Assembly (NCBI GenBank): GCA_033852075.1
Contig: JAWSVC010000006.1
Location: 28 to 64,027 of the forward strand
Source: Gammaproteobacteria bacterium
GTDB lineage: Bacteria; Pseudomonadota; Gammaproteobacteria; QZLD01
DNA: 64,000 bases
Reading direction: 5' to 3'
This document shows positions 1-64,000 of the stretch, one piece after another (positions within the stretch are counted from its first letter, which is position 1; every line of letters begins with the position of its first letter). The notes below the pieces were generated by a model that was not told where the DNA came from, ran no database searches, and saw only the letters and a list, made by a program, of their open reading frames with translations. The position numbers were made by a program, and so were the translations under genes.

Positions 1-373
1 CTTTTAGTTCTTTGATAGAATTTGCACTTTTTGCAACTAGGCCATCATTACCATTGGAAAAGTCGCCGACGATGATTGCTGTAGAATCAACCCCACCAAC
101 TGCTGGAATGGTAAGAGCATCCATGTTGGTTAGGGTTACTGCATCAAATTGGCCTGCAGTGTATAGGTTGATTGATTCAATATAGTCGTTGATTAAGGTT
201 ACTTCGATTTCAATGCCGTATTTGTCAGCCCATTTCTTTACAATGCCGTTGTCAGCTGCATAACCCCATGGTTCCCAGCCGGTGTAGTGTGACCATGCTA
301 CTTTGAACTTGTCTGCTGCAAAAGTATTAATGCTCATAAGTCCGAATAGTGCTAATACAATAAGTTTTTTCAT
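1..373 (-). CDS. NMT1/SsuA/TauA-like periplasmic substrate-binding-domain lipoprotein (N-terminal part; gene continues past window start)
   Basis: Minus-strand ATG at 371-373 preceded by AGGAGA RBS. Translation MKKLIVLALFGLMSINTFAADKFKVAWSHYTGWEPWGYAADNG... has a signal peptide and type-2 SBP-like N-terminus similar to the SBP domains of the 2479..4044 and 4911..6623 genes. Last gene of the minus-strand operon. Confidence 0.55.
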   Translation of the reverse strand, partial: MKKLIVLALFGLMSINTFAADKFKVAWSHYTGWEPWGYAADNGIVKKWADKYGIEIEVTLINDYIESINLYTAGQFDAVTLTNMDALTIPAVGGVDSTAIIVGDFSNGNDGLVAKSANSIKELK

Positions 374-406
374 TTTTATCTCCTAAGATCCATTTACCTA
401 AAAATA

Positions 407-1612
407 CTAACTAATTTCTAAAGCGTCGAAATCGCTACGAACAACCTTGGCTTCTTCCATTTTTTGGATAGCTTCTTCAGTTTTGGCTGAAAGGTCATCA
501 AGTTCAAGAATGTTCTGAGCCATCTGTGGTAGGGCGCTGCGGCGATATACGGATATATCTTCAAGCGCTGCATTGATGTCTAAGAATGATTTTTTCAGGG
601 CTGCCATGTCTAGTGAAGTGCTTGCAGCCTGTTTGTGGATGTCTGCACCTTGTTGTCTAAGTCTGGCTGCATTGCCAGCGATAAGGTCATCAGTAGTTTT
701 ATTAACCGCTTGGATTTTTTCCAAAACGATTTTTTGATTCGCTAGTGCTAGAGCAAGGGTGACGCCGACTTGTAGGGCGTTAATGGTTACATTGGTTGCT
801 CGATTTACGCCGCGAATAAGTTCTTTATTGTTACGAATGATTACTTCAATAGTCAGAACCCCCTGCTGGTTAACTGCAAGTTGTTGTTGGAGATCCTGAA
901 TGCGTTGACGTAACGGGAATAGAAGTTCTTCTTGTATAAATGCATAGCGAGGATCGTCGCTAGGTAATTCTGTTTCCAGTTTTTCAGTAAGTTGCTTATC
1001 AATTAACTGTCCAAGTTTAATGGCCTTGTTCAGTTTAAATGTTAGATCCCGCATTGTGGCTTGATCTGATTGCAAGGTAATATTGTCGCGTTTTAATTGT
1101 TCTGCGCCATCTTCCAGTGAGTTTACAATTGCTTCAATGACGGTTGATGCACTTTCGTATTTAGTGAAATATCTTTTGATTGGCTTGCCAATAAATGGAA
1201 GAAAGCCAAGCGTCCTTGAAAACCAGCCAGCTTCAAAATTAAAATCGGCTGGATCAAGATCTTCAACCTGCATTTTTAGATCAACCAGAGAATTAGCAAC
1301 CGGGCCACCATCATCTCCTCGTGAAGATAATTTTTTGATTGGTTCTTTTAGCATTGCGCTTTTCTTTGCGGCTTCAAGCTGAAGTTTATGGCTCATATTT
1401 TCCATTGCGCTGCGAGCTTGTAATTTACCTTCAGCATCATCTGGATTTATTAGCAGTAGCTTGTTGGTGATATCACTTGCTTGTTTGGCTAGTTCTTGAT
1501 CTTCCACGCTGACTTGTGGTTCCGCTGCAATCAGTTCATCTTTAATAACATCGATTTCTATCGGTTGCATTACTGACTTTGGCTTTTCCATCTGTTCCAT
1601 GGTTGTACTCAT
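407..1612 (-). CDS. TelA-like toxic anion resistance family protein (401 aa)
   Basis: Size and alpha-helical coiled-coil-rich composition typical of the TelA/YaaN family. Start has RBS TGGAGA. Sits directly downstream of an XpaC-like gene, as in the Bacillus xpaC-yaaN pair. Called from composition and context, not a motif search. Confidence 0.55.
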   Translation of the reverse strand: MSTTMEQMEKPKSVMQPIEIDVIKDELIAAEPQVSVEDQELAKQASDITNKLLLINPDDAEGKLQARSAMENMSHKLQLEAAKKSAMLKEPIKKLSSRGDDGGPVANSLVDLKMQVEDLDPADFNFEAGWFSRTLGFLPFIGKPIKRYFTKYESASTVIEAIVNSLEDGAEQLKRDNITLQSDQATMRDLTFKLNKAIKLGQLIDKQLTEKLETELPSDDPRYAFIQEELLFPLRQRIQDLQQQLAVNQQGVLTIEVIIRNNKELIRGVNRATNVTINALQVGVTLALALANQKIVLEKIQAVNKTTDDLIAGNAARLRQQGADIHKQAASTSLDMAALKKSFLDINAALEDISVYRRSALPQMAQNILELDDLSAKTEEAIQKMEEAKVVRSDFDALEIS

Positions 1613-1645
1613 ACTAAGTTCTCCATTTTTTGCCCCATTGGGTTA

Positions 1646-2467
1646 TCATTTGTTAATTGAGTAATCATTTGCTCTGGATGCAAGTTGACTTAATTCTTGC
1701 ATGGCCGTTTCCAAATCCAGTGTGGACATCCCTTTGCGAGTGGTAATTCCTGAAAGGGCAGCAGTAGTCTCATCTATCACTGTCATTGCTGATTCATTTT
1801 TAGCAAACAGGTGTTTAATCGTCTTTTGTTGTTCGTTAAAAATTCCTTGGCGTTTGCTGTAAGACTCCATTTCCAGACGCTGGTGTTCATCAATTTCTTT
1901 TTGCCGATCCAGTTCAAGCATTCTGGAATTTATCAGATCAATGTCGATAGCTTGAATGCTATTAATTCTAGTAGTAACCTCCGAAAGGTTATCTATGACA
2001 GAAAGGAAGACTTGTTCAGCTATTCCGAGATAGCGATTAAAAGAGATCTCTCCTGGATTGAGTTTTTCCGACAGAATTTTTTCTAAAAGCTCAAATTTTT
2101 CCTGCAGACGCTCAAGTTGGTCTAACCCTTGTTGGCTATTAACCTGTTCTAATTTGCTCTTAAGATCATTAAGGCTTTTTTCTCTGCTTTGGGATAGTTG
2201 TTGTTGCAGGCTTTGTACATAGTCGTTAGTTATCTGTTCTTTGCGTACCGTAAAGTTGGTTATAAGGGCGCCAATACTAATTACCCCTCCAGCTGCCGCT
2301 GCAGCAATTGGGATCACTGTGGGGCCAAGTAATAGGGCTGCTGCACCACCAAGTATTCCAATTGCTCCGGGATACAGAACTAGTGGATGCTGGATGCTAT
2401 TTTTCATAATGGCGCTGGAAATGGCCTTTTTTGAAAAATCTATTCTTGCTGGTGTATTGCTACTCAT
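1646..2467 (-). CDS. XpaC-like membrane protein (N-terminal Gly/Ala-rich transmembrane hairpin plus C-terminal coiled coil)
   Basis: 273 aa. Hydrophobic segment GAIGILGGAAALLLGPTVIPIAAAAAGGVISIGALI followed by a long coiled-coil region. Adjacent to the TelA-like gene (known xpaC-telA association). Confidence 0.35.
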   Translation of the reverse strand: MSSNTPARIDFSKKAISSAIMKNSIQHPLVLYPGAIGILGGAAALLLGPTVIPIAAAAAGGVISIGALITNFTVRKEQITNDYVQSLQQQLSQSREKSLNDLKSKLEQVNSQQGLDQLERLQEKFELLEKILSEKLNPGEISFNRYLGIAEQVFLSVIDNLSEVTTRINSIQAIDIDLINSRMLELDRQKEIDEHQRLEMESYSKRQGIFNEQQKTIKHLFAKNESAMTVIDETTAALSGITTRKGMSTLDLETAMQELSQLASRANDYSINK

Positions 2468-2478
2468 TAGTTCCCTTT

Positions 2479-4044
2479 TTACAAATCCTCAGCTACCAGA
2501 TTTAACTCAACTCTGGGTAGTCTGTAGTTGTAGGCTCTATTTGATTCCCCTGGTTTTTTGGCAAGCGGTTTGCTAGAACCATAGCCAACAGCTCTAATTC
2601 TGTCGATATCAATGTTATAGGTGATTTCTATGTAGCGTGCAACAGATTCCGCTCGATCTTGCGATAGCAGCTGGTTGGCGGTTTTGTCACCGCGCAGACC
2701 AGTATGGCCTTTGATGACAACTCTGAAATTAGGGTAATGCTTAAGTTGTTTTATTGCTTTATCTATCTCTTTTTTGCCATCTAGATTGAGGTCTGATGTG
2801 CCGCTTTGGAATGAGATAGGGCGAATTCGTAATGTGCCGATTTCTCGTAGTTTATCCCATTGCGCTGGACTAAGTGGGGTAAAGTCCCTTTCTAGGGATG
2901 ATTTGCCGCTACTGCTCTCTTTGCTGCCAAATCCTGCACTCATGTTTTTTTCGAATAATTTGCCTATAAACGAACTGTTGGTGATGCGATATGGATTACC
3001 GTCCGGGATTGGGTTTTTGGAAAAATCACCATTATCTATAAGGATTTCTATGCTTGATTCAATAGTATCAATCAGATCTTCTCTGGTATCAGTAGCATAA
3101 TTGCTAGAGATGCCGAACCATTGTGCTGCATTGTCAGTTAGACTGGCCCATGAAATCCCTTGCATAAGTTTTTCAGCTTTGGATTTAGAAAGGTCTGATT
3201 GTGAGGCGATCTCTTTTATAAGAGACTTTTTGTTTTGGCGATAGTATTTTTGTGTTTTGAAATAATTATCTAATAGGGTGTTAACAGCCTCTGGGTTGTT
3301 ATTAGAATATTCGCGGTTTACCAGTAAAATATCCACTATAAGTTTATTGGTGTCCTCTGTTCCTAGTAGTTTTATTATCCCTTTCTTTTCCAAGGCTTTT
3401 GATACGTCCGGTTCCCAGATGACTGCGGCATTAACCTGTTTGTCCAGTAAAGCCTTTAAAGCTTCTTCTGAACCGTCGCGTTGGTCGCGCCAGTTATTAT
3501 GTTGTCCCATTAAGGTGGGTACATCAAAGTGATAGCCAACGGCCTTAATTAAATGCTCACTTGGTGAACTAGGAGTATAAGCAATTTTAAGGTCCTGTTT
3601 GGTTTTGAGGTCATCAATAGTTTTGATCTGGTCTTCCCAGGCAACAATTGCATCACCACCTTTTGATTCATCAATAATGGTGATTATTGTGCCAGGAAAA
3701 CTATATTCTGCGGCACTAAGGATATAGGAATCGACTGTCGCAACTGCAAATTGAATCTTTCCTTTTTTAAGGTCTTTCATCCTGGAACTGTAGTCGGCAT
3801 TGTCGTTTTCGCAGTTTAGGATATAACCGCTACGTCTCATGCGTCCTTTCATTTCTGAGGAGCAAAGAGGGATGTAGCCTGCCCAGTTATCTATGCCAAT
3901 AGTGATTGTGCCCTTGGTATCTTTTGCGTCAGAAGTATCTATCTGTTTGCTTTCGTGAAGCAGCGGAAGTATAAATTTGGCTCCAATCAGTGCGGCAACG
4001 CCGAAAAACACCAGAATCAGGAATGCCTTAAAATGGTTGTTCAT
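2479..4044 (-). CDS. membrane-anchored NMT1/SsuA-like substrate-binding domain fused to C-terminal OmpA/MotB-like peptidoglycan-binding domain
   Basis: Start chosen at MNNHF (ATG 4042-4044, RBS AAAGGGA) rather than the upstream M at 4074. N-terminal TM helix, then SBP-like region (TIGIDNWAGYIPL ... IAYTPSSPSEHL ...), then OmpA-like C-terminus (VVIKGHTGLRGDKTANQLLSQDRAESVARYI...RIRAVGYGSSKPL). Confidence 0.7.
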   Translation of the reverse strand: MNNHFKAFLILVFFGVAALIGAKFILPLLHESKQIDTSDAKDTKGTITIGIDNWAGYIPLCSSEMKGRMRRSGYILNCENDNADYSSRMKDLKKGKIQFAVATVDSYILSAAEYSFPGTIITIIDESKGGDAIVAWEDQIKTIDDLKTKQDLKIAYTPSSPSEHLIKAVGYHFDVPTLMGQHNNWRDQRDGSEEALKALLDKQVNAAVIWEPDVSKALEKKGIIKLLGTEDTNKLIVDILLVNREYSNNNPEAVNTLLDNYFKTQKYYRQNKKSLIKEIASQSDLSKSKAEKLMQGISWASLTDNAAQWFGISSNYATDTREDLIDTIESSIEILIDNGDFSKNPIPDGNPYRITNSSFIGKLFEKNMSAGFGSKESSSGKSSLERDFTPLSPAQWDKLREIGTLRIRPISFQSGTSDLNLDGKKEIDKAIKQLKHYPNFRVVIKGHTGLRGDKTANQLLSQDRAESVARYIEITYNIDIDRIRAVGYGSSKPLAKKPGESNRAYNYRLPRVELNLVAEDL

Positions 4045-4094
4045 ATCAATAATTTCCCTTTGAATTCCTACCAAAAACCAAGTTTAGACCCTTT

Positions 4095-4892
4095 TTATTG
4101 GAAGTCTGTGACAGTGAATTCTTCGGATTCAGCCAAAATGTCGTCAAGTCCTTGGCGTAGACTTTCAAGATTGCTTGCAGCCTTATAATAGGTTCTACCT
4201 GGCTGATTTAGCGAATGGTTTTCATCTAAGCAGAAGCCAATTGTATGTACAAGTATAGGGGTGTCATTGATAATATTATTAACCAAATTAGACGGATCCT
4301 CTCCTTCGCTTGCGGCGCCGTCGGTTACAATAATAATATTGTATTCACCGTAACCAAGTTGTTTTCTTCCTTGTTCGGTTATCTTGTTTAAAGCGATATT
4401 TATAGAGCTGTTTAGAGGAGTTCCTCCACCATAACTTACCATTCTTACAGCATCACTAAACATAGCTGTATTTTTTTGTTGTAACGCCATGCGTTCAGAA
4501 GTGCCGTTGCGGTCAAAGGCGACTACACCAATATTGGCTTCTTCCGGGATGTTGCGAGCAAACTCTATTAGAGCAAGTTTGGCAGCCTCCATTTTGGTAT
4601 AGTGCCCAGAACAATCAATATTGTGCATGCTTCCGGAACCATCAATCACAAAGTAATAGTTCTTTGCTAATAGGTTGTCGGCAACACCGTTGCTACTATC
4701 ATCTTCTTTTAGCATTGGCCAATTGTTAATCGTTTTTGCCGGTTTATTTGTAGATTTGCCGGTTGAACTTTGTGCCTGAATTGGAATATTTGGTGTTGAG
4801 GCCGGTTTTCCCGATTTCTGACTGAAGTAAACAAATGCAATCACTACTATGATAATAATCAGGTTTAATTTGAATTTAAGCTTTCTCATCAT
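4095..4892 (-). CDS. von Willebrand factor A domain protein, membrane-anchored (TerY/YegL-like)
   Basis: N-terminal TM segment (LNLIIIIVVIAFVYF). vWA MIDAS motif in YFVIDGSGSM and NIIIVTDG. RBS AGAGGA before ATG. Confidence 0.8.
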   Translation of the reverse strand: MMRKLKFKLNLIIIIVVIAFVYFSQKSGKPASTPNIPIQAQSSTGKSTNKPAKTINNWPMLKEDDSSNGVADNLLAKNYYFVIDGSGSMHNIDCSGHYTKMEAAKLALIEFARNIPEEANIGVVAFDRNGTSERMALQQKNTAMFSDAVRMVSYGGGTPLNSSINIALNKITEQGRKQLGYGEYNIIIVTDGAASEGEDPSNLVNNIINDTPILVHTIGFCLDENHSLNQPGRTYYKAASNLESLRQGLDDILAESEEFTVTDFQ

Positions 4893-4910
4893 TGATCCTC
4901 TTTGCTTTGT

Positions 4911-6623
4911 TTAAAGAGGCTTGAATACAGATGATTCTGCTTCAACCTGAATGATACGGAACTGAACGCGCATATTGCTTAGCCATTCTTGTTCAGTTTT
5001 AGGTGCGCATGGGATGCTACCGCAAATCCCTGTGCTTGGTTGGTTAATTCCATGGCCAATAGTGGCAAATTGCGATTCATCAAGTGCTACGCCGCTATTT
5101 TCTGCAAACTTTATAATTTCTTCTCGTACTTTGACTGCTCGGGAAAGGCTGAGGTTTTTTGCAGATTGCTTGATACGACTAAGGACTACATCCGGTGCAT
5201 TAGCTTTGCGCTTGCGAAGATATCCCATTGGGTCACTATGTCCTTCAACCGTTATCAATGCGCCGCCATAGGTGCTGGCAAATTCAATAACTTTTTGGAA
5301 TGAATCTGCGTAAAGATCAGCCGAAAACTCATTTTGGTTTGGTTTAAAGAACACCTCAAACGAGAATAATTCATCATTACCAAGAGTTCCTTGTTGTTGT
5401 TTGCGGGAAACTACTGCTGCAACTTGGGTTTTATCAAACTTTGGTTGTTCAACCTTGGCGGTGTTCAGTAGTCCAGCTTCCAATTTTTTATAATCGAAAT
5501 CAGCGGAAACTATAGCTGCTGTTTGGCCTATAAGGCCTATAGTTTTGAATGATGCTTGAGCTTCTGAGGAAAGTTTATTGATATTACGAGGATATTTGCT
5601 GTTTTGGAAAAATTTAATATTGCCTTGATAACCAGCAAATTCAGCATCCAAATATAATCCTTCTGCATCTGCAGCGGCTTCTTTTGCATCTAGCAGGATA
5701 TCCGCAGAACTTTCAAGAAGTTTTGTCTTATCACTACCAGTACCAGACATGATTGCAGCTATTTTTTCTTGGGCTTTAAATAATGAATGAACAAAGGCAT
5801 CAACTTCACTGCGATTAGATTTATAAAAATCAGATCTAACGGCATATACGTCAGCAATAATGCGGTTTGCTGTTTTTGTGGACATTAGAATTTGTGCGCC
5901 TTTAACTGAATCTTCCGCGCCGGTGCCAACGGTGCCATTCGATGATAGGGCAAGAGCATCAGGAATGATTACAAAAGCTGCATCTATATCTGATTCGTAA
6001 AATGCAGCCATAGGTGAATTATCGGTTCCGGTAAGGTCAGGAAGCCACTTGATTTTAACGTCTTTTAGATTTAACCCTGCATCTGACAGAACTTTGGTTA
6101 AATAATCAACATGTGGTCCATATGCCTGAACTGCTATAGTTTTGCCCTTAAGGTCTTTAGTGGTTTTTATATTCTCTTTTACAACCAGAGCATCACCACC
6201 GGCAGACCAGGTTAACTGATAGATAAATACCGGTTTGGTTGCCTGGTTTTGATTAAGCAGTTCCATCGCTTGGCTGCACATGCCAACAGTACAGCGTAAG
6301 AAAGGAGATTTTCCGCTAAGGTATGATGACAGTTGATCGGTAAAGTTATCTACGCGGGATAGTTTGATTCTTAATCCTGCATCGGAAAATATACTTTTGT
6401 CGGCTGTAGTTCTGCTATTGCCGTTGGCATAGATAGTGGCTATATCTCCGCCCCAGGTGATTATTGGAACCTCTAAAGTGTTATTGTATTTTAAGGGTCC
6501 TACAGGGGTTTTTACTACCTGTTTAAGAGGTTTTATATCGATATATGCTGGTTTGGCAAATATTGATGATGTAAAAGCGAAAAGAACGAAGATAGAACTT
6601 AAGATAATAGAAATCTTTTTCAC
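4911..6623 (-). CDS. secreted NMT1/SsuA-like substrate-binding domain fused to C-terminal OmpA-like domain (570 aa); first gene of operon
   Basis: GTG start at 6621-6623 with GGGAG RBS. Signal peptide MKKISIILSSIFVLFAFTSSIFA. SBP-like region. C-terminal OmpA-like segment ITVEGHSDPMG...NLSLSRAVKVREEI...IGHGINQP. Confidence 0.7.
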   Translation of the reverse strand: MKKISIILSSIFVLFAFTSSIFAKPAYIDIKPLKQVVKTPVGPLKYNNTLEVPIITWGGDIATIYANGNSRTTADKSIFSDAGLRIKLSRVDNFTDQLSSYLSGKSPFLRCTVGMCSQAMELLNQNQATKPVFIYQLTWSAGGDALVVKENIKTTKDLKGKTIAVQAYGPHVDYLTKVLSDAGLNLKDVKIKWLPDLTGTDNSPMAAFYESDIDAAFVIIPDALALSSNGTVGTGAEDSVKGAQILMSTKTANRIIADVYAVRSDFYKSNRSEVDAFVHSLFKAQEKIAAIMSGTGSDKTKLLESSADILLDAKEAAADAEGLYLDAEFAGYQGNIKFFQNSKYPRNINKLSSEAQASFKTIGLIGQTAAIVSADFDYKKLEAGLLNTAKVEQPKFDKTQVAAVVSRKQQQGTLGNDELFSFEVFFKPNQNEFSADLYADSFQKVIEFASTYGGALITVEGHSDPMGYLRKRKANAPDVVLSRIKQSAKNLSLSRAVKVREEIIKFAENSGVALDESQFATIGHGINQPSTGICGSIPCAPKTEQEWLSNMRVQFRIIQVEAESSVFKPL

Positions 6624-6907
6624 GTAGCTGCTCCCTTAATCCATTGGTTGTAGCAATATAATTCCAGCTGTCTAAACTAAATTTATAGGCCCTGTTTTTT
6701 TGACCTGAATCGGCTTGCTGAATCATACCTAATCAACCCATTATGATTCATAGCAAAGACAGATCCAGATTATCACACGAAATGGTATATTAAGCCAGCC
6801 CTTACCATATAGTGAAAAACCTTGAAAACTTAATGAGGTGGATTGATTTCTGCCTGTCAGAAGGGTAATCTTCCACCCGTTGAGATATGTATAGAAGGCG
6901 AAAGAAA

Positions 6908-7660
6908 ATGCGTAAACCGATAGTAGCTGGAAACTGGAAAATGAATGGTAACCAGGAGAGTATAGTTTCATTGCTGGATGGAGTTATTTCTGGTGTTGAT
7001 GGGAATATTAAAGCTCAAGTTATAGTTTGTAGTCCTTTTATTTACCTGCCAATGGTGGCTGGTAAGGTTGCAGATACTAATGTTGAGTTTGGATCGCAGA
7101 ATATTTCACAATTTGAGTCGGGTGCGTATACCGGTGAGATATCAGCGAAGATGCTAAAAGATTTTGATTGTAAATATGCCATTATCGGGCATTCCGAGCG
7201 TAGACATATCTTTGGTGAGACAGATCAGGATGTGGCGGATAAATATAAAAAGGCTCAGGAGCATGGAATTACTCCAATTCTTTGTGTTGGTGAGTTATTA
7301 GAAGAGCGCGAAGCAGATAAAACTGCCGAGGTCGTTATTAGGCAGATAGATGCGATTCTATCAACCAGCGGTGTCGAATCTTTACAAAATGCGATTGTTG
7401 CCTATGAGCCGGTTTGGGCTATTGGAACAGGTAAAACAGCTACTCCGGAGCAAGCTCAGGAAGTTCATAAATTAATTCGCGAGACTATTGCTAAACAAAG
7501 TGATACAATCGCGGGCTCGCTGCGAATCCTATATGGAGGCAGCGTAAAATCATCCAACGCAGTAGAATTGTTTGCGATGGAGGATATAGACGGTGGGTTA
7601 ATTGGTGGTGCGTCGTTGGAAGCAGAAGATTTTCTGGCGATATGTGCAGCCGCTAATTAG
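6908..7660 (+). CDS. tpiA: triosephosphate isomerase
   Basis: MRKPIVAGNWKMNG N-terminus, IGHSERR catalytic region, AYEPVWAIGTG motif. Start moved to the internal ATG at 6908. Confidence 0.95.
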   Translation: MRKPIVAGNWKMNGNQESIVSLLDGVISGVDGNIKAQVIVCSPFIYLPMVAGKVADTNVEFGSQNISQFESGAYTGEISAKMLKDFDCKYAIIGHSERRHIFGETDQDVADKYKKAQEHGITPILCVGELLEEREADKTAEVVIRQIDAILSTSGVESLQNAIVAYEPVWAIGTGKTATPEQAQEVHKLIRETIAKQSDTIAGSLRILYGGSVKSSNAVELFAMEDIDGGLIGGASLEAEDFLAICAAAN

Positions 7661-7696
7661 ATTGTAGAATCCAAACACAGTATTAAGAAGAAATAG

Positions 7697-8296
7697 ATGG
7701 AAACGATATTACTTATTATTCACGTTCTAGTGGCCATGGCGCTTATTGGTTTGGTACTTATGCAGCAAGGGAAAGGTGCTGACATGGGTGCGGGTTTTGG
7801 TAGCGGTGCTTCCGGAACAGTATTTGGAGCAAGTGGTTCCGGGTCATTCATGAGCAGATTAACCGGAGGTGTTGCTGCTGCATTCTTTATAATGACTATC
7901 GTGCTTGCGATTGTTTCAAGCCAAACGGCTGAAAATAAAGATGTGATTAGTGATGCATTAGATGAGCCGGCAGTTGTAGAAACTGTTAAAGCAGATGCGG
8001 ATGAGGCTCCTGCGGCTCCAGCTGAAGAAACAGCAACGATTAAAGAAGGTGAAGCTGCAGCTAATCTTGAAGACATTAAGCCAGAAGCTGAGCAATTTGA
8101 AGAGAAGGTTGAGGCTGCAACAGAAGAAGCTGCAACAGAAGAAGCTGCAACAGAAGAAGCTGCAACAGAAGAGGTAGCGGCAGAAGTTAAAGAAGCAGCT
8201 ACTGAAGCAGCAGAAAAGGTTGAAGAAAAAGTTGAGCAGGCTGAAGAAACTGTAACAGAAACAGTTGAAACCGCTAAGGAAGAGTCGGCTCAATAA
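7697..8296 (+). CDS. secG: preprotein translocase subunit SecG with ~100-aa acidic E/A/T-rich C-terminal extension
   Basis: N-terminus METILLIIHVLVAMALIGLVLMQQGKGADMGAGFG matches the SecG signature LQQGKGADMG. The tail contains 4 tandem copies of ATEEA (gcaacagaagaagct x4 at ~8125-8180). Conserved secG-tRNA-Leu synteny. Confidence 0.85.
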   Translation: METILLIIHVLVAMALIGLVLMQQGKGADMGAGFGSGASGTVFGASGSGSFMSRLTGGVAAAFFIMTIVLAIVSSQTAENKDVISDALDEPAVVETVKADADEAPAAPAEETATIKEGEAAANLEDIKPEAEQFEEKVEAATEEAATEEAATEEAATEEVAAEVKEAATEAAEKVEEKVEQAEETVTETVETAKEESAQ

Positions 8297-8310
8297 TTAA
8301 ACCAAAGATT

Positions 8311-8395
8311 GCCGAAGTGGTGGAATTGGTAGACACGCTATCTTGAGGGGGTAGTGGCGCAAGCCGTGCCGGTTCGAGTCCGGCCTTCGGCACCA
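8311..8395 (+). tRNA. leuU: tRNA-Leu (anticodon GAG), leuU-type, with encoded CCA
   Basis: gccgaagtggtggaattggtagacacgctatcttgagggggtagtggcgcaagccgtgccggttcgagtccggccttcggcacca. Near-identical architecture to E. coli leuU. Anticodon loop cuUGAGg. Long variable arm. Confidence 0.93.
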
Positions 8396-8410
8396 AGAAG
8401 GTGTTGCAAA

Positions 8411-8445
8411 GGGTTTCAGGATGTCCTGAAACCCTTTTGTTTTTG
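8411..8445 (+). terminator. Rho-independent terminator after tRNA-Leu
   Basis: Perfect hairpin gggtttcagga/tgtcctgaaaccc followed by ttttgtttttg. Confidence 0.75.
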
Positions 8446-8548
8446 CGGTGTTACGAAGTTTTGTTGTTTTATGGTGTTTCAGGTGAGTTCACTGTATAGC
8501 ACCACAAATGGTGCTATCTCAGTTCGTTTTAAGTGAGGTAGCGCCAAA

Positions 8549-8843
8549 ATGGCTCTAACCGATTTAAAGATAAAGCGTACAGCTCCTCAGTTGAAAGATT
8601 TGTGGCTCACCGATGAAAAGGGGCTGCGCCTTCTCATAAAACCAAACGGTTCCCGTTATTGGCGATTGCGTTATCGTTTTAACGGTAAGCAAAAAACTTT
8701 AGCGATTGGCGTCTATCCCGATGTGTCTCTGATATCCCGATGTGTCTCTGAAACAAGCCAGAGAAGCAAGAGAGGAAGCCCGAAAGTTAATTTCCCAAGG
8801 AACCGATCCCAGTGAAGTTAAAAAGAGGTTTAAAATCGATTAG
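8549..8843 (+). pseudogene. P4-type phage integrase remnant (N-terminal arm-binding region only), frameshifted
   Basis: MALTDLKIKRTAPQLKDLWLTDEKGLRLLIKPNGSRYWRLRYRFNGKQKTLAIGVYPDVSL is the typical DUF4102 N-terminus of tRNA-associated integrases. A 19-bp tandem duplication (8714-8732 = 8733-8751, tatcccgatgtgtctctga) shifts the frame. The restored frame reads SLKQAREAREEARKLISQGTDPSEVKKRFKID then stops. No catalytic domain follows. Confidence 0.8.
8714..8751 (+). repeat. 19-bp perfect tandem duplication inside the integrase remnant
   Basis: tatcccgatgtgtctctga occurs twice in tandem. Confidence 0.9.
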
Positions 8844-8969
8844 TGATTTAAAAGAACAGCTGTCGACAATCAAGGTTAATGATAAATCTGAAGCTTACCG
8901 TGAATATAAGGACTTGAATGATTGGTTGGTAGCAAATACGAGAATATAACGATTGCAGGGGAGTATTGG

Positions 8970-9578
8970 TTATTCCAGCATATCAATACTATGGTCTGTT
9001 TCGTCAGAGTTGAACAAATACTTAATATTATCTTTTTCATCGTCTGAAAAGTTATTCATTCCTTCTATCATTTGAATCCACTTTGATTTATCTGGCCGGT
9101 TATAGAACCATTCAAATAATGAAAACCTAAAAATTCGATGTTGCAGTATATTGCTTTGATTTAAGAAAAAATGTCTAATTTTATCATCGTCTTCAGGTGT
9201 ATTGAAAAAGTAGAGAGAAGCAATCCCACCATCACAACCACGGGTTGGATCTTGATCCCAGTCATCCCTTGAACATCTCTCATTGATCCGATCTAAAAGA
9301 AGATCAAGGGCTTTATTGTGGGGAAGTGAAAGAAGCTCTTTTTTACCTTCAACAGCGCTATTGTATATGCTTAAACATGCTTTATCTTTGTTTTTTCTGC
9401 AACTTTCAAGGATTGAATTGTTAAAAGGGAAGTCTTTTGTGAAGTAGACGAGACTGATTTTTGCAAGAGTGCTATTAGGTAAGTCAGATAAGGGCTTCTT
9501 GTTATAAATAACCAGGATTGAAACAGTTATGCTGATAACGATTAAGAAGCTAACAGGAATAATGACTTTTTTGTTCAT
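8970..9578 (-). CDS. hypothetical membrane-anchored Cys-containing protein (island cargo)
   Basis: Start at MNKKVIIPVSFLIVISITVSILVIY with strong AGGAGA RBS. No recognisable domain. Confidence 0.5.
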   Translation of the reverse strand: MNKKVIIPVSFLIVISITVSILVIYNKKPLSDLPNSTLAKISLVYFTKDFPFNNSILESCRKNKDKACLSIYNSAVEGKKELLSLPHNKALDLLLDRINERCSRDDWDQDPTRGCDGGIASLYFFNTPEDDDKIRHFFLNQSNILQHRIFRFSLFEWFYNRPDKSKWIQMIEGMNNFSDDEKDNIKYLFNSDETDHSIDMLE

Positions 9579-9836
9579 GCTGTATGATCTCCTACTACTA
9601 GTATTTTCCATGCTATCTTATAAGTAGCATTCCAGCGATCAGTTCCTAAGCCTATAGATGTCGAATGCTATGTTCGTAACGAACGTGAGTCAATTATAAT
9701 AAAGTTGTTTCTGACTAGGCACGCATAAAAGATTTATATTGCATAGTAATACCTATCTAATATATTATCACTTTAGCAAATGAGTCGATACGTACAGAAA
9801 CGATCACTTAGATAACTAACTGACACTGGGGGCAAA

Positions 9837-10859
9837 ATGTCTGGAATATATTTTACACAACCTGGCGATACTTTTACTTCGATTATGCGGAAAAGATATA
9901 GAATAGTAGATCCGTTGAAAGTACAGTCAGCGCTTCAATCCACGCTATCCTTATCTGTTAACTCAAATCTTTATATAAATGGATTGCATGCACCTATAAG
10001 ACCATATGAAGTTATAGTATTTCCAAGTGATTTTGAACAAAAAGAAGAATCGCCTATCATTCTGCCATCTCAATTCCAGTCGATTACAAAATTAAAAAGT
10101 ATGCCTCAATCTGAGAAACAGGTAATAGCTGAGTTGAATACTGAAGCCGATTGGCAAACAGCCGAAGCTATAGCTGAGTGGGCAAAAGAGTATGGTTTTC
10201 TTGGTTTATCTGGTGATGCGAACACTGGTTCTGGGACAGCCATTGGTATGGCTGCACAAAAAGCAACACCTTTTGTTGATAAATTAAATCAGCTTGATAA
10301 TGCTCTTGTTGAATATCGGGCAGTTGCAAATAAGGTTGGGGCAGCAAGACAAGCAGCAAAAGCGAAAGTATTATCACTGCATAAACAGCTTAACCAGCTT
10401 TTTGGTAAAGAAATAAAAGCAATATTATTACGAAAGAGTAATGTTCCAGAAAGAAGCCCATTGATAAATCCTGATAGAGCTATTCATATGGCTCGAAGTG
10501 GCAGAAGACCCCCAAATCTTACTAGAGCTGCAGGCGTGCAAAGTATTGGTACCTTTGCAAAGTATGCAAAACCTGTTGGTAAGGGACTTGTAGCATTAGA
10601 TCTTGGATTTAGGGGCTGGAAAATATATGATGCACATCAGCGAAATCAAGATTGGTATAGAGAACTAGCGGTACAAAGTGGTGGATTGCTAGGTGCGTCT
10701 CTTGTAGCTGGAGCCGCTTCTTTTGTCGCTGGTTTAATTGTTCTAGGACCTTTTGGTTTAGTAATTCTGCTTCTTGTTGGAGCAGCTGTTGCAATTACGG
10801 CTGATTATATTTTTCAAGATCTTGGCGGCCAGTTTTACGACTATACAAGAACTTTTTAG
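9837..10859 (+). CDS. hypothetical protein with LysM-like N-terminus, helical middle region and C-terminal glycine-zipper hydrophobic hairpin (candidate membrane-active toxin)
   Basis: N-terminus IYFTQPGDTFTSI resembles the LysM core (YxVxxGDTLxxIA). The C-terminal ~45 residues LLGASLVAGAASFVAGLIVLGPFGLVILLLVGAAVAITADYIF form a hydrophobic helical hairpin. Confidence 0.45.
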   Translation: MSGIYFTQPGDTFTSIMRKRYRIVDPLKVQSALQSTLSLSVNSNLYINGLHAPIRPYEVIVFPSDFEQKEESPIILPSQFQSITKLKSMPQSEKQVIAELNTEADWQTAEAIAEWAKEYGFLGLSGDANTGSGTAIGMAAQKATPFVDKLNQLDNALVEYRAVANKVGAARQAAKAKVLSLHKQLNQLFGKEIKAILLRKSNVPERSPLINPDRAIHMARSGRRPPNLTRAAGVQSIGTFAKYAKPVGKGLVALDLGFRGWKIYDAHQRNQDWYRELAVQSGGLLGASLVAGAASFVAGLIVLGPFGLVILLLVGAAVAITADYIFQDLGGQFYDYTRTF

Positions 10860-10861
10860 CA

Positions 10862-11287
10862 ATGAACTTATTTAAGGAAATCATTTTTTGGGGGACGGCA
10901 ATTAGTGGTGTTTTAGGGATAGGTTCATATACGTACTTATTCCCTTTGTATTACTTCTTGTTCATGAAAAAACTTGATAAGTATTACTTAAATACCAAAG
11001 CAGTAGAACACCCCTTTTTCCCCAAAAGCATTTTTCTCAGAATGATGTTTTATTGTAGCAGTATTGTTTTTCAGAAAATCGCCTTAAAAGGCGCACTAAA
11101 TGACCAGTTTTTTGAAGGAGACTATCCAAGAAATCATTGTTCTACGCTACAAATATTATTAGCTCATTATTGCGCTATTACAATTTCTATAGCCATTTTA
11201 TTTATTGTTATTGCTACCATATTTGATTTCGTAATTGTTCCATTAGCAGGTATTTCTCCCATATTTGGAAATGCCTCTCCATCTTGA
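10862..11287 (+). CDS. small polytopic membrane protein (candidate immunity partner)
   Basis: 141 aa with 3 predicted TM segments. Starts 3 nt after the stop of the preceding gene. Low GC. Confidence 0.4.
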   Translation: MNLFKEIIFWGTAISGVLGIGSYTYLFPLYYFLFMKKLDKYYLNTKAVEHPFFPKSIFLRMMFYCSSIVFQKIALKGALNDQFFEGDYPRNHCSTLQILLAHYCAITISIAILFIVIATIFDFVIVPLAGISPIFGNASPS

Positions 11288-11493
11288 TGAATGAATTTAT
11301 AAAACAATTCCTTGATTATGGTTCTGCTGTTGAGTTTTGGAAAGAAAAGCTGGATAAAAATGTTGAAAGAGATCGTAAAAATATCCATGATTTGGAAAAC
11401 TTGGGATGGAAAGTTATTGTTATATGGGCATGTGAGATAAATGAAAAAAATCTGGTCGCACTAGCTGAAAAAGTGGCTGCCAACTTGAGTTAG
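11284..11493 (+). pseudogene. vsr: very-short-patch repair endonuclease (Vsr) C-terminal remnant
   Basis: EFWKEKLDKNVERDRKNIHDLENLGWKVIVIWACE matches the E. coli Vsr C-terminus EFWLEKIGKNVERDRRDISRLQELGWRVLIVWECAL. The upstream same-frame translation lacks the Vsr catalytic N-terminal region. Confidence 0.7.
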
Positions 11494-11683
11494 AGAATTT
11501 AGTTATTTAGACAGATATCTCCGCACTTCTATCATAAAACTCTTTCCCTTTATCCTCGTTGCAGGCAAAAGCAATCATTTCTATTTCAGCAATGGCATTC
11601 AAACCAGTCTTGATAGATTTAATCTCATTATAGATTTTCCTGTTTATGAATGAGTCGGTTCAACCAACTGATTTGTAGCAGTT

Positions 11684-12730
11684 TTAATCTAACAGCGGCT
11701 CAATTTTCTTGAAAAATTCATACCCTTTTTCCTTTCCTTCTTCTGTTCCATCCTGCGAGAAAAAGTTAAGCTGGTCAATTAATGATTCTTTCACTTTTTG
11801 TGCAATAAACAGTTGGAAAGGTTCACTATCCCCTCCAGTGAGCACACCACAATAATTTGAAAGTATAGAGTAATACTCTCTACGCTTATTCATTTCAGAA
11901 TCAATAACAGTTACAGGATATCCATGTTGAAATAGATACAGGTTCATTATTAACCTTGATGTACGACCATTTCCATCAATAAACGGATGAATATTTACAA
12001 ATTTTTGATGTAAGTGTGCAGCCATTTCCACAGGGTGCATAGAGTTTTTGTTATCTTCAAAAAAGCGGAAAAAGTCCTCTATCAATTTTGGCAATATATA
12101 GGGTTGAGGAAATTCATGTTTACTACCATCCTGCTGCATTACAAATACAGGTTGTTTTCTATATTGCCCTGCTTGCTCGTCTTGAATTCCCTTTAATATT
12201 AAGGAGTGAATGTTTTTTATTTCACGCTCAGATAGTTCTATTTCATGCTTTGCAAGATCACGAATATAATGAATAGCCTCTTGATGATTTATTGCTTCCA
12301 AATGATCAACAAGTGGTTTTCCACCAATAGTTAAACCTGTATTAATTACCTGTTCGGTTTCCCCCAGTGTTAATGAATTACCCTCAATACAATTTGATTC
12401 ATAGGTGTATTTAATATCCAGCTCTTGATTCAGATTTTTAAGCATACTGCCATTAAACGGCCTAAAACTATCAAGGCAATCTTTAAGTTCTGTTAATTGA
12501 TTATATAATTCAGGCAGATTATCTGTTTCAGGCCAAATTTTAAGCAGATCTAATTGTGCATTATATTTTCCAGTATTATTCATAATATCCATAAGTGATG
12601 AATTAAAACGCTCTTTTAAAATGAGAAGCTTGTTTTTTTGCTCTTCATTTAATTTGGGCTGAGATTTTGGAGTATTTACTGTCATGATCGATAATGTTCT
12701 TTGAGTTTTTATAAACGTTAAGTTTATCAA
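11684..12730 (-). CDS. Fic/Doc family protein (putative AMPylator/adenylyltransferase)
   Basis: Canonical Fic motif HPFIDGNGRTSRL in a 348-aa protein. Lies in the tRNA-Leu-associated island. Confidence 0.85.
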   Translation of the reverse strand: MINLTFIKTQRTLSIMTVNTPKSQPKLNEEQKNKLLILKERFNSSLMDIMNNTGKYNAQLDLLKIWPETDNLPELYNQLTELKDCLDSFRPFNGSMLKNLNQELDIKYTYESNCIEGNSLTLGETEQVINTGLTIGGKPLVDHLEAINHQEAIHYIRDLAKHEIELSEREIKNIHSLILKGIQDEQAGQYRKQPVFVMQQDGSKHEFPQPYILPKLIEDFFRFFEDNKNSMHPVEMAAHLHQKFVNIHPFIDGNGRTSRLIMNLYLFQHGYPVTVIDSEMNKRREYYSILSNYCGVLTGGDSEPFQLFIAQKVKESLIDQLNFFSQDGTEEGKEKGYEFFKKIEPLLD

Positions 12731-12925
12731 TAAAATAAATATTTACTTAGCGGTTTTGTTCAATTTTATAATAAGAGAAAATCGGGTTTCGTCAAATAAT
12801 AGTGTAATTTAAAACCGAAACGAGCCGGTTTTAAATTGGGTGTTATCTTATTTATTAATAAAATGACTTAACGGCTGCTGGTGTGATTATAAAAACTCAA
12901 ACGTATTAATCACAAAAAGATTGCA

Positions 12926-12950
12926 TCGAAACTTATATCTGACTAAAATA
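12926..12950 (+). promoter_or_regulatory. type-1 IscR operator upstream of iscR
   Basis: atatctgactaaaatagtcaagtat matches the IscR type-1 consensus ATAsyyGACTrwwwyAGTCrrsTAT at almost every position. It lies 31 nt upstream of the iscR ATG. Confidence 0.75.
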
Positions 12951-12980
12951 GTCAAGTATATGGTTCGTGGAGCAATCCTC

Positions 12981-13439
12981 ATGAAGTTAACAACAAAAGG
13001 TAGATATGCCGTATCGGCGATGCTTGATCTGGCCAAGTATAATCATACGGGCCCGGTGAGTCTTAATGATATTTCCAGGCGAGAAGATATATCCTTGTCT
13101 TATCTTGAGCAAATCTTTACTAAATTACGTAAGGCAGATTTAGTAAAGAGTGTTCGTGGTCCTGGTGGTGGATATAAGCTTGCACATGAAGCTGAAAAAA
13201 TATCTGTAGCCAACGTTATAGATTCGGTTGGTGAAGATGTGGACCTATGTTGTTGTGGTGATAGTAGTGATGCTGATGAAAGGCAGGTATGCTTTACTCA
13301 CAAACTTTGGAGTGGATTAACTCTTTTAATGCGCAAATATTTGGAAAGTGTAACTTTGCAAGAATTACTAGACCCGGAAGTTGAGTTTAGCGGCAGAATA
13401 AGGATAGAGCCCGGCAAAAAAGTATCTGGAGAAAAGTAA
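12981..13439 (+). CDS. iscR: Fe-S cluster assembly transcriptional regulator IscR (Rrf2 family)
   Basis: [19 protein letters not shown]-terminus. Cys cluster [15 protein letters not shown]. Start set at the internal ATG 12981 (RBS GGAG) because the upstream extension overlaps the operator. Confidence 0.9.
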
Positions 13440-14662
13440 TGACTGATATAAAATTCCCTATCTATTTAGACTATGCAGCCACAACCCCAGTTGATTCACG
13501 TGTTGCAGAAAAAATGATGAATTATCTGACAATGGATGGCTGTTTTGGTAACCCAGCATCAAGATCTCATGAATTTGGTTGGAAGGCCGAAGAGGCTGTT
13601 GAGAATGCACGCAAAGAGGTTGCGCAGTTGGTTAACGCTGACCCAAGAGAGATTGTTTGGACTTCTGGTGCAACAGAATCGGATAATTTGGCAATAAAGG
13701 GTGCTGCAAAATTCTATCGTAAAAAAGGTAATCATATTATTACTTGTAAAACTGAGCACAAAGCGGTTTTAGATACCTGCAGGCAGTTAGAGAGAGAAGG
13801 TTTTGAGGTAACATATTTAGAGCCGGAATCAAGCGGTCTAATTGATTTGGAAAAGCTTAAGGCTGCGATAACTGAACAAACAATTCTTATCTCAATAATG
13901 CACGTAAATAATGAGATTGGTGTGATTCAGGATATAAAAGCAATCGGTGAGATTGCCAAAGAAAATAAAGTCTTATTTCATATTGATGCGGCGCAAAGTG
14001 CCGGCAAGATTATGCTAGATGTAAATGAGATAAATGTAGATATGATCTCGTTTAGCGCCCACAAGATATATGGTCCCAAAGGGATTGGTGCTCTTTACGT
14101 AAAAAGAAAACCACGTGTAAGACTTGAGGCTATCATTCATGGGGGCGGGCATGAGCGTGGTATGCGTTCCGGAACCCTGCCAACTCATCAGATTGTTGGG
14201 ATGGGAGAAGCGTTTCGTCTGGCTCGTCTGGAAATGGAACAGGATTACCAAAAGTTAAAGAATTTCAAACGCACCCTATGGGAGCAAATAAGTGATATGG
14301 AAGAGATTTATCTAAATGGAGATTTAGATAATGGATCGCCAAACATACTCAACGTGAGCTTCAATTTTATTGAAGGTGAGTCTTTGGTGATGGCACTGAA
14401 GGAACTAGCTGTATCAACTGGTTCTGCATGTACTTCAGCAAGTCTGGAACCAAGTTACGTTCTTAGAGCACTAGGTAGAAGTGATGAGCTTGCGCATAGT
14501 TCAATCCGTTTTAGTTTTGGACGCTTTACTACGCAAGAAGAGGTGGAATATACCGCAAGTATCATCAAAGGACAGGTTGCGAAACTAAGAGATCTGTCAC
14601 CGCTTTGGGAAATGTATAAAGATGGAATAGATCTGTCACAAGTACAATGGCACGAACACTAG
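13439..14662 (+). CDS. iscS: cysteine desulfurase IscS
   Basis: PLP-lysine region [18 protein letters not shown] and active-site loop [21 protein letters not shown]. Start overlaps the iscR stop. Confidence 0.97.
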
Positions 14663-14700
14663 CTAATTTAAACTGATAGAATCAGTGAGAGGTTGAAATT

Positions 14701-15078
14701 ATGTATAGCGATAAAGTAATTGAACACTACGAACATCCGCGCAATGTAGGTTCCTTTGATAAAGATGATGCTCATGTAGGAACAGGTATGATTGGTTCAC
14801 CAAGTTGTGGTGACGTAATGAAACTGCAGATTAAAGTAAGCGACGAAGGTATCATTGAAGACGCATGTTTTAAAACCTATGGCTGTGGTTCAGCTATTGC
14901 TTCAAGCTCACTTCTAACCGAGTGGCTAAAAGGCAAAACTCTGGAAGAAGCGAAGGCAATTAAAAACGTTGAGATTGCTAAAGAGTTAGAACTTCCGCCA
15001 GTAAAGATTCACTGCTCAGTTTTAGCAGAGGATTCTGTAAAGGCAGCGATTGAAGATTACGAAAGAAAGCAAGGCTAA
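14701..15078 (+). CDS. iscU: Fe-S cluster scaffold IscU
   Basis: GSPSCGDVMKLQI, YGCGSAIASSS, LPPVKIHCSVLAEDSVKAAIEDY. Confidence 0.95.
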   Translation: MYSDKVIEHYEHPRNVGSFDKDDAHVGTGMIGSPSCGDVMKLQIKVSDEGIIEDACFKTYGCGSAIASSSLLTEWLKGKTLEEAKAIKNVEIAKELELPPVKIHCSVLAEDSVKAAIEDYERKQG

Positions 15079-15114
15079 TCTAAACAGGGAACTAAGTTTT
15101 ATCAGGAGAAAAGC

Positions 15115-15453
15115 ATGCCGAAGATGAAGGTATTGCCACATCCAAAGTTTTGCCCAGAAGGGGCGGAATTTGATGTGCAAGCAGGCACAACAGTATTAGA
15201 TGCCTTGTTGGAAAACCATATCGAGCTGGAGCATGCATGTGAAAAATCATGTGCCTGCGCAACCTGCCACCTATATATTCGTGAAGGGTTCGATTCGCTG
15301 AGTGAGATATCCGACCAGGAAGATGACTTTTTGGAAAAGGCCTGGGGGTTAGAACCGGATTCAAGATTGTCTTGCCAGTCGGTGGTTGATGATGAGGATC
15401 TTGTCGTTGAAATACCAAAATACACCCTTAACCAAGTCGGCGAACACTCTTAA
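15115..15453 (+). CDS. fdx: ISC-type [2Fe-2S] ferredoxin
   Basis: HACEKSCACATCH, SRLSCQ, and near-colinear similarity to E. coli Fdx. Directly follows iscU, with no iscA/hscB/hscA between. Confidence 0.9.
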   Translation: MPKMKVLPHPKFCPEGAEFDVQAGTTVLDALLENHIELEHACEKSCACATCHLYIREGFDSLSEISDQEDDFLEKAWGLEPDSRLSCQSVVDDEDLVVEIPKYTLNQVGEHS

Positions 15454-15459
15454 AGCTAC

Positions 15460-15870
15460 TGCGCTTGCTTATGCTTTGTTAAAAAGTATTTCAAAACTGC
15501 TCACATAACAAAGCGTATGCTCCGCGTATTTGAAATACTTTTTGCCTTGCCTAAGCTTCGCTCATAACGCTTTAATAAATTTGTGCCTATTTCCCCAATA
15601 TCTTTGTTGCAATTAGCTAAAAAATGAGTCGCGCACCACATTGTGCGGCTCTCCTGAGCGTAGCCGAAGTCTCATTGATTCTATTAAATTTTTCTTGACC
15701 CTTCGGCTACGCTCAGGGAGCTTGAAAAATTTAAGTCTAAAACTAACCACTTCGCCTAAAAAAAATTGTCTGACAGCGCTTTCCAGCAATTTGCAATATT
15801 TTCCCCGGACAGTAGTGGGCGTAGGCTGGTATCCAGAATAGATTTACTTCTTTATGTTCAATTAAAGTCT
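15460..15870. repeat. cluster of MITE/REP-like palindromic elements
   Basis: Contains the palindrome ctcctgagcgtagccgaag...cttcggctacgctcagggag (15641-15731) and the motif ctatttccccaatatctttgttgcaa, both also present at 52060-52450. Related copies at ~36395-36500, 37540-38110, 40290-40610, 41575-41650 and 43996-44505. Confidence 0.8.
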
Positions 15871-15970
15871 TTCCTTGCTCGGTTGTTTATTTTTGATAAA
15901 ATGCGCTAACAATTTCATAACGACATATGATGTATTCCAAAATTATTTGGAAAAAAAAGGGGGAGTTAAT

Positions 15971-18271
15971 GTGTCTTCATTACTAATTAATGCTTTGCGT
16001 TCTATGTTTTTTGCCTGCACTTTCTTGGCTCTTGCAGCCTGTGGTGGCGGAGGTGGTGGTTCCGATTCTGGCTCATCGCCTGCCCCTACTCCAACTGCTC
16101 AACAAGGATACTTTATTGATAGTGCGGTTGAAGGACTGAATTATTCGGCTAGTCCCAGTGGCTTAGTTGGTGTTACTGATAGTGCTGGTGAGTATAACTA
16201 TCAGCCTGGTGATACCATAACTTTTTCCATCGGTAATATCGTACTTGGTTCTGCTCCGGCAGCTGGACATATTACTCCATTAGATTTAGTGGATGGAGCT
16301 GGTGCCGATACTAGTAACCAGCAGGTAGTGAATATCTCCCGTTTACTGATGACACTAGATGTCGATGGTAACCCGGATAATGGCATAGAGATCCCTGATG
16401 GGATCGCAGCAGCAGCGTTAATGCTTGAAGGTGAATCAGCTGAGCTGGATTTTACCGATGTCGATTTTGCTATCGCAGCACAGGCTATGATTGATGGGTT
16501 GACTACTGACCTGATTGGAGAAGGTTTGCCATACACTGAAGCCCCTAATCTTGCAACTTCTGTAGCGGCACAAACCCATCTAAGTGGGTCGCTAGTGAAT
16601 ACTGACGGTGATGATGAGGTTGATTTGGTTGACAATGATGATGACAACGACGAGATTGCAGATGCGTCGGACAATTGCCCGCTTATTGCTAATGCTAACC
16701 AGCTTGATACCGACAGTGACGAGATAGGTGATGCCTGTGACACAGATGACGATGGTGATGAAGTTGATGATGATGTAGACAACTGCCCGCTTATAGCCAA
16801 TGCCGACCAGCGTGATACCGATGGCGATGACTCAGGTGATGTATGTGATGGCGATGATGATGGTGATGAGATTGCTGATGAATCTGATAACTGCTCGCTA
16901 ATCGTAAACGCTGATCAGCTTGATACCGACAGCGACGACGCAGGTAATGTGTGTGATACAGACGATGACAATGACGGAGTTATTGATACCTCCGATAACT
17001 GTCAGCTAATTGCCAATGCCGACCAGCTGGATACCGATGGTGATCTTTCTGGTAATGCTTGTGATAGCGATGATGATGGTGATGAGGTTGCCGATGCGTC
17101 GGATAACTGCCCACTTAACGCCAATGCTGATCAGCTGGATACTGACGGTGACCAGTTGGGTAATGAATGTGACAGTGATGATGACGGTGATGGCGTAGCT
17201 GATGATGCAGATGCCTTTCCGTTAGATGTAACTGAAACGATTGATACCGATGGTGATGGCACTGGCAATAACGCTGATACAGATGATGATAATGACCAGA
17301 TTCCGGATTCAGAAGATGATAACCCTCTTGTTGCTGATTCAGTAACGGTAACTATTAGTGGTGAGGTTGTGAATGGGACTATCAATCCATCGCAAACCCA
17401 AATAGTGAACGAAGGTACAAGGCTTGAATTCACTGTAACAGCAGATGATGGATACTATCCGCAGATATCAGGTTGCGGTGGTACACTTGCAGGAGCCACT
17501 TTTACCACGGCCGCTGTTAATGAAGACTGTGTAGTTGAGCTAAGTTTTGATGAGTTATCTCAGGTCATATCGCCTCTTAATGATACTGGGATAACTCGCT
17601 GCGCTAATGCTGAAAGCAATGATCTTGATTGTGTTCAGGAAGGGTTTCCGGGGCAGGATGCTGAATATGGGCGCGATGTAACACATCATGATAATTCTGA
17701 TGGTCTTGCTGGCTTTAGTTTTACCAAGATATGTAATAGTGGTTATGCTGCTGGCGATGGCGGGTGTCCTGCAGAACCAGTATTAGGCTCTGGTGCCAAT
17801 GACTGGGCCTGCACCCTCGATAATATTACCGGTCTGATGTGGGAGATAAAGACTGATGACGGAGGAGTGCGTGATAAAAATAATACCTATACCTGGTATA
17901 ACTCCGATTCCGGTACTAACGGCGGCAATGCTGGTACCGAAAATGGTGGTTCCTGCCCGGATGCAGGTAACTGTGATACCGAAAAATATGTTGTAAGCGT
18001 AAATGCAGCTGGACTTTGTGGCTTTAGTGATTGGCGTATGCCTTTGATTTCAGAGTTGAAATCGATTGTTGATCGCGGTCGTTATGATCCTGCTATAGAT
18101 ACATCGTATTTTCCAAACACCATGAGCAATACTTATTATTATACGGCTTCCCCTTATTCTAATTTTAGCTCTGCCACTTGGGGTGTATACTTTGATCACG
18201 GTTATTGCAATGGTCCTTATAGTAAGGGTACACCCAAATATGTTCGTTTGGTCCGACAGGGCAATAATTGA
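15971..18271 (+). CDS. large lipoprotein with thrombospondin type-3 calcium-binding repeats and C-terminal DUF1566 (Lcl C-terminal) domain
   Basis: GTG start after AAGGGGGAG RBS. Lipobox FLALAAC followed by poly-Gly/Ser linker. About 10 tandem DxDxDGxxDxxDNCPLIANADQLDTD repeats (16600-17300). C-terminal region GLMWEIKTDDGG...WRMPLISELKSIV...VRLVRQG resembles DUF1566. Confidence 0.8.
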   Translation: MSSLLINALRSMFFACTFLALAACGGGGGGSDSGSSPAPTPTAQQGYFIDSAVEGLNYSASPSGLVGVTDSAGEYNYQPGDTITFSIGNIVLGSAPAAGHITPLDLVDGAGADTSNQQVVNISRLLMTLDVDGNPDNGIEIPDGIAAAALMLEGESAELDFTDVDFAIAAQAMIDGLTTDLIGEGLPYTEAPNLATSVAAQTHLSGSLVNTDGDDEVDLVDNDDDNDEIADASDNCPLIANANQLDTDSDEIGDACDTDDDGDEVDDDVDNCPLIANADQRDTDGDDSGDVCDGDDDGDEIADESDNCSLIVNADQLDTDSDDAGNVCDTDDDNDGVIDTSDNCQLIANADQLDTDGDLSGNACDSDDDGDEVADASDNCPLNANADQLDTDGDQLGNECDSDDDGDGVADDADAFPLDVTETIDTDGDGTGNNADTDDDNDQIPDSEDDNPLVADSVTVTISGEVVNGTINPSQTQIVNEGTRLEFTVTADDGYYPQISGCGGTLAGATFTTAAVNEDCVVELSFDELSQVISPLNDTGITRCANAESNDLDCVQEGFPGQDAEYGRDVTHHDNSDGLAGFSFTKICNSGYAAGDGGCPAEPVLGSGANDWACTLDNITGLMWEIKTDDGGVRDKNNTYTWYNSDSGTNGGNAGTENGGSCPDAGNCDTEKYVVSVNAAGLCGFSDWRMPLISELKSIVDRGRYDPAIDTSYFPNTMSNTYYYTASPYSNFSSATWGVYFDHGYCNGPYSKGTPKYVRLVRQGNN

Positions 18272-18367
18272 TTGTTTGATCTAAGATGGCTGGTGTTTAA
18301 TTGGGAATTATAAACTTAAAAAAAGAAGTTAGCGATAGTGTTGCTGACGAATAAAAGAGAAAGAATA

Positions 18368-18889
18368 ATGAAGATAATGCAAAAAATGATGTTTGCTGCC
18401 ACATTATTATTTGTTGTAATAGCAGCAAATGCACAAAACTGTAATGATAATATCATGCCAACTACTCCTGATAGTCGTTTTATTGATAATGGGGATGGTA
18501 CGGTCATCGACAAGCAAACAAATCTTATATGGATGCGTTGCATTTTGGGGCAAACTTGGACTGGTACAACCTGTACCGATGAAAATGTTGGATATACTTG
18601 GCAAGAGGCATTGCAGACAGCAGTTAGTTATAGCTTTGCTGGTAGTGATGGATGGCGTGTACCTAATAGCAATGAACTTGAGAGCATAGTAGAAAGAGCA
18701 TGCTATAAACCGGCAATTAATCTTAGTATTTTTCCTCAAACACCTAGTTCTTTAGTTTGGACGACAACACCCTATGTAGGTGATTACAACGGGGTGTGGA
18801 TTGTCGACTTTGAAGATGGTTATGAGGGGGGATTCTCTAAGACCATACCATTTATGAATGTTCGCCTGGTTCGTTCGGATATCGATTAA
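18368..18889 (+). CDS. secreted DUF1566 (Lcl C-terminal domain) protein
   Basis: Signal peptide MKIMQKMMFAATLLFVVIAANA. Then NGDGTVIDKQTNLIWMRC...GWRVPNSNELESIV...VRLVRS, paralogous to the C-terminus of the upstream lipoprotein. Confidence 0.8.
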   Translation: MKIMQKMMFAATLLFVVIAANAQNCNDNIMPTTPDSRFIDNGDGTVIDKQTNLIWMRCILGQTWTGTTCTDENVGYTWQEALQTAVSYSFAGSDGWRVPNSNELESIVERACYKPAINLSIFPQTPSSLVWTTTPYVGDYNGVWIVDFEDGYEGGFSKTIPFMNVRLVRSDID

Positions 18890-18910
18890 TTTTTGAATAT
18901 TTCAATGGAT

Positions 18911-18940
18911 AAAGGGTGCAATGTTTTGCGCCCTTTGCTT
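18911..18940 (+). terminator. Rho-independent terminator after DUF1566 gene
   Basis: aaagggtgc-aatgtttt-gcgcccttt hairpin (9-bp stem with one G-U), then gcttttat. Confidence 0.55.
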
Positions 18941-19135
18941 TTATAAGCTTTTCCTTAGAACCTTCATGTCAAATATATACTATACCACCACCAATTTTGC
19001 CAAACCCACATGACTCTGTTACCTTTTGCCTTGGGTTAAAAAATCAAAAACTCAACGGAACTTTTTTTCACTTTTATAATCTCTAAAAACATAAAAGTTA
19101 ATGGTCATATTTAGGGTTTGATTTAAGGTATAAAG

Positions 19136-20113
19136 ATGAGTACACAACAGCAGATAATCGATCTTAAAAATTATATTGATAAACATATTCTTGGGCAGAG
19201 TGAGCTTATCTCGCGCTTGCTGATTGCAATTCTTGCAGATGGTCATCTCCTGGTTGAAGGTGCTCCGGGATTGGCAAAAACCACAGCAGTTAAGGTGCTT
19301 GCTTCTGGTATAGAGGGGGATTTTCACCGGGTTCAGTTTACTCCTGACCTTCTTCCTGCTGACCTGACTGGTACTGACATTTATCGTCCGGAAACGGGTT
19401 CATTCCATTTTCAGCATGGCCCTTTGTTTCATAATATTGTTTTGGCGGATGAGATTAATCGTGCCCCGGCGAAAGTGCAGGCGGCATTGTTAGAAGCTAT
19501 GGGTGAAAGACAAATAACCGTTGGTAAGCAAACTTATCCGCTACCTAAATTGTTTATGGTGATGGCGACGCAAAACCCGATTGAACAGGAAGGAACCTAC
19601 CCGCTGCCAGAGGCGCAACTGGATAGATTTTTAATGCACGTTAAGGTTGGTTTTCCGCGTAAGGATACGGAAAAAGAGATCTTAAAGCTGGTACGTGAGC
19701 AGTCACTGGAGATGGAATCCGGTCAGGCAAAAGAAGAAAAGAGCTTTGCACCGATAAGAGAAGAGGTGATCTTCGCTGCGCGCAAAGAGATCCTAGAGAT
19801 AAATATGAGTGAGGATCTGGAGGAATATCTGGTACAGCTAATTTTGGCAACGCGTGAGGCTGGTGAGTATGGTGCTGACCTGCAGCGTTGGATAAGGTTT
19901 GGTGCCAGCCCGCGTGCAACGATAGCTTTGGATAGATGTTCTCGTGCCCATGCATGGCTTAATGGCCGTGATTTTGTTACTCCGGATGATATTCAGGTTA
20001 TTGCGCATGATGTTCTGCGCCATCGCATTTTGCTTACATTTGAAGCGGAGGCTGAAGGGATAAATCCAGACCATGTTATCGATGAATTATTGCAGAGGAT
20101 TGCCGTACCTTAG
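19136..20113 (+). CDS. moxR: MoxR-family AAA+ ATPase
   Basis: Walker A LLVEGAPGLAKTT, Walker B LADEINRA, plus the downstream DUF58/vWA context typical of MoxR. Confidence 0.92.
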   Translation: MSTQQQIIDLKNYIDKHILGQSELISRLLIAILADGHLLVEGAPGLAKTTAVKVLASGIEGDFHRVQFTPDLLPADLTGTDIYRPETGSFHFQHGPLFHNIVLADEINRAPAKVQAALLEAMGERQITVGKQTYPLPKLFMVMATQNPIEQEGTYPLPEAQLDRFLMHVKVGFPRKDTEKEILKLVREQSLEMESGQAKEEKSFAPIREEVIFAARKEILEINMSEDLEEYLVQLILATREAGEYGADLQRWIRFGASPRATIALDRCSRAHAWLNGRDFVTPDDIQVIAHDVLRHRILLTFEAEAEGINPDHVIDELLQRIAVP

Positions 20114-20145
20114 GTAGAAGTAAGGAGATAGCCGTAGGGGTAGCT

Positions 20146-21096
20146 ATGGAAACAGATATTCAATACGGAGTTGTTCCAGATCTTAAGGCTCTGGTCGATC
20201 TACGCCATTATGGCAAGGGGATTAAGTTCCCGCCGCGTCGTCGTGTTAGTGGCAGTTTGGCTGGTGGATATCTATCGAATATCAAGGGGCGTGGCATCGA
20301 TTTTGACGAGGTGCGTCAGTACAATCCTGGTGATGATATTCACAATATGGATTGGCGTGTTACCGCACGCATGAATAAACCGCACACCAAGGTGTTTAAA
20401 GAGGAGCGGGAGCGTCCGGTTTTCTTTGCTATCGATAACAGCAAATCTATGCAGTTTGGAACCAAACGGGTATTCAAGTCTGTTGCGGCTGCAGAGGCGG
20501 CAACGTTATTGGCCTGGGCTGCGAGCTCTAATAAAGATCGTATCGGCGGTCTAATATTCTCTGAAGATAATCATATAGAACTTAAACCCACTGCTGGTGA
20601 CAGAGGGGTGTTGCGTATGATTAATGCCATTTGCAACAGAAACAATATTAGTGCAGAAAACAAGCAGCTGCAGCAAGATCCTAAATTTCTGGAGCGCGCA
20701 TTACAGCGTCTGCGTTATGTTACCAAACCTGGCAGCGCAATCTTTTTGGCAAGTGATTTTTTTGAAGCTAGTGAAAATTGTTTTGAACAACTGTCGCAGT
20801 TGGCTCTGCATAATGAATTCTTTTTGCTCCATGTTTATGATCAGATAGAACACTCCATACCCCCGGCAGGTAGATACCGCATAAGCGACGGGGTAAATAG
20901 TTCTGAGATTGATTTAGAGGGGCGGGATAATCGTACTCGTTATCATGATTGGTTTGTTCACAGACAAGATGAGCTTATCGAATTTTGCAAAAAACACAGA
21001 ATAGGTTATATGCCGATTTGTACTGCTACCAACCCATATGAATTGGCTAAGGCATTTGTTCCACAATCCTTCTTGAATAAAGAGGTGAACAGGTAG
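20146..21096 (+). CDS. DUF58 family protein (vWA-like, MoxR operon partner)
   Basis: 316 aa directly after moxR with the DUF58-typical order. Contains FFAIDNSKSM (vWA-like DxSxS). Confidence 0.8.
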   Translation: METDIQYGVVPDLKALVDLRHYGKGIKFPPRRRVSGSLAGGYLSNIKGRGIDFDEVRQYNPGDDIHNMDWRVTARMNKPHTKVFKEERERPVFFAIDNSKSMQFGTKRVFKSVAAAEAATLLAWAASSNKDRIGGLIFSEDNHIELKPTAGDRGVLRMINAICNRNNISAENKQLQQDPKFLERALQRLRYVTKPGSAIFLASDFFEASENCFEQLSQLALHNEFFLLHVYDQIEHSIPPAGRYRISDGVNSSEIDLEGRDNRTRYHDWFVHRQDELIEFCKKHRIGYMPICTATNPYELAKAFVPQSFLNKEVNR

Positions 21097-21567
21097 ATGG
21101 ATGTAAAACTGGCAGTTCAGTTAAAGGATATTCACCTGCCACCAGAACCAGGTTTCTGGCCGCCGGCTATTGGCTGGTGGATTGTCTTGGTGCTGCTTTT
21201 ATTATCTGTTTTGGGATTGGTTTTTATTTGGATTAGATATAAACGCAAGGCTCCAAGGCGTGAAGCATTACTCCTCCTGAACGAGATAGAGAAAAGCTAT
21301 CTGTCTGATAAAGATATGGTTGCATATGTTACTCAAATAAATAAGTTATTGCGGCGTGCAGCCATGCAGGCCTTCTCGCGACAGCAGTGTGCAGGTAAAA
21401 GTGGGGAGGAGTGGTTAGAATTTCTGCAACAGCACTCCAAGGTTGATGGTTTTAACCAAGATGTTGGAAGGTGCTTGATAGAGGTTCCTTATAGCAAACA
21501 AGATATCCAGGTTGACCGTCAAGAGCTGAAAAATCTTACAGAGCATTGGATAAAGGAGAACCTATGA
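21097..21567 (+). CDS. DUF4381-like membrane protein of Bat operon
   Basis: N-terminus LPPEPGFWPPAIGWWIVLVLLLLSV typical of DUF4381. ATG immediately after the DUF58 stop. Confidence 0.65.
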   Translation: MDVKLAVQLKDIHLPPEPGFWPPAIGWWIVLVLLLLSVLGLVFIWIRYKRKAPRREALLLLNEIEKSYLSDKDMVAYVTQINKLLRRAAMQAFSRQQCAGKSGEEWLEFLQQHSKVDGFNQDVGRCLIEVPYSKQDIQVDRQELKNLTEHWIKENL

Positions 21568-22571
21568 ATATAGCTTACCCTTTACTTTTGTTGCTTTTGC
21601 CGCTGCCAATCTTGATGCGAATATTTATTCCATCCAGAGATAGGGCTGAAGGGGCTGCCATTTGGGTACCTTTTTATGCACAGATGTCTGGTTTGGGTGG
21701 AAGCATTGCGGTCGCAAAACGATCCTTGTGGAAGGCGATAATCATGGCCTTTATCTGGGTGTTGTTGGTGCTGGCGGCAGCACGTCCGCAGTGGTTGGGT
21801 GAGCCTGTAGATATCCCGGTCGAAGGTCGTAACCTGATGTTAGCCGTCGATGTTTCCGGCAGTATGCAAGAACAGGATATGCTGCTTAAAGGTGAGCAAA
21901 CAGATCGTCTGAGCATTGTAAAAAATATCGTCGAGCAGTTTATTGAAAAGCGTGTTGGCGACAGGGTTGGTTTGATTCTATTTGGCACCAATGCCTATAT
22001 TCAGGCACCGCTTAGTTTTGATAGAAAAACGGTTAATACCTTGGTGGATGAATCGGAGATTGGTATCGCCGGTGATAAAACCGCGATAGGTGATGCAATT
22101 GGGTTGGCGGTTAAACGCCTGCGCGAAATTGATTCCAAGGACAAGGTTTTGATATTGCTTACCGACGGTGAAAACACTGCAGGGGCGGTAGAACCAATTA
22201 AGGCTGGAAAGATAGCTGCAGATGCTGGTCTTAAAATCTATACCATAGGTATCGGTGCTGATGAGGCCTACCGCCGTACGTTTTTTGGTTATACCGAAAA
22301 ATACAATCCATCTGCTGGGTTGGATGAGAAAACCCTGCAACAAATTGCAACGGACACCGGTGCTAAATACTTTCGTGCGCGCTCTACCGATGAACTGAAT
22401 CAGATCTATCAAGAGATAGATAAACTTGAACCGGTAATGGGAGAGGGTGAGGTGTTCAGACCAGTTACAGAGTTGTATTACCTGCCGTTAACCATAGCCT
22501 TTATCCTTTCGCTGCTATTGGCGTTTTCCGGTGTTAAGAGTTTGCTTAATGAGCAAAAGGTAGGGCTATGA
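21564..22571 (+). CDS. batA: BatA-like vWA domain membrane protein
   Basis: Two N-terminal TM segments, MIDAS VDVSGSM, LLTDGENT. Start at MNIAYPLL (AAGGAGAA RBS). Confidence 0.8.
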   Translation: MNIAYPLLLLLLPLPILMRIFIPSRDRAEGAAIWVPFYAQMSGLGGSIAVAKRSLWKAIIMAFIWVLLVLAAARPQWLGEPVDIPVEGRNLMLAVDVSGSMQEQDMLLKGEQTDRLSIVKNIVEQFIEKRVGDRVGLILFGTNAYIQAPLSFDRKTVNTLVDESEIGIAGDKTAIGDAIGLAVKRLREIDSKDKVLILLTDGENTAGAVEPIKAGKIAADAGLKIYTIGIGADEAYRRTFFGYTEKYNPSAGLDEKTLQQIATDTGAKYFRARSTDELNQIYQEIDKLEPVMGEGEVFRPVTELYYLPLTIAFILSLLLAFSGVKSLLNEQKVGL

Positions 22572-24454
22572 TGGAAAATCTACACCTATTGCGCCCCTAC
22601 ATGTTATTGCTATTAATTCCGGCAGTGATGGCGATTGTCTTTTTGTTCTATCGCAAAAAGGCGCAAAACAACTGGGATAAGATTTGTGATAGTCATCTGC
22701 TGAAGCATCTAAGTATCGATACCGGTAAGGCAAGTGTTAGATTGTCTTTGATAGCGTTATTGGCGATGTGGACAATTGCTGTTGTTGCTATTTCCGGCCC
22801 TGCCTGGCGACAGGCGCCTCAGCCGGCATATCGCAATCAAAGTGCAACGGTTGTTGTGCTGGATCTCTCCTACTCGATGTTGGCGCAGGATATAAAACCT
22901 TCGCGTATTGAACGTGCTAAATACAAGGTGATTGACCTGCTGGAAAAAAGAAAAGATGGTCAACTTTCACTGGTGGTATTTGCTGGTGACGCCCATGCCG
23001 TTACCCCGCTTACCGACGATATAAATACCATAAAGGCACAGATAGAGCCGCTGGACCCCATGATTATGCCATTCCCTGGTAGCCGTCCAGATCAAGGGGT
23101 GACAAGGGCGTTGGAACTCTTAAAAAATGGGGTTGCCAAGAATGGTGAGATTATACTGCTTACCGATGGGGCAGAAGGGCATTGGCAACAACTTGAAGAT
23201 ATGGCAGCAGATGTTAATGCTGTAGGTCATACCTTGTCGATAATTGGAGTTGGTACTAAGGCAGGAGCACCTATTCCAGCAGAGGAAGGAGGATTTATCC
23301 AGGATAAAAGTGGTGCAATTGTTCTTCCGAAATTAGATGACGCCAAACTCAAACAAGCAGCGCGTGAAGGTGGTGGGCAATATATAACCATGACTGCAGA
23401 TGATAGAGATATAAATACAATTTCTAGATTTAATTTGAATAAAAAGCAGATAGATAAGGAAAAGAAACAGCAGGTGTCGGCATCATGGAGTGATGACGGT
23501 TATTGGCTGGTTTTTTTGGTGTTACCGATAGCCCTTTATTGTTTCCGTAAGGGGGTGGTGTTTAGTTTTATTCTGGCGTTAATGATATTGCCTTCTTTCT
23601 CCCATTCAGCAGAACCGGGTTTTTGGTCAAAGTTGTGGAAGAATCAGCAGCAACTAGGTGTCGAGCAGCTTAAAGATGGCGAATATGAAACTGCTGAACA
23701 AAACCTGCAAGGTGATACTCTTTGGAAAGGTGCTGCACAATATCGGGCGGGCAAGTTTGAAGATGCAATAAAAACGCTGGAAGGGGATGAAAGTGCTCTG
23801 GCAGATTATAATCGTGGCAATGCACTGGCACATATGGAACGCTATGAAGAGGCGATAGCTGCATATGAACAGGCTCTGGAAAAAGATCCGGAAAATCAGG
23901 ATGCAAAAGATAATAAGGAATTAATAGAGAAATATCTGCAGCAGCAGGAACAGCAGTCTCAGGATCAACAAAATCAAGATGGTCAAAAAGGTGAGAACCA
24001 GGAAGGTCAAAAACAAGACGGCCAAAAAGATGGAAGCCAGGAAGGTGCCGAGCAAAAGGGTGAACAGCAGGATGGGGAGCAAGAAGAGGCTGAGCAGTCT
24101 CAGCAGCAATCAGGGCAGCAGGATGATTCCCAACAACAAGAACCAGAGCAACAGCAGGATCTAACTCAGCAAAAGCAAGGTCAGAATCAGGAAGAAGAGC
24201 AGGAACAGGAAAAACAGGCGCAGCAAGCAAAACAGCAATCTGAAGAACAACCAGAGCAAGATAATGTTCAAGAGATGTTACAGGAAGATTCTGAACAGCC
24301 ATCAGTTGAAACAAAACCGCTGGACCAGAAGACTGAGCAATGGCTGCGTCAGATACCGGATAATCCTGGCGGGCTGTTAAAGCGAAAGTTCTATTATGAA
24401 TCCAAGAAAAAATATGACAAAGGCACGCTGCCAGATACAAAGAATCGGTGGTGA
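22568..24454 (+). CDS. batB: BatB/BatC-like vWA plus TPR protein with long Q/E-rich low-complexity region
   Basis: ATGA overlap with batA. MIDAS LDLSYSM. Second TM. TPR-like YNRGNALAHMERYEEAIAAYEQALEKDPEN. About 150 residues of Q/E/D-rich sequence (23940-24300). Confidence 0.75.
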   Translation: MMENLHLLRPYMLLLLIPAVMAIVFLFYRKKAQNNWDKICDSHLLKHLSIDTGKASVRLSLIALLAMWTIAVVAISGPAWRQAPQPAYRNQSATVVVLDLSYSMLAQDIKPSRIERAKYKVIDLLEKRKDGQLSLVVFAGDAHAVTPLTDDINTIKAQIEPLDPMIMPFPGSRPDQGVTRALELLKNGVAKNGEIILLTDGAEGHWQQLEDMAADVNAVGHTLSIIGVGTKAGAPIPAEEGGFIQDKSGAIVLPKLDDAKLKQAAREGGGQYITMTADDRDINTISRFNLNKKQIDKEKKQQVSASWSDDGYWLVFLVLPIALYCFRKGVVFSFILALMILPSFSHSAEPGFWSKLWKNQQQLGVEQLKDGEYETAEQNLQGDTLWKGAAQYRAGKFEDAIKTLEGDESALADYNRGNALAHMERYEEAIAAYEQALEKDPENQDAKDNKELIEKYLQQQEQQSQDQQNQDGQKGENQEGQKQDGQKDGSQEGAEQKGEQQDGEQEEAEQSQQQSGQQDDSQQQEPEQQQDLTQQKQGQNQEEEQEQEKQAQQAKQQSEEQPEQDNVQEMLQEDSEQPSVETKPLDQKTEQWLRQIPDNPGGLLKRKFYYESKKKYDKGTLPDTKNRW

Positions 24455-24572
24455 TAGATATGGTGCTGGTTTTATTCACTATGTTTGTGAACAAGCTCGG
24501 AGGCATGGATGCCGACGCGCAGCATACACGGATGTACTTGAAGCGTTTGTGAACAAATATAGTGAGTAAGTT

Positions 24573-26354
24573 ATGAGGATAGAAAAATTGAATAAGAAAA
24601 TTTTGCAGGTAGTTTCTTTTTTTTCGTTGCTGGCAATGTTTCAAGTCGCGATTGCGGCTACCGCATATGTTGATCGTAATACCATTGCAGTGAATGAAAC
24701 ATTTACTTTGTATATCGCAGTAGAAAATATCAGTGTTACAGGCGGCCCAGATCTCACTCCATTGGGAAAAGATTTTACTGTACTTAGTACATCGCAAAAT
24801 TCTAGTTTCAGTTATGGTAGCGGCGGCACAAGCAAAAAAACTGAGTGGCAAACGACGTTAGCGCCTAAAAAAATCGGTACGTTTCTTATTCCACCTTTAC
24901 AGTTAGGTAATGAAAAAACCAATCCGCTTACCATAATCGTAACCAAAGCTCCTAAAGCTAGTGCGGCAAATAAAAGCGATATTTTTATTGATGTGGAAAT
25001 TGATAGTAATTATGCCTATGTGCAGCAACAGCTGCTTTATACAATGCGTATATTTACCAGCAAGAACTTTAGTGCTAGTGCATTTTCACATATTGGCAGT
25101 GAAGATTTTAATGATGATAGAGTCAGGGTGATAAAGGTTGGTGATGAGCAACGTTACCGCTCGAAAATCAATAATAAAAACTACCAGGTTATAGAGCTAA
25201 AGTTTCTTGTATTTCCACAACAGGCAGGCAAGATAATTCTGCCGGCACCACAATTAGTAGCAACGCTGGGTGGCAGAAGAGATATTTTTGGAATGGACCC
25301 TTTTTCTACTCGACGTCAAAAGCAGATATCTGTCAGTGGTGAAGATATTGAGTTAGATGTGCAGCCGATCCCGCAGTCTTATTCCAGCAACTGGTGGCTG
25401 CCAGCTAAAAATGTGTCGATATCACAACAGTGGTCAGCAGATTTAAAACAGGCAAGGGTGGGGGAGCCAATTACTCGCACTGTGGTAATGATGGCGCAGG
25501 GAGCAAGGGCAGAAAATATGCCGGAATTTCCACAGCTAAAAATAGATAATGCCAAAATTTATCCCGATAAGGTGGAAAGGGATTCATCCTTTAACGGCCA
25601 AAATGTAATAGGTAAAACCATAAATAAGATGTTGATAATCCCTTCTAAAGCAGGAGAAATAGTTATCCCTGAAACCAAAATCACCTGGTGGGATGTTGAG
25701 AATAACCAGCAGCGTGAATCAGTTTTGCCAGCGCAAACATTAATAGTTAAAGCAGCAGCGCCGGTTGCAGGAATAACTTCGGGCGAAGCACAGCAGCCAA
25801 AAACAATTGAGCAAAAACATGATGAGATCCCGGTAGAAAAAGATGAGCAAATCAGTCAGCCCGAGCAGGAATCTCATGCAAAGCCTTTAGAAAAGGAGGG
25901 TGGTGATTGGTATTTAGAACTAACGCTGTTGCTAACTTTAGTCTTGATTATTATTGGATGGATTATAGACCACATTAGACTTAAGCGGCTGCTAAAACAC
26001 CCCGAAGCAGAAGATGAATCACAGCAAAAAACAGAGCATGAAAGGCAACTGCGTAAACATTTAAAACAGGCATGCCAAGGTTCAGGTGCAAAACAAGTAC
26101 GGCAGGCACTTCTTGATTGGGGCCGCGAGATTATCAAATACAAAAATCCTGTAACGCTTATCGATATTGGTAATCACTTTGATAACCAGATACTGCTAAA
26201 TGAAATAAGCCGACTTGAAAACGCCATCTATGGTCAAGGTGAATCAACATGGAATGGAGCAAACCTGTGGAATGCCATAGAGGGCGCGCTTAAAGAATCA
26301 AAGTCGGATGGAATAGATAACAATAATAAGTTGGAGCAGCTGCATAGGATATAG
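24573..26354 (+). CDS. batD: BatD-like (aerotolerance operon) protein
   Basis: 593 aa, signal peptide, late TM helix (WYLELTLLLTLVLIIIGWII). Position after batA/batB. Confidence 0.65.
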   Translation: MRIEKLNKKILQVVSFFSLLAMFQVAIAATAYVDRNTIAVNETFTLYIAVENISVTGGPDLTPLGKDFTVLSTSQNSSFSYGSGGTSKKTEWQTTLAPKKIGTFLIPPLQLGNEKTNPLTIIVTKAPKASAANKSDIFIDVEIDSNYAYVQQQLLYTMRIFTSKNFSASAFSHIGSEDFNDDRVRVIKVGDEQRYRSKINNKNYQVIELKFLVFPQQAGKIILPAPQLVATLGGRRDIFGMDPFSTRRQKQISVSGEDIELDVQPIPQSYSSNWWLPAKNVSISQQWSADLKQARVGEPITRTVVMMAQGARAENMPEFPQLKIDNAKIYPDKVERDSSFNGQNVIGKTINKMLIIPSKAGEIVIPETKITWWDVENNQQRESVLPAQTLIVKAAAPVAGITSGEAQQPKTIEQKHDEIPVEKDEQISQPEQESHAKPLEKEGGDWYLELTLLLTLVLIIIGWIIDHIRLKRLLKHPEAEDESQQKTEHERQLRKHLKQACQGSGAKQVRQALLDWGREIIKYKNPVTLIDIGNHFDNQILLNEISRLENAIYGQGESTWNGANLWNAIEGALKESKSDGIDNNNKLEQLHRI

Positions 26355-26465
26355 TAATCAACGGGTGTCAGTAGTCATTTTGCTAAAAACTAAAGACTTT
26401 GATACCTTTGGGTTGAGCGTTACTATTCAAAAGTATGCAGCACGGATAGAGGAAAAAATAACACA

Positions 26466-26807
26466 ATGGCCAAGTACTCCAAAAACAAAACAGCAGTATC
26501 AGAAGAAACCAAAGAAGAGGCAATGAAGGTTGCCAAGGCCACCCAGCGTCCGGGTCAGACCAAAGAGCAAACCAAGCTGATTGCGCAGGGTATCCAAAAG
26601 GGGATTGAGCAATATAAAAAGCAACAAAAATCCAAGGCCAGAGAATTGGATAAAAAGATTAAAAAGGTGAATGCGCAGAAGTCAGAATCAGATAATCAAG
26701 AACCGGAAATTATCACTGAAACCAAAACCAGTATTTTGCCGTGGGGGTTATTGGTTATATCTTGGATTGGTTTTGCAGTTTATCTGTCATTAGCAGGAAA
26801 AGTTTAA
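26466..26807 (+). CDS. small basic protein with C-terminal TM helix (hypothetical)
   Basis: 113 aa, lysine-rich, C-terminal WGLLVISWIGFAVYLSLAG. Confidence 0.45.
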   Translation: MAKYSKNKTAVSEETKEEAMKVAKATQRPGQTKEQTKLIAQGIQKGIEQYKKQQKSKARELDKKIKKVNAQKSESDNQEPEIITETKTSILPWGLLVISWIGFAVYLSLAGKV

Positions 26808-27178
26808 TATTGGTTGCATATGCTGCTTGGTATGTTAGTGGTTGGTTATGTATAAATATCGTACTTTAGTATGATTTTTAGTTGAAGTGCTCATTATAAT
26901 CAGAAAATATATTTTTACTTGTTTGTTGTTAATTGTATGAAAATAAAGCATTAAGTTTTCGACAAGTGTTTATTAATAAAATTATTATATTTGTATAATA
27001 ACCATTTCTATTGTTAGGTCTGCGTTGACCGCCCCTCTTTTATAATTAAAAATCCTTTAATTTACATTTCGGCATTTTGTAAACGTTGAATATAAAACTT
27101 TATTAATGGATAGAAATTGCGAATAAGCGGATTATGGACATTAAAAATCCGTCGCTAAATAATTTTGGAGGAAAATTT

Positions 27179-30100
27179 ATGACCATTTCTTTGCGGCATT
27201 TATCGCTTGCGTCTGTATTGCTATTACCCATGAATTTGTATGCTAATCAAACGGAACTGATAGGTGATGAATATTCAGTTCAGCAGCTGAAAGCAGTTAA
27301 CCAAAATGGTGAGCAAATTGGCAATAACAATACTAAACCTGATTCAGTTGGATATGCCCAAAATGAGATTCTTGTTCTTTTTAAATCAGACCAAAAAATA
27401 AATGGGCCTTTATTTCAGGTTCAAGGTTCAACGAATAATGATAATGGATTGTCTGGCTTAATTAATAAATATAATGCGGCAGATATGAAGCGGGTTTTGG
27501 CTAAGTATTCTGGATCTACCCAGGCTTATAAGCCTTTTTCATCCCAGGTAGATAACAGCGACGAAGGTAAGCTAAAGAACTTATACAAGGTTTCTATTTC
27601 CGGTGACCCTGCAGTTGCGGCAAAAGAATTTTCCCTGTTGCCCGAGGTTATCTATGCAGAGCCAAATTATAAGGTTCAAATAAATATGGTTCCTGATGAT
27701 AAATATTATTCAACAGCTGGTAGTTGGGGGCAAAGCTATGATGACCTATGGGGACTAAAGGCTATTAATGCCGAAAGTGCATGGGATAAATCTCAGGGGG
27801 AAGGTGTTGTTGTAGCAGTAATTGATACTGGTATTTATTTTGAACATGAGGATCTCGAGGGACAGATCTGGGTTAATACAGCTGAAATTCCCGATAATGG
27901 AATTGATGATGATGGTAATGGCTATGTCGATGATGTAAGTGGGTATAACTTTGTAGACAACAATTCTGTAGCTAGGGATGATCATGGTCACGGAACCCAC
28001 GTTTCCGGAACTATTGCAGCTAAAGGTAATAATGGTATTGGGATTATTGGTGTTGCTCCAAAAGCTAAGATTATGCCTATTAAGGGGTTGGATGTAACGG
28101 GTAGCGGTCTTAACTCTGATTTAATAAATGCGTTATTTTATGCCGCCGATATGGGGGCTGATGTAATCAATAATAGCTGGGGAGGTTACTTTAAATCGCA
28201 AGCTCTCAATGATGCAATCAATTATGCTCATGATAAGGGAACGGTAGTTATTGCAGCGGCTGGAAATAATAATGCTAAAGCCAAGTTTTCAACTCCAGGA
28301 AATATCGGCAAGGCGATTACAGTTGGGGCAATTGAACAAAATCAGAATAGAGCTGACTATTCAAATTATGGTGATAACGTTGATGTGTTTGCTCCTGGTT
28401 CAAACATCTTATCCTTGCTTTGTAAAGACTGTGGGTTTGAAATTTCTTATCAGGATAAGAATATAGATGATAAATACATCCAAACAAGTGGTACTTCAAT
28501 GGCAACTCCACATGTTGCTGGTGCAGCAGCATTGCTTTTGGCGAATAACCCAGAATACACCCCTGATGAGATTAGATACATACTGCGCTCTTCAGCTGTA
28601 GATAATACCCTAAATGGTTGGGATGAAAATCTAACCTATGGTGTTATGGATATTGATGCGGCTCTATCCTTAGATGAAATTCCAGCTGATTTATTGGCGG
28701 CAATTGAGACACCTGAGCCATATGAAATGGGTGATGAACACTATTACGGGAATGATAAATTTGTTGTAAAGGGTAGCTCTGCTGGTAATGACTTTAGTTA
28801 TTATGAACTACATTATGCGAAACTTATGGGTTATGAACCCGAATCTTTTAACCTGATTGGCAGGTGGGAAGAGCCTGTTTCAAATGATGAACTTGGGATA
28901 TTTGATGCCGCAGATCTAGCTGATGGTGAATATATCATAAGATTGAGAGTTTATAGTAGTAACGGAAAATATAGTGAAAGTTATCGAAGTGTTCAAAAGG
29001 ATAGCAGTCTAAAAGAAGGTTGGCCAAGAGTTAGCGAGATTACCGGAAAACCGCCAACTTTAGGAAGTGCTCGCTGGCTTCTAGGACACATGATGCCGTT
29101 GTATGCAGACCTAAATAATGATGGTGAAGAGGAACTTTATGTTTCAAATAATTCACAAATATTTGGCTGGAACAAAAGTGGAAAAGATCTTTCTGGATTC
29201 CCGATTACAATTCCTGCGGAATTAAATTCTACTGCAACACATTTAGCAACAGCAGATTTGGATGGTGATGGTGATTTAGAACTGGTTGTTGGTCTTTCTG
29301 GTAAAAAATATTTAAATGGGAAGAGATCAACAGTACTTGCATACCATCATACCGGTGAAGTGGTTAAGGGGTTTCCTGGTGGCAATCTAACAAAGGAGGT
29401 GCTCAGCGCAGATAGCAATGAATATAAATATTACATAAATGAAGGCCTGATAACTGGTGATTTCGATAATGACGGTATGGATGAGATAGTTTTCCAAGGT
29501 GGATGGGGAAACTCCAATTTGGGGAGTAGAGTTGATGCCTTGATGATAGAAGGTGATGGCTCAATAGCGTCTGGTTGGCCAGTAAATGTCAGCCGAGAAA
29601 CCAATTCGCCTAATCTTTTTATGGCAGCTGCAGATTTTGATAATGATGGGGTTGAAGAAATATTGATCAGAAGAATTGAAAATTTAAAAGACCCCATTGA
29701 ACATAGAGAACTTTATGTCGAACTATACAACTATAATGGTGAGGTTGAGAAAAGTTTAAACATTGAAGGATTTACTGGTCTTTTTAGTAGTATATTCGGT
29801 TATATTAATCTTAATGATAGCCCGGTTATAGTAGATGTTGATGGAGATAATGATCTTGAAATTATTATTAGTACAGAGCATGTTGATACTATAGCTAATA
29901 GTCCAAACGCAATCTTTGTCTTAGATCATAACCTGAATGTATTGCCTGCATGGCCAATAGATGCAAATGTTGATGGTAATATTCAAGATAGTAGCAATGT
30001 ATATGTTGTCAATGTAGATTCAGATTCTGACTTGGAAATTGCATATATTTATAAGGACTCAAGAAATGATGCGATAATTTTACATGCAAGAAACTTAGAT

Positions 30101-31975
30101 GGTTCACTAGTTGACGGTTATCCAATAACTGGCTCTGATAAAGAGGTATTTAGAACTTATTCAAGTGCATACGCATATCTTGATAAGGCACCTCAAGGAG
30201 CTCTGTTTTTTGAGAATAATGCGCCAATTAATTTCAAAATGATGCCTTCGGTTGATGTTGTGGATATTTATGCAAACTCTTTGCCTGGGTGGCCAAAGCC
30301 AATTGGAAGCTTTATTGGAGTTCCAGCTATAAGTACTCCTGCTAAATCTGGTAACACGGATATAGCAGTTGTTACAGATATGGGATTGGCATATGTGTTT
30401 GAGGAGCTATCGTATAACGAAACTGCAGCACCAATTTCAAACTTCTTAGCAGATAGTTCACATAGTGGCGTTGCAGATATTATTGCTCCAATGAATTCCT
30501 TTGGTGACTGTAACCAATATACAGCAACAAATGCTGAACATGTCACTGCAGCAAGGGCGACTGAAAAATGTAGCTTTGAATTTTTTGGATATTGCTATGG
30601 TACTAAGAGTTATATTGCAGTTGGCTCTGAAGATAATCTTGGTTCAAATGGCTCTGATATAAATACCTTAAAAGAGGATCCTGTGGGTTATTTCTCTCTT
30701 GGTGAATGTCCGGTTGTAGAGAGTTCTTCTCCTGAAGTTGTTAGCAGCAATATTCGCATTTTACCGGAAAAGGTACTAATCACCGGTTCTGCAGTAGATG
30801 TCGATAAAGACTTGGTTAAGGTTGAAGTTGAGCTGGATAATAGTGGTGAATGGGTGCGTGCTAATGGTAGACGTGATTGGACATTATCATTATATGGACT
30901 TGAAGAAGGACCGCATGTATTAAATTTCAAAGCAACAGATCTTGAAGGAAGAGAAAGCATAGTTGTAACAGAGAGTTTTGATTATGTTGTAGTTGATTAT
31001 GCGCCAAAGATTGATTCCTGGAATGTCTTTGTTGATGGAAACTTTATAGTTGTAAATGGTAAAGCTTCTGATGGTGATGGTGATCTTGACCATGTTGTTA
31101 TGACAGCGACTGGATATCCTGAAGAGGTAATTTGTAAAGGGATAGATGAATATGCTTGCTGGATTGTTGATATGCCAGATGGTAGACCAACAATTAAATT
31201 GGTTGCATATGATATAAAAGGTAATAGTAGTGACCCTGTTGAGTTTGAAGTTTCAGTTGGCATAGGTGTTCCTCCTGAAATTGTTAGTGCTGATTATGAA
31301 TTTATAGGAAATAGTGTCTTTATTAGCGGTACAGCTAATGATGCTGACGGAGATTTGGACAGAGTAATTGTTACTATCGATGACGAAGATATTCTTTGTA
31401 TTGATGCTGATGAATTTACATGTGAGTTAGGTGAGTTGTTGCCTGGAACATATGCTGCAAGCGTTACTGCTTATGATAGCTTTGATAGTCCAAGTGATCC
31501 TTATGCTATAGAGGTTGTAGTGAGTGAAGAAAGCGCTCCAACAATAGATTCATTTGACTATTATGTTGCAGAACAAAATATCAGAGTTACCGGAACAGCG
31601 TCTGACGCAGACAATGATTTAAGCTATATCCAGCTGGAATATGCTAATGGCGAGAAATCATGGAATTGTTCAGGAACCTATGATTTTGAATGCCTGATTT
31701 TAGATCATGAAGTTGGAACCTATGACTTTGTGATTGCAGCTTATGATGAGGCAGGAAATCGTTCTCAATCAGAAGTATTCACTATAGAATTTTTACCGGC
31801 AGAGTGTATTGAAGATACAAACGCAAACCATTTTGCAGCAGGAAGAGCGGTGAAAAAATACTACTACCTATATTATTCAACAGGAGTTGAAGATTATCTC
31901 GGTTACTCGTTTACTAGAACCTCTTTAAGAAAGGTTCCAAGCAGTGGCTGGGAAAAAGTAGCAAGTTGTAATTAA
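27179..31975 (+). CDS. giant secreted S8 subtilisin-like serine protease fused to FG-GAP/VCBS-like beta-propeller repeats and C-terminal Ig-like repeats (1598 aa)
   Basis: Start at ATG 27179 after GGAGGA RBS. Signal peptide MTISLRHLSLASVLLLPMNLYA. S8 catalytic triad motifs VAVIDTGI (Asp), HGTHVSGTIAA (His), GTSMATPHVAGAAALL (Ser). Repeated DLDGDGDLE / DFDNDGMDE / DFDNDGVEE / DVDGDNDLE calcium-binding FG-GAP-like loops. Four C-terminal ~100-aa repeats each with DxDGDLD. Confidence 0.85.
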   Translation: MTISLRHLSLASVLLLPMNLYANQTELIGDEYSVQQLKAVNQNGEQIGNNNTKPDSVGYAQNEILVLFKSDQKINGPLFQVQGSTNNDNGLSGLINKYNAADMKRVLAKYSGSTQAYKPFSSQVDNSDEGKLKNLYKVSISGDPAVAAKEFSLLPEVIYAEPNYKVQINMVPDDKYYSTAGSWGQSYDDLWGLKAINAESAWDKSQGEGVVVAVIDTGIYFEHEDLEGQIWVNTAEIPDNGIDDDGNGYVDDVSGYNFVDNNSVARDDHGHGTHVSGTIAAKGNNGIGIIGVAPKAKIMPIKGLDVTGSGLNSDLINALFYAADMGADVINNSWGGYFKSQALNDAINYAHDKGTVVIAAAGNNNAKAKFSTPGNIGKAITVGAIEQNQNRADYSNYGDNVDVFAPGSNILSLLCKDCGFEISYQDKNIDDKYIQTSGTSMATPHVAGAAALLLANNPEYTPDEIRYILRSSAVDNTLNGWDENLTYGVMDIDAALSLDEIPADLLAAIETPEPYEMGDEHYYGNDKFVVKGSSAGNDFSYYELHYAKLMGYEPESFNLIGRWEEPVSNDELGIFDAADLADGEYIIRLRVYSSNGKYSESYRSVQKDSSLKEGWPRVSEITGKPPTLGSARWLLGHMMPLYADLNNDGEEELYVSNNSQIFGWNKSGKDLSGFPITIPAELNSTATHLATADLDGDGDLELVVGLSGKKYLNGKRSTVLAYHHTGEVVKGFPGGNLTKEVLSADSNEYKYYINEGLITGDFDNDGMDEIVFQGGWGNSNLGSRVDALMIEGDGSIASGWPVNVSRETNSPNLFMAAADFDNDGVEEILIRRIENLKDPIEHRELYVELYNYNGEVEKSLNIEGFTGLFSSIFGYINLNDSPVIVDVDGDNDLEIIISTEHVDTIANSPNAIFVLDHNLNVLPAWPIDANVDGNIQDSSNVYVVNVDSDSDLEIAYIYKDSRNDAIILHARNLDGSLVDGYPITGSDKEVFRTYSSAYAYLDKAPQGALFFENNAPINFKMMPSVDVVDIYANSLPGWPKPIGSFIGVPAISTPAKSGNTDIAVVTDMGLAYVFEELSYNETAAPISNFLADSSHSGVADIIAPMNSFGDCNQYTATNAEHVTAARATEKCSFEFFGYCYGTKSYIAVGSEDNLGSNGSDINTLKEDPVGYFSLGECPVVESSSPEVVSSNIRILPEKVLITGSAVDVDKDLVKVEVELDNSGEWVRANGRRDWTLSLYGLEEGPHVLNFKATDLEGRESIVVTESFDYVVVDYAPKIDSWNVFVDGNFIVVNGKASDGDGDLDHVVMTATGYPEEVICKGIDEYACWIVDMPDGRPTIKLVAYDIKGNSSDPVEFEVSVGIGVPPEIVSADYEFIGNSVFISGTANDADGDLDRVIVTIDDEDILCIDADEFTCELGELLPGTYAASVTAYDSFDSPSDPYAIEVVVSEESAPTIDSFDYYVAEQNIRVTGTASDADNDLSYIQLEYANGEKSWNCSGTYDFECLILDHEVGTYDFVIAAYDEAGNRSQSEVFTIEFLPAECIEDTNANHFAAGRAVKKYYYLYYSTGVEDYLGYSFTRTSLRKVPSSGWEKVASCN

Positions 31976-32002
31976 AGAACTTGTTGTCTTTAAAAATTGA
32001 AA

Positions 32003-32028
32003 AGGCGGGCTAGTCCCGTCTTTTTTTA
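32003..32028 (+). terminator. Rho-independent terminator after protease gene
   Basis: ggcgggctagtcccgtc hairpin followed by ttttttt. Confidence 0.6.
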
Positions 32029-32149
32029 TTTATGGTTGTATCTAATTGAATAATGAATAGGTGTCGCGGTTAATGTGATTGTGTTAATGTGTGAAAATGA
32101 TTTATAGGCATTATTGTAAATTTATAAATGATAGTTAGATAAGATTCAA

Positions 32150-32701
32150 ATGAACGACTTTTACTTAATATGGCAAATAAGCCCAGATTCAAATGGGGTT
32201 CAATCCGGCAATCTAACGCGTTTATTTTTTAGCATAGCCATACTAATAATTGGGATATTTATCGCTTTTGCTACTAAAGATAATTATCACTGCCACTCTA
32301 ATAAAAAAAGATCTCCATATTCTATCTTGATAGTTGGCGTAATATTTTCTGTTGCCAGTACAATTTTTTACCTCTTTGATGCTGGTGGTAATGATATGCT
32401 TTATGATGCATTTATCAATAACGAATATAAAACAGTTGAAGGTGAAGTTCATGTTTTTCATGAACAACGTGCAATGGGGCATAGTAAAGGCGATATAATT
32501 GAAATTGACCATGAAACATTTGTTATAGATGCTTTTTATCGTACAGCTGCGTACAAAAAAATCATTGCTCATGGAGGGGCCTTAAAAGAAGGGGTTTATG
32601 CCAGAATCAGATACTTAGAAAAAAATAAAAATGGACATATATTGTCAGAATTAGAAAAAGGTAAAAATAGAAGCATATTGTCAGTTGAAATACGCAAATA
32701 A
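32150..32701 (+). CDS. hypothetical 2-TM membrane protein (AT-rich accessory gene)
   Basis: 183 aa, two hydrophobic helices, no recognisable motif, low GC. Confidence 0.45.
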   Translation: MNDFYLIWQISPDSNGVQSGNLTRLFFSIAILIIGIFIAFATKDNYHCHSNKKRSPYSILIVGVIFSVASTIFYLFDAGGNDMLYDAFINNEYKTVEGEVHVFHEQRAMGHSKGDIIEIDHETFVIDAFYRTAAYKKIIAHGGALKEGVYARIRYLEKNKNGHILSELEKGKNRSILSVEIRK

Positions 32702-32822
32702 TGATTAACGGATATACTTAAATTCAACTAACATCGTTATCAACTTAGCACTTTGGGTGTTTGACTCAAAACCTCGGTCGGGTTTTCGTTGTTTATGGCA
32801 AACGTTAATTTAAGGGTATCTT

Positions 32823-33371
32823 ATGAATTCAGACTTTGAATATTTATTTAATCTAGTATCAACCTTTTTTTCACGCAAACGTATTCAAAAACAACTTGAT
32901 ATTCTTAATGAATATGAAATATCTGGGTGGGAAATATGGCTTCAAATTGAATTTGCATACTTTCTTTCAGAGCAAAATCCAACAATAGAATGGTGGCGTG
33001 AACAACTGTTAGAGTATGATTACCGTATGGAAAAAGAGAAGTGTTTCTTAAAACCAGACTTTCTAATAAGAAAGAGTGGTTGGAAAAAAGAAACGTATAT
33101 CGCTTTAGAATTAAAACAGCATTCTATTGCGGGATCATGCATCAACAACATGATGAGTGATGTAAAAAAAATATATAAAGTTCGTCAGTCTGAATTAGAT
33201 ATTCGTAATTTCTGGGTATTGGGTATTACTAAGATGGAAGAAATACAAGAAAAGAAAGAATTACTTAGTAAAATTCTTAAGAGCGCAAATAATAACGATA
33301 TACGGCTTAATGAAAAATGCATAGAAATTCATCGCATACATAATACGTCGTATGCTTATATGTTATTCTAA
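32823..33371 (+). CDS. hypothetical protein with possible PD-(D/E)xK-like motif
   Basis: 182 aa. KPDFLIRKSG...IALELKQ resembles a PD...(D/E)xK nuclease core. Low GC. Confidence 0.4.
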   Translation: MNSDFEYLFNLVSTFFSRKRIQKQLDILNEYEISGWEIWLQIEFAYFLSEQNPTIEWWREQLLEYDYRMEKEKCFLKPDFLIRKSGWKKETYIALELKQHSIAGSCINNMMSDVKKIYKVRQSELDIRNFWVLGITKMEEIQEKKELLSKILKSANNNDIRLNEKCIEIHRIHNTSYAYMLF

Positions 33372-33473
33372 TGAATTAAGATATAACGTCTTTATTGGTA
33401 ATGGCGCCTTCGGTGCTGGATTTAAAAACATAGTTGGCTTTAAAGTAGTGTTCAAAACAAGGTAAATTAAAGA

Positions 33474-33926
33474 ATGAATCGTTGTATATATTTAGTTTTT
33501 TTATGTGTCTTTTTTGCAGGGTGCAATCTATCTGAAGAGGTGGAAGCGATTGAAGCAAATGATAATTCAAAACGGATTTGGATATTTGCCCAATTTAATG
33601 TGCCAGAGGAAAAGGATGCTTTAGAAACGTACTTTTATTTTGGAGAAGTTCCGGAAAAGCTTTATCAAAAAATCAGTACCAACCGAATTAAGAGTGGATT
33701 TATTTTGCTTGAAAATGTCAGGTATTGGGGAAAAGACGACAAAATTTATGAGCTTCGTGGTAAAGGATATTCTGGTGATGTGCTGTTTAGGATAGAAGAT
33801 ATCCGGAAATTAGAACGGGTTGTAACTGAACCAAAAGTTGGTGGAGACTTGGAATCAGTTAATCAGCCAAAGCCGGAGGAAAAAGTAGAAAAGCAAGACA
33901 CTAGTAAGCAAGAAACAAAAAAATAA
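33474..33926 (+). CDS. hypothetical lipoprotein
   Basis: Lipobox VFFAGC. 150 aa. Lys/Glu-rich C-terminal tail. Confidence 0.45.
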   Translation: MNRCIYLVFLCVFFAGCNLSEEVEAIEANDNSKRIWIFAQFNVPEEKDALETYFYFGEVPEKLYQKISTNRIKSGFILLENVRYWGKDDKIYELRGKGYSGDVLFRIEDIRKLERVVTEPKVGGDLESVNQPKPEEKVEKQDTSKQETKK

Positions 33927-34023
33927 TTTGCTGAATAAATATTGCCTTAAATATATTTTCGCGTTCCCAAGCTTCTGCTTGGGAACGTATATAATTTGTA
34001 TTATTACACTCTCAAAATGAAGC

Positions 34024-34869
34024 TTAGGTATTTATCAAATTATCTATGATGCTATTGAAAGCTTTAGATGCTGGAATTTCGCTGTGTTTTTCTATAAACA
34101 CAACACCATTATCACTACATTTCGCAATTCTAGGATCTAATGGCAATTTCCCGAGAAAAGGGATGTTTTTTTCTTTTGCCATATTTTCACCACCACCCGA
34201 ATCAAATATTTCAAATTCATGTTCGCAATCAGGGCAAATAACTCCACTCATATTTTCAATTACACCAAGAATTGGTAGTTTCAGTGTTTCACAAAACGAT
34301 ATGCATTTTCGACAATCCGACAAAGATACTTCCTGAGGTGTAGTTACAATAATACCTCCGCTGGCACCTTTAACCATCTGACATGCAGAAAGAACTTCAT
34401 CCCCAGTTCCAGGGGGGAAATCCATAATTAAATAATCAAGTTCTCCCCAATGGGTATTTTCAAATAACTGCCTTAAAACATTTGATTTCATTGGGCCGCG
34501 CCAAATGATGGCATCATCTTTATTTTCCATCAAAAACGGAATAGATATAACTTTTAAAGAACCGATTTCTATAGGCAATATGCATCCATCATGTGTTTGT
34601 AAGCATTGACTGTTTTGCAAACCCAGCATGGTGGGAATGCTGGGGCCATGAAAATCGATATCTAAAAGCCCAACTGAAAAACCCTTTTGTGAAAGGGTGG
34701 CTGCCAAATTAACAGCTACAGAACTCTTACCGACGCCCCCTTTACCAGATAAGACCAGTATTTTATTTTTAATGCTCATCATTATTTTGTTGATTTTGTT
34801 TTCAGGGCAGTTATTACACTCACTGGTACCTTGTGATTGGCAGTCATTTGAACAAGAATTATTCATCAA
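34024..34869 (-). CDS. apbC: Mrp/ApbC/NBP35-family Fe-S cluster carrier ATPase
   Basis: Walker A GKGGVGKSS, CxxC pair (GVICPDC), Cys-rich N-terminal extension. Confidence 0.88.
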   Translation of the reverse strand: MMNNSCSNDCQSQGTSECNNCPENKINKIMMSIKNKILVLSGKGGVGKSSVAVNLAATLSQKGFSVGLLDIDFHGPSIPTMLGLQNSQCLQTHDGCILPIEIGSLKVISIPFLMENKDDAIIWRGPMKSNVLRQLFENTHWGELDYLIMDFPPGTGDEVLSACQMVKGASGGIIVTTPQEVSLSDCRKCISFCETLKLPILGVIENMSGVICPDCEHEFEIFDSGGGENMAKEKNIPFLGKLPLDPRIAKCSDNGVVFIEKHSEIPASKAFNSIIDNLINT

Positions 34870-35450
34870 TTATCTCTCGCTTTAAATTCGAATATACTGC
34901 ATCAATTAAGACAGTATTTTCCTATTAATTTGGTAGCTATTTTATAAATAAATGTTGTCAGAGTAAAATTTACTAGCTATTTTCTATTATTATCAGATAA
35001 GGATTTTAACTTGCTAATTTAATATCAATGGAATAAACACCAATAGATGAGATTTCTACTTTTAATATTAAAAAGTTGATGATTCAAACTTAAAGTTGAT
35101 TTTTAAATCACGCGAAGTTTTTACTGTTAATGGTGAAATAATTGAAGCGCAGTTTGAAACCGAAAATGGGCAGTTCTTGCTGTTTCTATCTGATAACTGC
35201 CCTTATGAAGAAGCTATTAATATTTATTTATTGGGTAGTGATAAATAAATTTTAGATTATATCGCTATTTCTCAAAATTACACTGCTGGAAAATTTGCAG
35301 ATACAGAAATAATAGATGACTCATTGCTTTCAGTTAAGATATCTTTTGACCTGATAGTTGCCAATATGATTTAATTGTCCTTTAATAATTTCGCATTATC
35401 TACAGCTTTTCTATGATATTAACGCAAACCAACAAACAATGGGGCTTTTT

Positions 35451-36290
35451 ATGAACAGGATACTATTATCATTATTATGCTTTCTTTTCTTCTTTTCTAC
35501 TAATATACTTGCAGTTGAAAAAATCACCAATGAAAGCATATTGCAAATGTCTCAAATAGGTTTGGATGACACGCTAATAATTGCGAAAATCACAAACTCA
35601 GAAAGTGCTTTCAATACATCCCCTAATGAACTCATCAAGTTAAAAGAACAAGGAATTAGCTCTAATGTTTTATCCGCGATGATTAAAGCTGAAGCGGATG
35701 CTGAAAAAGCTAAAAATGCAAAACCTGAAGGAAATTTTGTTGAAATAGCTATCGATGACAAAAAAGTCCAACTTGGTGAAGTTTCGGTAGAGATGCAAAC
35801 ATCTCATCGTAAAAGATGGATACCCGTTTATGGTTCGTTTGCATCCCCAGAAATATTCGCCTTTATCAACGGTAAAAAGGCTCCAAAATCACTAACTAAC
35901 ACTAATGACAAACAATTAACCATTCACACCACAATCAATCCAACTAGAATTAAACTTGTTAAGCTTGGCCAACACAGAAGTGGCAAACGTTATACTGTAT
36001 TTTCAAAAAATAAAACCGATACAGAAGTTGCCTTTTCTTCACTAGGCCAAACTAAAAATGGGATGTATGAGATGAGAACTGCCGCCCCAGTAGATAATGG
36101 TGAATATGCATTGTTAATCAGCCCTGAAATCAAAGGTGGCAATTCTCTTCTCAAGTTTGCTTTAAAACAACAGTTTATTTCTCAAACAGCATTTGATTTT
36201 AGTATTAACGGGCACAATCAAAATGTCCAAGAGATCAACACAGCAACAAAAGAAGAGACTGATCCTGATTCTGCATTTGATCAAATTTAA
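35451..36290 (+). CDS. hypothetical secreted protein
   Basis: Signal peptide MNRILLSLLCFLFFFSTNILA. No recognisable domain. Confidence 0.5.
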   Translation: MNRILLSLLCFLFFFSTNILAVEKITNESILQMSQIGLDDTLIIAKITNSESAFNTSPNELIKLKEQGISSNVLSAMIKAEADAEKAKNAKPEGNFVEIAIDDKKVQLGEVSVEMQTSHRKRWIPVYGSFASPEIFAFINGKKAPKSLTNTNDKQLTIHTTINPTRIKLVKLGQHRSGKRYTVFSKNKTDTEVAFSSLGQTKNGMYEMRTAAPVDNGEYALLISPEIKGGNSLLKFALKQQFISQTAFDFSINGHNQNVQEINTATKEETDPDSAFDQI

Positions 36291-36597
36291 ACCCAAAAAA
36301 CATCATCATAACTTAAATCTATTAATAGAGGCTCTTTTTATTGAAAGGGCCTCGTTATACCTTCATATTTAACCTCAGTACTAAAATTAATCTGTAAGCT
36401 GTGATTCAGAGCCCAAGGCTGCGTAATCAGGGGCTGCAGTAGGCGTAGGCCGGTATCCAGAAACCCTTTGTCGGTTTGCGTACCGACGGGCATCCCTATT
36501 TTGATTTGCCTATATATATCAGCAGAGTAGAATTAAAAAAAGAAGCTTTTAGCAGTAAAAATGGATTTTGAAAACGGTTCACAATAAAGGAGCAATC

Positions 36598-37533
36598 ATG
36601 CGAATTAAATTATATAAACGAGCACCTATTCTGGTTTTATCAGTTGCCATTATGCTTACAGGCCTTTATTTCGTCAGAAACAGAGAGGTAATAGAACTAA
36701 CAGAAGAGATTCGCAATCAGGCTGCAGGAAAGTTTGTAACTATCGATAATGGTCAGGTGCACTATAAGCTTGAAGGTGATGCCGCAGCACCGCTGGTTGT
36801 ATTAGTTCACGGATTCTCCATACCAAATTATATCTGGGATAACACAGCAAAATCATTGGTGCAAAATGGCTATCAGGTATTGCGCTATGACCTTTATGGG
36901 CGTGGATTTTCCGATCGCCCAGATGCTACCTACAACCGCGAATTATTTGTTACTCAGCTATCCCAAGTCGTGAATAAAATTGCTCCAGACACCAAGTTTG
37001 ACCTGATTGGTATCTCGATGGGCGGACCAATTGTTGCAGATTATGCCAAATCAAACCCAACTAGAGTAAAACATCTGGTATTAATGGCTCCGCTTGGGCT
37101 TGGGGTAGATATTCATATTATGGGTGTTCCGGTCATTGGTGAATACATAGCAGCCATAGGTATGGTTGATAGCATCGAAAAAAAGCTAAAGAACAATTTT
37201 TATAATCCAGATAAAAACTTTCCCGACTGGAGCGAAAAATACTCCTATCAGACCAAAATTATTGGGTTTAGACGCGCACTATTGTCAAGCATGAGAGAGT
37301 TTGCACAACACGACCAGTGGCAGGTATATAGTGAGTTGGGACAAACTGAATTACCGGTACTATTGGTTTGGGGTAAGGAGGATACAATTGTACCATTCTC
37401 GCAGTATGAACTGATTAAACAGCATATCCCCAACGCAAAGTTGGTGGCGATTGAGGATGCAGGTCATGTTGTGAATATTGAAGGTGCAGATGTGGTTGAC
37501 CCAGCTCTTGTAGAGTTTTTTGGTGGTGAGTAG
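36598..37533 (+). CDS. alpha/beta hydrolase fold protein
   Basis: HGFS oxyanion region, nucleophile elbow GISMGG, C-terminal DAGHVVNIE (His). Start at MRIKLYK with AAGGAG RBS. Confidence 0.85.
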   Translation: MRIKLYKRAPILVLSVAIMLTGLYFVRNREVIELTEEIRNQAAGKFVTIDNGQVHYKLEGDAAAPLVVLVHGFSIPNYIWDNTAKSLVQNGYQVLRYDLYGRGFSDRPDATYNRELFVTQLSQVVNKIAPDTKFDLIGISMGGPIVADYAKSNPTRVKHLVLMAPLGLGVDIHIMGVPVIGEYIAAIGMVDSIEKKLKNNFYNPDKNFPDWSEKYSYQTKIIGFRRALLSSMREFAQHDQWQVYSELGQTELPVLLVWGKEDTIVPFSQYELIKQHIPNAKLVAIEDAGHVVNIEGADVVDPALVEFFGGE

Positions 37534-37539
37534 TTTGTA

Positions 37540-38110
37540 GGGTGGGTATTGTCCAGCGGGAGTTTTTTATCCCCGCACCAAACCACCGTTATTCTCACGC
37601 CAACCTCCGTCATTCCCAACTTGATTGGGAATCTCGACATAAACGCACCTGACTCCCTATAACGTCATACCGGCGCAGGCCGGTATCCAGCAAACGAATG
37701 TTTGCCGCGTGAAGCGCGATTGCTGAATTAAATTAATAATTAAATTGTGCATTCGAATGCACAATTCCAACCGACTGAAAAATAAGTAATTGATTTTTTG
37801 AAATATGGAAAACCTTTTTCTCGCTCCCAAACTCCAGTTTGGGGGTGTATGTTATGGAAGATATCTATGCATTCCCAACGAGGACGTTGGGAACGAGAAA
37901 AAAGCTGGGTCTTCGGCTTCCCTCAAATTCAATCTGCCCACGCGGCCGGTTTGATTCGCATCCATGCTCAGCAAACCTTATTTGTACGTCCATGTACAAA
38001 TAACCGCTATGCATATCTATTTTCGGCTGCGCTTAAAGGGGGCTTCGTAGGAAGGTAATCAATTGTGGGGCTGCAGTCGATTGGTTTTTAAGCGAAGCGA
38101 AAACAAAGTA
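37540..38110. repeat. MITE/REP-like repeat cluster
   Basis: Contains ~90-bp unit ctcgctcccaaactccagtttgg...gcattcccaacgaggacgttgggaacgag (also at 44100-44190 and 44345-44430), gccggtatccag-type element, perfect 20-bp palindrome ttgtgcattcgaatgcacaa (37745-37764). Confidence 0.8.
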
Positions 38111-38227
38111 AAAGACTCTGACCTCATTGATTCGCTATTCGCGTAAGGTTTATCTAAGTAAAAATGGCTATGTGATGTGACTTATTGTCCGTTGACTCTT
38201 TGTCTGCATGCTAAGATGATGGTTATC

Positions 38228-38461
38228 ATGAAAAATGATAGAGCATACATATTAAGTTCATTTGCAAATAATCTAAAGTTAAAACGAGAACAGTACGGAG
38301 TTTCACAAGCTAAGCTTGCAGAGATCTGCGAGTTAGATAGAACTTATATCAGTATGCTTGAAACTGGGAAAAGAAACCCCTCGTTAATTAACCTAGTGAA
38401 GCTTTCAAATGCTTTAAACATAACGGTTAGCAGCTTATTAGAGGGGGTTGAAGAGTTATGA
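38228..38461 (+). CDS. HTH XRE-family controller (C) protein of R-M system
   Basis: 78 aa. HTH VSQAKLAEICELDRTYISMLETGKRNPS. Stop overlaps the start of the downstream nuclease gene (ATGA). Confidence 0.65.
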   Translation: MKNDRAYILSSFANNLKLKREQYGVSQAKLAEICELDRTYISMLETGKRNPSLINLVKLSNALNITVSSLLEGVEEL

Positions 38462-39216
38462 CAAGATTGCGTATAAAAGATATAAAAGTTATCCAGAAGA
38501 ATAAAAGTGATGGGTGTTATGAAATCGTATTTTATGACAATAGAATCATTAAAATGCATAAACGTAGAACTATTCCTGCCCTGTTAACTTTAATAAAATA
38601 TGGTGAAGGATGTGAAAGCGATTTAACAAATGCGACAGATAATCTTGAAAAAATAAAAAATGAGTTACACGGTCGAATTCCAGGCAATTTAATACTTGAT
38701 TCATATTCAGATGCAAACAAACCATTTAGTGAGCTTTGGAATGAAGAAGGCTTTGTTTTTATTAAAAACCCAATCGGGGAAAAAAGATTGGGCAGTCAAA
38801 AATATGTTTTAGATTTTCAAGATCATGAAAAACTGTTTAATGCCACTAAAAAAGCAAAAAGAAAACAACCAAATAAAGTTACGCAGATTGAAATAATGAA
38901 AATCCAAAAAGGGTTATGTAATTTTTGTGGTTCAAAAATAAAACCAGCAAAAGATATTCACCATAATGTATTTGCCAAGGATAGGGTTAGGCTCGTATGG
39001 GATCATAGAGTTCCTGTAGAAAAAGGTGGTAGTAGTGAAACAGAAAACTATCAGGGGCTATGCTTTTATTGTAATAAATGCAAATGGCAAATATGTAATA
39101 TCTGTGACTTAAGTGCAGATGCTTGCTTATCATGTGCGCTAGGATATATAGAAAAAAGCAGTATTATTTCACCAACAAAAGAGGATATAAAAGATCGTAT
39201 TAATCGGCAGCTATAA
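38458..39216 (+). CDS. HNH-motif endonuclease, putative type II restriction endonuclease
   Basis: C-terminal CNFCGSKI...HHNVFAKDRVRLVWDHRVPVEKGGSSETENYQGLCFYCNKCK has CxxC...DH...N...CxxC spacing typical of HNH nucleases. Translationally coupled to the C protein. Convergent with the m5C methyltransferase. Confidence 0.5.
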   Translation: MTRLRIKDIKVIQKNKSDGCYEIVFYDNRIIKMHKRRTIPALLTLIKYGEGCESDLTNATDNLEKIKNELHGRIPGNLILDSYSDANKPFSELWNEEGFVFIKNPIGEKRLGSQKYVLDFQDHEKLFNATKKAKRKQPNKVTQIEIMKIQKGLCNFCGSKIKPAKDIHHNVFAKDRVRLVWDHRVPVEKGGSSETENYQGLCFYCNKCKWQICNICDLSADACLSCALGYIEKSSIISPTKEDIKDRINRQL

Positions 39217-40189
39217 TTTCTTTTCCTATAGCTGATATTACTGGTGGACATACAGCATTAGCAAGACCCTTAATTGAAGATGTACGTGATACTGGGAAGT
39301 TAAAGCTATCGGGGAATCCCATTATTCTTTGCATTTCAAGAATGCTTAAATGCCTTTTCTCTTTGCTATAAATCGGAATCATTGCTCCACCACCACTAAT
39401 GCTTACAGCTAAAGTTGGTAGCGGTTTATCAACGGATAAGGCTCTTACTCCACTTGATCTAAGTTGATAAATACAGTTATTTAAATCTACATCTTTATCT
39501 GCCCTCTCAAGTTTTTTTCTTGTTTTAGGTATAGTAAATGGTAAATCTGCTTCTTTTAGTTTTCCAGAATAGTAGTCTACATAATATTTCCACCTTTTTC
39601 CTAATGGAATAGAGCTATCATTCTTATTAATTATATTGCTTATAGGGGTTTTATTGTTACTACCTTTTGGGAAAGAAAATGTAGAAATATTTAAATCAGA
39701 CCTGAAAGCAACAATAAATAACCTACTTCTGGATTGAGGTAGACCAAACTTAGCGCTATCAATAACTTCATAAAAAGGCTGATAGCCGATGTCTTCGAGT
39801 GCTTTAATGTATTCTTTGAAAATTTTCCCATTATTCATTGAGTACAGATTTTTAACATTTTCTAAGAAAATAATTTTAGGCTTTTTATGTGAACAAATTC
39901 GTATGATATGTTGAAAAAGATTACCTCTTTCATCGGCTGTTCCTTTTCGTTTTCCTGCAATAGAAAAAGGTTGGCATGGAAAACCGCCACAAAAAACATC
40001 AAAGTTAGGAACATCGTTTGTCTTAATATCAGCAATTGAATCATTTGAAAGCTCTTCTGCTGAAAAGTTACTCTGGTAAATTTTATTTGAATCCAAATTT
40101 ATATCATTTGAAAAAACGCATTTCCAGCCTAAGCTCTCTAAACCGAGTCTAAAACCACCGATACCTGAAAAAAAGTCTGCAAATTTCAT
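39200..40189 (-). CDS. dcm: DNA (cytosine-5)-methyltransferase
   Basis: Motif I FSGIGGFRLG, motif IV GGFPCQPFS, motif VI ENV. Confidence 0.92.
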   Translation of the reverse strand: MKFADFFSGIGGFRLGLESLGWKCVFSNDINLDSNKIYQSNFSAEELSNDSIADIKTNDVPNFDVFCGGFPCQPFSIAGKRKGTADERGNLFQHIIRICSHKKPKIIFLENVKNLYSMNNGKIFKEYIKALEDIGYQPFYEVIDSAKFGLPQSRSRLFIVAFRSDLNISTFSFPKGSNNKTPISNIINKNDSSIPLGKRWKYYVDYYSGKLKEADLPFTIPKTRKKLERADKDVDLNNCIYQLRSSGVRALSVDKPLPTLAVSISGGGAMIPIYSKEKRHLSILEMQRIMGFPDSFNFPVSRTSSIKGLANAVCPPVISAIGKEIIAAD

Positions 40190-40289
40190 GAAATGAATTA
40201 TCCTACAGAAGTGACATATTGTCTACACTAAGAGTGTGAAAATCATTAATGTTCTAATTGTGCTATAAAAAATATAACACCGCAATCAG

Positions 40290-40610
40290 CTATGTGCTTT
40301 AGGGGCTGTTTTTTTGCTTCGTTTTTTTCCAGCGAAAAAAATGAAGGCGCCAGTCGGTGTGCAAACCGACGAATGTTTTTCTGGATACCGGCCTGCGCCG
40401 GTATGACGTTATGTTGGGCTTCGCTGCGCTCACCACCAACCTACAAAAAGACATGGATTCCCGCCTGTGCGCAATGCTGTTCGGGGAAATAAATTAATAG
40501 AATCAAGATGGCTGAGCGTAGCCGAAGTCTCAATGATTCTATGAATTTTTCTTGACCCTTCGGCCTTGGTTTATCCTGAGCGTAGCCGAAGGGCTCAGGG
40601 ATCTTGATAA
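40290..40610. repeat. MITE/REP-like repeat cluster
   Basis: ggataccggcctgcgccggtatgacg and two copies of the gagcgtagccgaag/cttcggc palindromic element. Confidence 0.8.
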
Positions 40611-40711
40611 ATTAAGTTTGTCCTATAAAAATAATTCAAAAAAACCGCCATTTACGCTATTATTGCCCCCTGTTTTTAATCCCAGTCCGTTTTAAATCCT
40701 AGGGAGATTAA

Positions 40712-41068
40712 ATGTCGCAGTATTATCTGCCAGTTTTGGTATTCATTGGCGTTGGAATCTTTTTTGGGGTGATGTCTGTAGCGATGGCTGCAATTATGTC
40801 ACCGAAGAAGCCAACCGATAGAAAGGGCGCTGCATATGAGTGTGGCTTTACCAATATCACTCCGTCTCATAAAAAGTTTAGTATCCGTTTTAATGTGGTT
40901 GCTATCTTGTTTATTATCTTTGATGTTGAATTGGCGTTTCTATTACCTTGGGCGGTTGCCTTTGATGAACTGACCACTGCAGGAATTGTTGGTGGGATGA
41001 TATTCCTATTATTGCTTTTGGTTGGTTTTATCTATGAGTGGAAGAAGGGGGCGCTGGAATGGCAATAG
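40712..41068 (+). CDS. nuoA: NADH-quinone oxidoreductase subunit A
   Basis: 3-TM small subunit. YECGF motif. Confidence 0.93.
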
Positions 41069-41559
41069 ATGGTTTGCTTCCTGAAGGTTTTGCGACAACT
41101 ACTTTGGATAAGCTGATTAACTGGGCGCGTACCGGTTCGCTGTGGCCGGTTTCATTTGGACTTTCCTGCTGCGCTATGGAGATGATTCATACCGGTGCTT
41201 CTCGTTATGACCTTGACCGCATGGGTATTATTTTTCGCCCAAGTCCGCGTCAGTCAGATGTTTTAATCGTTGCCGGTACTCTTACCAATAAGATGGCCGA
41301 TGTTCTTAGAACTGTATATGAGCAGATGCCAGAACCGAAGTGGGTGATTTCGATGGGGTCATGCGCTAATGGTGGGGGAATGTTTGCCGATGCCTATTCT
41401 GTGGTGCGTGGTTGCGACCAGATTATTCCGGTTGATATTTATGTGCCGGGTTGTCCGCCTTCTCCAGAGGCGTTGATTTATGGGATTATGCAGTTGCAGG
41501 AGAAGATTAAGCGCGAGCAGACGATTGCTAGGAAGCCTAAAAAAGTGAGTGGTGAATAG
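41059..41559 (+). CDS. nuoB: NADH-quinone oxidoreductase subunit B
   Basis: [15 protein letters not shown] and CPP motifs. Start could alternatively be the upstream in-frame ATG at 41038. Confidence 0.93.
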
Positions 41560-41574
41560 GCAATGAATTTTTCG

Positions 41575-41650
41575 TGGATTATTAAAGTAAAAAAAGTACG
41601 TCATGCCGGCGAAGGCCGGCATCCAGTAGTGTTAAATGACGTGTCCGGTG
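41575..41650. repeat. single MITE-like palindromic element in nuoB-nuoC spacer
   Basis: cgtcatgccggcgaaggccggcatccag, related to copies at 44265 and 44320. Confidence 0.7.
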
Positions 41651-41660
41651 AGGTTGACTC

Positions 41661-42266
41661 ATGAACTTTGCAGCAATCATTAAAGAACTAGAATCCAAGT
41701 TCTCTCATTCTGCACTACAGTTTGCCCAGACAAATGGTGAGTTGACTATTACCGTTGCCGAGGATCATCTGTTGGATGTGTGTAAACATCTTAAAGATGA
41801 CGAAGATTTTTTATTCAAACAGTTGGTTGATGTTTGTGGTGTTGATTATTCAACCTATGGCGAGGCCGATGTTATCCACGACAAAAACGGCAAATATGAA
41901 TCGCCATTCACTAAAAAATATGCTGCGGTTTATCACCTGCTTTCTCTGCAACACAATATGCGTGTGCGGGTACGAGCCTTTGCAAACGATGATAATGAGC
42001 CGCAGTTACCTTCGGTAGTTGGTTTATGGGCTGGTGCCAACTGGTTTGAGCGCGAGGCTTATGACCTGTACGGTATCAAATTTTATGCGCACCCTGATTT
42101 AAGAAGAATTCTGACTGATTATGGTTTTGAAGAGTATCCAATGCGTAAGGATTTTCCTGTGCATGGTCGTACTGAAGTGGTTTATGACGAGGCTCATGAC
42201 AAGGTTGTATCCAGAACCTGTAATTATAAATTCAGAAGAGTTGTGCCGCGGGTGATTAGACGATGA
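41661..42266 (+). CDS. nuoC: NADH-quinone oxidoreductase subunit C (separate from nuoD)
   Basis: 201-aa 30-kDa subunit. Separate gene ending 4 nt into nuoD. Confidence 0.92.
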
Positions 42267-43516
42267 GTGAAAGAAGAACCTATAAAATGAACTTTGGTCC
42301 GCAGCATCCGGCTGCGCATGGGGTTCTGCGTCTTATTATCGAACTCGATGGTGAAGAGATTCTGGAAACCGATACCCATATCGGTTTTTTGCACCGTAGT
42401 ATCGAAAAGATAATGGAGTCTCGTCCTTACGACCAGAATACTCCGTACTTCGATCGTATGGATTATTTTTCGATGATGGCCAATGAGCATGGTTATGTTC
42501 TAGCGATTGAAAAACTTTTGGGAATCGAGGTTCCCAAGCGTGCGCAGTATATTCGCGTAATGTTTGCCGAGATCACCCGTTTGATGAATCATCTGTTATG
42601 GCTTGGTGCTCACGGTTTGGATGTTGGTGCAATGAGCATGATGCTTTATTGTCTGCGCGAAAGGGAAGACCTTTTTGATATGTACGAGGCAGTGTCTGGT
42701 GCCAGAATGCATGCTAACTATTTTTGTGTCGGTGGTGTACAGAATGACTTGCCGGATACTATGCCTAAATACGAGCCTTCGAAACGTCGCAGCAAGAAAG
42801 ATCTAAAAAGGCTGAATGCTGCGCGTCAGGGGTCTTTGCTCGATTTTATCGAAGATTTCTGCACGCGCTTTCCTGCATATGTTGATGATTACGAAACCTT
42901 GCTTACAGAAAACAGAATCTGGAAGCAGCGTCTGGTTGGTATTGGTGTGGTTTCAGCAGAGAGAGCGATTGAGCTTGGTTTTACCGGGGCGATGTTACGT
43001 GCCTCTGGCGTTGAATGGGATCTGCGTAAAAAACAGCCTTATGAAGTATATGATGAGCTGGAATTTGATATCCCGGTTGGCAAGGTTGGTGATTGTTACG
43101 ACCGATATTTGGTGCGCGTAGAAGAGATGCGTCAGTCAACACGTATAATCAAGCAGTGTATTAAATGGCTACGAGAGAATCAGGGGCCGGTAATTGCTGA
43201 TAATCATAAGATAACATCGCCGGCGCGTGAGTATGTTAAGAGTGATATGGAAGCGCAGATTCATCACTTTAAGATTAAGACCGAAGGTTATTGTGTGCCG
43301 GCAGGCGAGGCCTATGTTCCAACAGAGCATCCAAAAGGCGAGTTTGGTGCCTATGTGATTTCTGATGGAGCTAATAAGCCGTATCGCGTTAAGGTGCGTC
43401 CACCAGGGTTTGTGCATTTGGCAGCGCTGGACGAGATGACTCGCGGGCATCTGTTAGCCGATATGGTTACCGTTATCGGTTCGATTGATGTGGTATTTGG
43501 TGAGGTGGACCGATGA
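42263..43516 (+). CDS. nuoD: NADH-quinone oxidoreductase subunit D
   Basis: [15 protein letters not shown], 49-kDa subunit length. Confidence 0.95.
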
Positions 43517-43995
43517 CCTTTTTAAGAGAAGATTTAAGACCCAGGATTGACTCCATTTTAGCCAAGTATCCGGCGGACCAGCGCCAAGCTGCGTTGATTC
43601 CGGTTTTGCATATCGCGCAGGAAGAAAATGGCGGGCACCTGACCAAAGAGATTCTGCATGAGATTGCTGAATATATTCAGATTCCACCAATTGCAGCGTT
43701 TGAAGCGGCTTCTTTTTATTCCATGTTCGAACTGGAACCGGTTGGTAAATACGTGATTAATGTCTGTACCAATGTGTCGTGTATGTTGCGTGGTGCGGAA
43801 GAGATTGTTGCTGCAATGGAGCAGCATCTTGGAATCAAATTGGGTGAAACCACTGCCGATGGAAAGATTACCATGAAGGTGGAAGAGGAATGCCTTGCAG
43901 CATGTAGCCGTGGCCCGGTGATGACCATTAATGGCGAGTATTATGAAAGGTTAACCCCTGAGTTGGCGGTAGAGATTTTGAAGGGGTTGGAGTGA
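43513..43995 (+). CDS. nuoE: NADH-quinone oxidoreductase subunit E
   Basis: 2Fe-2S motifs [14 protein letters not shown] and [11 protein letters not shown]. Confidence 0.93.
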
Positions 43996-44505
43996 TGAAG
44001 TTGCTTTCAAAAATCATGAATTTTTCAAGCTCCCTGAGCCCTTCGGCTACGCTCAGGATGAACCAAGGCCAAGGGTCAAGAAAAATTAGTGAAAGTAAGC
44101 TTTTTTCCTCGCTCCCAAACTCCAGTTTGGTAGCGCATGTTTATGAGGATATGTATGCATTCCCAACGAGGACGTTGGGAACGAGAAATGCCCGTACCAA
44201 ATTCCGTCATTCCCGCGAAGGCGGGAATCCATATGGTGGGCAATGCCCGCACTGCAAATTGTATCGTCATACCGGCGAAGGCCGGTATCCAGAAAAGTCT
44301 TTGCTGTGTATAGAGTTGGATGCCGGCCTTCGCCGGCATGACGTATTATTTCCCTCGCTCCCAAACTCCAGTTTGGTAGCGCATGCTGAACAGAAAGATA
44401 GTATGCATTCCCAGGCAGAGCCTGGGAACGAGAAAAAACTCCTCGATACAAAGTGGCTTCGACTACGCTCAGCCGACTTGTATCTTGGCAGAATCGGAGG
44501 GCATG
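43996..44505. repeat. ~510-bp composite MITE insertion between nuoE and nuoF
   Basis: Two copies of the ~90-bp ctcgctcccaaactccagtttgg...gggaacgag unit, attcccgcgaaggcgggaat palindrome, ccggcgaaggccggtatccag and its inverted copy, cccttcggctacgctcagg element. The listed 175-aa ORF 43992..44519 is made entirely of these repeats. Confidence 0.85.
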
Positions 44506-44508
44506 TAA

Positions 44509-45780
44509 ATGACAAATAGCATCTGTTTTACAACCCTTGAATTCGACCAGCCGTGGACTCTGGAAAACTACGAAAAGGTTGGCGGCTATCAGGCATTGCG
44601 TAAGATCGTAGAAGAAAAACTAACTCCGCAACAGGTTATAGATATAGTAATCGAATCCGGCCTGCGTGGTCGTGGTGGTGCCGGCTTCCCAACCGGACGT
44701 AAGTGGAGTTTTATCGACCAGAACGATGGCAAGACTCACTATCTGGTTTGTAACTCGGATGAGAGTGAGCCTGGAACCTGTAAAGACCGTGATATTCTGC
44801 GTTTTAATCCGCATGCGGTTGTCGAAGGGATGATTATTGCCGGATACGCAATTGGTGCCAAGGTTGGTTATAACTACCTGCGTGGTGAGTTTCATCATGA
44901 GCCACTGCATAGATTTGAAGATGCGCTTAAAGAGGCGCAAGCAAAGGGTTATCTTGGCGATAATATCCTTGGTAGCGATATCAGTTTTACTATTCATGCG
45001 CATATTGGTGCCGGTGCTTATGTGTGTGGAGAGGAGAGCGCTCTGTTAGAATCTCTCGAAGGCAAACAAGGCCGTCCAAGATTCAAGCCCCCATTTCCTG
45101 CGCAAAAAGGTTTGTTTGGTTGCCCAACCATTATCAATAATGCCGAGAGTCTGGCTTCGGTTCCGGCGATTATCCGCAATGGCCCCGTTTGGTTTAATAA
45201 GCTTGGTGTGCATGGCAATCCTGGTGAAAAGATATTTTCGGTTTCCGGGCATGTAGAAAAACCGGGTAATTTTGAGATTCCTTTAGGAACCGAGTTTTTT
45301 GATTTGCTGGAGATGGCCGGTGGCGTTACCAAAGGGCGTAAATTAAAGGCGGTTATTCCCGGAGGCTCTTCAACCGTAATCCTTCCAGTAGATAAGCTGG
45401 ATGGGATGCGCATGGATTATGAGGACATTGCCGAGCGTGGTTCTGCCCTTGGTTCCGGTGCCGTGATTGTAATCGATGATTCAACCTGTATGGTTAAACT
45501 GCTACGTCGTATCGTACGTTTTTATTACAAAGAGAGTTGCGGGCAATGCACTCCATGCCGTGAAGGTGTGGGTTGGATGTATCGTATTTTGGGACGTATT
45601 CTTGAATCGGATGCAACCAGTAAAGATATCGAACTATTAGAATCGGTTGCGACCAATATTAAAGGTCGAACCGTGTGTGCCTTTGGCGAGGCCGCTGCAA
45701 CTCCGGTTCTTAGTTTCTTAACCCATTTTCGCGAAGAATTTGAGGCGAAGATAAAAACTGAAGATGTGGCGGAGGCGTAG
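44509..45780 (+). CDS. nuoF: NADH-quinone oxidoreductase subunit F
   Basis: GRGGAGFPTGRKW (FMN/NADH), CGQCTPCREG 4Fe-4S. Confidence 0.96.
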   Translation: MTNSICFTTLEFDQPWTLENYEKVGGYQALRKIVEEKLTPQQVIDIVIESGLRGRGGAGFPTGRKWSFIDQNDGKTHYLVCNSDESEPGTCKDRDILRFNPHAVVEGMIIAGYAIGAKVGYNYLRGEFHHEPLHRFEDALKEAQAKGYLGDNILGSDISFTIHAHIGAGAYVCGEESALLESLEGKQGRPRFKPPFPAQKGLFGCPTIINNAESLASVPAIIRNGPVWFNKLGVHGNPGEKIFSVSGHVEKPGNFEIPLGTEFFDLLEMAGGVTKGRKLKAVIPGGSSTVILPVDKLDGMRMDYEDIAERGSALGSGAVIVIDDSTCMVKLLRRIVRFYYKESCGQCTPCREGVGWMYRILGRILESDATSKDIELLESVATNIKGRTVCAFGEAAATPVLSFLTHFREEFEAKIKTEDVAEA

Positions 45781-45783
45781 ATT

Positions 45784-47595
45784 ATGGTGGAAGCAATAAA
45801 TAATCAAATAACAATATACGTCGATGGTGAAGCGATTCAGACTGAGCAAGGCGCTATGCTTTTAAATGCGATTGATGCTGCAGGGTTAGGTGAGCGTGTT
45901 CCGCGCATGTGTCATCACAAAGAATTATTTCCGGCCGGGAACTGCCGTGTCTGTGTGGTTGAGATCGACGGTATTCCAAATACTGTGCCTTCCTGCCATA
46001 CTCCTGTGACCGAAGGGATGAAGGTATTTACATCTACTGAAAAGGTTGTTGCTGCACGTCAGGCTGTTATCGAATTTATGCTTATTAATCACCCGCTAGA
46101 TTGTCTGGTTTGTGACCAGGGGGGTGACTGTGAATTGCAGGATATGGTGTATCAGTTTGGTGCCGACCATTCCCGTTATCAGGAAAGAAAGGTTGATAAA
46201 AAACCGGAAGATATCAGTCCGTTCATTGCGGTTAATGCCAATCGCTGCATCAAGTGTATGCGTTGCGTGCGCTTTCTGGAAGAGGTTTCCGGTCAGCGTG
46301 AATTGGGTATGCTTAATCGTGGTGAGGACTGCAAGATATCCTCTTTCTTTGATGAAAATGTGGTCTCAAAATTATCCGGCAATGTTATCGATATCTGCCC
46401 GGTTGGTGCGCTGTTACCAAAGAGCGCAACTCATAAGGTCAGGGCGTGGGAGCTGGAACGTACAGAGTCGGTATCTCCATACGATGCGCTTGGAACCAAT
46501 ATCTATATAAATAGCTTTGATAATAAGGTTATCAAAATTACCCCAAGAGAAAACTCTGAAATTAATGGTAGCTGGATTTCAGACCAGGATCGTTTTGGAT
46601 TTTTAGATCTGCAGGATAGGGTAGAGCAGCCTGTGGTTAAAGGTGAGGTAACCCCTTGGGAGCAGGTGCAGCAAGATTTAGGTGACATATTTGCCGATAC
46701 TGAAAAATCTACGTTGTTTATGGTGGCGCCAACGGCAACTGTAGAGCAGATGCTTGCGGTAGAAAATCTGGCTGCAGCAATGCCAAATGCCGTGATAGAT
46801 TATTGTCTGCCGCAACTAGAATCAAGCTATCTGCCAGTTCTTGGCATGGATATCAAACAGCTGCAGCAGGCGGATCTAGTGATTGTTGCCGGCGGCTCTT
46901 TGGATAATGACCTGCCGGTTCTTGGTGCAAGGTTAAGGAAGGACTCCGTGCCAGTGGTGATGGTTGACCCGGAAAATCCGGATGCTGGTTTGTTACAAGG
47001 TGTTGAGAATCCAGTGCTGTTATTTGGTAAAGGCCTGCTTGATAACGGTTCGGTACAGGAAAAAAATGCATCTGAACTGCGTGATAACTTACAACAGGTA
47101 TTTGCTCATCCTAACTTAAAAGTTGGTGATATTAGTGGCGCTGCTAATTCTGTTGCTGCTGCGATTTTGCAGTCGTTAAGATCTAATCAGAATGAGGCAA
47201 AATCCTTCAATAATGTTGTATTGATTGGCGGAATAAATGACGGGATTGCAGCTGAAAAGTTAGATCTTATTAAGAGCGCCAAAAATGTGATTGCTATGTT
47301 GCCAACTCATGATGCACAGGCAGAGCTATTTTCAAATGTTATTCTGCCGATTCCTGCATGGACAGAAGTTGCCGGTTCTTTTGTGAACATGGCATTGGAT
47401 TGGCAGTGTTTTAAAGCGGCAGTTAAGGCGCCGGATACCACAAGAGAGATCGAACAGATCTGCGCAATGATTGCTAAGGCTGCAAAGGTATTTATCACCA
47501 GAAAAATTACTGAGGATAAGTTTGCCCAAGAACTGGAAAAAGTGCGGTTAAAACAGGTTGAAACAGAGCAGAGTAGAGACGGGAGTGCACAATGA
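45784..47595 (+). CDS. nuoG: NADH-quinone oxidoreductase subunit G (short form, 603 aa)
   Basis: N-terminal 2Fe-2S and 4Fe-4S Cys motifs ([31 protein letters not shown]). Confidence 0.93.
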
Positions 47596-48668
47596 TTATG
47601 GAATACTATCATCAGGCCGTTGCATGGTTGTATACGCTACCGGTTCCTGCTGAGATAATTACTATTGCACTAATCTTGTTAAAGATATCTATAATCGTAG
47701 GTGTGTTACTAGGCGGTGTATCTTATCTGACTCTGGCAGAAAGAAGAGTTATCGGAGCCATGCAGGCGCGTATCGGCCCAAATCGAGTCGGCCCATTTGG
47801 AATCTTTCAACCGATTGCCGATGGCATCAAGGCGTTGTTTAAAGAGATAAATGTACCAAGTGCCAGTGACAAAGTGGTGTTCTATATCGCGCCGATATTG
47901 GCTATTGCTCCAGCGCTTGCAGCATGGGCAACGGTTCCATTCGCCAAAGATTTTGGTCTTGTCGACCTTAACGTTGGTCTTTTGTATATCCTCGCTATGA
48001 GTTCTATCGGAGTGTACGGTGTAATCTTTGCTGGTTGGGCATCCAACTCCCGTTATGCAACCCTAAGCGCTATGCGTGCAGCAGCGCAGATGATCTCGTA
48101 TGAACTAGCGATGGGATTTGGCTTGCTTGGAGTGGTTTTGGCAAGTGGTAGCCTTAATCTACGTGAAATCGTAATGGCGCAGGAGGGTGGCTTCTGGAAC
48201 TGGTATTGGATACCTCTGTTCCCGTTATTAGTTGTATATTTTATTGCCGGTGTTGCCGAAACTAATCGTGCTCCATTCGACGTAGTAGAAGGGGAATCAG
48301 AGATCGTAACTGGTTTTATGGTTGAATATTCCGGTATGACCTTCGCCATGTTTTTTATGGCTGAATATGCCAATATGATTCTGATTTCAGTATTAACAAC
48401 CATCCTGTTTCTGGGCGGTTGGATGTCACCATTTGCAGGTATTCCGGTGTTGGGTGATATCTTTGATTTTGTCCCGGGGATTGTTTGGCTTTTTGCCAAG
48501 AGCGGGATCTTCCTGTTTATCTACCTGTGGATTCGCTCCACATTTCCGCGCTATAGATATGACCAGATTATGCAGCTGGGTTGGAAGGTACTTATTCCAA
48601 TTTCGTGTGTATGGGTGGTAGTGGTTTGTGGGTTTAAACTAATTGGTTTTGGGCCTTGGTTTGCGTAA
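47592..48668 (+). CDS. nuoH: NADH-quinone oxidoreductase subunit H
   Basis: [25 protein letters not shown], 8 TM helices. Confidence 0.95.
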
Positions 48669-48691
48669 AAATTAAGTAATTGGGGAAAAAT

Positions 48692-48970
48692 ATGAAAAGA
48701 ATAATATCCTTACTGATAGCCTTATTCACAGTTAATTATGCCTTAGCAGCATTGCCTCCGCAGTATCAAAACGTAAACGATTTGGATGTTATGGTGGATT
48801 ATATAAAGAAACATCCGGAAGTCGCATCTACATTGAAATCGATAGAGCTTATAGAATATACAATTTATTATGGCGACGGATGTAAGGTGGTATTTAACCG
48901 GAAGCCATCAACAAAACCAGGCCCTGCTGCTCCTTTAGAGTTCAGGGAATCAAATTGTGTAATAAAATAA
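48692..48970 (+). CDS. small secreted hypothetical protein in the position expected for nuoI
   Basis: Signal peptide MKRIISLLIALFTVNYALA. No similarity to NuoI (no 2xCxxCxxCxxxCP ferredoxin motifs). Confidence 0.5.
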   Translation: MKRIISLLIALFTVNYALAALPPQYQNVNDLDVMVDYIKKHPEVASTLKSIELIEYTIYYGDGCKVVFNRKPSTKPGPAAPLEFRESNCVIK

Positions 48971-49220
48971 ATTATGTCACAAAGGCCGGCATTCAGTTTC
49001 TTTGCTTTTATTCTTAGAGATGGGATTCTGGATCTCACACTTCGTGTTGTTCGGAATGACTTGGGTTCTGTATTGAATTTTATTTCAGTATGTAGATTGG
49101 GTTAGCGAAGCTTAACCCAACACAAATACTAATTTTAAAAAACCATATTGCTATTTTAAATCTGCTATGTTTAAGTGGATTATTCCCTATCTATTTTTGT
49201 AAATATCAGGTGGAGCTGAA

Positions 49221-50636
49221 GTGGTCAGAAAACCAAGAAAATCCAAAAGAAATGACCATGTCTTAACGGCTCCAATTAAGCCATTGCTTATTAAAATGAC
49301 CTTGCCGAGTATCTTTGGCTTACTGGGGATAATGTCATTTAATGTTGTTGATACCTATTTTGTTGCCAAGATCGGAACCGTCCAGCTTGCTGCTATCTCA
49401 TTTACCTTTCCAATAGTATTGATTGTTAATAGCCTTAGTCTGGGGATAGGTATTGGTGTTATGGCTCTATTCTCTAAGGCCTTTGGTAAAGGGGATAGAA
49501 ATCAGGAGTGCAAACTTGCAACGGCCAGTTTACTGCTTGGATTACTACTGACGGTCATCATCACTATCTTCGGTTTGCTTACGATAGAACCGGTTTTCAA
49601 ATTGCTGGGAGCAACCGATGAAGTGCTGCCATATATCAAAGAATATATGTTGATTTGGTATCTTGGCTCAGTATTTATGGTTGTACCAATGATAGGCGAC
49701 CATATTTTGCGGGGGCTGGGGGATATGAAGACCCCATCTTATGTGATGTTAACCAGCTCGATTACCAATATTATTCTGGACCCAATCTTGATATTTGGGA
49801 TTGGATTTATCCCTGCAATGGGGATAAAGGGTGCTGCAATAGCAACTGTTTTTTCTAGAATGATTACAACGGTAGTTTCTTTATACGTGCAGATCTGGCG
49901 TGAGGATCTGATTATGTTTCGCGGTACTAGTCTTAAAATATTGGTGGCTGAGTTTAAATCAATATTATTTATTGGAATGCCAAATGCTTTGATTCGCATG
50001 ATTCCTCCGGTAGCAACGGCATTTTTTACTGCGATATTGGCCAGATTTGGAATTGAAACGGTTGCCGGTTATGGTGTAGCTGCGCGTATTGAGATGTTCT
50101 TTTTGGTTATTATTATTGCCATGAGTGTTACCGCATCGGTGTTTATTGGTCAGAACCTTGGGGCTGGTAAGATAGAACGGGTTAATCAAGGTCTTTCTAT
50201 TATGCGCAAATTTTCTATCATTTATGGTGTAGTCGCCTTTTTGATTCTTGCTCCATTTGGTGGGTTTCTGGGAAGTCTATTTGATTCAAATCCTGAGGTA
50301 TTCAAGGTGGTTGCAGAATATATGCTTATTGTACCTCTGGGATTTGGAATGCTTTCATTTATTCAGATAGGGATCTCTGTATTGAATGTGGCGCATAAGC
50401 CATTGCATGCAGGGTTATTGTCATTGCTTCATTTGTTTGTTATTAACTTGCCATTGGCATTTTTATTATCTGGATACTTAGGTGCTAAAGGTGTGTTTAT
50501 CTCGATTTGTATATCTATATGTATCAGTGGAATAATTGCGTATTTCATTACCGATAAAACCATAAAAAAAGAGATTGTCGATATCGCAGAAAGGGATTTT
50601 TCGTCTATTACTTGCATTGAAGATTACGAAGGATAA
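49221..50636 (+). CDS. MATE family efflux transporter
   Basis: 12 TM helices. N-terminal LLIKMTLPSIFGLLGIMSFNVVDTYFVAKIGT MATE signature. GTG start after AGGTGGAG RBS. Confidence 0.85.
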   Translation: MVRKPRKSKRNDHVLTAPIKPLLIKMTLPSIFGLLGIMSFNVVDTYFVAKIGTVQLAAISFTFPIVLIVNSLSLGIGIGVMALFSKAFGKGDRNQECKLATASLLLGLLLTVIITIFGLLTIEPVFKLLGATDEVLPYIKEYMLIWYLGSVFMVVPMIGDHILRGLGDMKTPSYVMLTSSITNIILDPILIFGIGFIPAMGIKGAAIATVFSRMITTVVSLYVQIWREDLIMFRGTSLKILVAEFKSILFIGMPNALIRMIPPVATAFFTAILARFGIETVAGYGVAARIEMFFLVIIIAMSVTASVFIGQNLGAGKIERVNQGLSIMRKFSIIYGVVAFLILAPFGGFLGSLFDSNPEVFKVVAEYMLIVPLGFGMLSFIQIGISVLNVAHKPLHAGLLSLLHLFVINLPLAFLLSGYLGAKGVFISICISICISGIIAYFITDKTIKKEIVDIAERDFSSITCIEDYEG

Positions 50637-50710
50637 CTAGTAAATAGATTTGTATAAATTCATTTCTTATACTTTAAATATTATCGGACTCAAAAAATGG
50701 GAATCATGCT

Positions 50711-51157
50711 ATGCCTTTTGAAAATATCGATTTTTCAAAAAAATCTATTTTGATAGTAGATGATATGATTCCTACAAGGGAATTGCTGAGGTCGTTATTT
50801 CAAAGAGCCGGGTTTGGATATGTGTCTGCGGCTGGGGATGGGATCGAGGCTATGGATATTTTAAATACAATCTATTTTGATATTGTACTTTCTGATTGGA
50901 TTATGCCGAATATGGGTGGGCTACGATTATTAGAGCATTTAAGGGAAAGTGAAGATTTCAAAGATATTCTATTTTTGATGGTTACAAATAATTCAGATAA
51001 AGAGGACGTGATGCAGGCTGTAGAGCACCATGTCGATGGCTATGTTGTTAAGCCATTTTCACCCAGAATCCTATTGCATCAAGTGGCTGAAGCGCTGACA
51101 AAACAAACCCGTTTTAGAAATAATATAAAGCTAAATCAAACTAATCCGGTTGAATAA
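50711..51157 (+). CDS. stand-alone CheY-like response regulator receiver protein
   Basis: ILIVDDM, phospho-acceptor D in VLSDWIMP, conserved K in VVKP. Confidence 0.8.
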   Translation: MPFENIDFSKKSILIVDDMIPTRELLRSLFQRAGFGYVSAAGDGIEAMDILNTIYFDIVLSDWIMPNMGGLRLLEHLRESEDFKDILFLMVTNNSDKEDVMQAVEHHVDGYVVKPFSPRILLHQVAEALTKQTRFRNNIKLNQTNPVE

Positions 51158-51266
51158 TTTTTGTAAATAGATCCCAGTTTTCATGTATAATGCGCGTCTT
51201 GTTATTTTTTATTCTTTTTAGGGTATAAAAAATAAGCTACGAATTAACCAATGATAGGGAACTAAA

Positions 51267-52052
51267 ATGGGTATTTTATCAGGTAAAAAGATACTGATTA
51301 CTGGAGTTGCTAGTGATAGATCTATCGCAGCTGGAATTGCGGATTCAATGTATGAGCAAGGTGCAGAACTTGCTTTTACATATCATAACGACAAGTTAAA
51401 AAGCAGAGTTGAAAAGGTAGCCGCGCGTTGTGGCTCTGATATCGTACTGCCTTTGGACGTTGCCTCAGATGAGCAGATAAAAGACTGTTTTGCTGAGCTA
51501 AGCAAAAAGTGGGAAAAGTTTGACGGCTTTGTGCATGCAATTGCATTTGCTCCAGCAGGCCAGTTAGATGGTGATTATCTGGATGCAGTTACTCGTGAAG
51601 GATTCCAGGTTGCACATGATATAAGCTCATACACCTTTGCAGCAATGGCCAAAGAGGCTCGCCCATTTCTTAATCCAAAGTCTTCTTTGATAACCCTTAG
51701 TTATCTTGGTGCTGTACGTGCAATGCCTAACTATAATGTAATGGGACTGGCAAAGGCATCACTAGAAGCGAATGTAAGATTTATGGCAGCAAGTCTTGGT
51801 AAAGATGATGTACGTGTAAATGGTATCTCGGCAGGTCCTATTCGCACATTGGCAGCAGCAGGAATAGGTAACTTCAAGAAGCTATTGGCTGCTTTTGAAG
51901 CAACAGCACCGGTACATCGTTGTGTAACTATCAAAGAAGTTGGTGATATGGCTGCGTTCTTAGGTAGTGATATGTCAGCAAGTCTTACCGGGCAGATTTT
52001 GTATGCGGATAATGGGTTTAGTATAGCCACTATGCCTATTGAAGCAGAATAA
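51267..52052 (+). CDS. fabI: enoyl-[acyl-carrier-protein] reductase (NADH) FabI
   Basis: [25 protein letters not shown]. Catalytic Y and K in the YxxMGLAK-like region. Confidence 0.95.
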
Positions 52053-52059
52053 ATTTGGG

Positions 52060-52660
52060 TCTATTTCCCCAATATCTTTGTTGCAATCATAAACTTTTCG
52101 GTCACATATTTTGTATATGCTCCTTGGATAAAGTTTATGATTGCGCCTCGATCTTGGGAAAATATTCTCCAAATTAAAGTGAACTAAGGCGGCATTGTGA
52201 CCGCCTTTTTTAATATCTCGCGCCTTGATAAAGCTTCGCTCATTACGCTTTTAATTTGTTCGGATAAGGCATTTAAATTTTATGTGAACTTCCGCAATAA
52301 ACCTTTTGTTACGCCTTGTCTTTGAACAAATATTCTCCAAATTAAAGTGAATTAAGGCGGTATTGTGACCGCCTTTTTTAATGCTTAAAATTTTTCAAGC
52401 TCCCTGAGCCCTTCGGCTATGCTCAGGATAAACCAAGGTCGAAGGACTCAAGTTTAGTAGGATGGGGTTGTGAAAATTAATAGGCTTTTTCGAAGACCGT
52501 CTGCGGTATGGATAGCCGCAGCCGAGTTACATGGATGTATTTATGTGTGTCTGAGTGAATGGTTATTAATTTTAAACAGTTTTACAAAATCACTATATTT
52601 CGGTTTTTGTTAGTGCAAAAAATGAAGGCACCTATCGGTGCGTGAACCGATATCGTTTCA
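52060..52660. repeat. repeat-rich spacer: two copies of a 56-bp terminator-hairpin element plus MITE fragments
   Basis: aaatattctccaaattaaagtgaactaaggcggcattgtgaccgccttttttaata at 52160-52215, repeated with 3 mismatches at 52328-52383. ctatttccccaatatctttgttgcaa and aagcttcgctcattacgctttt shared with 15540-15615. cccttcggctatgctcagg element at ~52390-52450. Confidence 0.8.
52187..52212 (+). terminator. Rho-independent terminator (fabI), copy 1 of duplicated hairpin
   Basis: aaggcggcattgtgaccgcctt followed by tttttt. Identical hairpin again at 52354-52379. Confidence 0.7.
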
Positions 52661-55285
52661 TTAAGTAAGAATCGTATCTTCCTTATCCATAATATCCTTC
52701 GCCCATTTGGTAATGGTATTTCCAAGGATGTTACGGTTAACCGGTTTGGTTAGATAGTCATTCATGCCAGCAGCAAGACACTTTTCCTCGTCCTCTTTCA
52801 TGGCATTAGCAGTTAAAGCAATTATGGGGATGTCTTTGATTTTTGGATTTTCTCTGATTTTTTTAGTGGCGGTATAACCATCCATTATTGGCATATTGCA
52901 ATCCATTAAGACTAAATCATATGGGATAGTGCTTACTGCATCATAGGCCTCTTGCCCGTTACCTGCAATGTCGGCTCTATAGCCAAGTTTTTCCAGTTGG
53001 CGAATGGTTACTTTTTGGTTTACAAAGTTGTCTTCAACCAAAAGGATTCTGATTTTAAGCCAATGTTGTTTTTCCTGAACCGTATGTCTGGTTACAAATT
53101 CGCGTTCATCTTCCGGAATGGCATCTACTTCTGAAAGGACGGTAGTTATAGTTTCACGCAGAATTGAAGGATTTATCGGTTTGCTTAGATAACCTGCAAA
53201 ACCTATGTCTTTCATCGTAGCGGCTTCGCCTTTTTGCCCTCCGGATGTAAGCATAACCAATGTTGTATCTTTAAGGTTAGGGTCGCGTTTTATTGCTTGA
53301 CCAAGTTGAGCTCCATCCATATCTGGCATCTGATAGTCTAAAAGAGCAATCGGGAATGGCTTGCTATCTTCTGCTGCCATTCTTAACTGAATCAAGGCTG
53401 ATTCAGCATCCGGTACTTCAATTGGAACACATCCCCAGTTTGAAAGTTGATTGTGAAGGATGTCGCGATTGGTTTCGTTGTCATCTACAACAAGAATTTT
53501 TTTGCCGCGGATATCAGCAGGAGCGAGTTCATTATTATTGTGTTTGATTTCTTGTTTTTTGAATGTGGCGGTAAACCAGAAATTAGATCCGACACCTGGC
53601 TGACTCTCAACCCCAATTTCCCCATTCATTAGATTTACTAGCTTTTGACAGATTGCCAGCCCAAGCCCTGTACCTCCATATTTTCTGGTGATTGAAGCGT
53701 CTGCCTGAGTGAATGATTCAAATAGTTCTGAAATTTGTTCTTTAGGAATGCCTATTCCTGTATCGGATACAGTAAAACGCAGTACAGCTTCTTCTGCTCT
53801 TTCGGTTTCAAGTGTAACCCGAAGTACTACTTCTCCGGCCTCAGTAAACTTGATGGCGTTATTGCAAAGATTGGTGATGATTTGTCTAAGACGTCCCGGG
53901 TCTCCTAATAGCTGAGTAGGTACATCATCATTAACGTGCCAGATTAGTTCAAGCTGCTTTGTTTCTGCTTTAATTGATAATAGGTCGATTACATCACTGA
54001 TAGTGGTCAAAAGCTGGAAGTTTATGATTTCCATATCCAGCTTGCCGGCTTCAATCTTAGAAAAATCCAGTATGTCGTTTATTACACTTAAAAGTGCGTC
54101 AGAGCTGCTGCGAATGGTCTTGGTAAATTCTTTTTGTTCTTTGCTAAGTTCGGTGTCAAGTAAAAGCCCTGTCATGCCAATAATAGCATTCATCGGTGTG
54201 CGAACCTCATGGCTCATATTGGCTACAAAAGCACTTTTGGCCTTTGATGCATGGGTTGCTTTTTTTACCGCAAGTTCAAGTTCCTGTTCGCGTTGCTTTT
54301 CTTCTAAGGTGTCTTGTATAAGGAATATATAGCCTTCAATGTCATTATCATCGTTATAGAAGGCGGATGATGTAATTAAAACCGGGCGTTTTTTGCTGTT
54401 TTTTGTTATTAGCTCGGTCCTTAGTTTTATATTCTGTTCATGATTTATTTTAAATTGAATTTCATTTAGTAGATCTTCGGGGAAAATCAGTTGTATGTAG
54501 CTGTTTTGTAGCTCATCGGTTGAGTATTCCAAAAGTTTGGTTATGGTCGGATTAGCTATGGAAATACGAAGATCTTTATCGGTTACAATTATTGTTTCTG
54601 CGGCAGAATTAATTATCGAATTTAAATGACTAAGTTTATCGGAACTATAATTATTTTGTTTTATAAGAGTGTTTGCTGATTCAGCTATTGGCGCTAAAAA
54701 ACCGGTTATGGTTGGAAGGGCAGAACTGCTACCAGCTTTATTTATATTATTTGAGATAAAGTTGTTAATTATAGATATTGGTTTGGTAATTTCGCAAAAG
54801 GTAATTCCAATCACTATGATTGGTAAAAGAATAATAATGCAGGCTAAGGCGATTAATATTTCATAAATCAATGTAAATGGTGATGTAACTTTAGTAACAA
54901 CAATAATACTGGGGTTGCTACTTAACGCATCTATCCAATATGTATTTTTTCCAACTTTTAAATGAGTTTTTTCTATAAGAGCTTGATTTATTTCGCTGTG
55001 ATTAAGTTCGAAGCTCTCTCCCGTTGTTGCAATAACAAAAAAAATATCTTGGTTTATGGCCCATATGTTTTCTATGAAAGGGTCATTGGTTAATTCAATA
55101 ATAGCTTCGGTAATTTCTTTTTCAGATATTTTTGTTAATACGGAAGAATAATATGATTTTGTTTTATCAAAGGCTTTTGTTTCATATGCTGAAATAGATG
55201 CAAAAAGGAGCGCTAAAAGCACTCCTGTAAAAATTGATATGCTAATAATTGTTATGGTAATTCGCTTGGGAATTCTATATTTCAT
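52661..55285 (-). CDS. hybrid sensor histidine kinase/response regulator (PAS, HisKA, HATPase_c, two receiver domains)
   Basis: N-terminal TM and sensor region. H-box [14 protein letters not shown]. HATPase (DTGIGI, GGTGLGL). Two receivers ([11 protein letters not shown]...[12 protein letters not shown]...LMDCNMP). Confidence 0.9.
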
Positions 55286-55303
55286 AGTACCGCTATTTAC
55301 TGA

Positions 55304-56299
55304 TTATTTTTTGCTAAATATATCTTCCAGAAGCCAGTCTATCATTCTTCTGATAATGCCTTTACGAACAGGGGCCACTTGATATGTGAATTCTGGTTGT
55401 TTAGGCTGTTTTGGAGGCTCAACTTTTGTTGGTTCCTTTTTGGGTTGTGGAGCAGGTTGCTCTTCCGGTTTTTGCTCAACTACCTCTTCCTCAGGTTCTT
55501 CTGGTGGTGGTGGAGGGGCGATTATTTCTTCAATCTCTTCAACTTCCGGTTGAGCTATCTCTTGTTCTATGGAGTCTTCAGATAAAGTTATCTCTTCAAC
55601 ACGGATAGGCTCAATATCAGATGTTTTTTTCTCTTTTAATTGTTGTTCTACAAGCGCTACCTGTTCGCTCATTTGTTTGGCTGCTTCGCGAACCTTGTCG
55701 GAAACAGTCGGGTCATTCATGATTTTTTTAAGATCATCCTGGATGGTAGAAGCTTTACCTGTAGCTTCTTTTTTTAATGAGAATTCCTCTTTTTTTAGTT
55801 CTTTTAATTTAGTTCTGATTTTTTCAATTGGAACTTTAAGTTCATCGGATTTCTTAAGTTTCGCTAATGGATTCCGTTTGCTTATTAAAGATTCAATGGC
55901 TTGAGTACTAGCTGCGCCTTTACGAAAAGCTTGAGTTACTTTTAAAAGTGAAACATTTTCAGCCAGGTCTACAACTGGGCCTTGAATCTCATCTTCGTTT
56001 AAGATTTCTGTACGTAGGCAAATTATCTTTAGGCATTTAGCGCTTTTCTTTTCCATTCCTTTGAAATAGCGCGCCATATCTTCAATTGAAAGTCCCTTGG
56101 TCTTTTCCTGGGCTACAATGAATGCTTGTTGGGTTATAGGTAGTTTTTTACCTGACGCAACACAATCTACAATTGCAAGAGCGCCGGATTCATTCTCTAA
56201 TTCTTTACCAATAGCGATAAGAGCGGTTAAGGCTTTTTCTTTTTCTTGTACTGCTGCGAGAGCCTTCTCTCCATCTGAAATTTTGTTTTCTTCTTCCAT
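55304..56299 (-). CDS. hypothetical coiled-coil protein with acidic proline-rich C-terminal tail
   Basis: 331 aa. C-terminus EEIEEIIAPPPPPEEPEEEVVEQKPEEQPAPQPKKEPTKVEPPKQPKQPE. No catalytic motif. Confidence 0.5.
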   Translation of the reverse strand: MEEENKISDGEKALAAVQEKEKALTALIAIGKELENESGALAIVDCVASGKKLPITQQAFIVAQEKTKGLSIEDMARYFKGMEKKSAKCLKIICLRTEILNEDEIQGPVVDLAENVSLLKVTQAFRKGAASTQAIESLISKRNPLAKLKKSDELKVPIEKIRTKLKELKKEEFSLKKEATGKASTIQDDLKKIMNDPTVSDKVREAAKQMSEQVALVEQQLKEKKTSDIEPIRVEEITLSEDSIEQEIAQPEVEEIEEIIAPPPPPEEPEEEVVEQKPEEQPAPQPKKEPTKVEPPKQPKQPEFTYQVAPVRKGIIRRMIDWLLEDIFSKK

Positions 56300-56514
56300 G
56301 TTTGAAAAGTCACTTGTTTAATTAAGAGGGCATATAAAAATGCTATTAATCTGATTACTTTAAAGATAGGTTATTAATTACAAGATTGCCTCATAATATT
56401 TTCTAAAATGTTAAAAATATCAAAAAAATATGAAAAATATTTTAATAGTTATTGTTATAGAATTATGGATAATTTTGATATTATCAAGCTAAGTTATTGG
56501 AAAATGGAATTGAA

Positions 56515-57132
56515 ATGAAGTCATTACTGCTGAAAATTATTGCCTTTTCTTTGTTTGTTGGACTAGCTGGATGCTCTTCATCCCCTCCTTCTAATGTTGA
56601 TAATATCTGCTCTATTTTTCGGGAAAATGATGATTGGTACGAAGAAGCAGTTGATACCTTTGAAAAATGGGGGATGCCGGTACATGTTCAAATGGCAATT
56701 ATTCATCAGGAATCAAAATTTCGTTCCGAAGCCAAACCAGAAAGAACAAAGCTTCTATGGGTGATTCCATGGACAAGACCTAGTAGTGCGTATGGTTATG
56801 CTCAGGTTCTAGATGAAACCTGGGATTGGTACAAAGAAAAGACCGGCAACAGTTGGGCCGATAGAAATGATTTTGATGACGCCGTAGATTTTATTGGCTG
56901 GTATGGAGATATGTCGTATAAAAAACTTGGCATATCCAAGTGGGATGCAGAAAAACAGTATTTGGCCTATCATGAAGGGCATGGCGGTTATAAGCGTAAA
57001 AGCTATAGAAAGAAGCCGTGGCTGGTAAAAGTGGCTGCCAAGGTTGGGCGTAGAGCAGCAAAATACCGAGAGCAATATGGCAAGTGTAAACACAATCTTG
57101 ATTCCGGCTGGAGTTTTTGGCCGTTTGGATAG
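56515..57132 (+). CDS. lytic transglycosylase (SLT-domain-like) lipoprotein
   Basis: Lipobox LAGCSS. IIHQESKFRSEAKP (ES catalytic motif of GH23 SLT domains) and AYGYAQVLDETW resembling the SLT GLMQ(I/L)MP motif. Confidence 0.5.
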   Translation: MKSLLLKIIAFSLFVGLAGCSSSPPSNVDNICSIFRENDDWYEEAVDTFEKWGMPVHVQMAIIHQESKFRSEAKPERTKLLWVIPWTRPSSAYGYAQVLDETWDWYKEKTGNSWADRNDFDDAVDFIGWYGDMSYKKLGISKWDAEKQYLAYHEGHGGYKRKSYRKKPWLVKVAAKVGRRAAKYREQYGKCKHNLDSGWSFWPFG

Positions 57133-57155
57133 TATTTGATTAAAAGAGAGAAAAG

Positions 57156-58568
57156 ATGGGGATAAAATTTTTTGTAATTCCTTTGTTATCGTTGTTTTTG
57201 TTTTTTTCTGGTGCCGCGTTAGCAGATTCAGCAGATGTTAAGCAACTACCCAAACATTGGAAAACCAGAACTCTAATTGAACCGATATTTAATTCTGGTG
57301 TATTTGTTATTGAGACAGGTAGACAACATCGTAATACCGTTGTTCTTGTGCATGGTCTTGGATCTGCCGGGCTAAGAGACTGGATTGATGTTATTCCGGT
57401 TTTAGAGAAAAACTTTCATATTATAGCAATGGATTTACCGGGTTTTGGTGAATCTGGAAGACCGAAGGGAAGGTATTCTCCAACAAATTATTCAAAGGTA
57501 TTACGCTGGGTTATTGAAAGATATGCTCATGAAAAAGTTTACATGATTGGGCACTCTATGGGGGGAGCAGTATCTTTGCGATATGCTTCTATATATCCGG
57601 GAACGCTAAAAAAAGTAATCCTGGTTGACGCAGCAGGAATATTGGAAAGGACATCCTTTATTAAACATATGTCTACTATTCCGGTAGATCTTAGTAAAGT
57701 TCCTAATCGGTTTAAAAAGATGGTCGCATACGCCGTTGATTTTTCTCAGTCATTTGTGGAGATGACAGCACTTAATCATGATATCTCTTGTGGGGTACAA
57801 AATGACCAGGAGGCATGGGATAAGACATTTGCAGGTAGGACGAACGCTAATGCGGGGTTGGCTTTGGTATCGGAAAACTTTTCCGATGTAATAGAAAATC
57901 TAAATGTTCCATTATTTATGATATGGGGGAGTAAGGATAAAGTGGCTCCTCTAAGAACTGGGCAAATGCTTGAAGGATTAATTCAAGATTCTCGTCTTTC
58001 AGTAATAGAAGGTGCAGGGCATGTACCGATGAAATCACATACAAAGCAATTTATTGGTTTGCTGGGGCAGGCAATCATGCATAAACCGACGGCCAAGAAG
58101 AATATCCAATATGTTGAAACCGATTTAGATATTTCATGCAAAGAAGATATTGAAAAAGAGTACACGGGTAACTATAGAAATATCAATATTGACCATTGTA
58201 CAGCGGTTAAATTGAATAATCTTACCGCTAAAAATATAAAAATTAATGAATCAACGGTTGATATGAATAATGTTTATGTAAATTCTGAAGACGTAGCTGT
58301 CGAGGCTACAGAGTCAGTAGTTTCCATAACTACATCAAAAATAAATGGCCGAATTCCGATGATTTCTTCAGGTAGCCGTTTGGATCTTGCTGGTGTATCG
58401 TTTTCAGGAGATGATTCAATAATAGATGTTAAGATTAGTTCGCGTATTATTCTTTCTATAAGCAAATATAAGACTAATTCCAATTCTGGCACTTTACATG
58501 GGTTTTATAACTTTGCCCAAAGTAAGCTGCTAGATAACTTAAATGAAAATCACAGTATATGTAAATAA
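57156..58568 (+). CDS. secreted alpha/beta hydrolase with C-terminal repeat (beta-helix-like) extension
   Basis: Signal peptide. VHGLGSAG. Nucleophile elbow GHSMGG. GAGHVP His. ~170-aa C-terminal N/S/I-rich region. Confidence 0.75.
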   Translation: MGIKFFVIPLLSLFLFFSGAALADSADVKQLPKHWKTRTLIEPIFNSGVFVIETGRQHRNTVVLVHGLGSAGLRDWIDVIPVLEKNFHIIAMDLPGFGESGRPKGRYSPTNYSKVLRWVIERYAHEKVYMIGHSMGGAVSLRYASIYPGTLKKVILVDAAGILERTSFIKHMSTIPVDLSKVPNRFKKMVAYAVDFSQSFVEMTALNHDISCGVQNDQEAWDKTFAGRTNANAGLALVSENFSDVIENLNVPLFMIWGSKDKVAPLRTGQMLEGLIQDSRLSVIEGAGHVPMKSHTKQFIGLLGQAIMHKPTAKKNIQYVETDLDISCKEDIEKEYTGNYRNINIDHCTAVKLNNLTAKNIKINESTVDMNNVYVNSEDVAVEATESVVSITTSKINGRIPMISSGSRLDLAGVSFSGDDSIIDVKISSRIILSISKYKTNSNSGTLHGFYNFAQSKLLDNLNENHSICK

Positions 58569-58659
58569 CAGTACTTTTATTAACAGCATTAATTATGGGA
58601 ACAAGATTGTTTTTTTGTTACTCTAAGCGCCTTTAAGAATTTAACAATGAGGAAATAGC

Positions 58660-60510
58660 ATGCCTGATTATCGTTCAAAAACCACAACTCAAGGAAGGAA
58701 TATGGCTGGTGCGCGTTCACTATGGCGTGCTACAGGGATGAAGGATGGTGATTTTCACAAACCAATAATTGCCGTTTGTAATTCTTTTACCCAGTTCGTG
58801 CCAGGACATGTTCATCTAAAAGATTTAGGGCAATTGGTATGTCGTGAGATCGAAAAGGCTGGTGGCATTGCTAAAGAGATGGATACAATCGCTATTTGTG
58901 ACGGTATTGCTATGGGGCATGATGGCATGCTTTATAGTTTGCCTTCGCGTGACTTAATTGCTGATTCTGTTGAATATATGGCGAATGCACATAGCGTTGA
59001 TGCCTTAGTATGTATTTCAAACTGCGACAAGATTACCCCGGGGATGTTAATGGCGGCAATGCGTCTAAATATTCCTGCTATCTTTGTTTCCGGTGGGCCA
59101 ATGGAAGCCGGTAAGGCGGTCATAAAAGGTAATACAGTATACCTGGATTTGGTCGATGCCATGGTTTCAGCAGCAGATTCAAATGTAAGTGATGAAGACG
59201 TAGATACGTATGAACGTTCGGCATGCCCAACATGCGGTTCGTGTTCCGGAATGTTTACTGCAAACTCTATGAACTGCCTGACTGAAGCTCTTGGTCTTTC
59301 TTTCCCAGGTACGGCTTCAGTTGTTGCAACTCATGAAGATAGAAAAGAGCTGTTTGTTAAAGCAGGGCAACGCATCGTTGAGCTTGCGAAAAAATATTAC
59401 GAAGAAGGTGATGATTCAATTCTTCCAAGATCGATTGCTAACTTTGAAACCTTCGAAAACGCAATGTCTTTAGATATTGCAATGGGTGGCTCAACCAATA
59501 CCGTATTGCACCTGCTCGCCGTTGCCAATGAAGCAAAGGTTCCGTTTACCATGAATGATATGGACCGCTTATCTAAAAAGGTTCCTTGTCTTTCAAAGGT
59601 GGCGCCTTCATCTTCTTACCATATGGAGGATGTGCATAGAGCTGGTGGTGTTATCGGTATTCTTGGCGAATTGGACCGTGCCGGACTTATTCATCGAGAC
59701 CAAGCAACAATTCATGCAGCAACAGTTGGTGAAGCGCTGGACGAATGGGATATCAAACGCGAAACCTGTTCTGAAAAAGCTAAAGAATATTATCGTGCAG
59801 GTCCTGGTGGCGTTATTTGTAATGAAGCATTTAGCCAAAATGCGCGTTACGCTGACTTAGATGATGACAGAGAAGGCGGCTGTATTCGCAGCTTAGAACA
59901 TGCATATAGTAAAGATGGTGGTCTTGCAGTGTTAAGCGGAAACATGGCTGAAGATGGTTGTATTGTTAAAACTGCCGGGGTTGATGAGAGCATTCTGACC
60001 TTTACCGGAACAGCTGTAGTTTTTGAAAGTCAGGATGATGCTGTAGATGGTATTCTAAATGGCAAAGTAAAGGCTGGAGATGTGGTTATTATTCGTTACG
60101 AAGGCCCTCGCGGTGGCCCTGGTATGCAAGAAATGCTGTATCCAACTTCGTACCTAAAATCGATTGGTCTTGGCAAGGAATGTGCGCTAATAACCGATGG
60201 CAGATTCTCTGGTGGAACGTCAGGATTGTCAATTGGGCACGTATCTCCAGAGGCTGCCAGCGGTGGAAATATTGCTCTGGTTAAAGATGGAGATACGATT
60301 AAAATCGACATTCCAAACCGCACTATAAACATCGATATTTCTTTTGATGAACTTCAAGATCGTCAGAAAGAGATGGAGGCTCGTGGAGAGAAAGCGTGGA
60401 AGCCGATTAGCAGAGATAGAAAAGTTTCCGTTGCATTACAGGCATATGCAGCAATGGCGACTAGTGCTGATAAAGGCGCTGTGCGCGATTTGGATATTAT
60501 AAAAAAATAA
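58660..60510 (+). CDS. ilvD: dihydroxy-acid dehydratase
   Basis: [27 protein letters not shown]-terminus. [26 protein letters not shown]e-S ligands. Confidence 0.97.
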
Positions 60511-60577
60511 AACAGTGAAGGCGGCCTGATTTAAATGAATCTTGGTCAGGTTGGTTGCAAGCTAACACATCGTTAAA

Positions 60578-60620
60578 GCAAGGGTTGTGTTGTGCGCCGC
60601 ACAATATAACCCTTTGTTTT
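60578..60620. terminator. bidirectional terminator between convergent ilvD and the 60690..62393 gene
   Basis: aagggtt-gtgttgtgcgccgcacaatat-aaccctt hairpin followed by tgtttta. Confidence 0.5.
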
Positions 60621-60689
60621 ATATGGAAATATTGACATATATGGGGAATTTTGTTAGTCTATAATTTCTCGTTGTTCCCAAGCTGCCTG

Positions 60690-62393
60690 CTAAGGATGGC
60701 GGGTGGCGCCAACGGCGGCATCATTATCCACTCCGAGTTGTTTTAGGCTATTACTTGCCAAATCAAGCAATCCTTCGTTTGTTTGCCTGAATTGTCCATA
60801 ACCCTCAATATACCACTCAATTCCGGCTAGTGATTCGGTAAGATAATCAAGGTCAGTCACTCTTGGTGTTGAGTCGCTTCCAATAATTTTTGTATTAATA
60901 AAATTATTACAGGTGGAAACTATAGAGGCAGCATAATCGAATTCTAAAATTGAAAGTGCTCCATGAATTTCATCAAGCAAAATAGGTACGTTGGGAATCT
61001 GAGAACGGTCCATGCATGAGTCTACATACTCTTCCATCTCAGATTTTATTTTATTCATGTTGGAACGGCTTTCTTTAATCAGTATCTCAATAGCTTCGTT
61101 GTAATAAGAGTTGTTTGATGATGTGTTGTTTTTGGGGTGAGGTTTGTAGTCACTAAATCCCTTGATAATAGTGTCAGCGGCTTCAATTGAATCAGCTGCT
61201 GACGCGATTGTGGATTCGAAATTATTAGTAGATCCAGAGATTATTGCACATAGGTCATCATCAATGTCATTAATGGCATTTGCCGCTTTATCAAGACCTA
61301 ATAATGAAAGAGTGCTATTAATATTGAAAAGATCTTCGCGTAATTCAGTTAGTACGTCATCTTTAAGATCTTTATCGCTATAAAGAGTTAAAAGCTTGTC
61401 CCTTACTATATCAAGTTGCTCTTCAATTTCAGCAGATACCTTGCCCATTACTGAGCTATCTGGAGCCTCTAAGTTTGATTTGTCGATAGCTGATTGTTCT
61501 GCAGTAAATGTCTTAATCGATGGAGCATACCTGGCGCAGATTCGTTCTATTGTAGGATTGTTTGTATCTGCTTTGATTAAGTAATAATAAAAAGAGAAGA
61601 GTTTCTCCTCATCAACTTTGGCATTTAACCGGTTGCTGTCATAATTTTTTAAATATGAATATTCCAGGTTGATAGAGGCCAATAGAGCCTTAACTGAATT
61701 ATCAATTTCTATCTGATTTTTATAAACAACATCAATAAAACAGCGAGCCAATAACCAGTATTCTCCACAAGAATATTTTTGCATCATCTTATAGGTTTTG
61801 CTTATTGCCTGAACCATCAATTTAATGTGCTGTTCAGATTTAGAATTCTTTATAACGCCTAAAAGACCAACTTGGTAAACATGTTGTATCTTTTTTAATA
61901 AATTCTGCGATTTTTTTGAAATCTTTTGAGGGGCGCTTCCTTTTGTAGGCCATTCGGTGTGCTGAATAAATGGAGAATATGCAAACTTAAATTCAGATAC
62001 TGGTTTTTCTCCACAGCAGTCTCTTAATAAATTAAAAATATCCAGAACCAAAATTTTATTGTCGGACCGATTTGCAAAGGAAAAATCAATATATTTATCC
62101 AGAAAGAAAGTTGCTGTAATAAGAATTTCAATGATTTTGCCGGAGTCGGTTATAGGCAAGGTAGTGGCGTATTGCAGAGAATCAATCATCTGCTTGCATA
62201 TGGCAACGCCACCGTGAAATTCTAAAAAAGTAAGGGTGCCTGCTATTTGCTCCAGACTTTGAACGCAATGAACTATTAAGCCATTATCACCAGAGTGGTG
62301 GAATGTTTCTATGTCGTGAGCGATCTCCTCTAAAGAAGATTTAATCTGAGTAATGGCAACAGATGCTGAAGTGTCAAAATAATATTCCGTCAT
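60690..62393 (-). CDS. hypothetical 567-aa protein with repeated degenerate Hpt-like helical segments (FimL/ChpA-N-terminal-like?)
   Basis: Segments VHCVQSLEQIAGTLTFLEFHGG and IHGALSILEFDYAAS resemble histidine-phosphotransfer helices. No kinase core. Assignment tentative. Confidence 0.4.
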   Translation of the reverse strand: MTEYYFDTSASVAITQIKSSLEEIAHDIETFHHSGDNGLIVHCVQSLEQIAGTLTFLEFHGGVAICKQMIDSLQYATTLPITDSGKIIEILITATFFLDKYIDFSFANRSDNKILVLDIFNLLRDCCGEKPVSEFKFAYSPFIQHTEWPTKGSAPQKISKKSQNLLKKIQHVYQVGLLGVIKNSKSEQHIKLMVQAISKTYKMMQKYSCGEYWLLARCFIDVVYKNQIEIDNSVKALLASINLEYSYLKNYDSNRLNAKVDEEKLFSFYYYLIKADTNNPTIERICARYAPSIKTFTAEQSAIDKSNLEAPDSSVMGKVSAEIEEQLDIVRDKLLTLYSDKDLKDDVLTELREDLFNINSTLSLLGLDKAANAINDIDDDLCAIISGSTNNFESTIASAADSIEAADTIIKGFSDYKPHPKNNTSSNNSYYNEAIEILIKESRSNMNKIKSEMEEYVDSCMDRSQIPNVPILLDEIHGALSILEFDYAASIVSTCNNFINTKIIGSDSTPRVTDLDYLTESLAGIEWYIEGYGQFRQTNEGLLDLASNSLKQLGVDNDAAVGATRHP

Positions 62394-62470
62394 CTTTAAA
62401 AAATTCCGTTAGTACTTCCTTATAATATTAGACTGAAATATCGATAAAAACAGAATATAGGCAAGATATA

Positions 62471-63190
62471 TTAATCACTGATATATGTGCCATAAATCAT
62501 TTCACGTTTTTTCCCAAATCCAGGCTTTTTATCAACTGTATATCCATGTTTTATTAACGAGCGCCTAACATTGCCCGCAGCGGTAAATGTACTCAGACTT
62601 GAATTAAGTTTGGCAGATCGCGCCACATTGCAGATTACGGTATCAGTCCACATCTGCGGATTAAGGGAAGGGGCAAAGCCGTCTAGAAACCAGCAATCAA
62701 TTGATGAATCTGCAATGGTTGTAATGGTGTCGTTGATATCGCCAATGATGATGTTTAATACGGTCCTGAATTTCTTAATTTCTATAATGTTATTTCCGAA
62801 CTTTAGGTCGGTGTATGAAGGAAGTAATTCAGAATAAATATCTGCTAATTGCGGCCAATTTTCAGCAGCTATCTTCATATCACCAAGAGCAAGAGGATGC
62901 TTTTCGAAAGATGTAAAGAAAAGCGTAGATTCAGGTTTTGAAATTGTATTCCAAAGCATACAGGTAAGAGCAAAATTTAAGCCGGTACCAAAACCTGTTT
63001 CGGCGATATGAAAACTTTTAGTCTCAATAAATTTATCTGTAAGGTTGTTACTGTCAATAAAAACATACTGCGATTCCTGCATGCCATTATCGGCAGAAAA
63101 ATACACATCTCCATATTCAATAGATACCGGAGTTGATTTATTTTTCCATGATATGTCGCATACTGCTTTATTGTTTTTTTTGTTATTCAT
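62471..63190 (-). CDS. mnmC: stand-alone MnmC2-like tRNA (mnm5s2U34) methyltransferase domain protein
   Basis: 239 aa. IAETGFGTGLNF (SAM-binding) and CWFLDGFAPSLNPQMWT (the DGFAP motif of the MnmC methyltransferase domain). No FAD oxidase domain. Confidence 0.75.
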   Translation of the reverse strand: MNNKKNNKAVCDISWKNKSTPVSIEYGDVYFSADNGMQESQYVFIDSNNLTDKFIETKSFHIAETGFGTGLNFALTCMLWNTISKPESTLFFTSFEKHPLALGDMKIAAENWPQLADIYSELLPSYTDLKFGNNIIEIKKFRTVLNIIIGDINDTITTIADSSIDCWFLDGFAPSLNPQMWTDTVICNVARSAKLNSSLSTFTAAGNVRRSLIKHGYTVDKKPGFGKKREMIYGTYISD

Positions 63191-63459
63191 AACAAACTTA
63201 TTTGTGGCGATAGATGCAATAACATTTTGAAATATAAGGGTAAAATAAAAGTGCGCGCAAGAAAATGCCGATAATTGGCGTTTCTTTTTGTATAAAACTG
63301 GTTTTTAGTTTAGCGTACATTTAATTGAAAATTAACAAAAAAAATCATTAGGAGACTGGAATTTTATAACTGCAAGGTGTAATCTTCACTGTTATAAATA
63401 CAGCGTGAATTTGCTGTTTTACACTTACTGATATCAGGGAAATTTTAGGAGATATTTAA

Positions 63460-64000
63460 TGGCTACAGGAAAAGACATTAAGTTAGCAGTTGATATGGAA
63501 GAAGCTCTTGGGCAAATGCAAAAAATCCAAAAAGCAAATGCTGAATTTGTGCAAAAACTTGCAGAAGGACAAATGGAGCTTGTAAACGAATTAATCGATG
63601 GAACAATGAAGCACTTTGATGCTTTGAAAGAAGTTAAAAATCCTCAAGAAATGGTAGAGCTACAGAATCAATATTTTTCTGATTCAGCAAAGAAGATTAC
63701 TACCAAAGGAAGACAGTTATTTGATATCTATGTGTCTTCACAACCAGTAATCGCTTCATTAATGCCTGCAGTTGCAAAACCGGCAGCAAAAAAAACAGCG
63801 GCAAAACCTGCAGCTAAAAAGCCAGCAGCTAAGCCTGCGGCAAAACCAGCTGCGAAAAAACCAGCAGCTAAGAAGCCTGCTGCAAAAAAACCAGCAGCTA
63901 AGCCAGCAGCAAAAACTGTATCTAAAAAGGCTACTCCGCCAAAAGCAGCTGCAAAACCAGCAGCTAAGCCAGCAGCAAAACCTGCTGCCAAGCCTGCTCC
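63460..64000 (+). CDS. phasin-like protein fused to histone H1-like AKP/KKPAA repeat tail (PhaF-like), 3'-truncated by window end
   Basis: AGGAGA RBS. N-terminal ~95-aa helical phasin-like region, then more than 25 tandem PAAK/KPAAK repeats. Confidence 0.6.

Follow-up and report, generated by a model that had tools for sequence, protein, structure and literature searches.

Two substrate-binding::OmpA-like fusion proteins at the core of a widespread eight-gene envelope cassette

Introduction

The closest described relatives of the locus studied here are the GimABC importer of Synechocystis and the substrate-binding proteins (SBPs) of TIGR03427 that occur in urea/guanidine-carboxylase (uca) operons. 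GimA, an SBP of the NitT/TauT type, binds guanidine with a Kd of 97 nM through W59, W62, F205, D135 and D233 (PMC12704784). Like its counterparts in uca operons, it is free in the periplasm. TauA of E. coli, which shares its fold with SsuA (PDB 6ssy, 2x26), is likewise soluble and has no wall anchor; it binds the amine of taurine via D205 and E106 (PMC6906117). SBPs whose diffusion is prevented are found in monoderms and archaea, either as lipoproteins or as SBD-permease fusions such as GlnPQ and OpuA. MotB/PomB and the long form of TssL, on the other hand, combine an N-terminal transmembrane (TM) helix and a periplasmic part with a C-terminal OmpA-like domain, which also serves as an anchor in the lipoproteins Pal, YiaD and YfiB. 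Finally, TelA and a small membrane partner form a known envelope-stress pair (PMC6811118), as in TelA-XpaC of Firmicutes, and the Ter systems include the cytoplasmic VWA protein TerY. Here we describe a locus at one end of a 64,000-nucleotide window of gammaproteobacterial DNA (contig JAWSVC010000006.1) that combines features of all of these.

Results

A first-pass annotation had proposed two fusions of an SBP with an OmpA-like domain, one with a signal peptide and the other with a TM anchor. Both open reading frames are indeed found, on the minus strand, and their domains are recovered by Pfam/NCBIfam, hhalign, AlphaFold2 and Foldseek. Gene C (2479..4044, minus strand, 521 aa) encodes the fusion predicted to be anchored in the inner membrane. 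Its longest reading frame, 4074..2479 on the minus strand, has a TTG start, but translation almost certainly begins at the ATG at 4044, which follows an AAGGGA ribosome-binding site and gives a length in line with that of all homologues (about 521 aa). The N-terminal helix (residues 3-35, with the TM helix at about 7-29, 3958..4026) lacks a cleavage motif and is therefore read as a membrane anchor. K23, F24, L26 and P27 are conserved in the TM region, and the helix is followed by a near-invariant TSDA motif in which the juxtamembrane S38 and D39 are invariant. The SBP part spans about residues 45-366 (2947..3912). A Pfam scan of this part in the window's own protein gave no match, while Phosphonate-bd is matched in 19 of 32 C orthologues and TIGR01728 matches at E 1e-16; the best Foldseek match of the AlphaFold2 model (pLDDT 85.1) is TauA 6ssy (E 2.7e-14, TM 0.77). 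This type of SBP is almost confined to proteins of about 500-540 aa, that is, to the fused form. The OmpA-like domain (residues 400-518, 2491..2847) carries the annotated GHTG...LSQDRA motifs, scores 63.3 bits against Pfam OmpA and has YiaD as its top NCBIfam match (E 2e-20). Gly449 occupies the canonical Asp position, and Arg464 is retained.

The secreted fusion is encoded by gene A (4911..6623, minus strand, 570 aa, GTG start), whose N-terminus, MKKISIILSSIFVLFAFTSSIFA followed by KPAY, resembles, when read by eye, a Sec signal peptide (about residues 1-23). Its SBP part, of the TauA/NMT1 fold, covers about residues 50-395 (5439..6476) and scores 36.2 bits against Pfam NMT1 (cut-off 20.5). 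Foldseek places the model of A closest to TauA 6ssy (E 2e-13), the top matches for A and C together being TauA, SsuA, Thi5 and NrtA. In the OmpA-like domain (residues 418-559, 4947..5372), the motifs GHSD and NLSLSRA, annotated as GHSD...LSLSRA, are separated by a 16-residue insertion. The expected match to an OmpA profile, clear for C, is sub-threshold for A itself in this window (17.5 bits, cut-off 27.2). The assignment nevertheless stands, because 27 of 33 A orthologues match PF00691 (best E 5e-6), because hhalign aligns the domain with that of C (E 2e-4), pairing GHSD with GHTG and NLSLSRA with LLSQDRA, and because the AlphaFold2 model (pLDDT 86.6) places a beta-alpha-beta-alpha-beta-beta module at 418-559. 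The domain also holds an invariant Cys pair, C534 and C539, and a conserved acidic tail, VEAESSVFxPL.

Between A and C lies gene B (4095..4892, minus strand, 265 aa), which the first-pass annotation of 2479-6623 omits. It encodes a periplasmic VWA protein (Pfam VWA, 49.5 bits) with an N-terminal membrane anchor, a Pro/Ser/Thr/Lys-rich linker of about 50 residues and a complete MIDAS (DGSGSM, GGTPL, VTDG), the residues of which are at least 90% conserved among 53 orthologues. In 20 of these a lipobox replaces the TM helix, and the +2 residue is non-Asp in all three lipoprotein-type N-termini that were read. Gene D (1646..2467, minus strand, 273 aa) is predicted from its sequence to have two TM helices at about residues 28-72, a long helical or coiled-coil part in the cytoplasm and nearly no periplasmic loop; no Pfam family was matched by the window's protein or across nine orthologues. 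Gene E (407..1612, minus strand, 401 aa) encodes TelA, of the toxic anion resistance family (PF05816, 234 bits, cut-off 30), presumed to be cytoplasmic as it has no signal peptide. The SBP-only third gene of the first-pass annotation, gene F (2..373), has its start at position 373 of the minus strand and is cut by the window edge. Its 124-aa 5' part includes W33, W36 and D110 of the pocket as well as a signal peptide, and scores 188.7 bits over TIGR03427 profile positions 2-105; its full-length Arenicella orthologue reaches 510.6 bits (cut-off 333.9). In relatives, F is followed by genes for a permease (G) and an ATPase (H). The cassette adjoins tpiA and secG in this lineage, and the 5' leader and divergent intergenic region shared with tpiA (6624..6886, minus strand) gave no credible Rfam hit by E-value, riboswitches of the guanidine type included. 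A promoter scan of this region did not rise above chance and revealed no conserved promoter motif; a sigma-54-like motif there was rejected for want of conservation.

Both fusions are common, with 1,181 and 2,954 database matches and 264 species genomes. More than 1,000 full-length homologues each of A and C, at 50-66% identity, extend over Gamma- and Betaproteobacteria, Desulfobacterota, Elusimicrobiota, Nitrospinota and others. The first-pass annotation had asked whether such fusions are common and annotated in a characterised family; common they are, but their NCBI names are generic (for the C type, 'phosphate ABC transporter substrate-binding/OmpA family protein'), and our literature search found no experimental work on, or characterised member of, either family. 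At all 66 assessable loci the triad is kept, with A and B upstream of C and B in the middle. D and E follow C at 63 of 69, and F-G-H lie within 10 kb at 34 of 43. The eight genes travel together in at least six phyla and in three orders of one set (ABCDEFGH, GHABCDEF and ABCDFGHE), each protein family retaining about 30-66% identity across phyla. Neighbourhood comparison found no further recurrent gene and no linked urea or guanidine catabolic gene, nor any conserved output domain, such as a kinase, cyclase or transcription factor, within the cassette or close to it. A and C are thus the fixed core of a widespread eight-gene envelope cassette, whose other products include the VWA protein B, TelA and an ABC importer of the guanidine/urea type.

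The two fusions and the SBP-only paralogue had been taken to point to duplication and diversification within the operon. Profile-profile comparisons (A-C E 3e-9, A-F 1e-11, C-F 2.5e-11) are no better than those with E. coli TauA (A 4e-12, C 9e-10, F 5.5e-8), so that duplication inside the operon is unsupported. A and C share 27% identity across 161 aa, and F is 15-22% identical to either in profile alignments. To judge from these comparisons, the three are very old, superfamily-level paralogues, A and C each having their own cross-phylum orthologues.

F shares 55-60% identity with SBPs from uca operons, which are encoded beside uca, UAAP1/2 and allophanate hydrolase genes. When the GimA positions are shifted by a constant 19, a mapping by published residue numbers and not by sequence alignment, four of them correspond in F to W40, W43, W186 and D214, with D117 beside the fifth; at least 44 of the 47 sequences conserve each of these. 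C holds four of the five equivalent positions (Y57, D131, W210, D238), whereas in A the aromatic cage is lost, D60, T63 and I219 replacing the three Trp. Alignment to TauA tells a similar story: its D205 aligns with the invariant D214 of F, D238 of C and D258 of A, the E106 loop has counterparts in D117, D131 and D144, and W176 aligns with W186 of F and W210 of C, while the sulfonate-contacting Gln30 has no counterpart in aligned A, C and F. Since the amine-binding acidic residues are kept in all three SBP domains, and F is so close to uca SBPs, the evidence favours a small cationic nitrogen ligand over the anions (sulfonates, nitrate, phosphonates) that made up most of the ligands first suggested. 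A may bind something different, or nothing, given its lost cage.

Discussion

The cassette resembles GimABC and the uca systems in several ways: F scores above the TIGR03427 cut-off, the genes after it encode a permease and an ATPase of the same type, and its pocket matches GimA at the aromatic and Asp positions by residue number. It differs from them in having no carboxylase, hydrolase or riboswitch, and in adding two OmpA-like-fused SBP-like proteins, a VWA protein, a 2-TM protein and TelA. With TauA and SsuA, the fusions share the fold and the Asp205 and Glu106-loop positions, at only 16-18% identity. C is built like MotB/PomB and long-form TssL, and the anchor register GH(T/S)x-x2-G...N-x2-LS-x2-RA is kept, but its periplasmic middle part is a complete SBP, it has no MotB-type TM Asp, and Gly stands where the diaminopimelate-binding Asp would be expected; A departs by the insertion within its motif. 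As in the TelA-XpaC and Ter systems, TelA lies directly after a small 2-TM helical membrane protein and the cluster includes a VWA protein. D is comparable to XpaC by place and topology, with no sequence match to PF10112, the VWA domain of B is periplasmic unlike that of TerY, and TerB, TerC and TerD are absent from a cassette whose hosts are diderm. As in tethered SBPs of monoderms, diffusion would be prevented, and the very short linker of C would keep its SBP at the membrane surface, much like a lipid anchor. However, cassette hosts have an outer membrane and retain a free SBP (F), and their tether would be to peptidoglycan, through OmpA-like domains in two differently placed proteins.

The idea of a tethered, non-diffusing receptor or scaffold, already raised by the first-pass annotation, seems reasonable. 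Our preferred but tentative reading is that A and C are wall-tethered periplasmic receptors which, with B, form the core of a cassette serving a cationic-nitrogen importer, F-G-H. C would sit on the inner membrane with its binding domain at the membrane surface, as the TM-to-SBP linker is only about 10 residues, and with its OmpA-like domain extending to peptidoglycan, where A, once exported, would dock through its own. B, on its long flexible tether, could unite the assembly by gripping with its metal-ion site an acidic motif of A or C, candidates being TSDA with its invariant S38 and D39 and the C-terminal acidic tail of A. The pockets of F, C and, in altered form, A would take a small cationic nitrogen compound, guanidinium being the top candidate, so that the tethered receptors might catch or buffer it at two depths of the periplasm for a GimABC-like importer, while D and TelA may work at the cytoplasmic membrane face as a protective or regulatory module. 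Several observations count against this: the cassette lacks both a catabolic gene link and a guanidine riboswitch, the peptidoglycan-binding Asp is missing in C (GHTG) and the OmpA match of A lies under the Pfam cut-off, and the reading gives no mechanistic reason for TelA beside an importer.

A structural alternative, possible though somewhat doubtful, is an envelope tether or stress scaffold in which SBP folds are re-used for protein contacts with no small ligand. A-B-C would span inner membrane, peptidoglycan and possibly outer membrane, like Tol-Pal or MotB, and with D and TelA would keep or monitor envelope integrity, the importer being a mere frequent neighbour. The invariance of A-B-C, where F-G-H are missing nearby at 9 of 43 loci and D-E at 6 of 69, fits this, as do the complete MIDAS of B as a protein-adhesion site, the lipoprotein forms of B, which, with a non-Asp +2 residue in the three N-termini read, could be anchored in the outer membrane, the aromatic residues lost from A, the tie of TelA/XpaC to envelope stress and the earlier prediction of VWA plus OmpA envelope systems (PMC2875224). 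Yet the invariant residues of C and A include equivalents of the ligand-binding Asp, Glu and Trp of TauA, which are hard to explain in a ligand-free protein, and the eight genes remain together across three rearrangements. It is unlikely, but of some appeal, that A and/or C instead act as a periplasmic sensor of a solute or wall-derived amine that regulates F-G-H or D/TelA through intramembrane contacts, as SBPs feeding chemoreceptors and kinases do elsewhere. SBPs are well documented as signalling inputs, and the conserved TM residues of C and its TSDA motif agree with such a role; as D has nearly no periplasmic loop, any coupling would have to be inside the membrane. The cassette offers no conserved output domain, however, and to our knowledge TelA has no signalling activity.

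We consider it improbable that the fusions scavenge or sequester anions at the wall, be it phosphate, phosphonate, sulfonate, nitrate or toxic oxyanions such as tellurite. The 'phosphate' naming of C-type proteins, the Phosphonate-bd matches among C orthologues, the sulfonate binders topping the structural matches and the very name of TelA lean that way, but Gln30 is unmatched, invariant Asp/Glu and aromatic residues line the pockets, and F belongs to a family tied to uca operons. Least probable of all, and drawn from analogy with Ter/TelA and the MotB-like Zorya, is an anti-phage or other conflict system. Anantharaman et al. (2012) are said to have implicated TelA and Ter genes in phage and colicin resistance, and PADLOC links the OmpA domain of C to ZorB and D to LeoBC; these matches are nonetheless to a generic OmpA/MotB domain alone or weak (E 2e-5), a nuclease, protease or other effector is absent, the neighbours are tpiA and secG, and the cross-phylum identity of each family is unlike that of fast-evolving defence genes.

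Returning to the receptors serving an importer, the importer may itself be an accessory and not the purpose of the cassette, since F-G-H are absent near about 20% of well-covered loci, a few of which are A-B-C alone. What is new here is the genomic context: two fusions that are in themselves common, and generically named, belong to a conserved cassette.

Results

The minus strand of the window carries six closely spaced genes at positions 1-6623, separated by intergenic gaps of ~11-50 nt, with tpiA, secG and tRNA-Leu as divergent upstream neighbours. Genes A (6623..4911, 570 aa) and C (4044..2479, 521 aa) each encode a solute-binding protein (SBP) fused to an OmpA-like domain, and between them lies B (4892..4095, 265 aa), encoding a VWA protein. 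These are followed on the same strand by D (2467..1646, 273 aa), encoding a coiled-coil protein, E (1612..407, 401 aa), encoding TelA, and F, a stand-alone SBP gene that starts at 373 and is truncated by the window edge to a 124-aa fragment. In relatives, genes for a permease (G) and an ATPase (H) complete a cassette of eight. The longest ORF of C begins at a TTG at 4074; since the ATG at 4044 is preceded by an AAGGGA ribosome-binding site, and every homologue measures ~521 aa, the latter is the real start.

An Rfam E-value scan of positions 1-9000 gave the tRNA and chance-level matches; the 5' leader showed neither a riboswitch nor any other RNA, and the guanidine riboswitch likewise had no Rfam match there. 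A sigma-54 promoter candidate, TGGATCTGTCTTTGCT (6767..6752, minus strand), located 144 nt upstream of A, has a right-looking core but is probably fortuitous. The sigma-54 pattern occurs upstream of the cassette in 3 of 67 loci versus 0.8 expected by shuffling, and is absent from the three closest relatives. Scans for sigma-70 promoters and terminators showed no excess over the shuffled expectation.

Several features elsewhere in the window deserve mention in their own right. SecG (7697-8296, plus strand) matches its Pfam family over residues 4-72 and continues into an unusual C-terminal extension of ~125 residues, rich in Ala, Glu and Thr, with tandem EEAAT repeats. The tRNA-Leu(GAG) gene (8311-8395) is followed by a remnant of an integrase Arm DNA-binding domain (8549-8815, 88 aa) and by a low-GC stretch (32-38% versus ~40% elsewhere). 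This stretch encodes three proteins without an assigned family, at 8970-9611 and 9837-10859 (neither with a Pfam match) and at 10862-11287, and a Fic/DOC protein (11684-12730, minus strand). Positions 8311-13000 look like a decayed integrative element at a tRNA. Two further genes on the plus strand probably encode surface or secreted proteins, namely a 798-aa protein with thrombospondin type 3 repeats and an Lcl C-terminal domain (15875-18271), and a 1,613-aa subtilase (S8) with FG-GAP and bacterial Ig-like repeats (27134-31975).

The first-pass annotation had described A and C as fusions of an SBP fold with an OmpA-like domain, one carrying a signal peptide and the other a TM anchor, and this description holds. 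The SBP part of A matches Pfam NMT1 (PF09084) at 36.2 bits (cut-off 20.5), while the N-terminal part of C has no Pfam match in the window protein. Both match TIGR01728, the SsuA family (A, E 5e-14; C, E 1e-16), far under the curated cut-offs (for C, 60.7 bits against 163.5). Neither reaches an NCBIfam equivalog cut-off, leaving them without membership at the level of substrate, and scores of 21-25 bits each against TIGR03427 (cut-off 333.9) make both non-members of that family. AlphaFold2 models, built from 32-33 homologues, reached a pLDDT of 86.6 for A and 85.1 for C. With these models, Foldseek retrieved E. coli TauA from the PDB as the top match (A, E 2e-13; C, E 2.7e-14; TM up to 0.77), then SsuA, Thi5/NMT1 and NrtA. 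Together, profile match and models place A and C among the NitT/TauT-type SBPs, with a predicted type II periplasmic-binding fold. As read from the sequences, A begins with a typical Sec signal sequence, and C with a long helix without cleavage.

At the C-terminal end, the OmpA profile match expected of both proteins is clear for C, which scores 63.3 bits against PF00691 (cut-off 27.2) and whose orthologues all match (32/32). For A, the window protein taken alone is sub-threshold (17.5 bits); among its 33 orthologues, 27 have a match with E<0.01, the best being 5e-6. Aligned by hhalign, the C-terminal domain of A matches the OmpA domain of C at E 2e-4, with GHSD on GHTG, NLSLSRA on LLSQDRA and a 16-residue insertion in A. 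Furthermore, the AlphaFold2 model of this domain has the beta-alpha-beta-alpha-beta-beta order expected of an OmpA-like domain. The motif register of both proteins against canonical OmpA-like domains is exact. The diaminopimelate-binding pair of Acinetobacter baumannii OmpA we take to be D271 and R286 (the Asp of GHTD and the Arg of LSxxRA; PDB 3TD3). At these positions A carries D464 and R495, both invariant among orthologues, and is likely to bind the wall. C carries R464 and, at the Asp position, a near-invariant G449, with a mostly conserved D453 four residues on; going by these residues, wall binding by C is plausible but uncertain.

Database searches returned 2,954 homologues of A and 1,181 of C. 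Among the best 120 of each, nearly all are full length, at ~50-66% identity beyond the closest relatives; Gamma- and Betaproteobacteria, Desulfobacterota and Elusimicrobiota are among their sources. With each species represented by one genome, 264 species proved to carry a relative of C, including cable bacteria, Nitrospinota, Nitrospirota and Bdellovibrionota. Few carriers are cultured, among them Zooshikella ganghwensis DSM 15267, Desulfogranum japonicum DSM 18378, Pleionea sediminis and Arenicella. When the SBP domain of C alone was compared with 1.84 billion cluster representatives, 180 clusters matched at E<=1e-30, nearly all of them proteins of 500-540 aa with the C-type domain at residues 40-370; this type of SBP therefore exists essentially only in fused form. 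We reject a gene-fusion artefact, since hundreds of assemblies, independent of one another, show the same architectures and lengths. It is an old and common fusion that has become fixed, and the window proteins are unremarkable within their large, catalogued families. As to whether it is also annotated within a characterised family, the names given by NCBI are generic ('ABC transporter substrate-binding protein', 'OmpA family protein', 'phosphate ABC transporter substrate-binding/OmpA family protein').

The two fusions and F had also been thought to derive from duplication within the operon, an idea that the profile comparisons do not bear out. By hhalign, A, C and F are mutually as distant (A-C E 3e-9, A-F E 1e-11, C-F E 2.5e-11) as they are from TauA, another member of the superfamily (A E 4e-12, C E 9e-10, F E 5.5e-8), and the nearest relatives of F are proteins of urea/guanidine-carboxylase (uca) operons. 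On these alignments, the three would be paralogous only in the broad sense.

In partner protein B, a long low-complexity linker joins the N-terminal anchor to a VWA domain (Pfam VWA, 49.5 bits); in 20 of 53 orthologues this anchor is a lipobox. Its MIDAS motifs DGSGSM, GGTPL and VTDG are at least 90% conserved among the 53 orthologues, with the DxSxS, Thr and Asp motifs complete. E is TelA, matching positions 18-331 of the 332 in the PF05816 profile at 234 bits (cut-off 30). D combines two TM helices with a part that is helical and cytoplasmic, and nine orthologues including the window protein lack a Pfam family. In Enterococcus, XpaC, a partner of TelA, has been implicated in resistance to daptomycin and in the organisation of membrane lipids (PMC6811118). 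D resembles it only in adjoining TelA and in its two-TM, helical topology; PF10112 is absent at E<=1 from the window D and eight orthologues, which leaves D as an XpaC homologue without profile support. The window fragment of F scores 188.7 bits over positions 2-105 of the TIGR03427 profile, and its full-length Arenicella orthologue scores 510.6 bits (cut-off 333.9); judged by these profile scores, F is a bona fide member of that family of uca-linked, putative urea ABC transporter SBPs.

We mapped the eight proteins onto ~80 loci, restricting counts to loci with enough flanking DNA. A and B lie upstream of C in 66 of 66 loci, D and E downstream in 63 of 69, and F, G and H at <=10 kb in 34 of 43. 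The order is ABCDEFGH in most loci, GHABCDEF in Arenicella and Zooshikella, and ABCDFGHE in one betaproteobacterial group, with an identical gene set in all three. Clustering of 1,119 ORFs from the ~80 loci yielded only these eight core families and no ninth recurrent gene. Four loci (L076, L083, L066 and L084, the last with 3.5 kb to the contig end) carry A-B-C without D, TelA or importer within 10 kb; they belong to Ca. Electronema halotolerans, one Desulfomonilaceae MAG and two other genomes, which suggests that the triad is able to work alone or with partners encoded elsewhere. Therefore, A-B-C form the core, to which D-E are nearly always and the importer usually attached.

Around these loci, an AAA+ ATPase of ~490 aa with an uncharacterised N-terminal domain lies a few kb from the cassette in 11 of ~80, on either strand (e.g. 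L056:5712-7211, minus strand; L083:5788-7260; L059:15996-17498), which may be a loose association or coincidence. In Arenicella (L001:15496-19540), a stretch with DUF2170, PspA_IM30, two unknown genes and a 1,772-aa AAA_5/DUF3686 protein follows ~750 nt downstream, with one oppositely oriented gene between, as an adjoining second membrane-stress module. Some cassette contigs (L029, L040, L071, L053, L031, L033, L069 and L080) are labelled as Saccharibacteria, Sungbacteria, Paceibacterota, Streptomycetaceae, Enterobacteriaceae or Bordetella parapertussis MAGs; these are probably mis-binned or mislabelled, because both a periplasm and a wall are required for the cassette and because its relatives do not match such labels.

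Discussion

In Gram-negative bacteria, SBPs normally move freely through the periplasm; a conserved pair of them attached to the wall, one also to the inner membrane, would therefore mean that position matters for function. What might these proteins bind? F is 55-60% identical to SBPs adjoining genes for urea carboxylase, UAAP1/2 and allophanate hydrolase (Skermanella, Rhizobium plasmids). A homologous NitT/TauT-family SBP, GimA of Synechocystis, binds guanidine with a Kd of 97 nM, with a proposed pocket of W59, W62, F205, D135 and D233 (2025; PMC12704784). By numbering, not by alignment, subtracting 19 leads to W40, W43, W186 and D214 of F, and to position 116 beside D117. Every one of these five residues of F recurs in 44 or more of 47 sequences, and all five are present in the two uca-linked SBPs. 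Unlike GimA-type importers, the cassette has neither urea/guanidine carboxylase nor guanidine hydrolase recurrently nearby in the ~80 loci.

In E. coli TauA, Glu106 and Asp205 bind the taurine amine, and Asp205 sets TauA apart from SsuA (PMC6906117). In profile alignments, Asp205 corresponds to D214 in F, D238 in C and D258 in A, all three invariant, and the Glu106 loop to D117, D131 and D144, respectively. Trp176 corresponds to W186 in F, W210 in C and I219 in A, and the sulfonate-contacting Gln30 has no counterpart in any of the three. The cation-binding half of the pocket would therefore be kept in A, C and F, and the anion-binding half not. C is close to F at four of the five pocket positions. 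In A the aromatic residues are replaced by D60, T63 and I219, so that its ligand is probably different, or A has another role.

Domain architecture, conservation, the cassette itself and the family memberships are shown by these analyses. For the ligand, the protein contacts and the purpose of the cassette proteins, we infer a scheme of wall-tethered receptors serving the F-G-H importer, which as a whole we hold tentatively, at somewhat less than even confidence. C would sit on the inner membrane, placing its binding domain at the surface of that membrane and extending its OmpA-like domain to the wall, and A would be exported and parked on the wall. B, on its flexible tether, may use its metal site to bind an acidic motif of A or C; candidates are the juxtamembrane TSDA of C (invariant S38 and D39) and the conserved C-terminal VEAESSVFxPL of A. 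Together, A, B and C would serve the importer by capturing or buffering a small cationic nitrogen compound, and D and TelA would act at the cytoplasmic face.

The main rival, which we consider unlikely though worth weighing, casts the proteins as a structural or stress scaffold, with the binding folds as interaction modules and the importer as an incidental neighbour; the A-B-C-only genomes and the altered pocket of A speak for it, and the gene set shared by all three orders and the invariant Asp of A and C against it. A sensor role of A and/or C seems rather improbable to us. Anion binding, the function suggested by the database names, is a poor prospect given the missing half of the pocket. 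Lowest of all we rate phage defence: PADLOC found nothing specific to the cassette and hence no known anti-phage system, returning only a generic MotB/ZorB match to the OmpA domain of C (E 8e-7) and a weak LeoBC match to D. A bolder form of the receptor scheme, which we regard as distinctly doubtful, is that A-B-C-D-E constitute an undescribed envelope-spanning machine of diderms, in which two peptidoglycan-anchored receptors and a MIDAS adaptor couple the level, in the periplasm, of a small cation that is toxic but useful (guanidinium or a relative) to the TelA module and the importer. We know of no established mechanism for TelA. If true, the machine would be the first defined molecular context for it, and would include the first wall-anchored SBPs described in Gram-negative cells, as far as the literature we found goes.

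Full-text literature searches turned up no publication that deals with the fusion or the cassette; a 2012 survey of Ter/TelA neighbourhoods (Anantharaman, Iyer and Aravind) may already show the neighbourhood. The eight-gene system, with its link between wall-anchored SBPs, a MIDAS protein, TelA and a guanidine/urea-type importer, appears to be undescribed. The cassette joins TelA, a periplasmic adhesion protein with a MIDAS and an ABC importer of the guanidine/urea type, three things for which we found no previous connection. If the link is not functional, A and C are just members of a large, generically annotated protein family. If it is, the cassette would offer a concrete, testable handle on TelA, with cultured carriers making experiments possible, and would bear on how small nitrogen cations are handled by bacteria of sediment and groundwater, among them cable bacteria, Nitrospinota and sulfur oxidisers.
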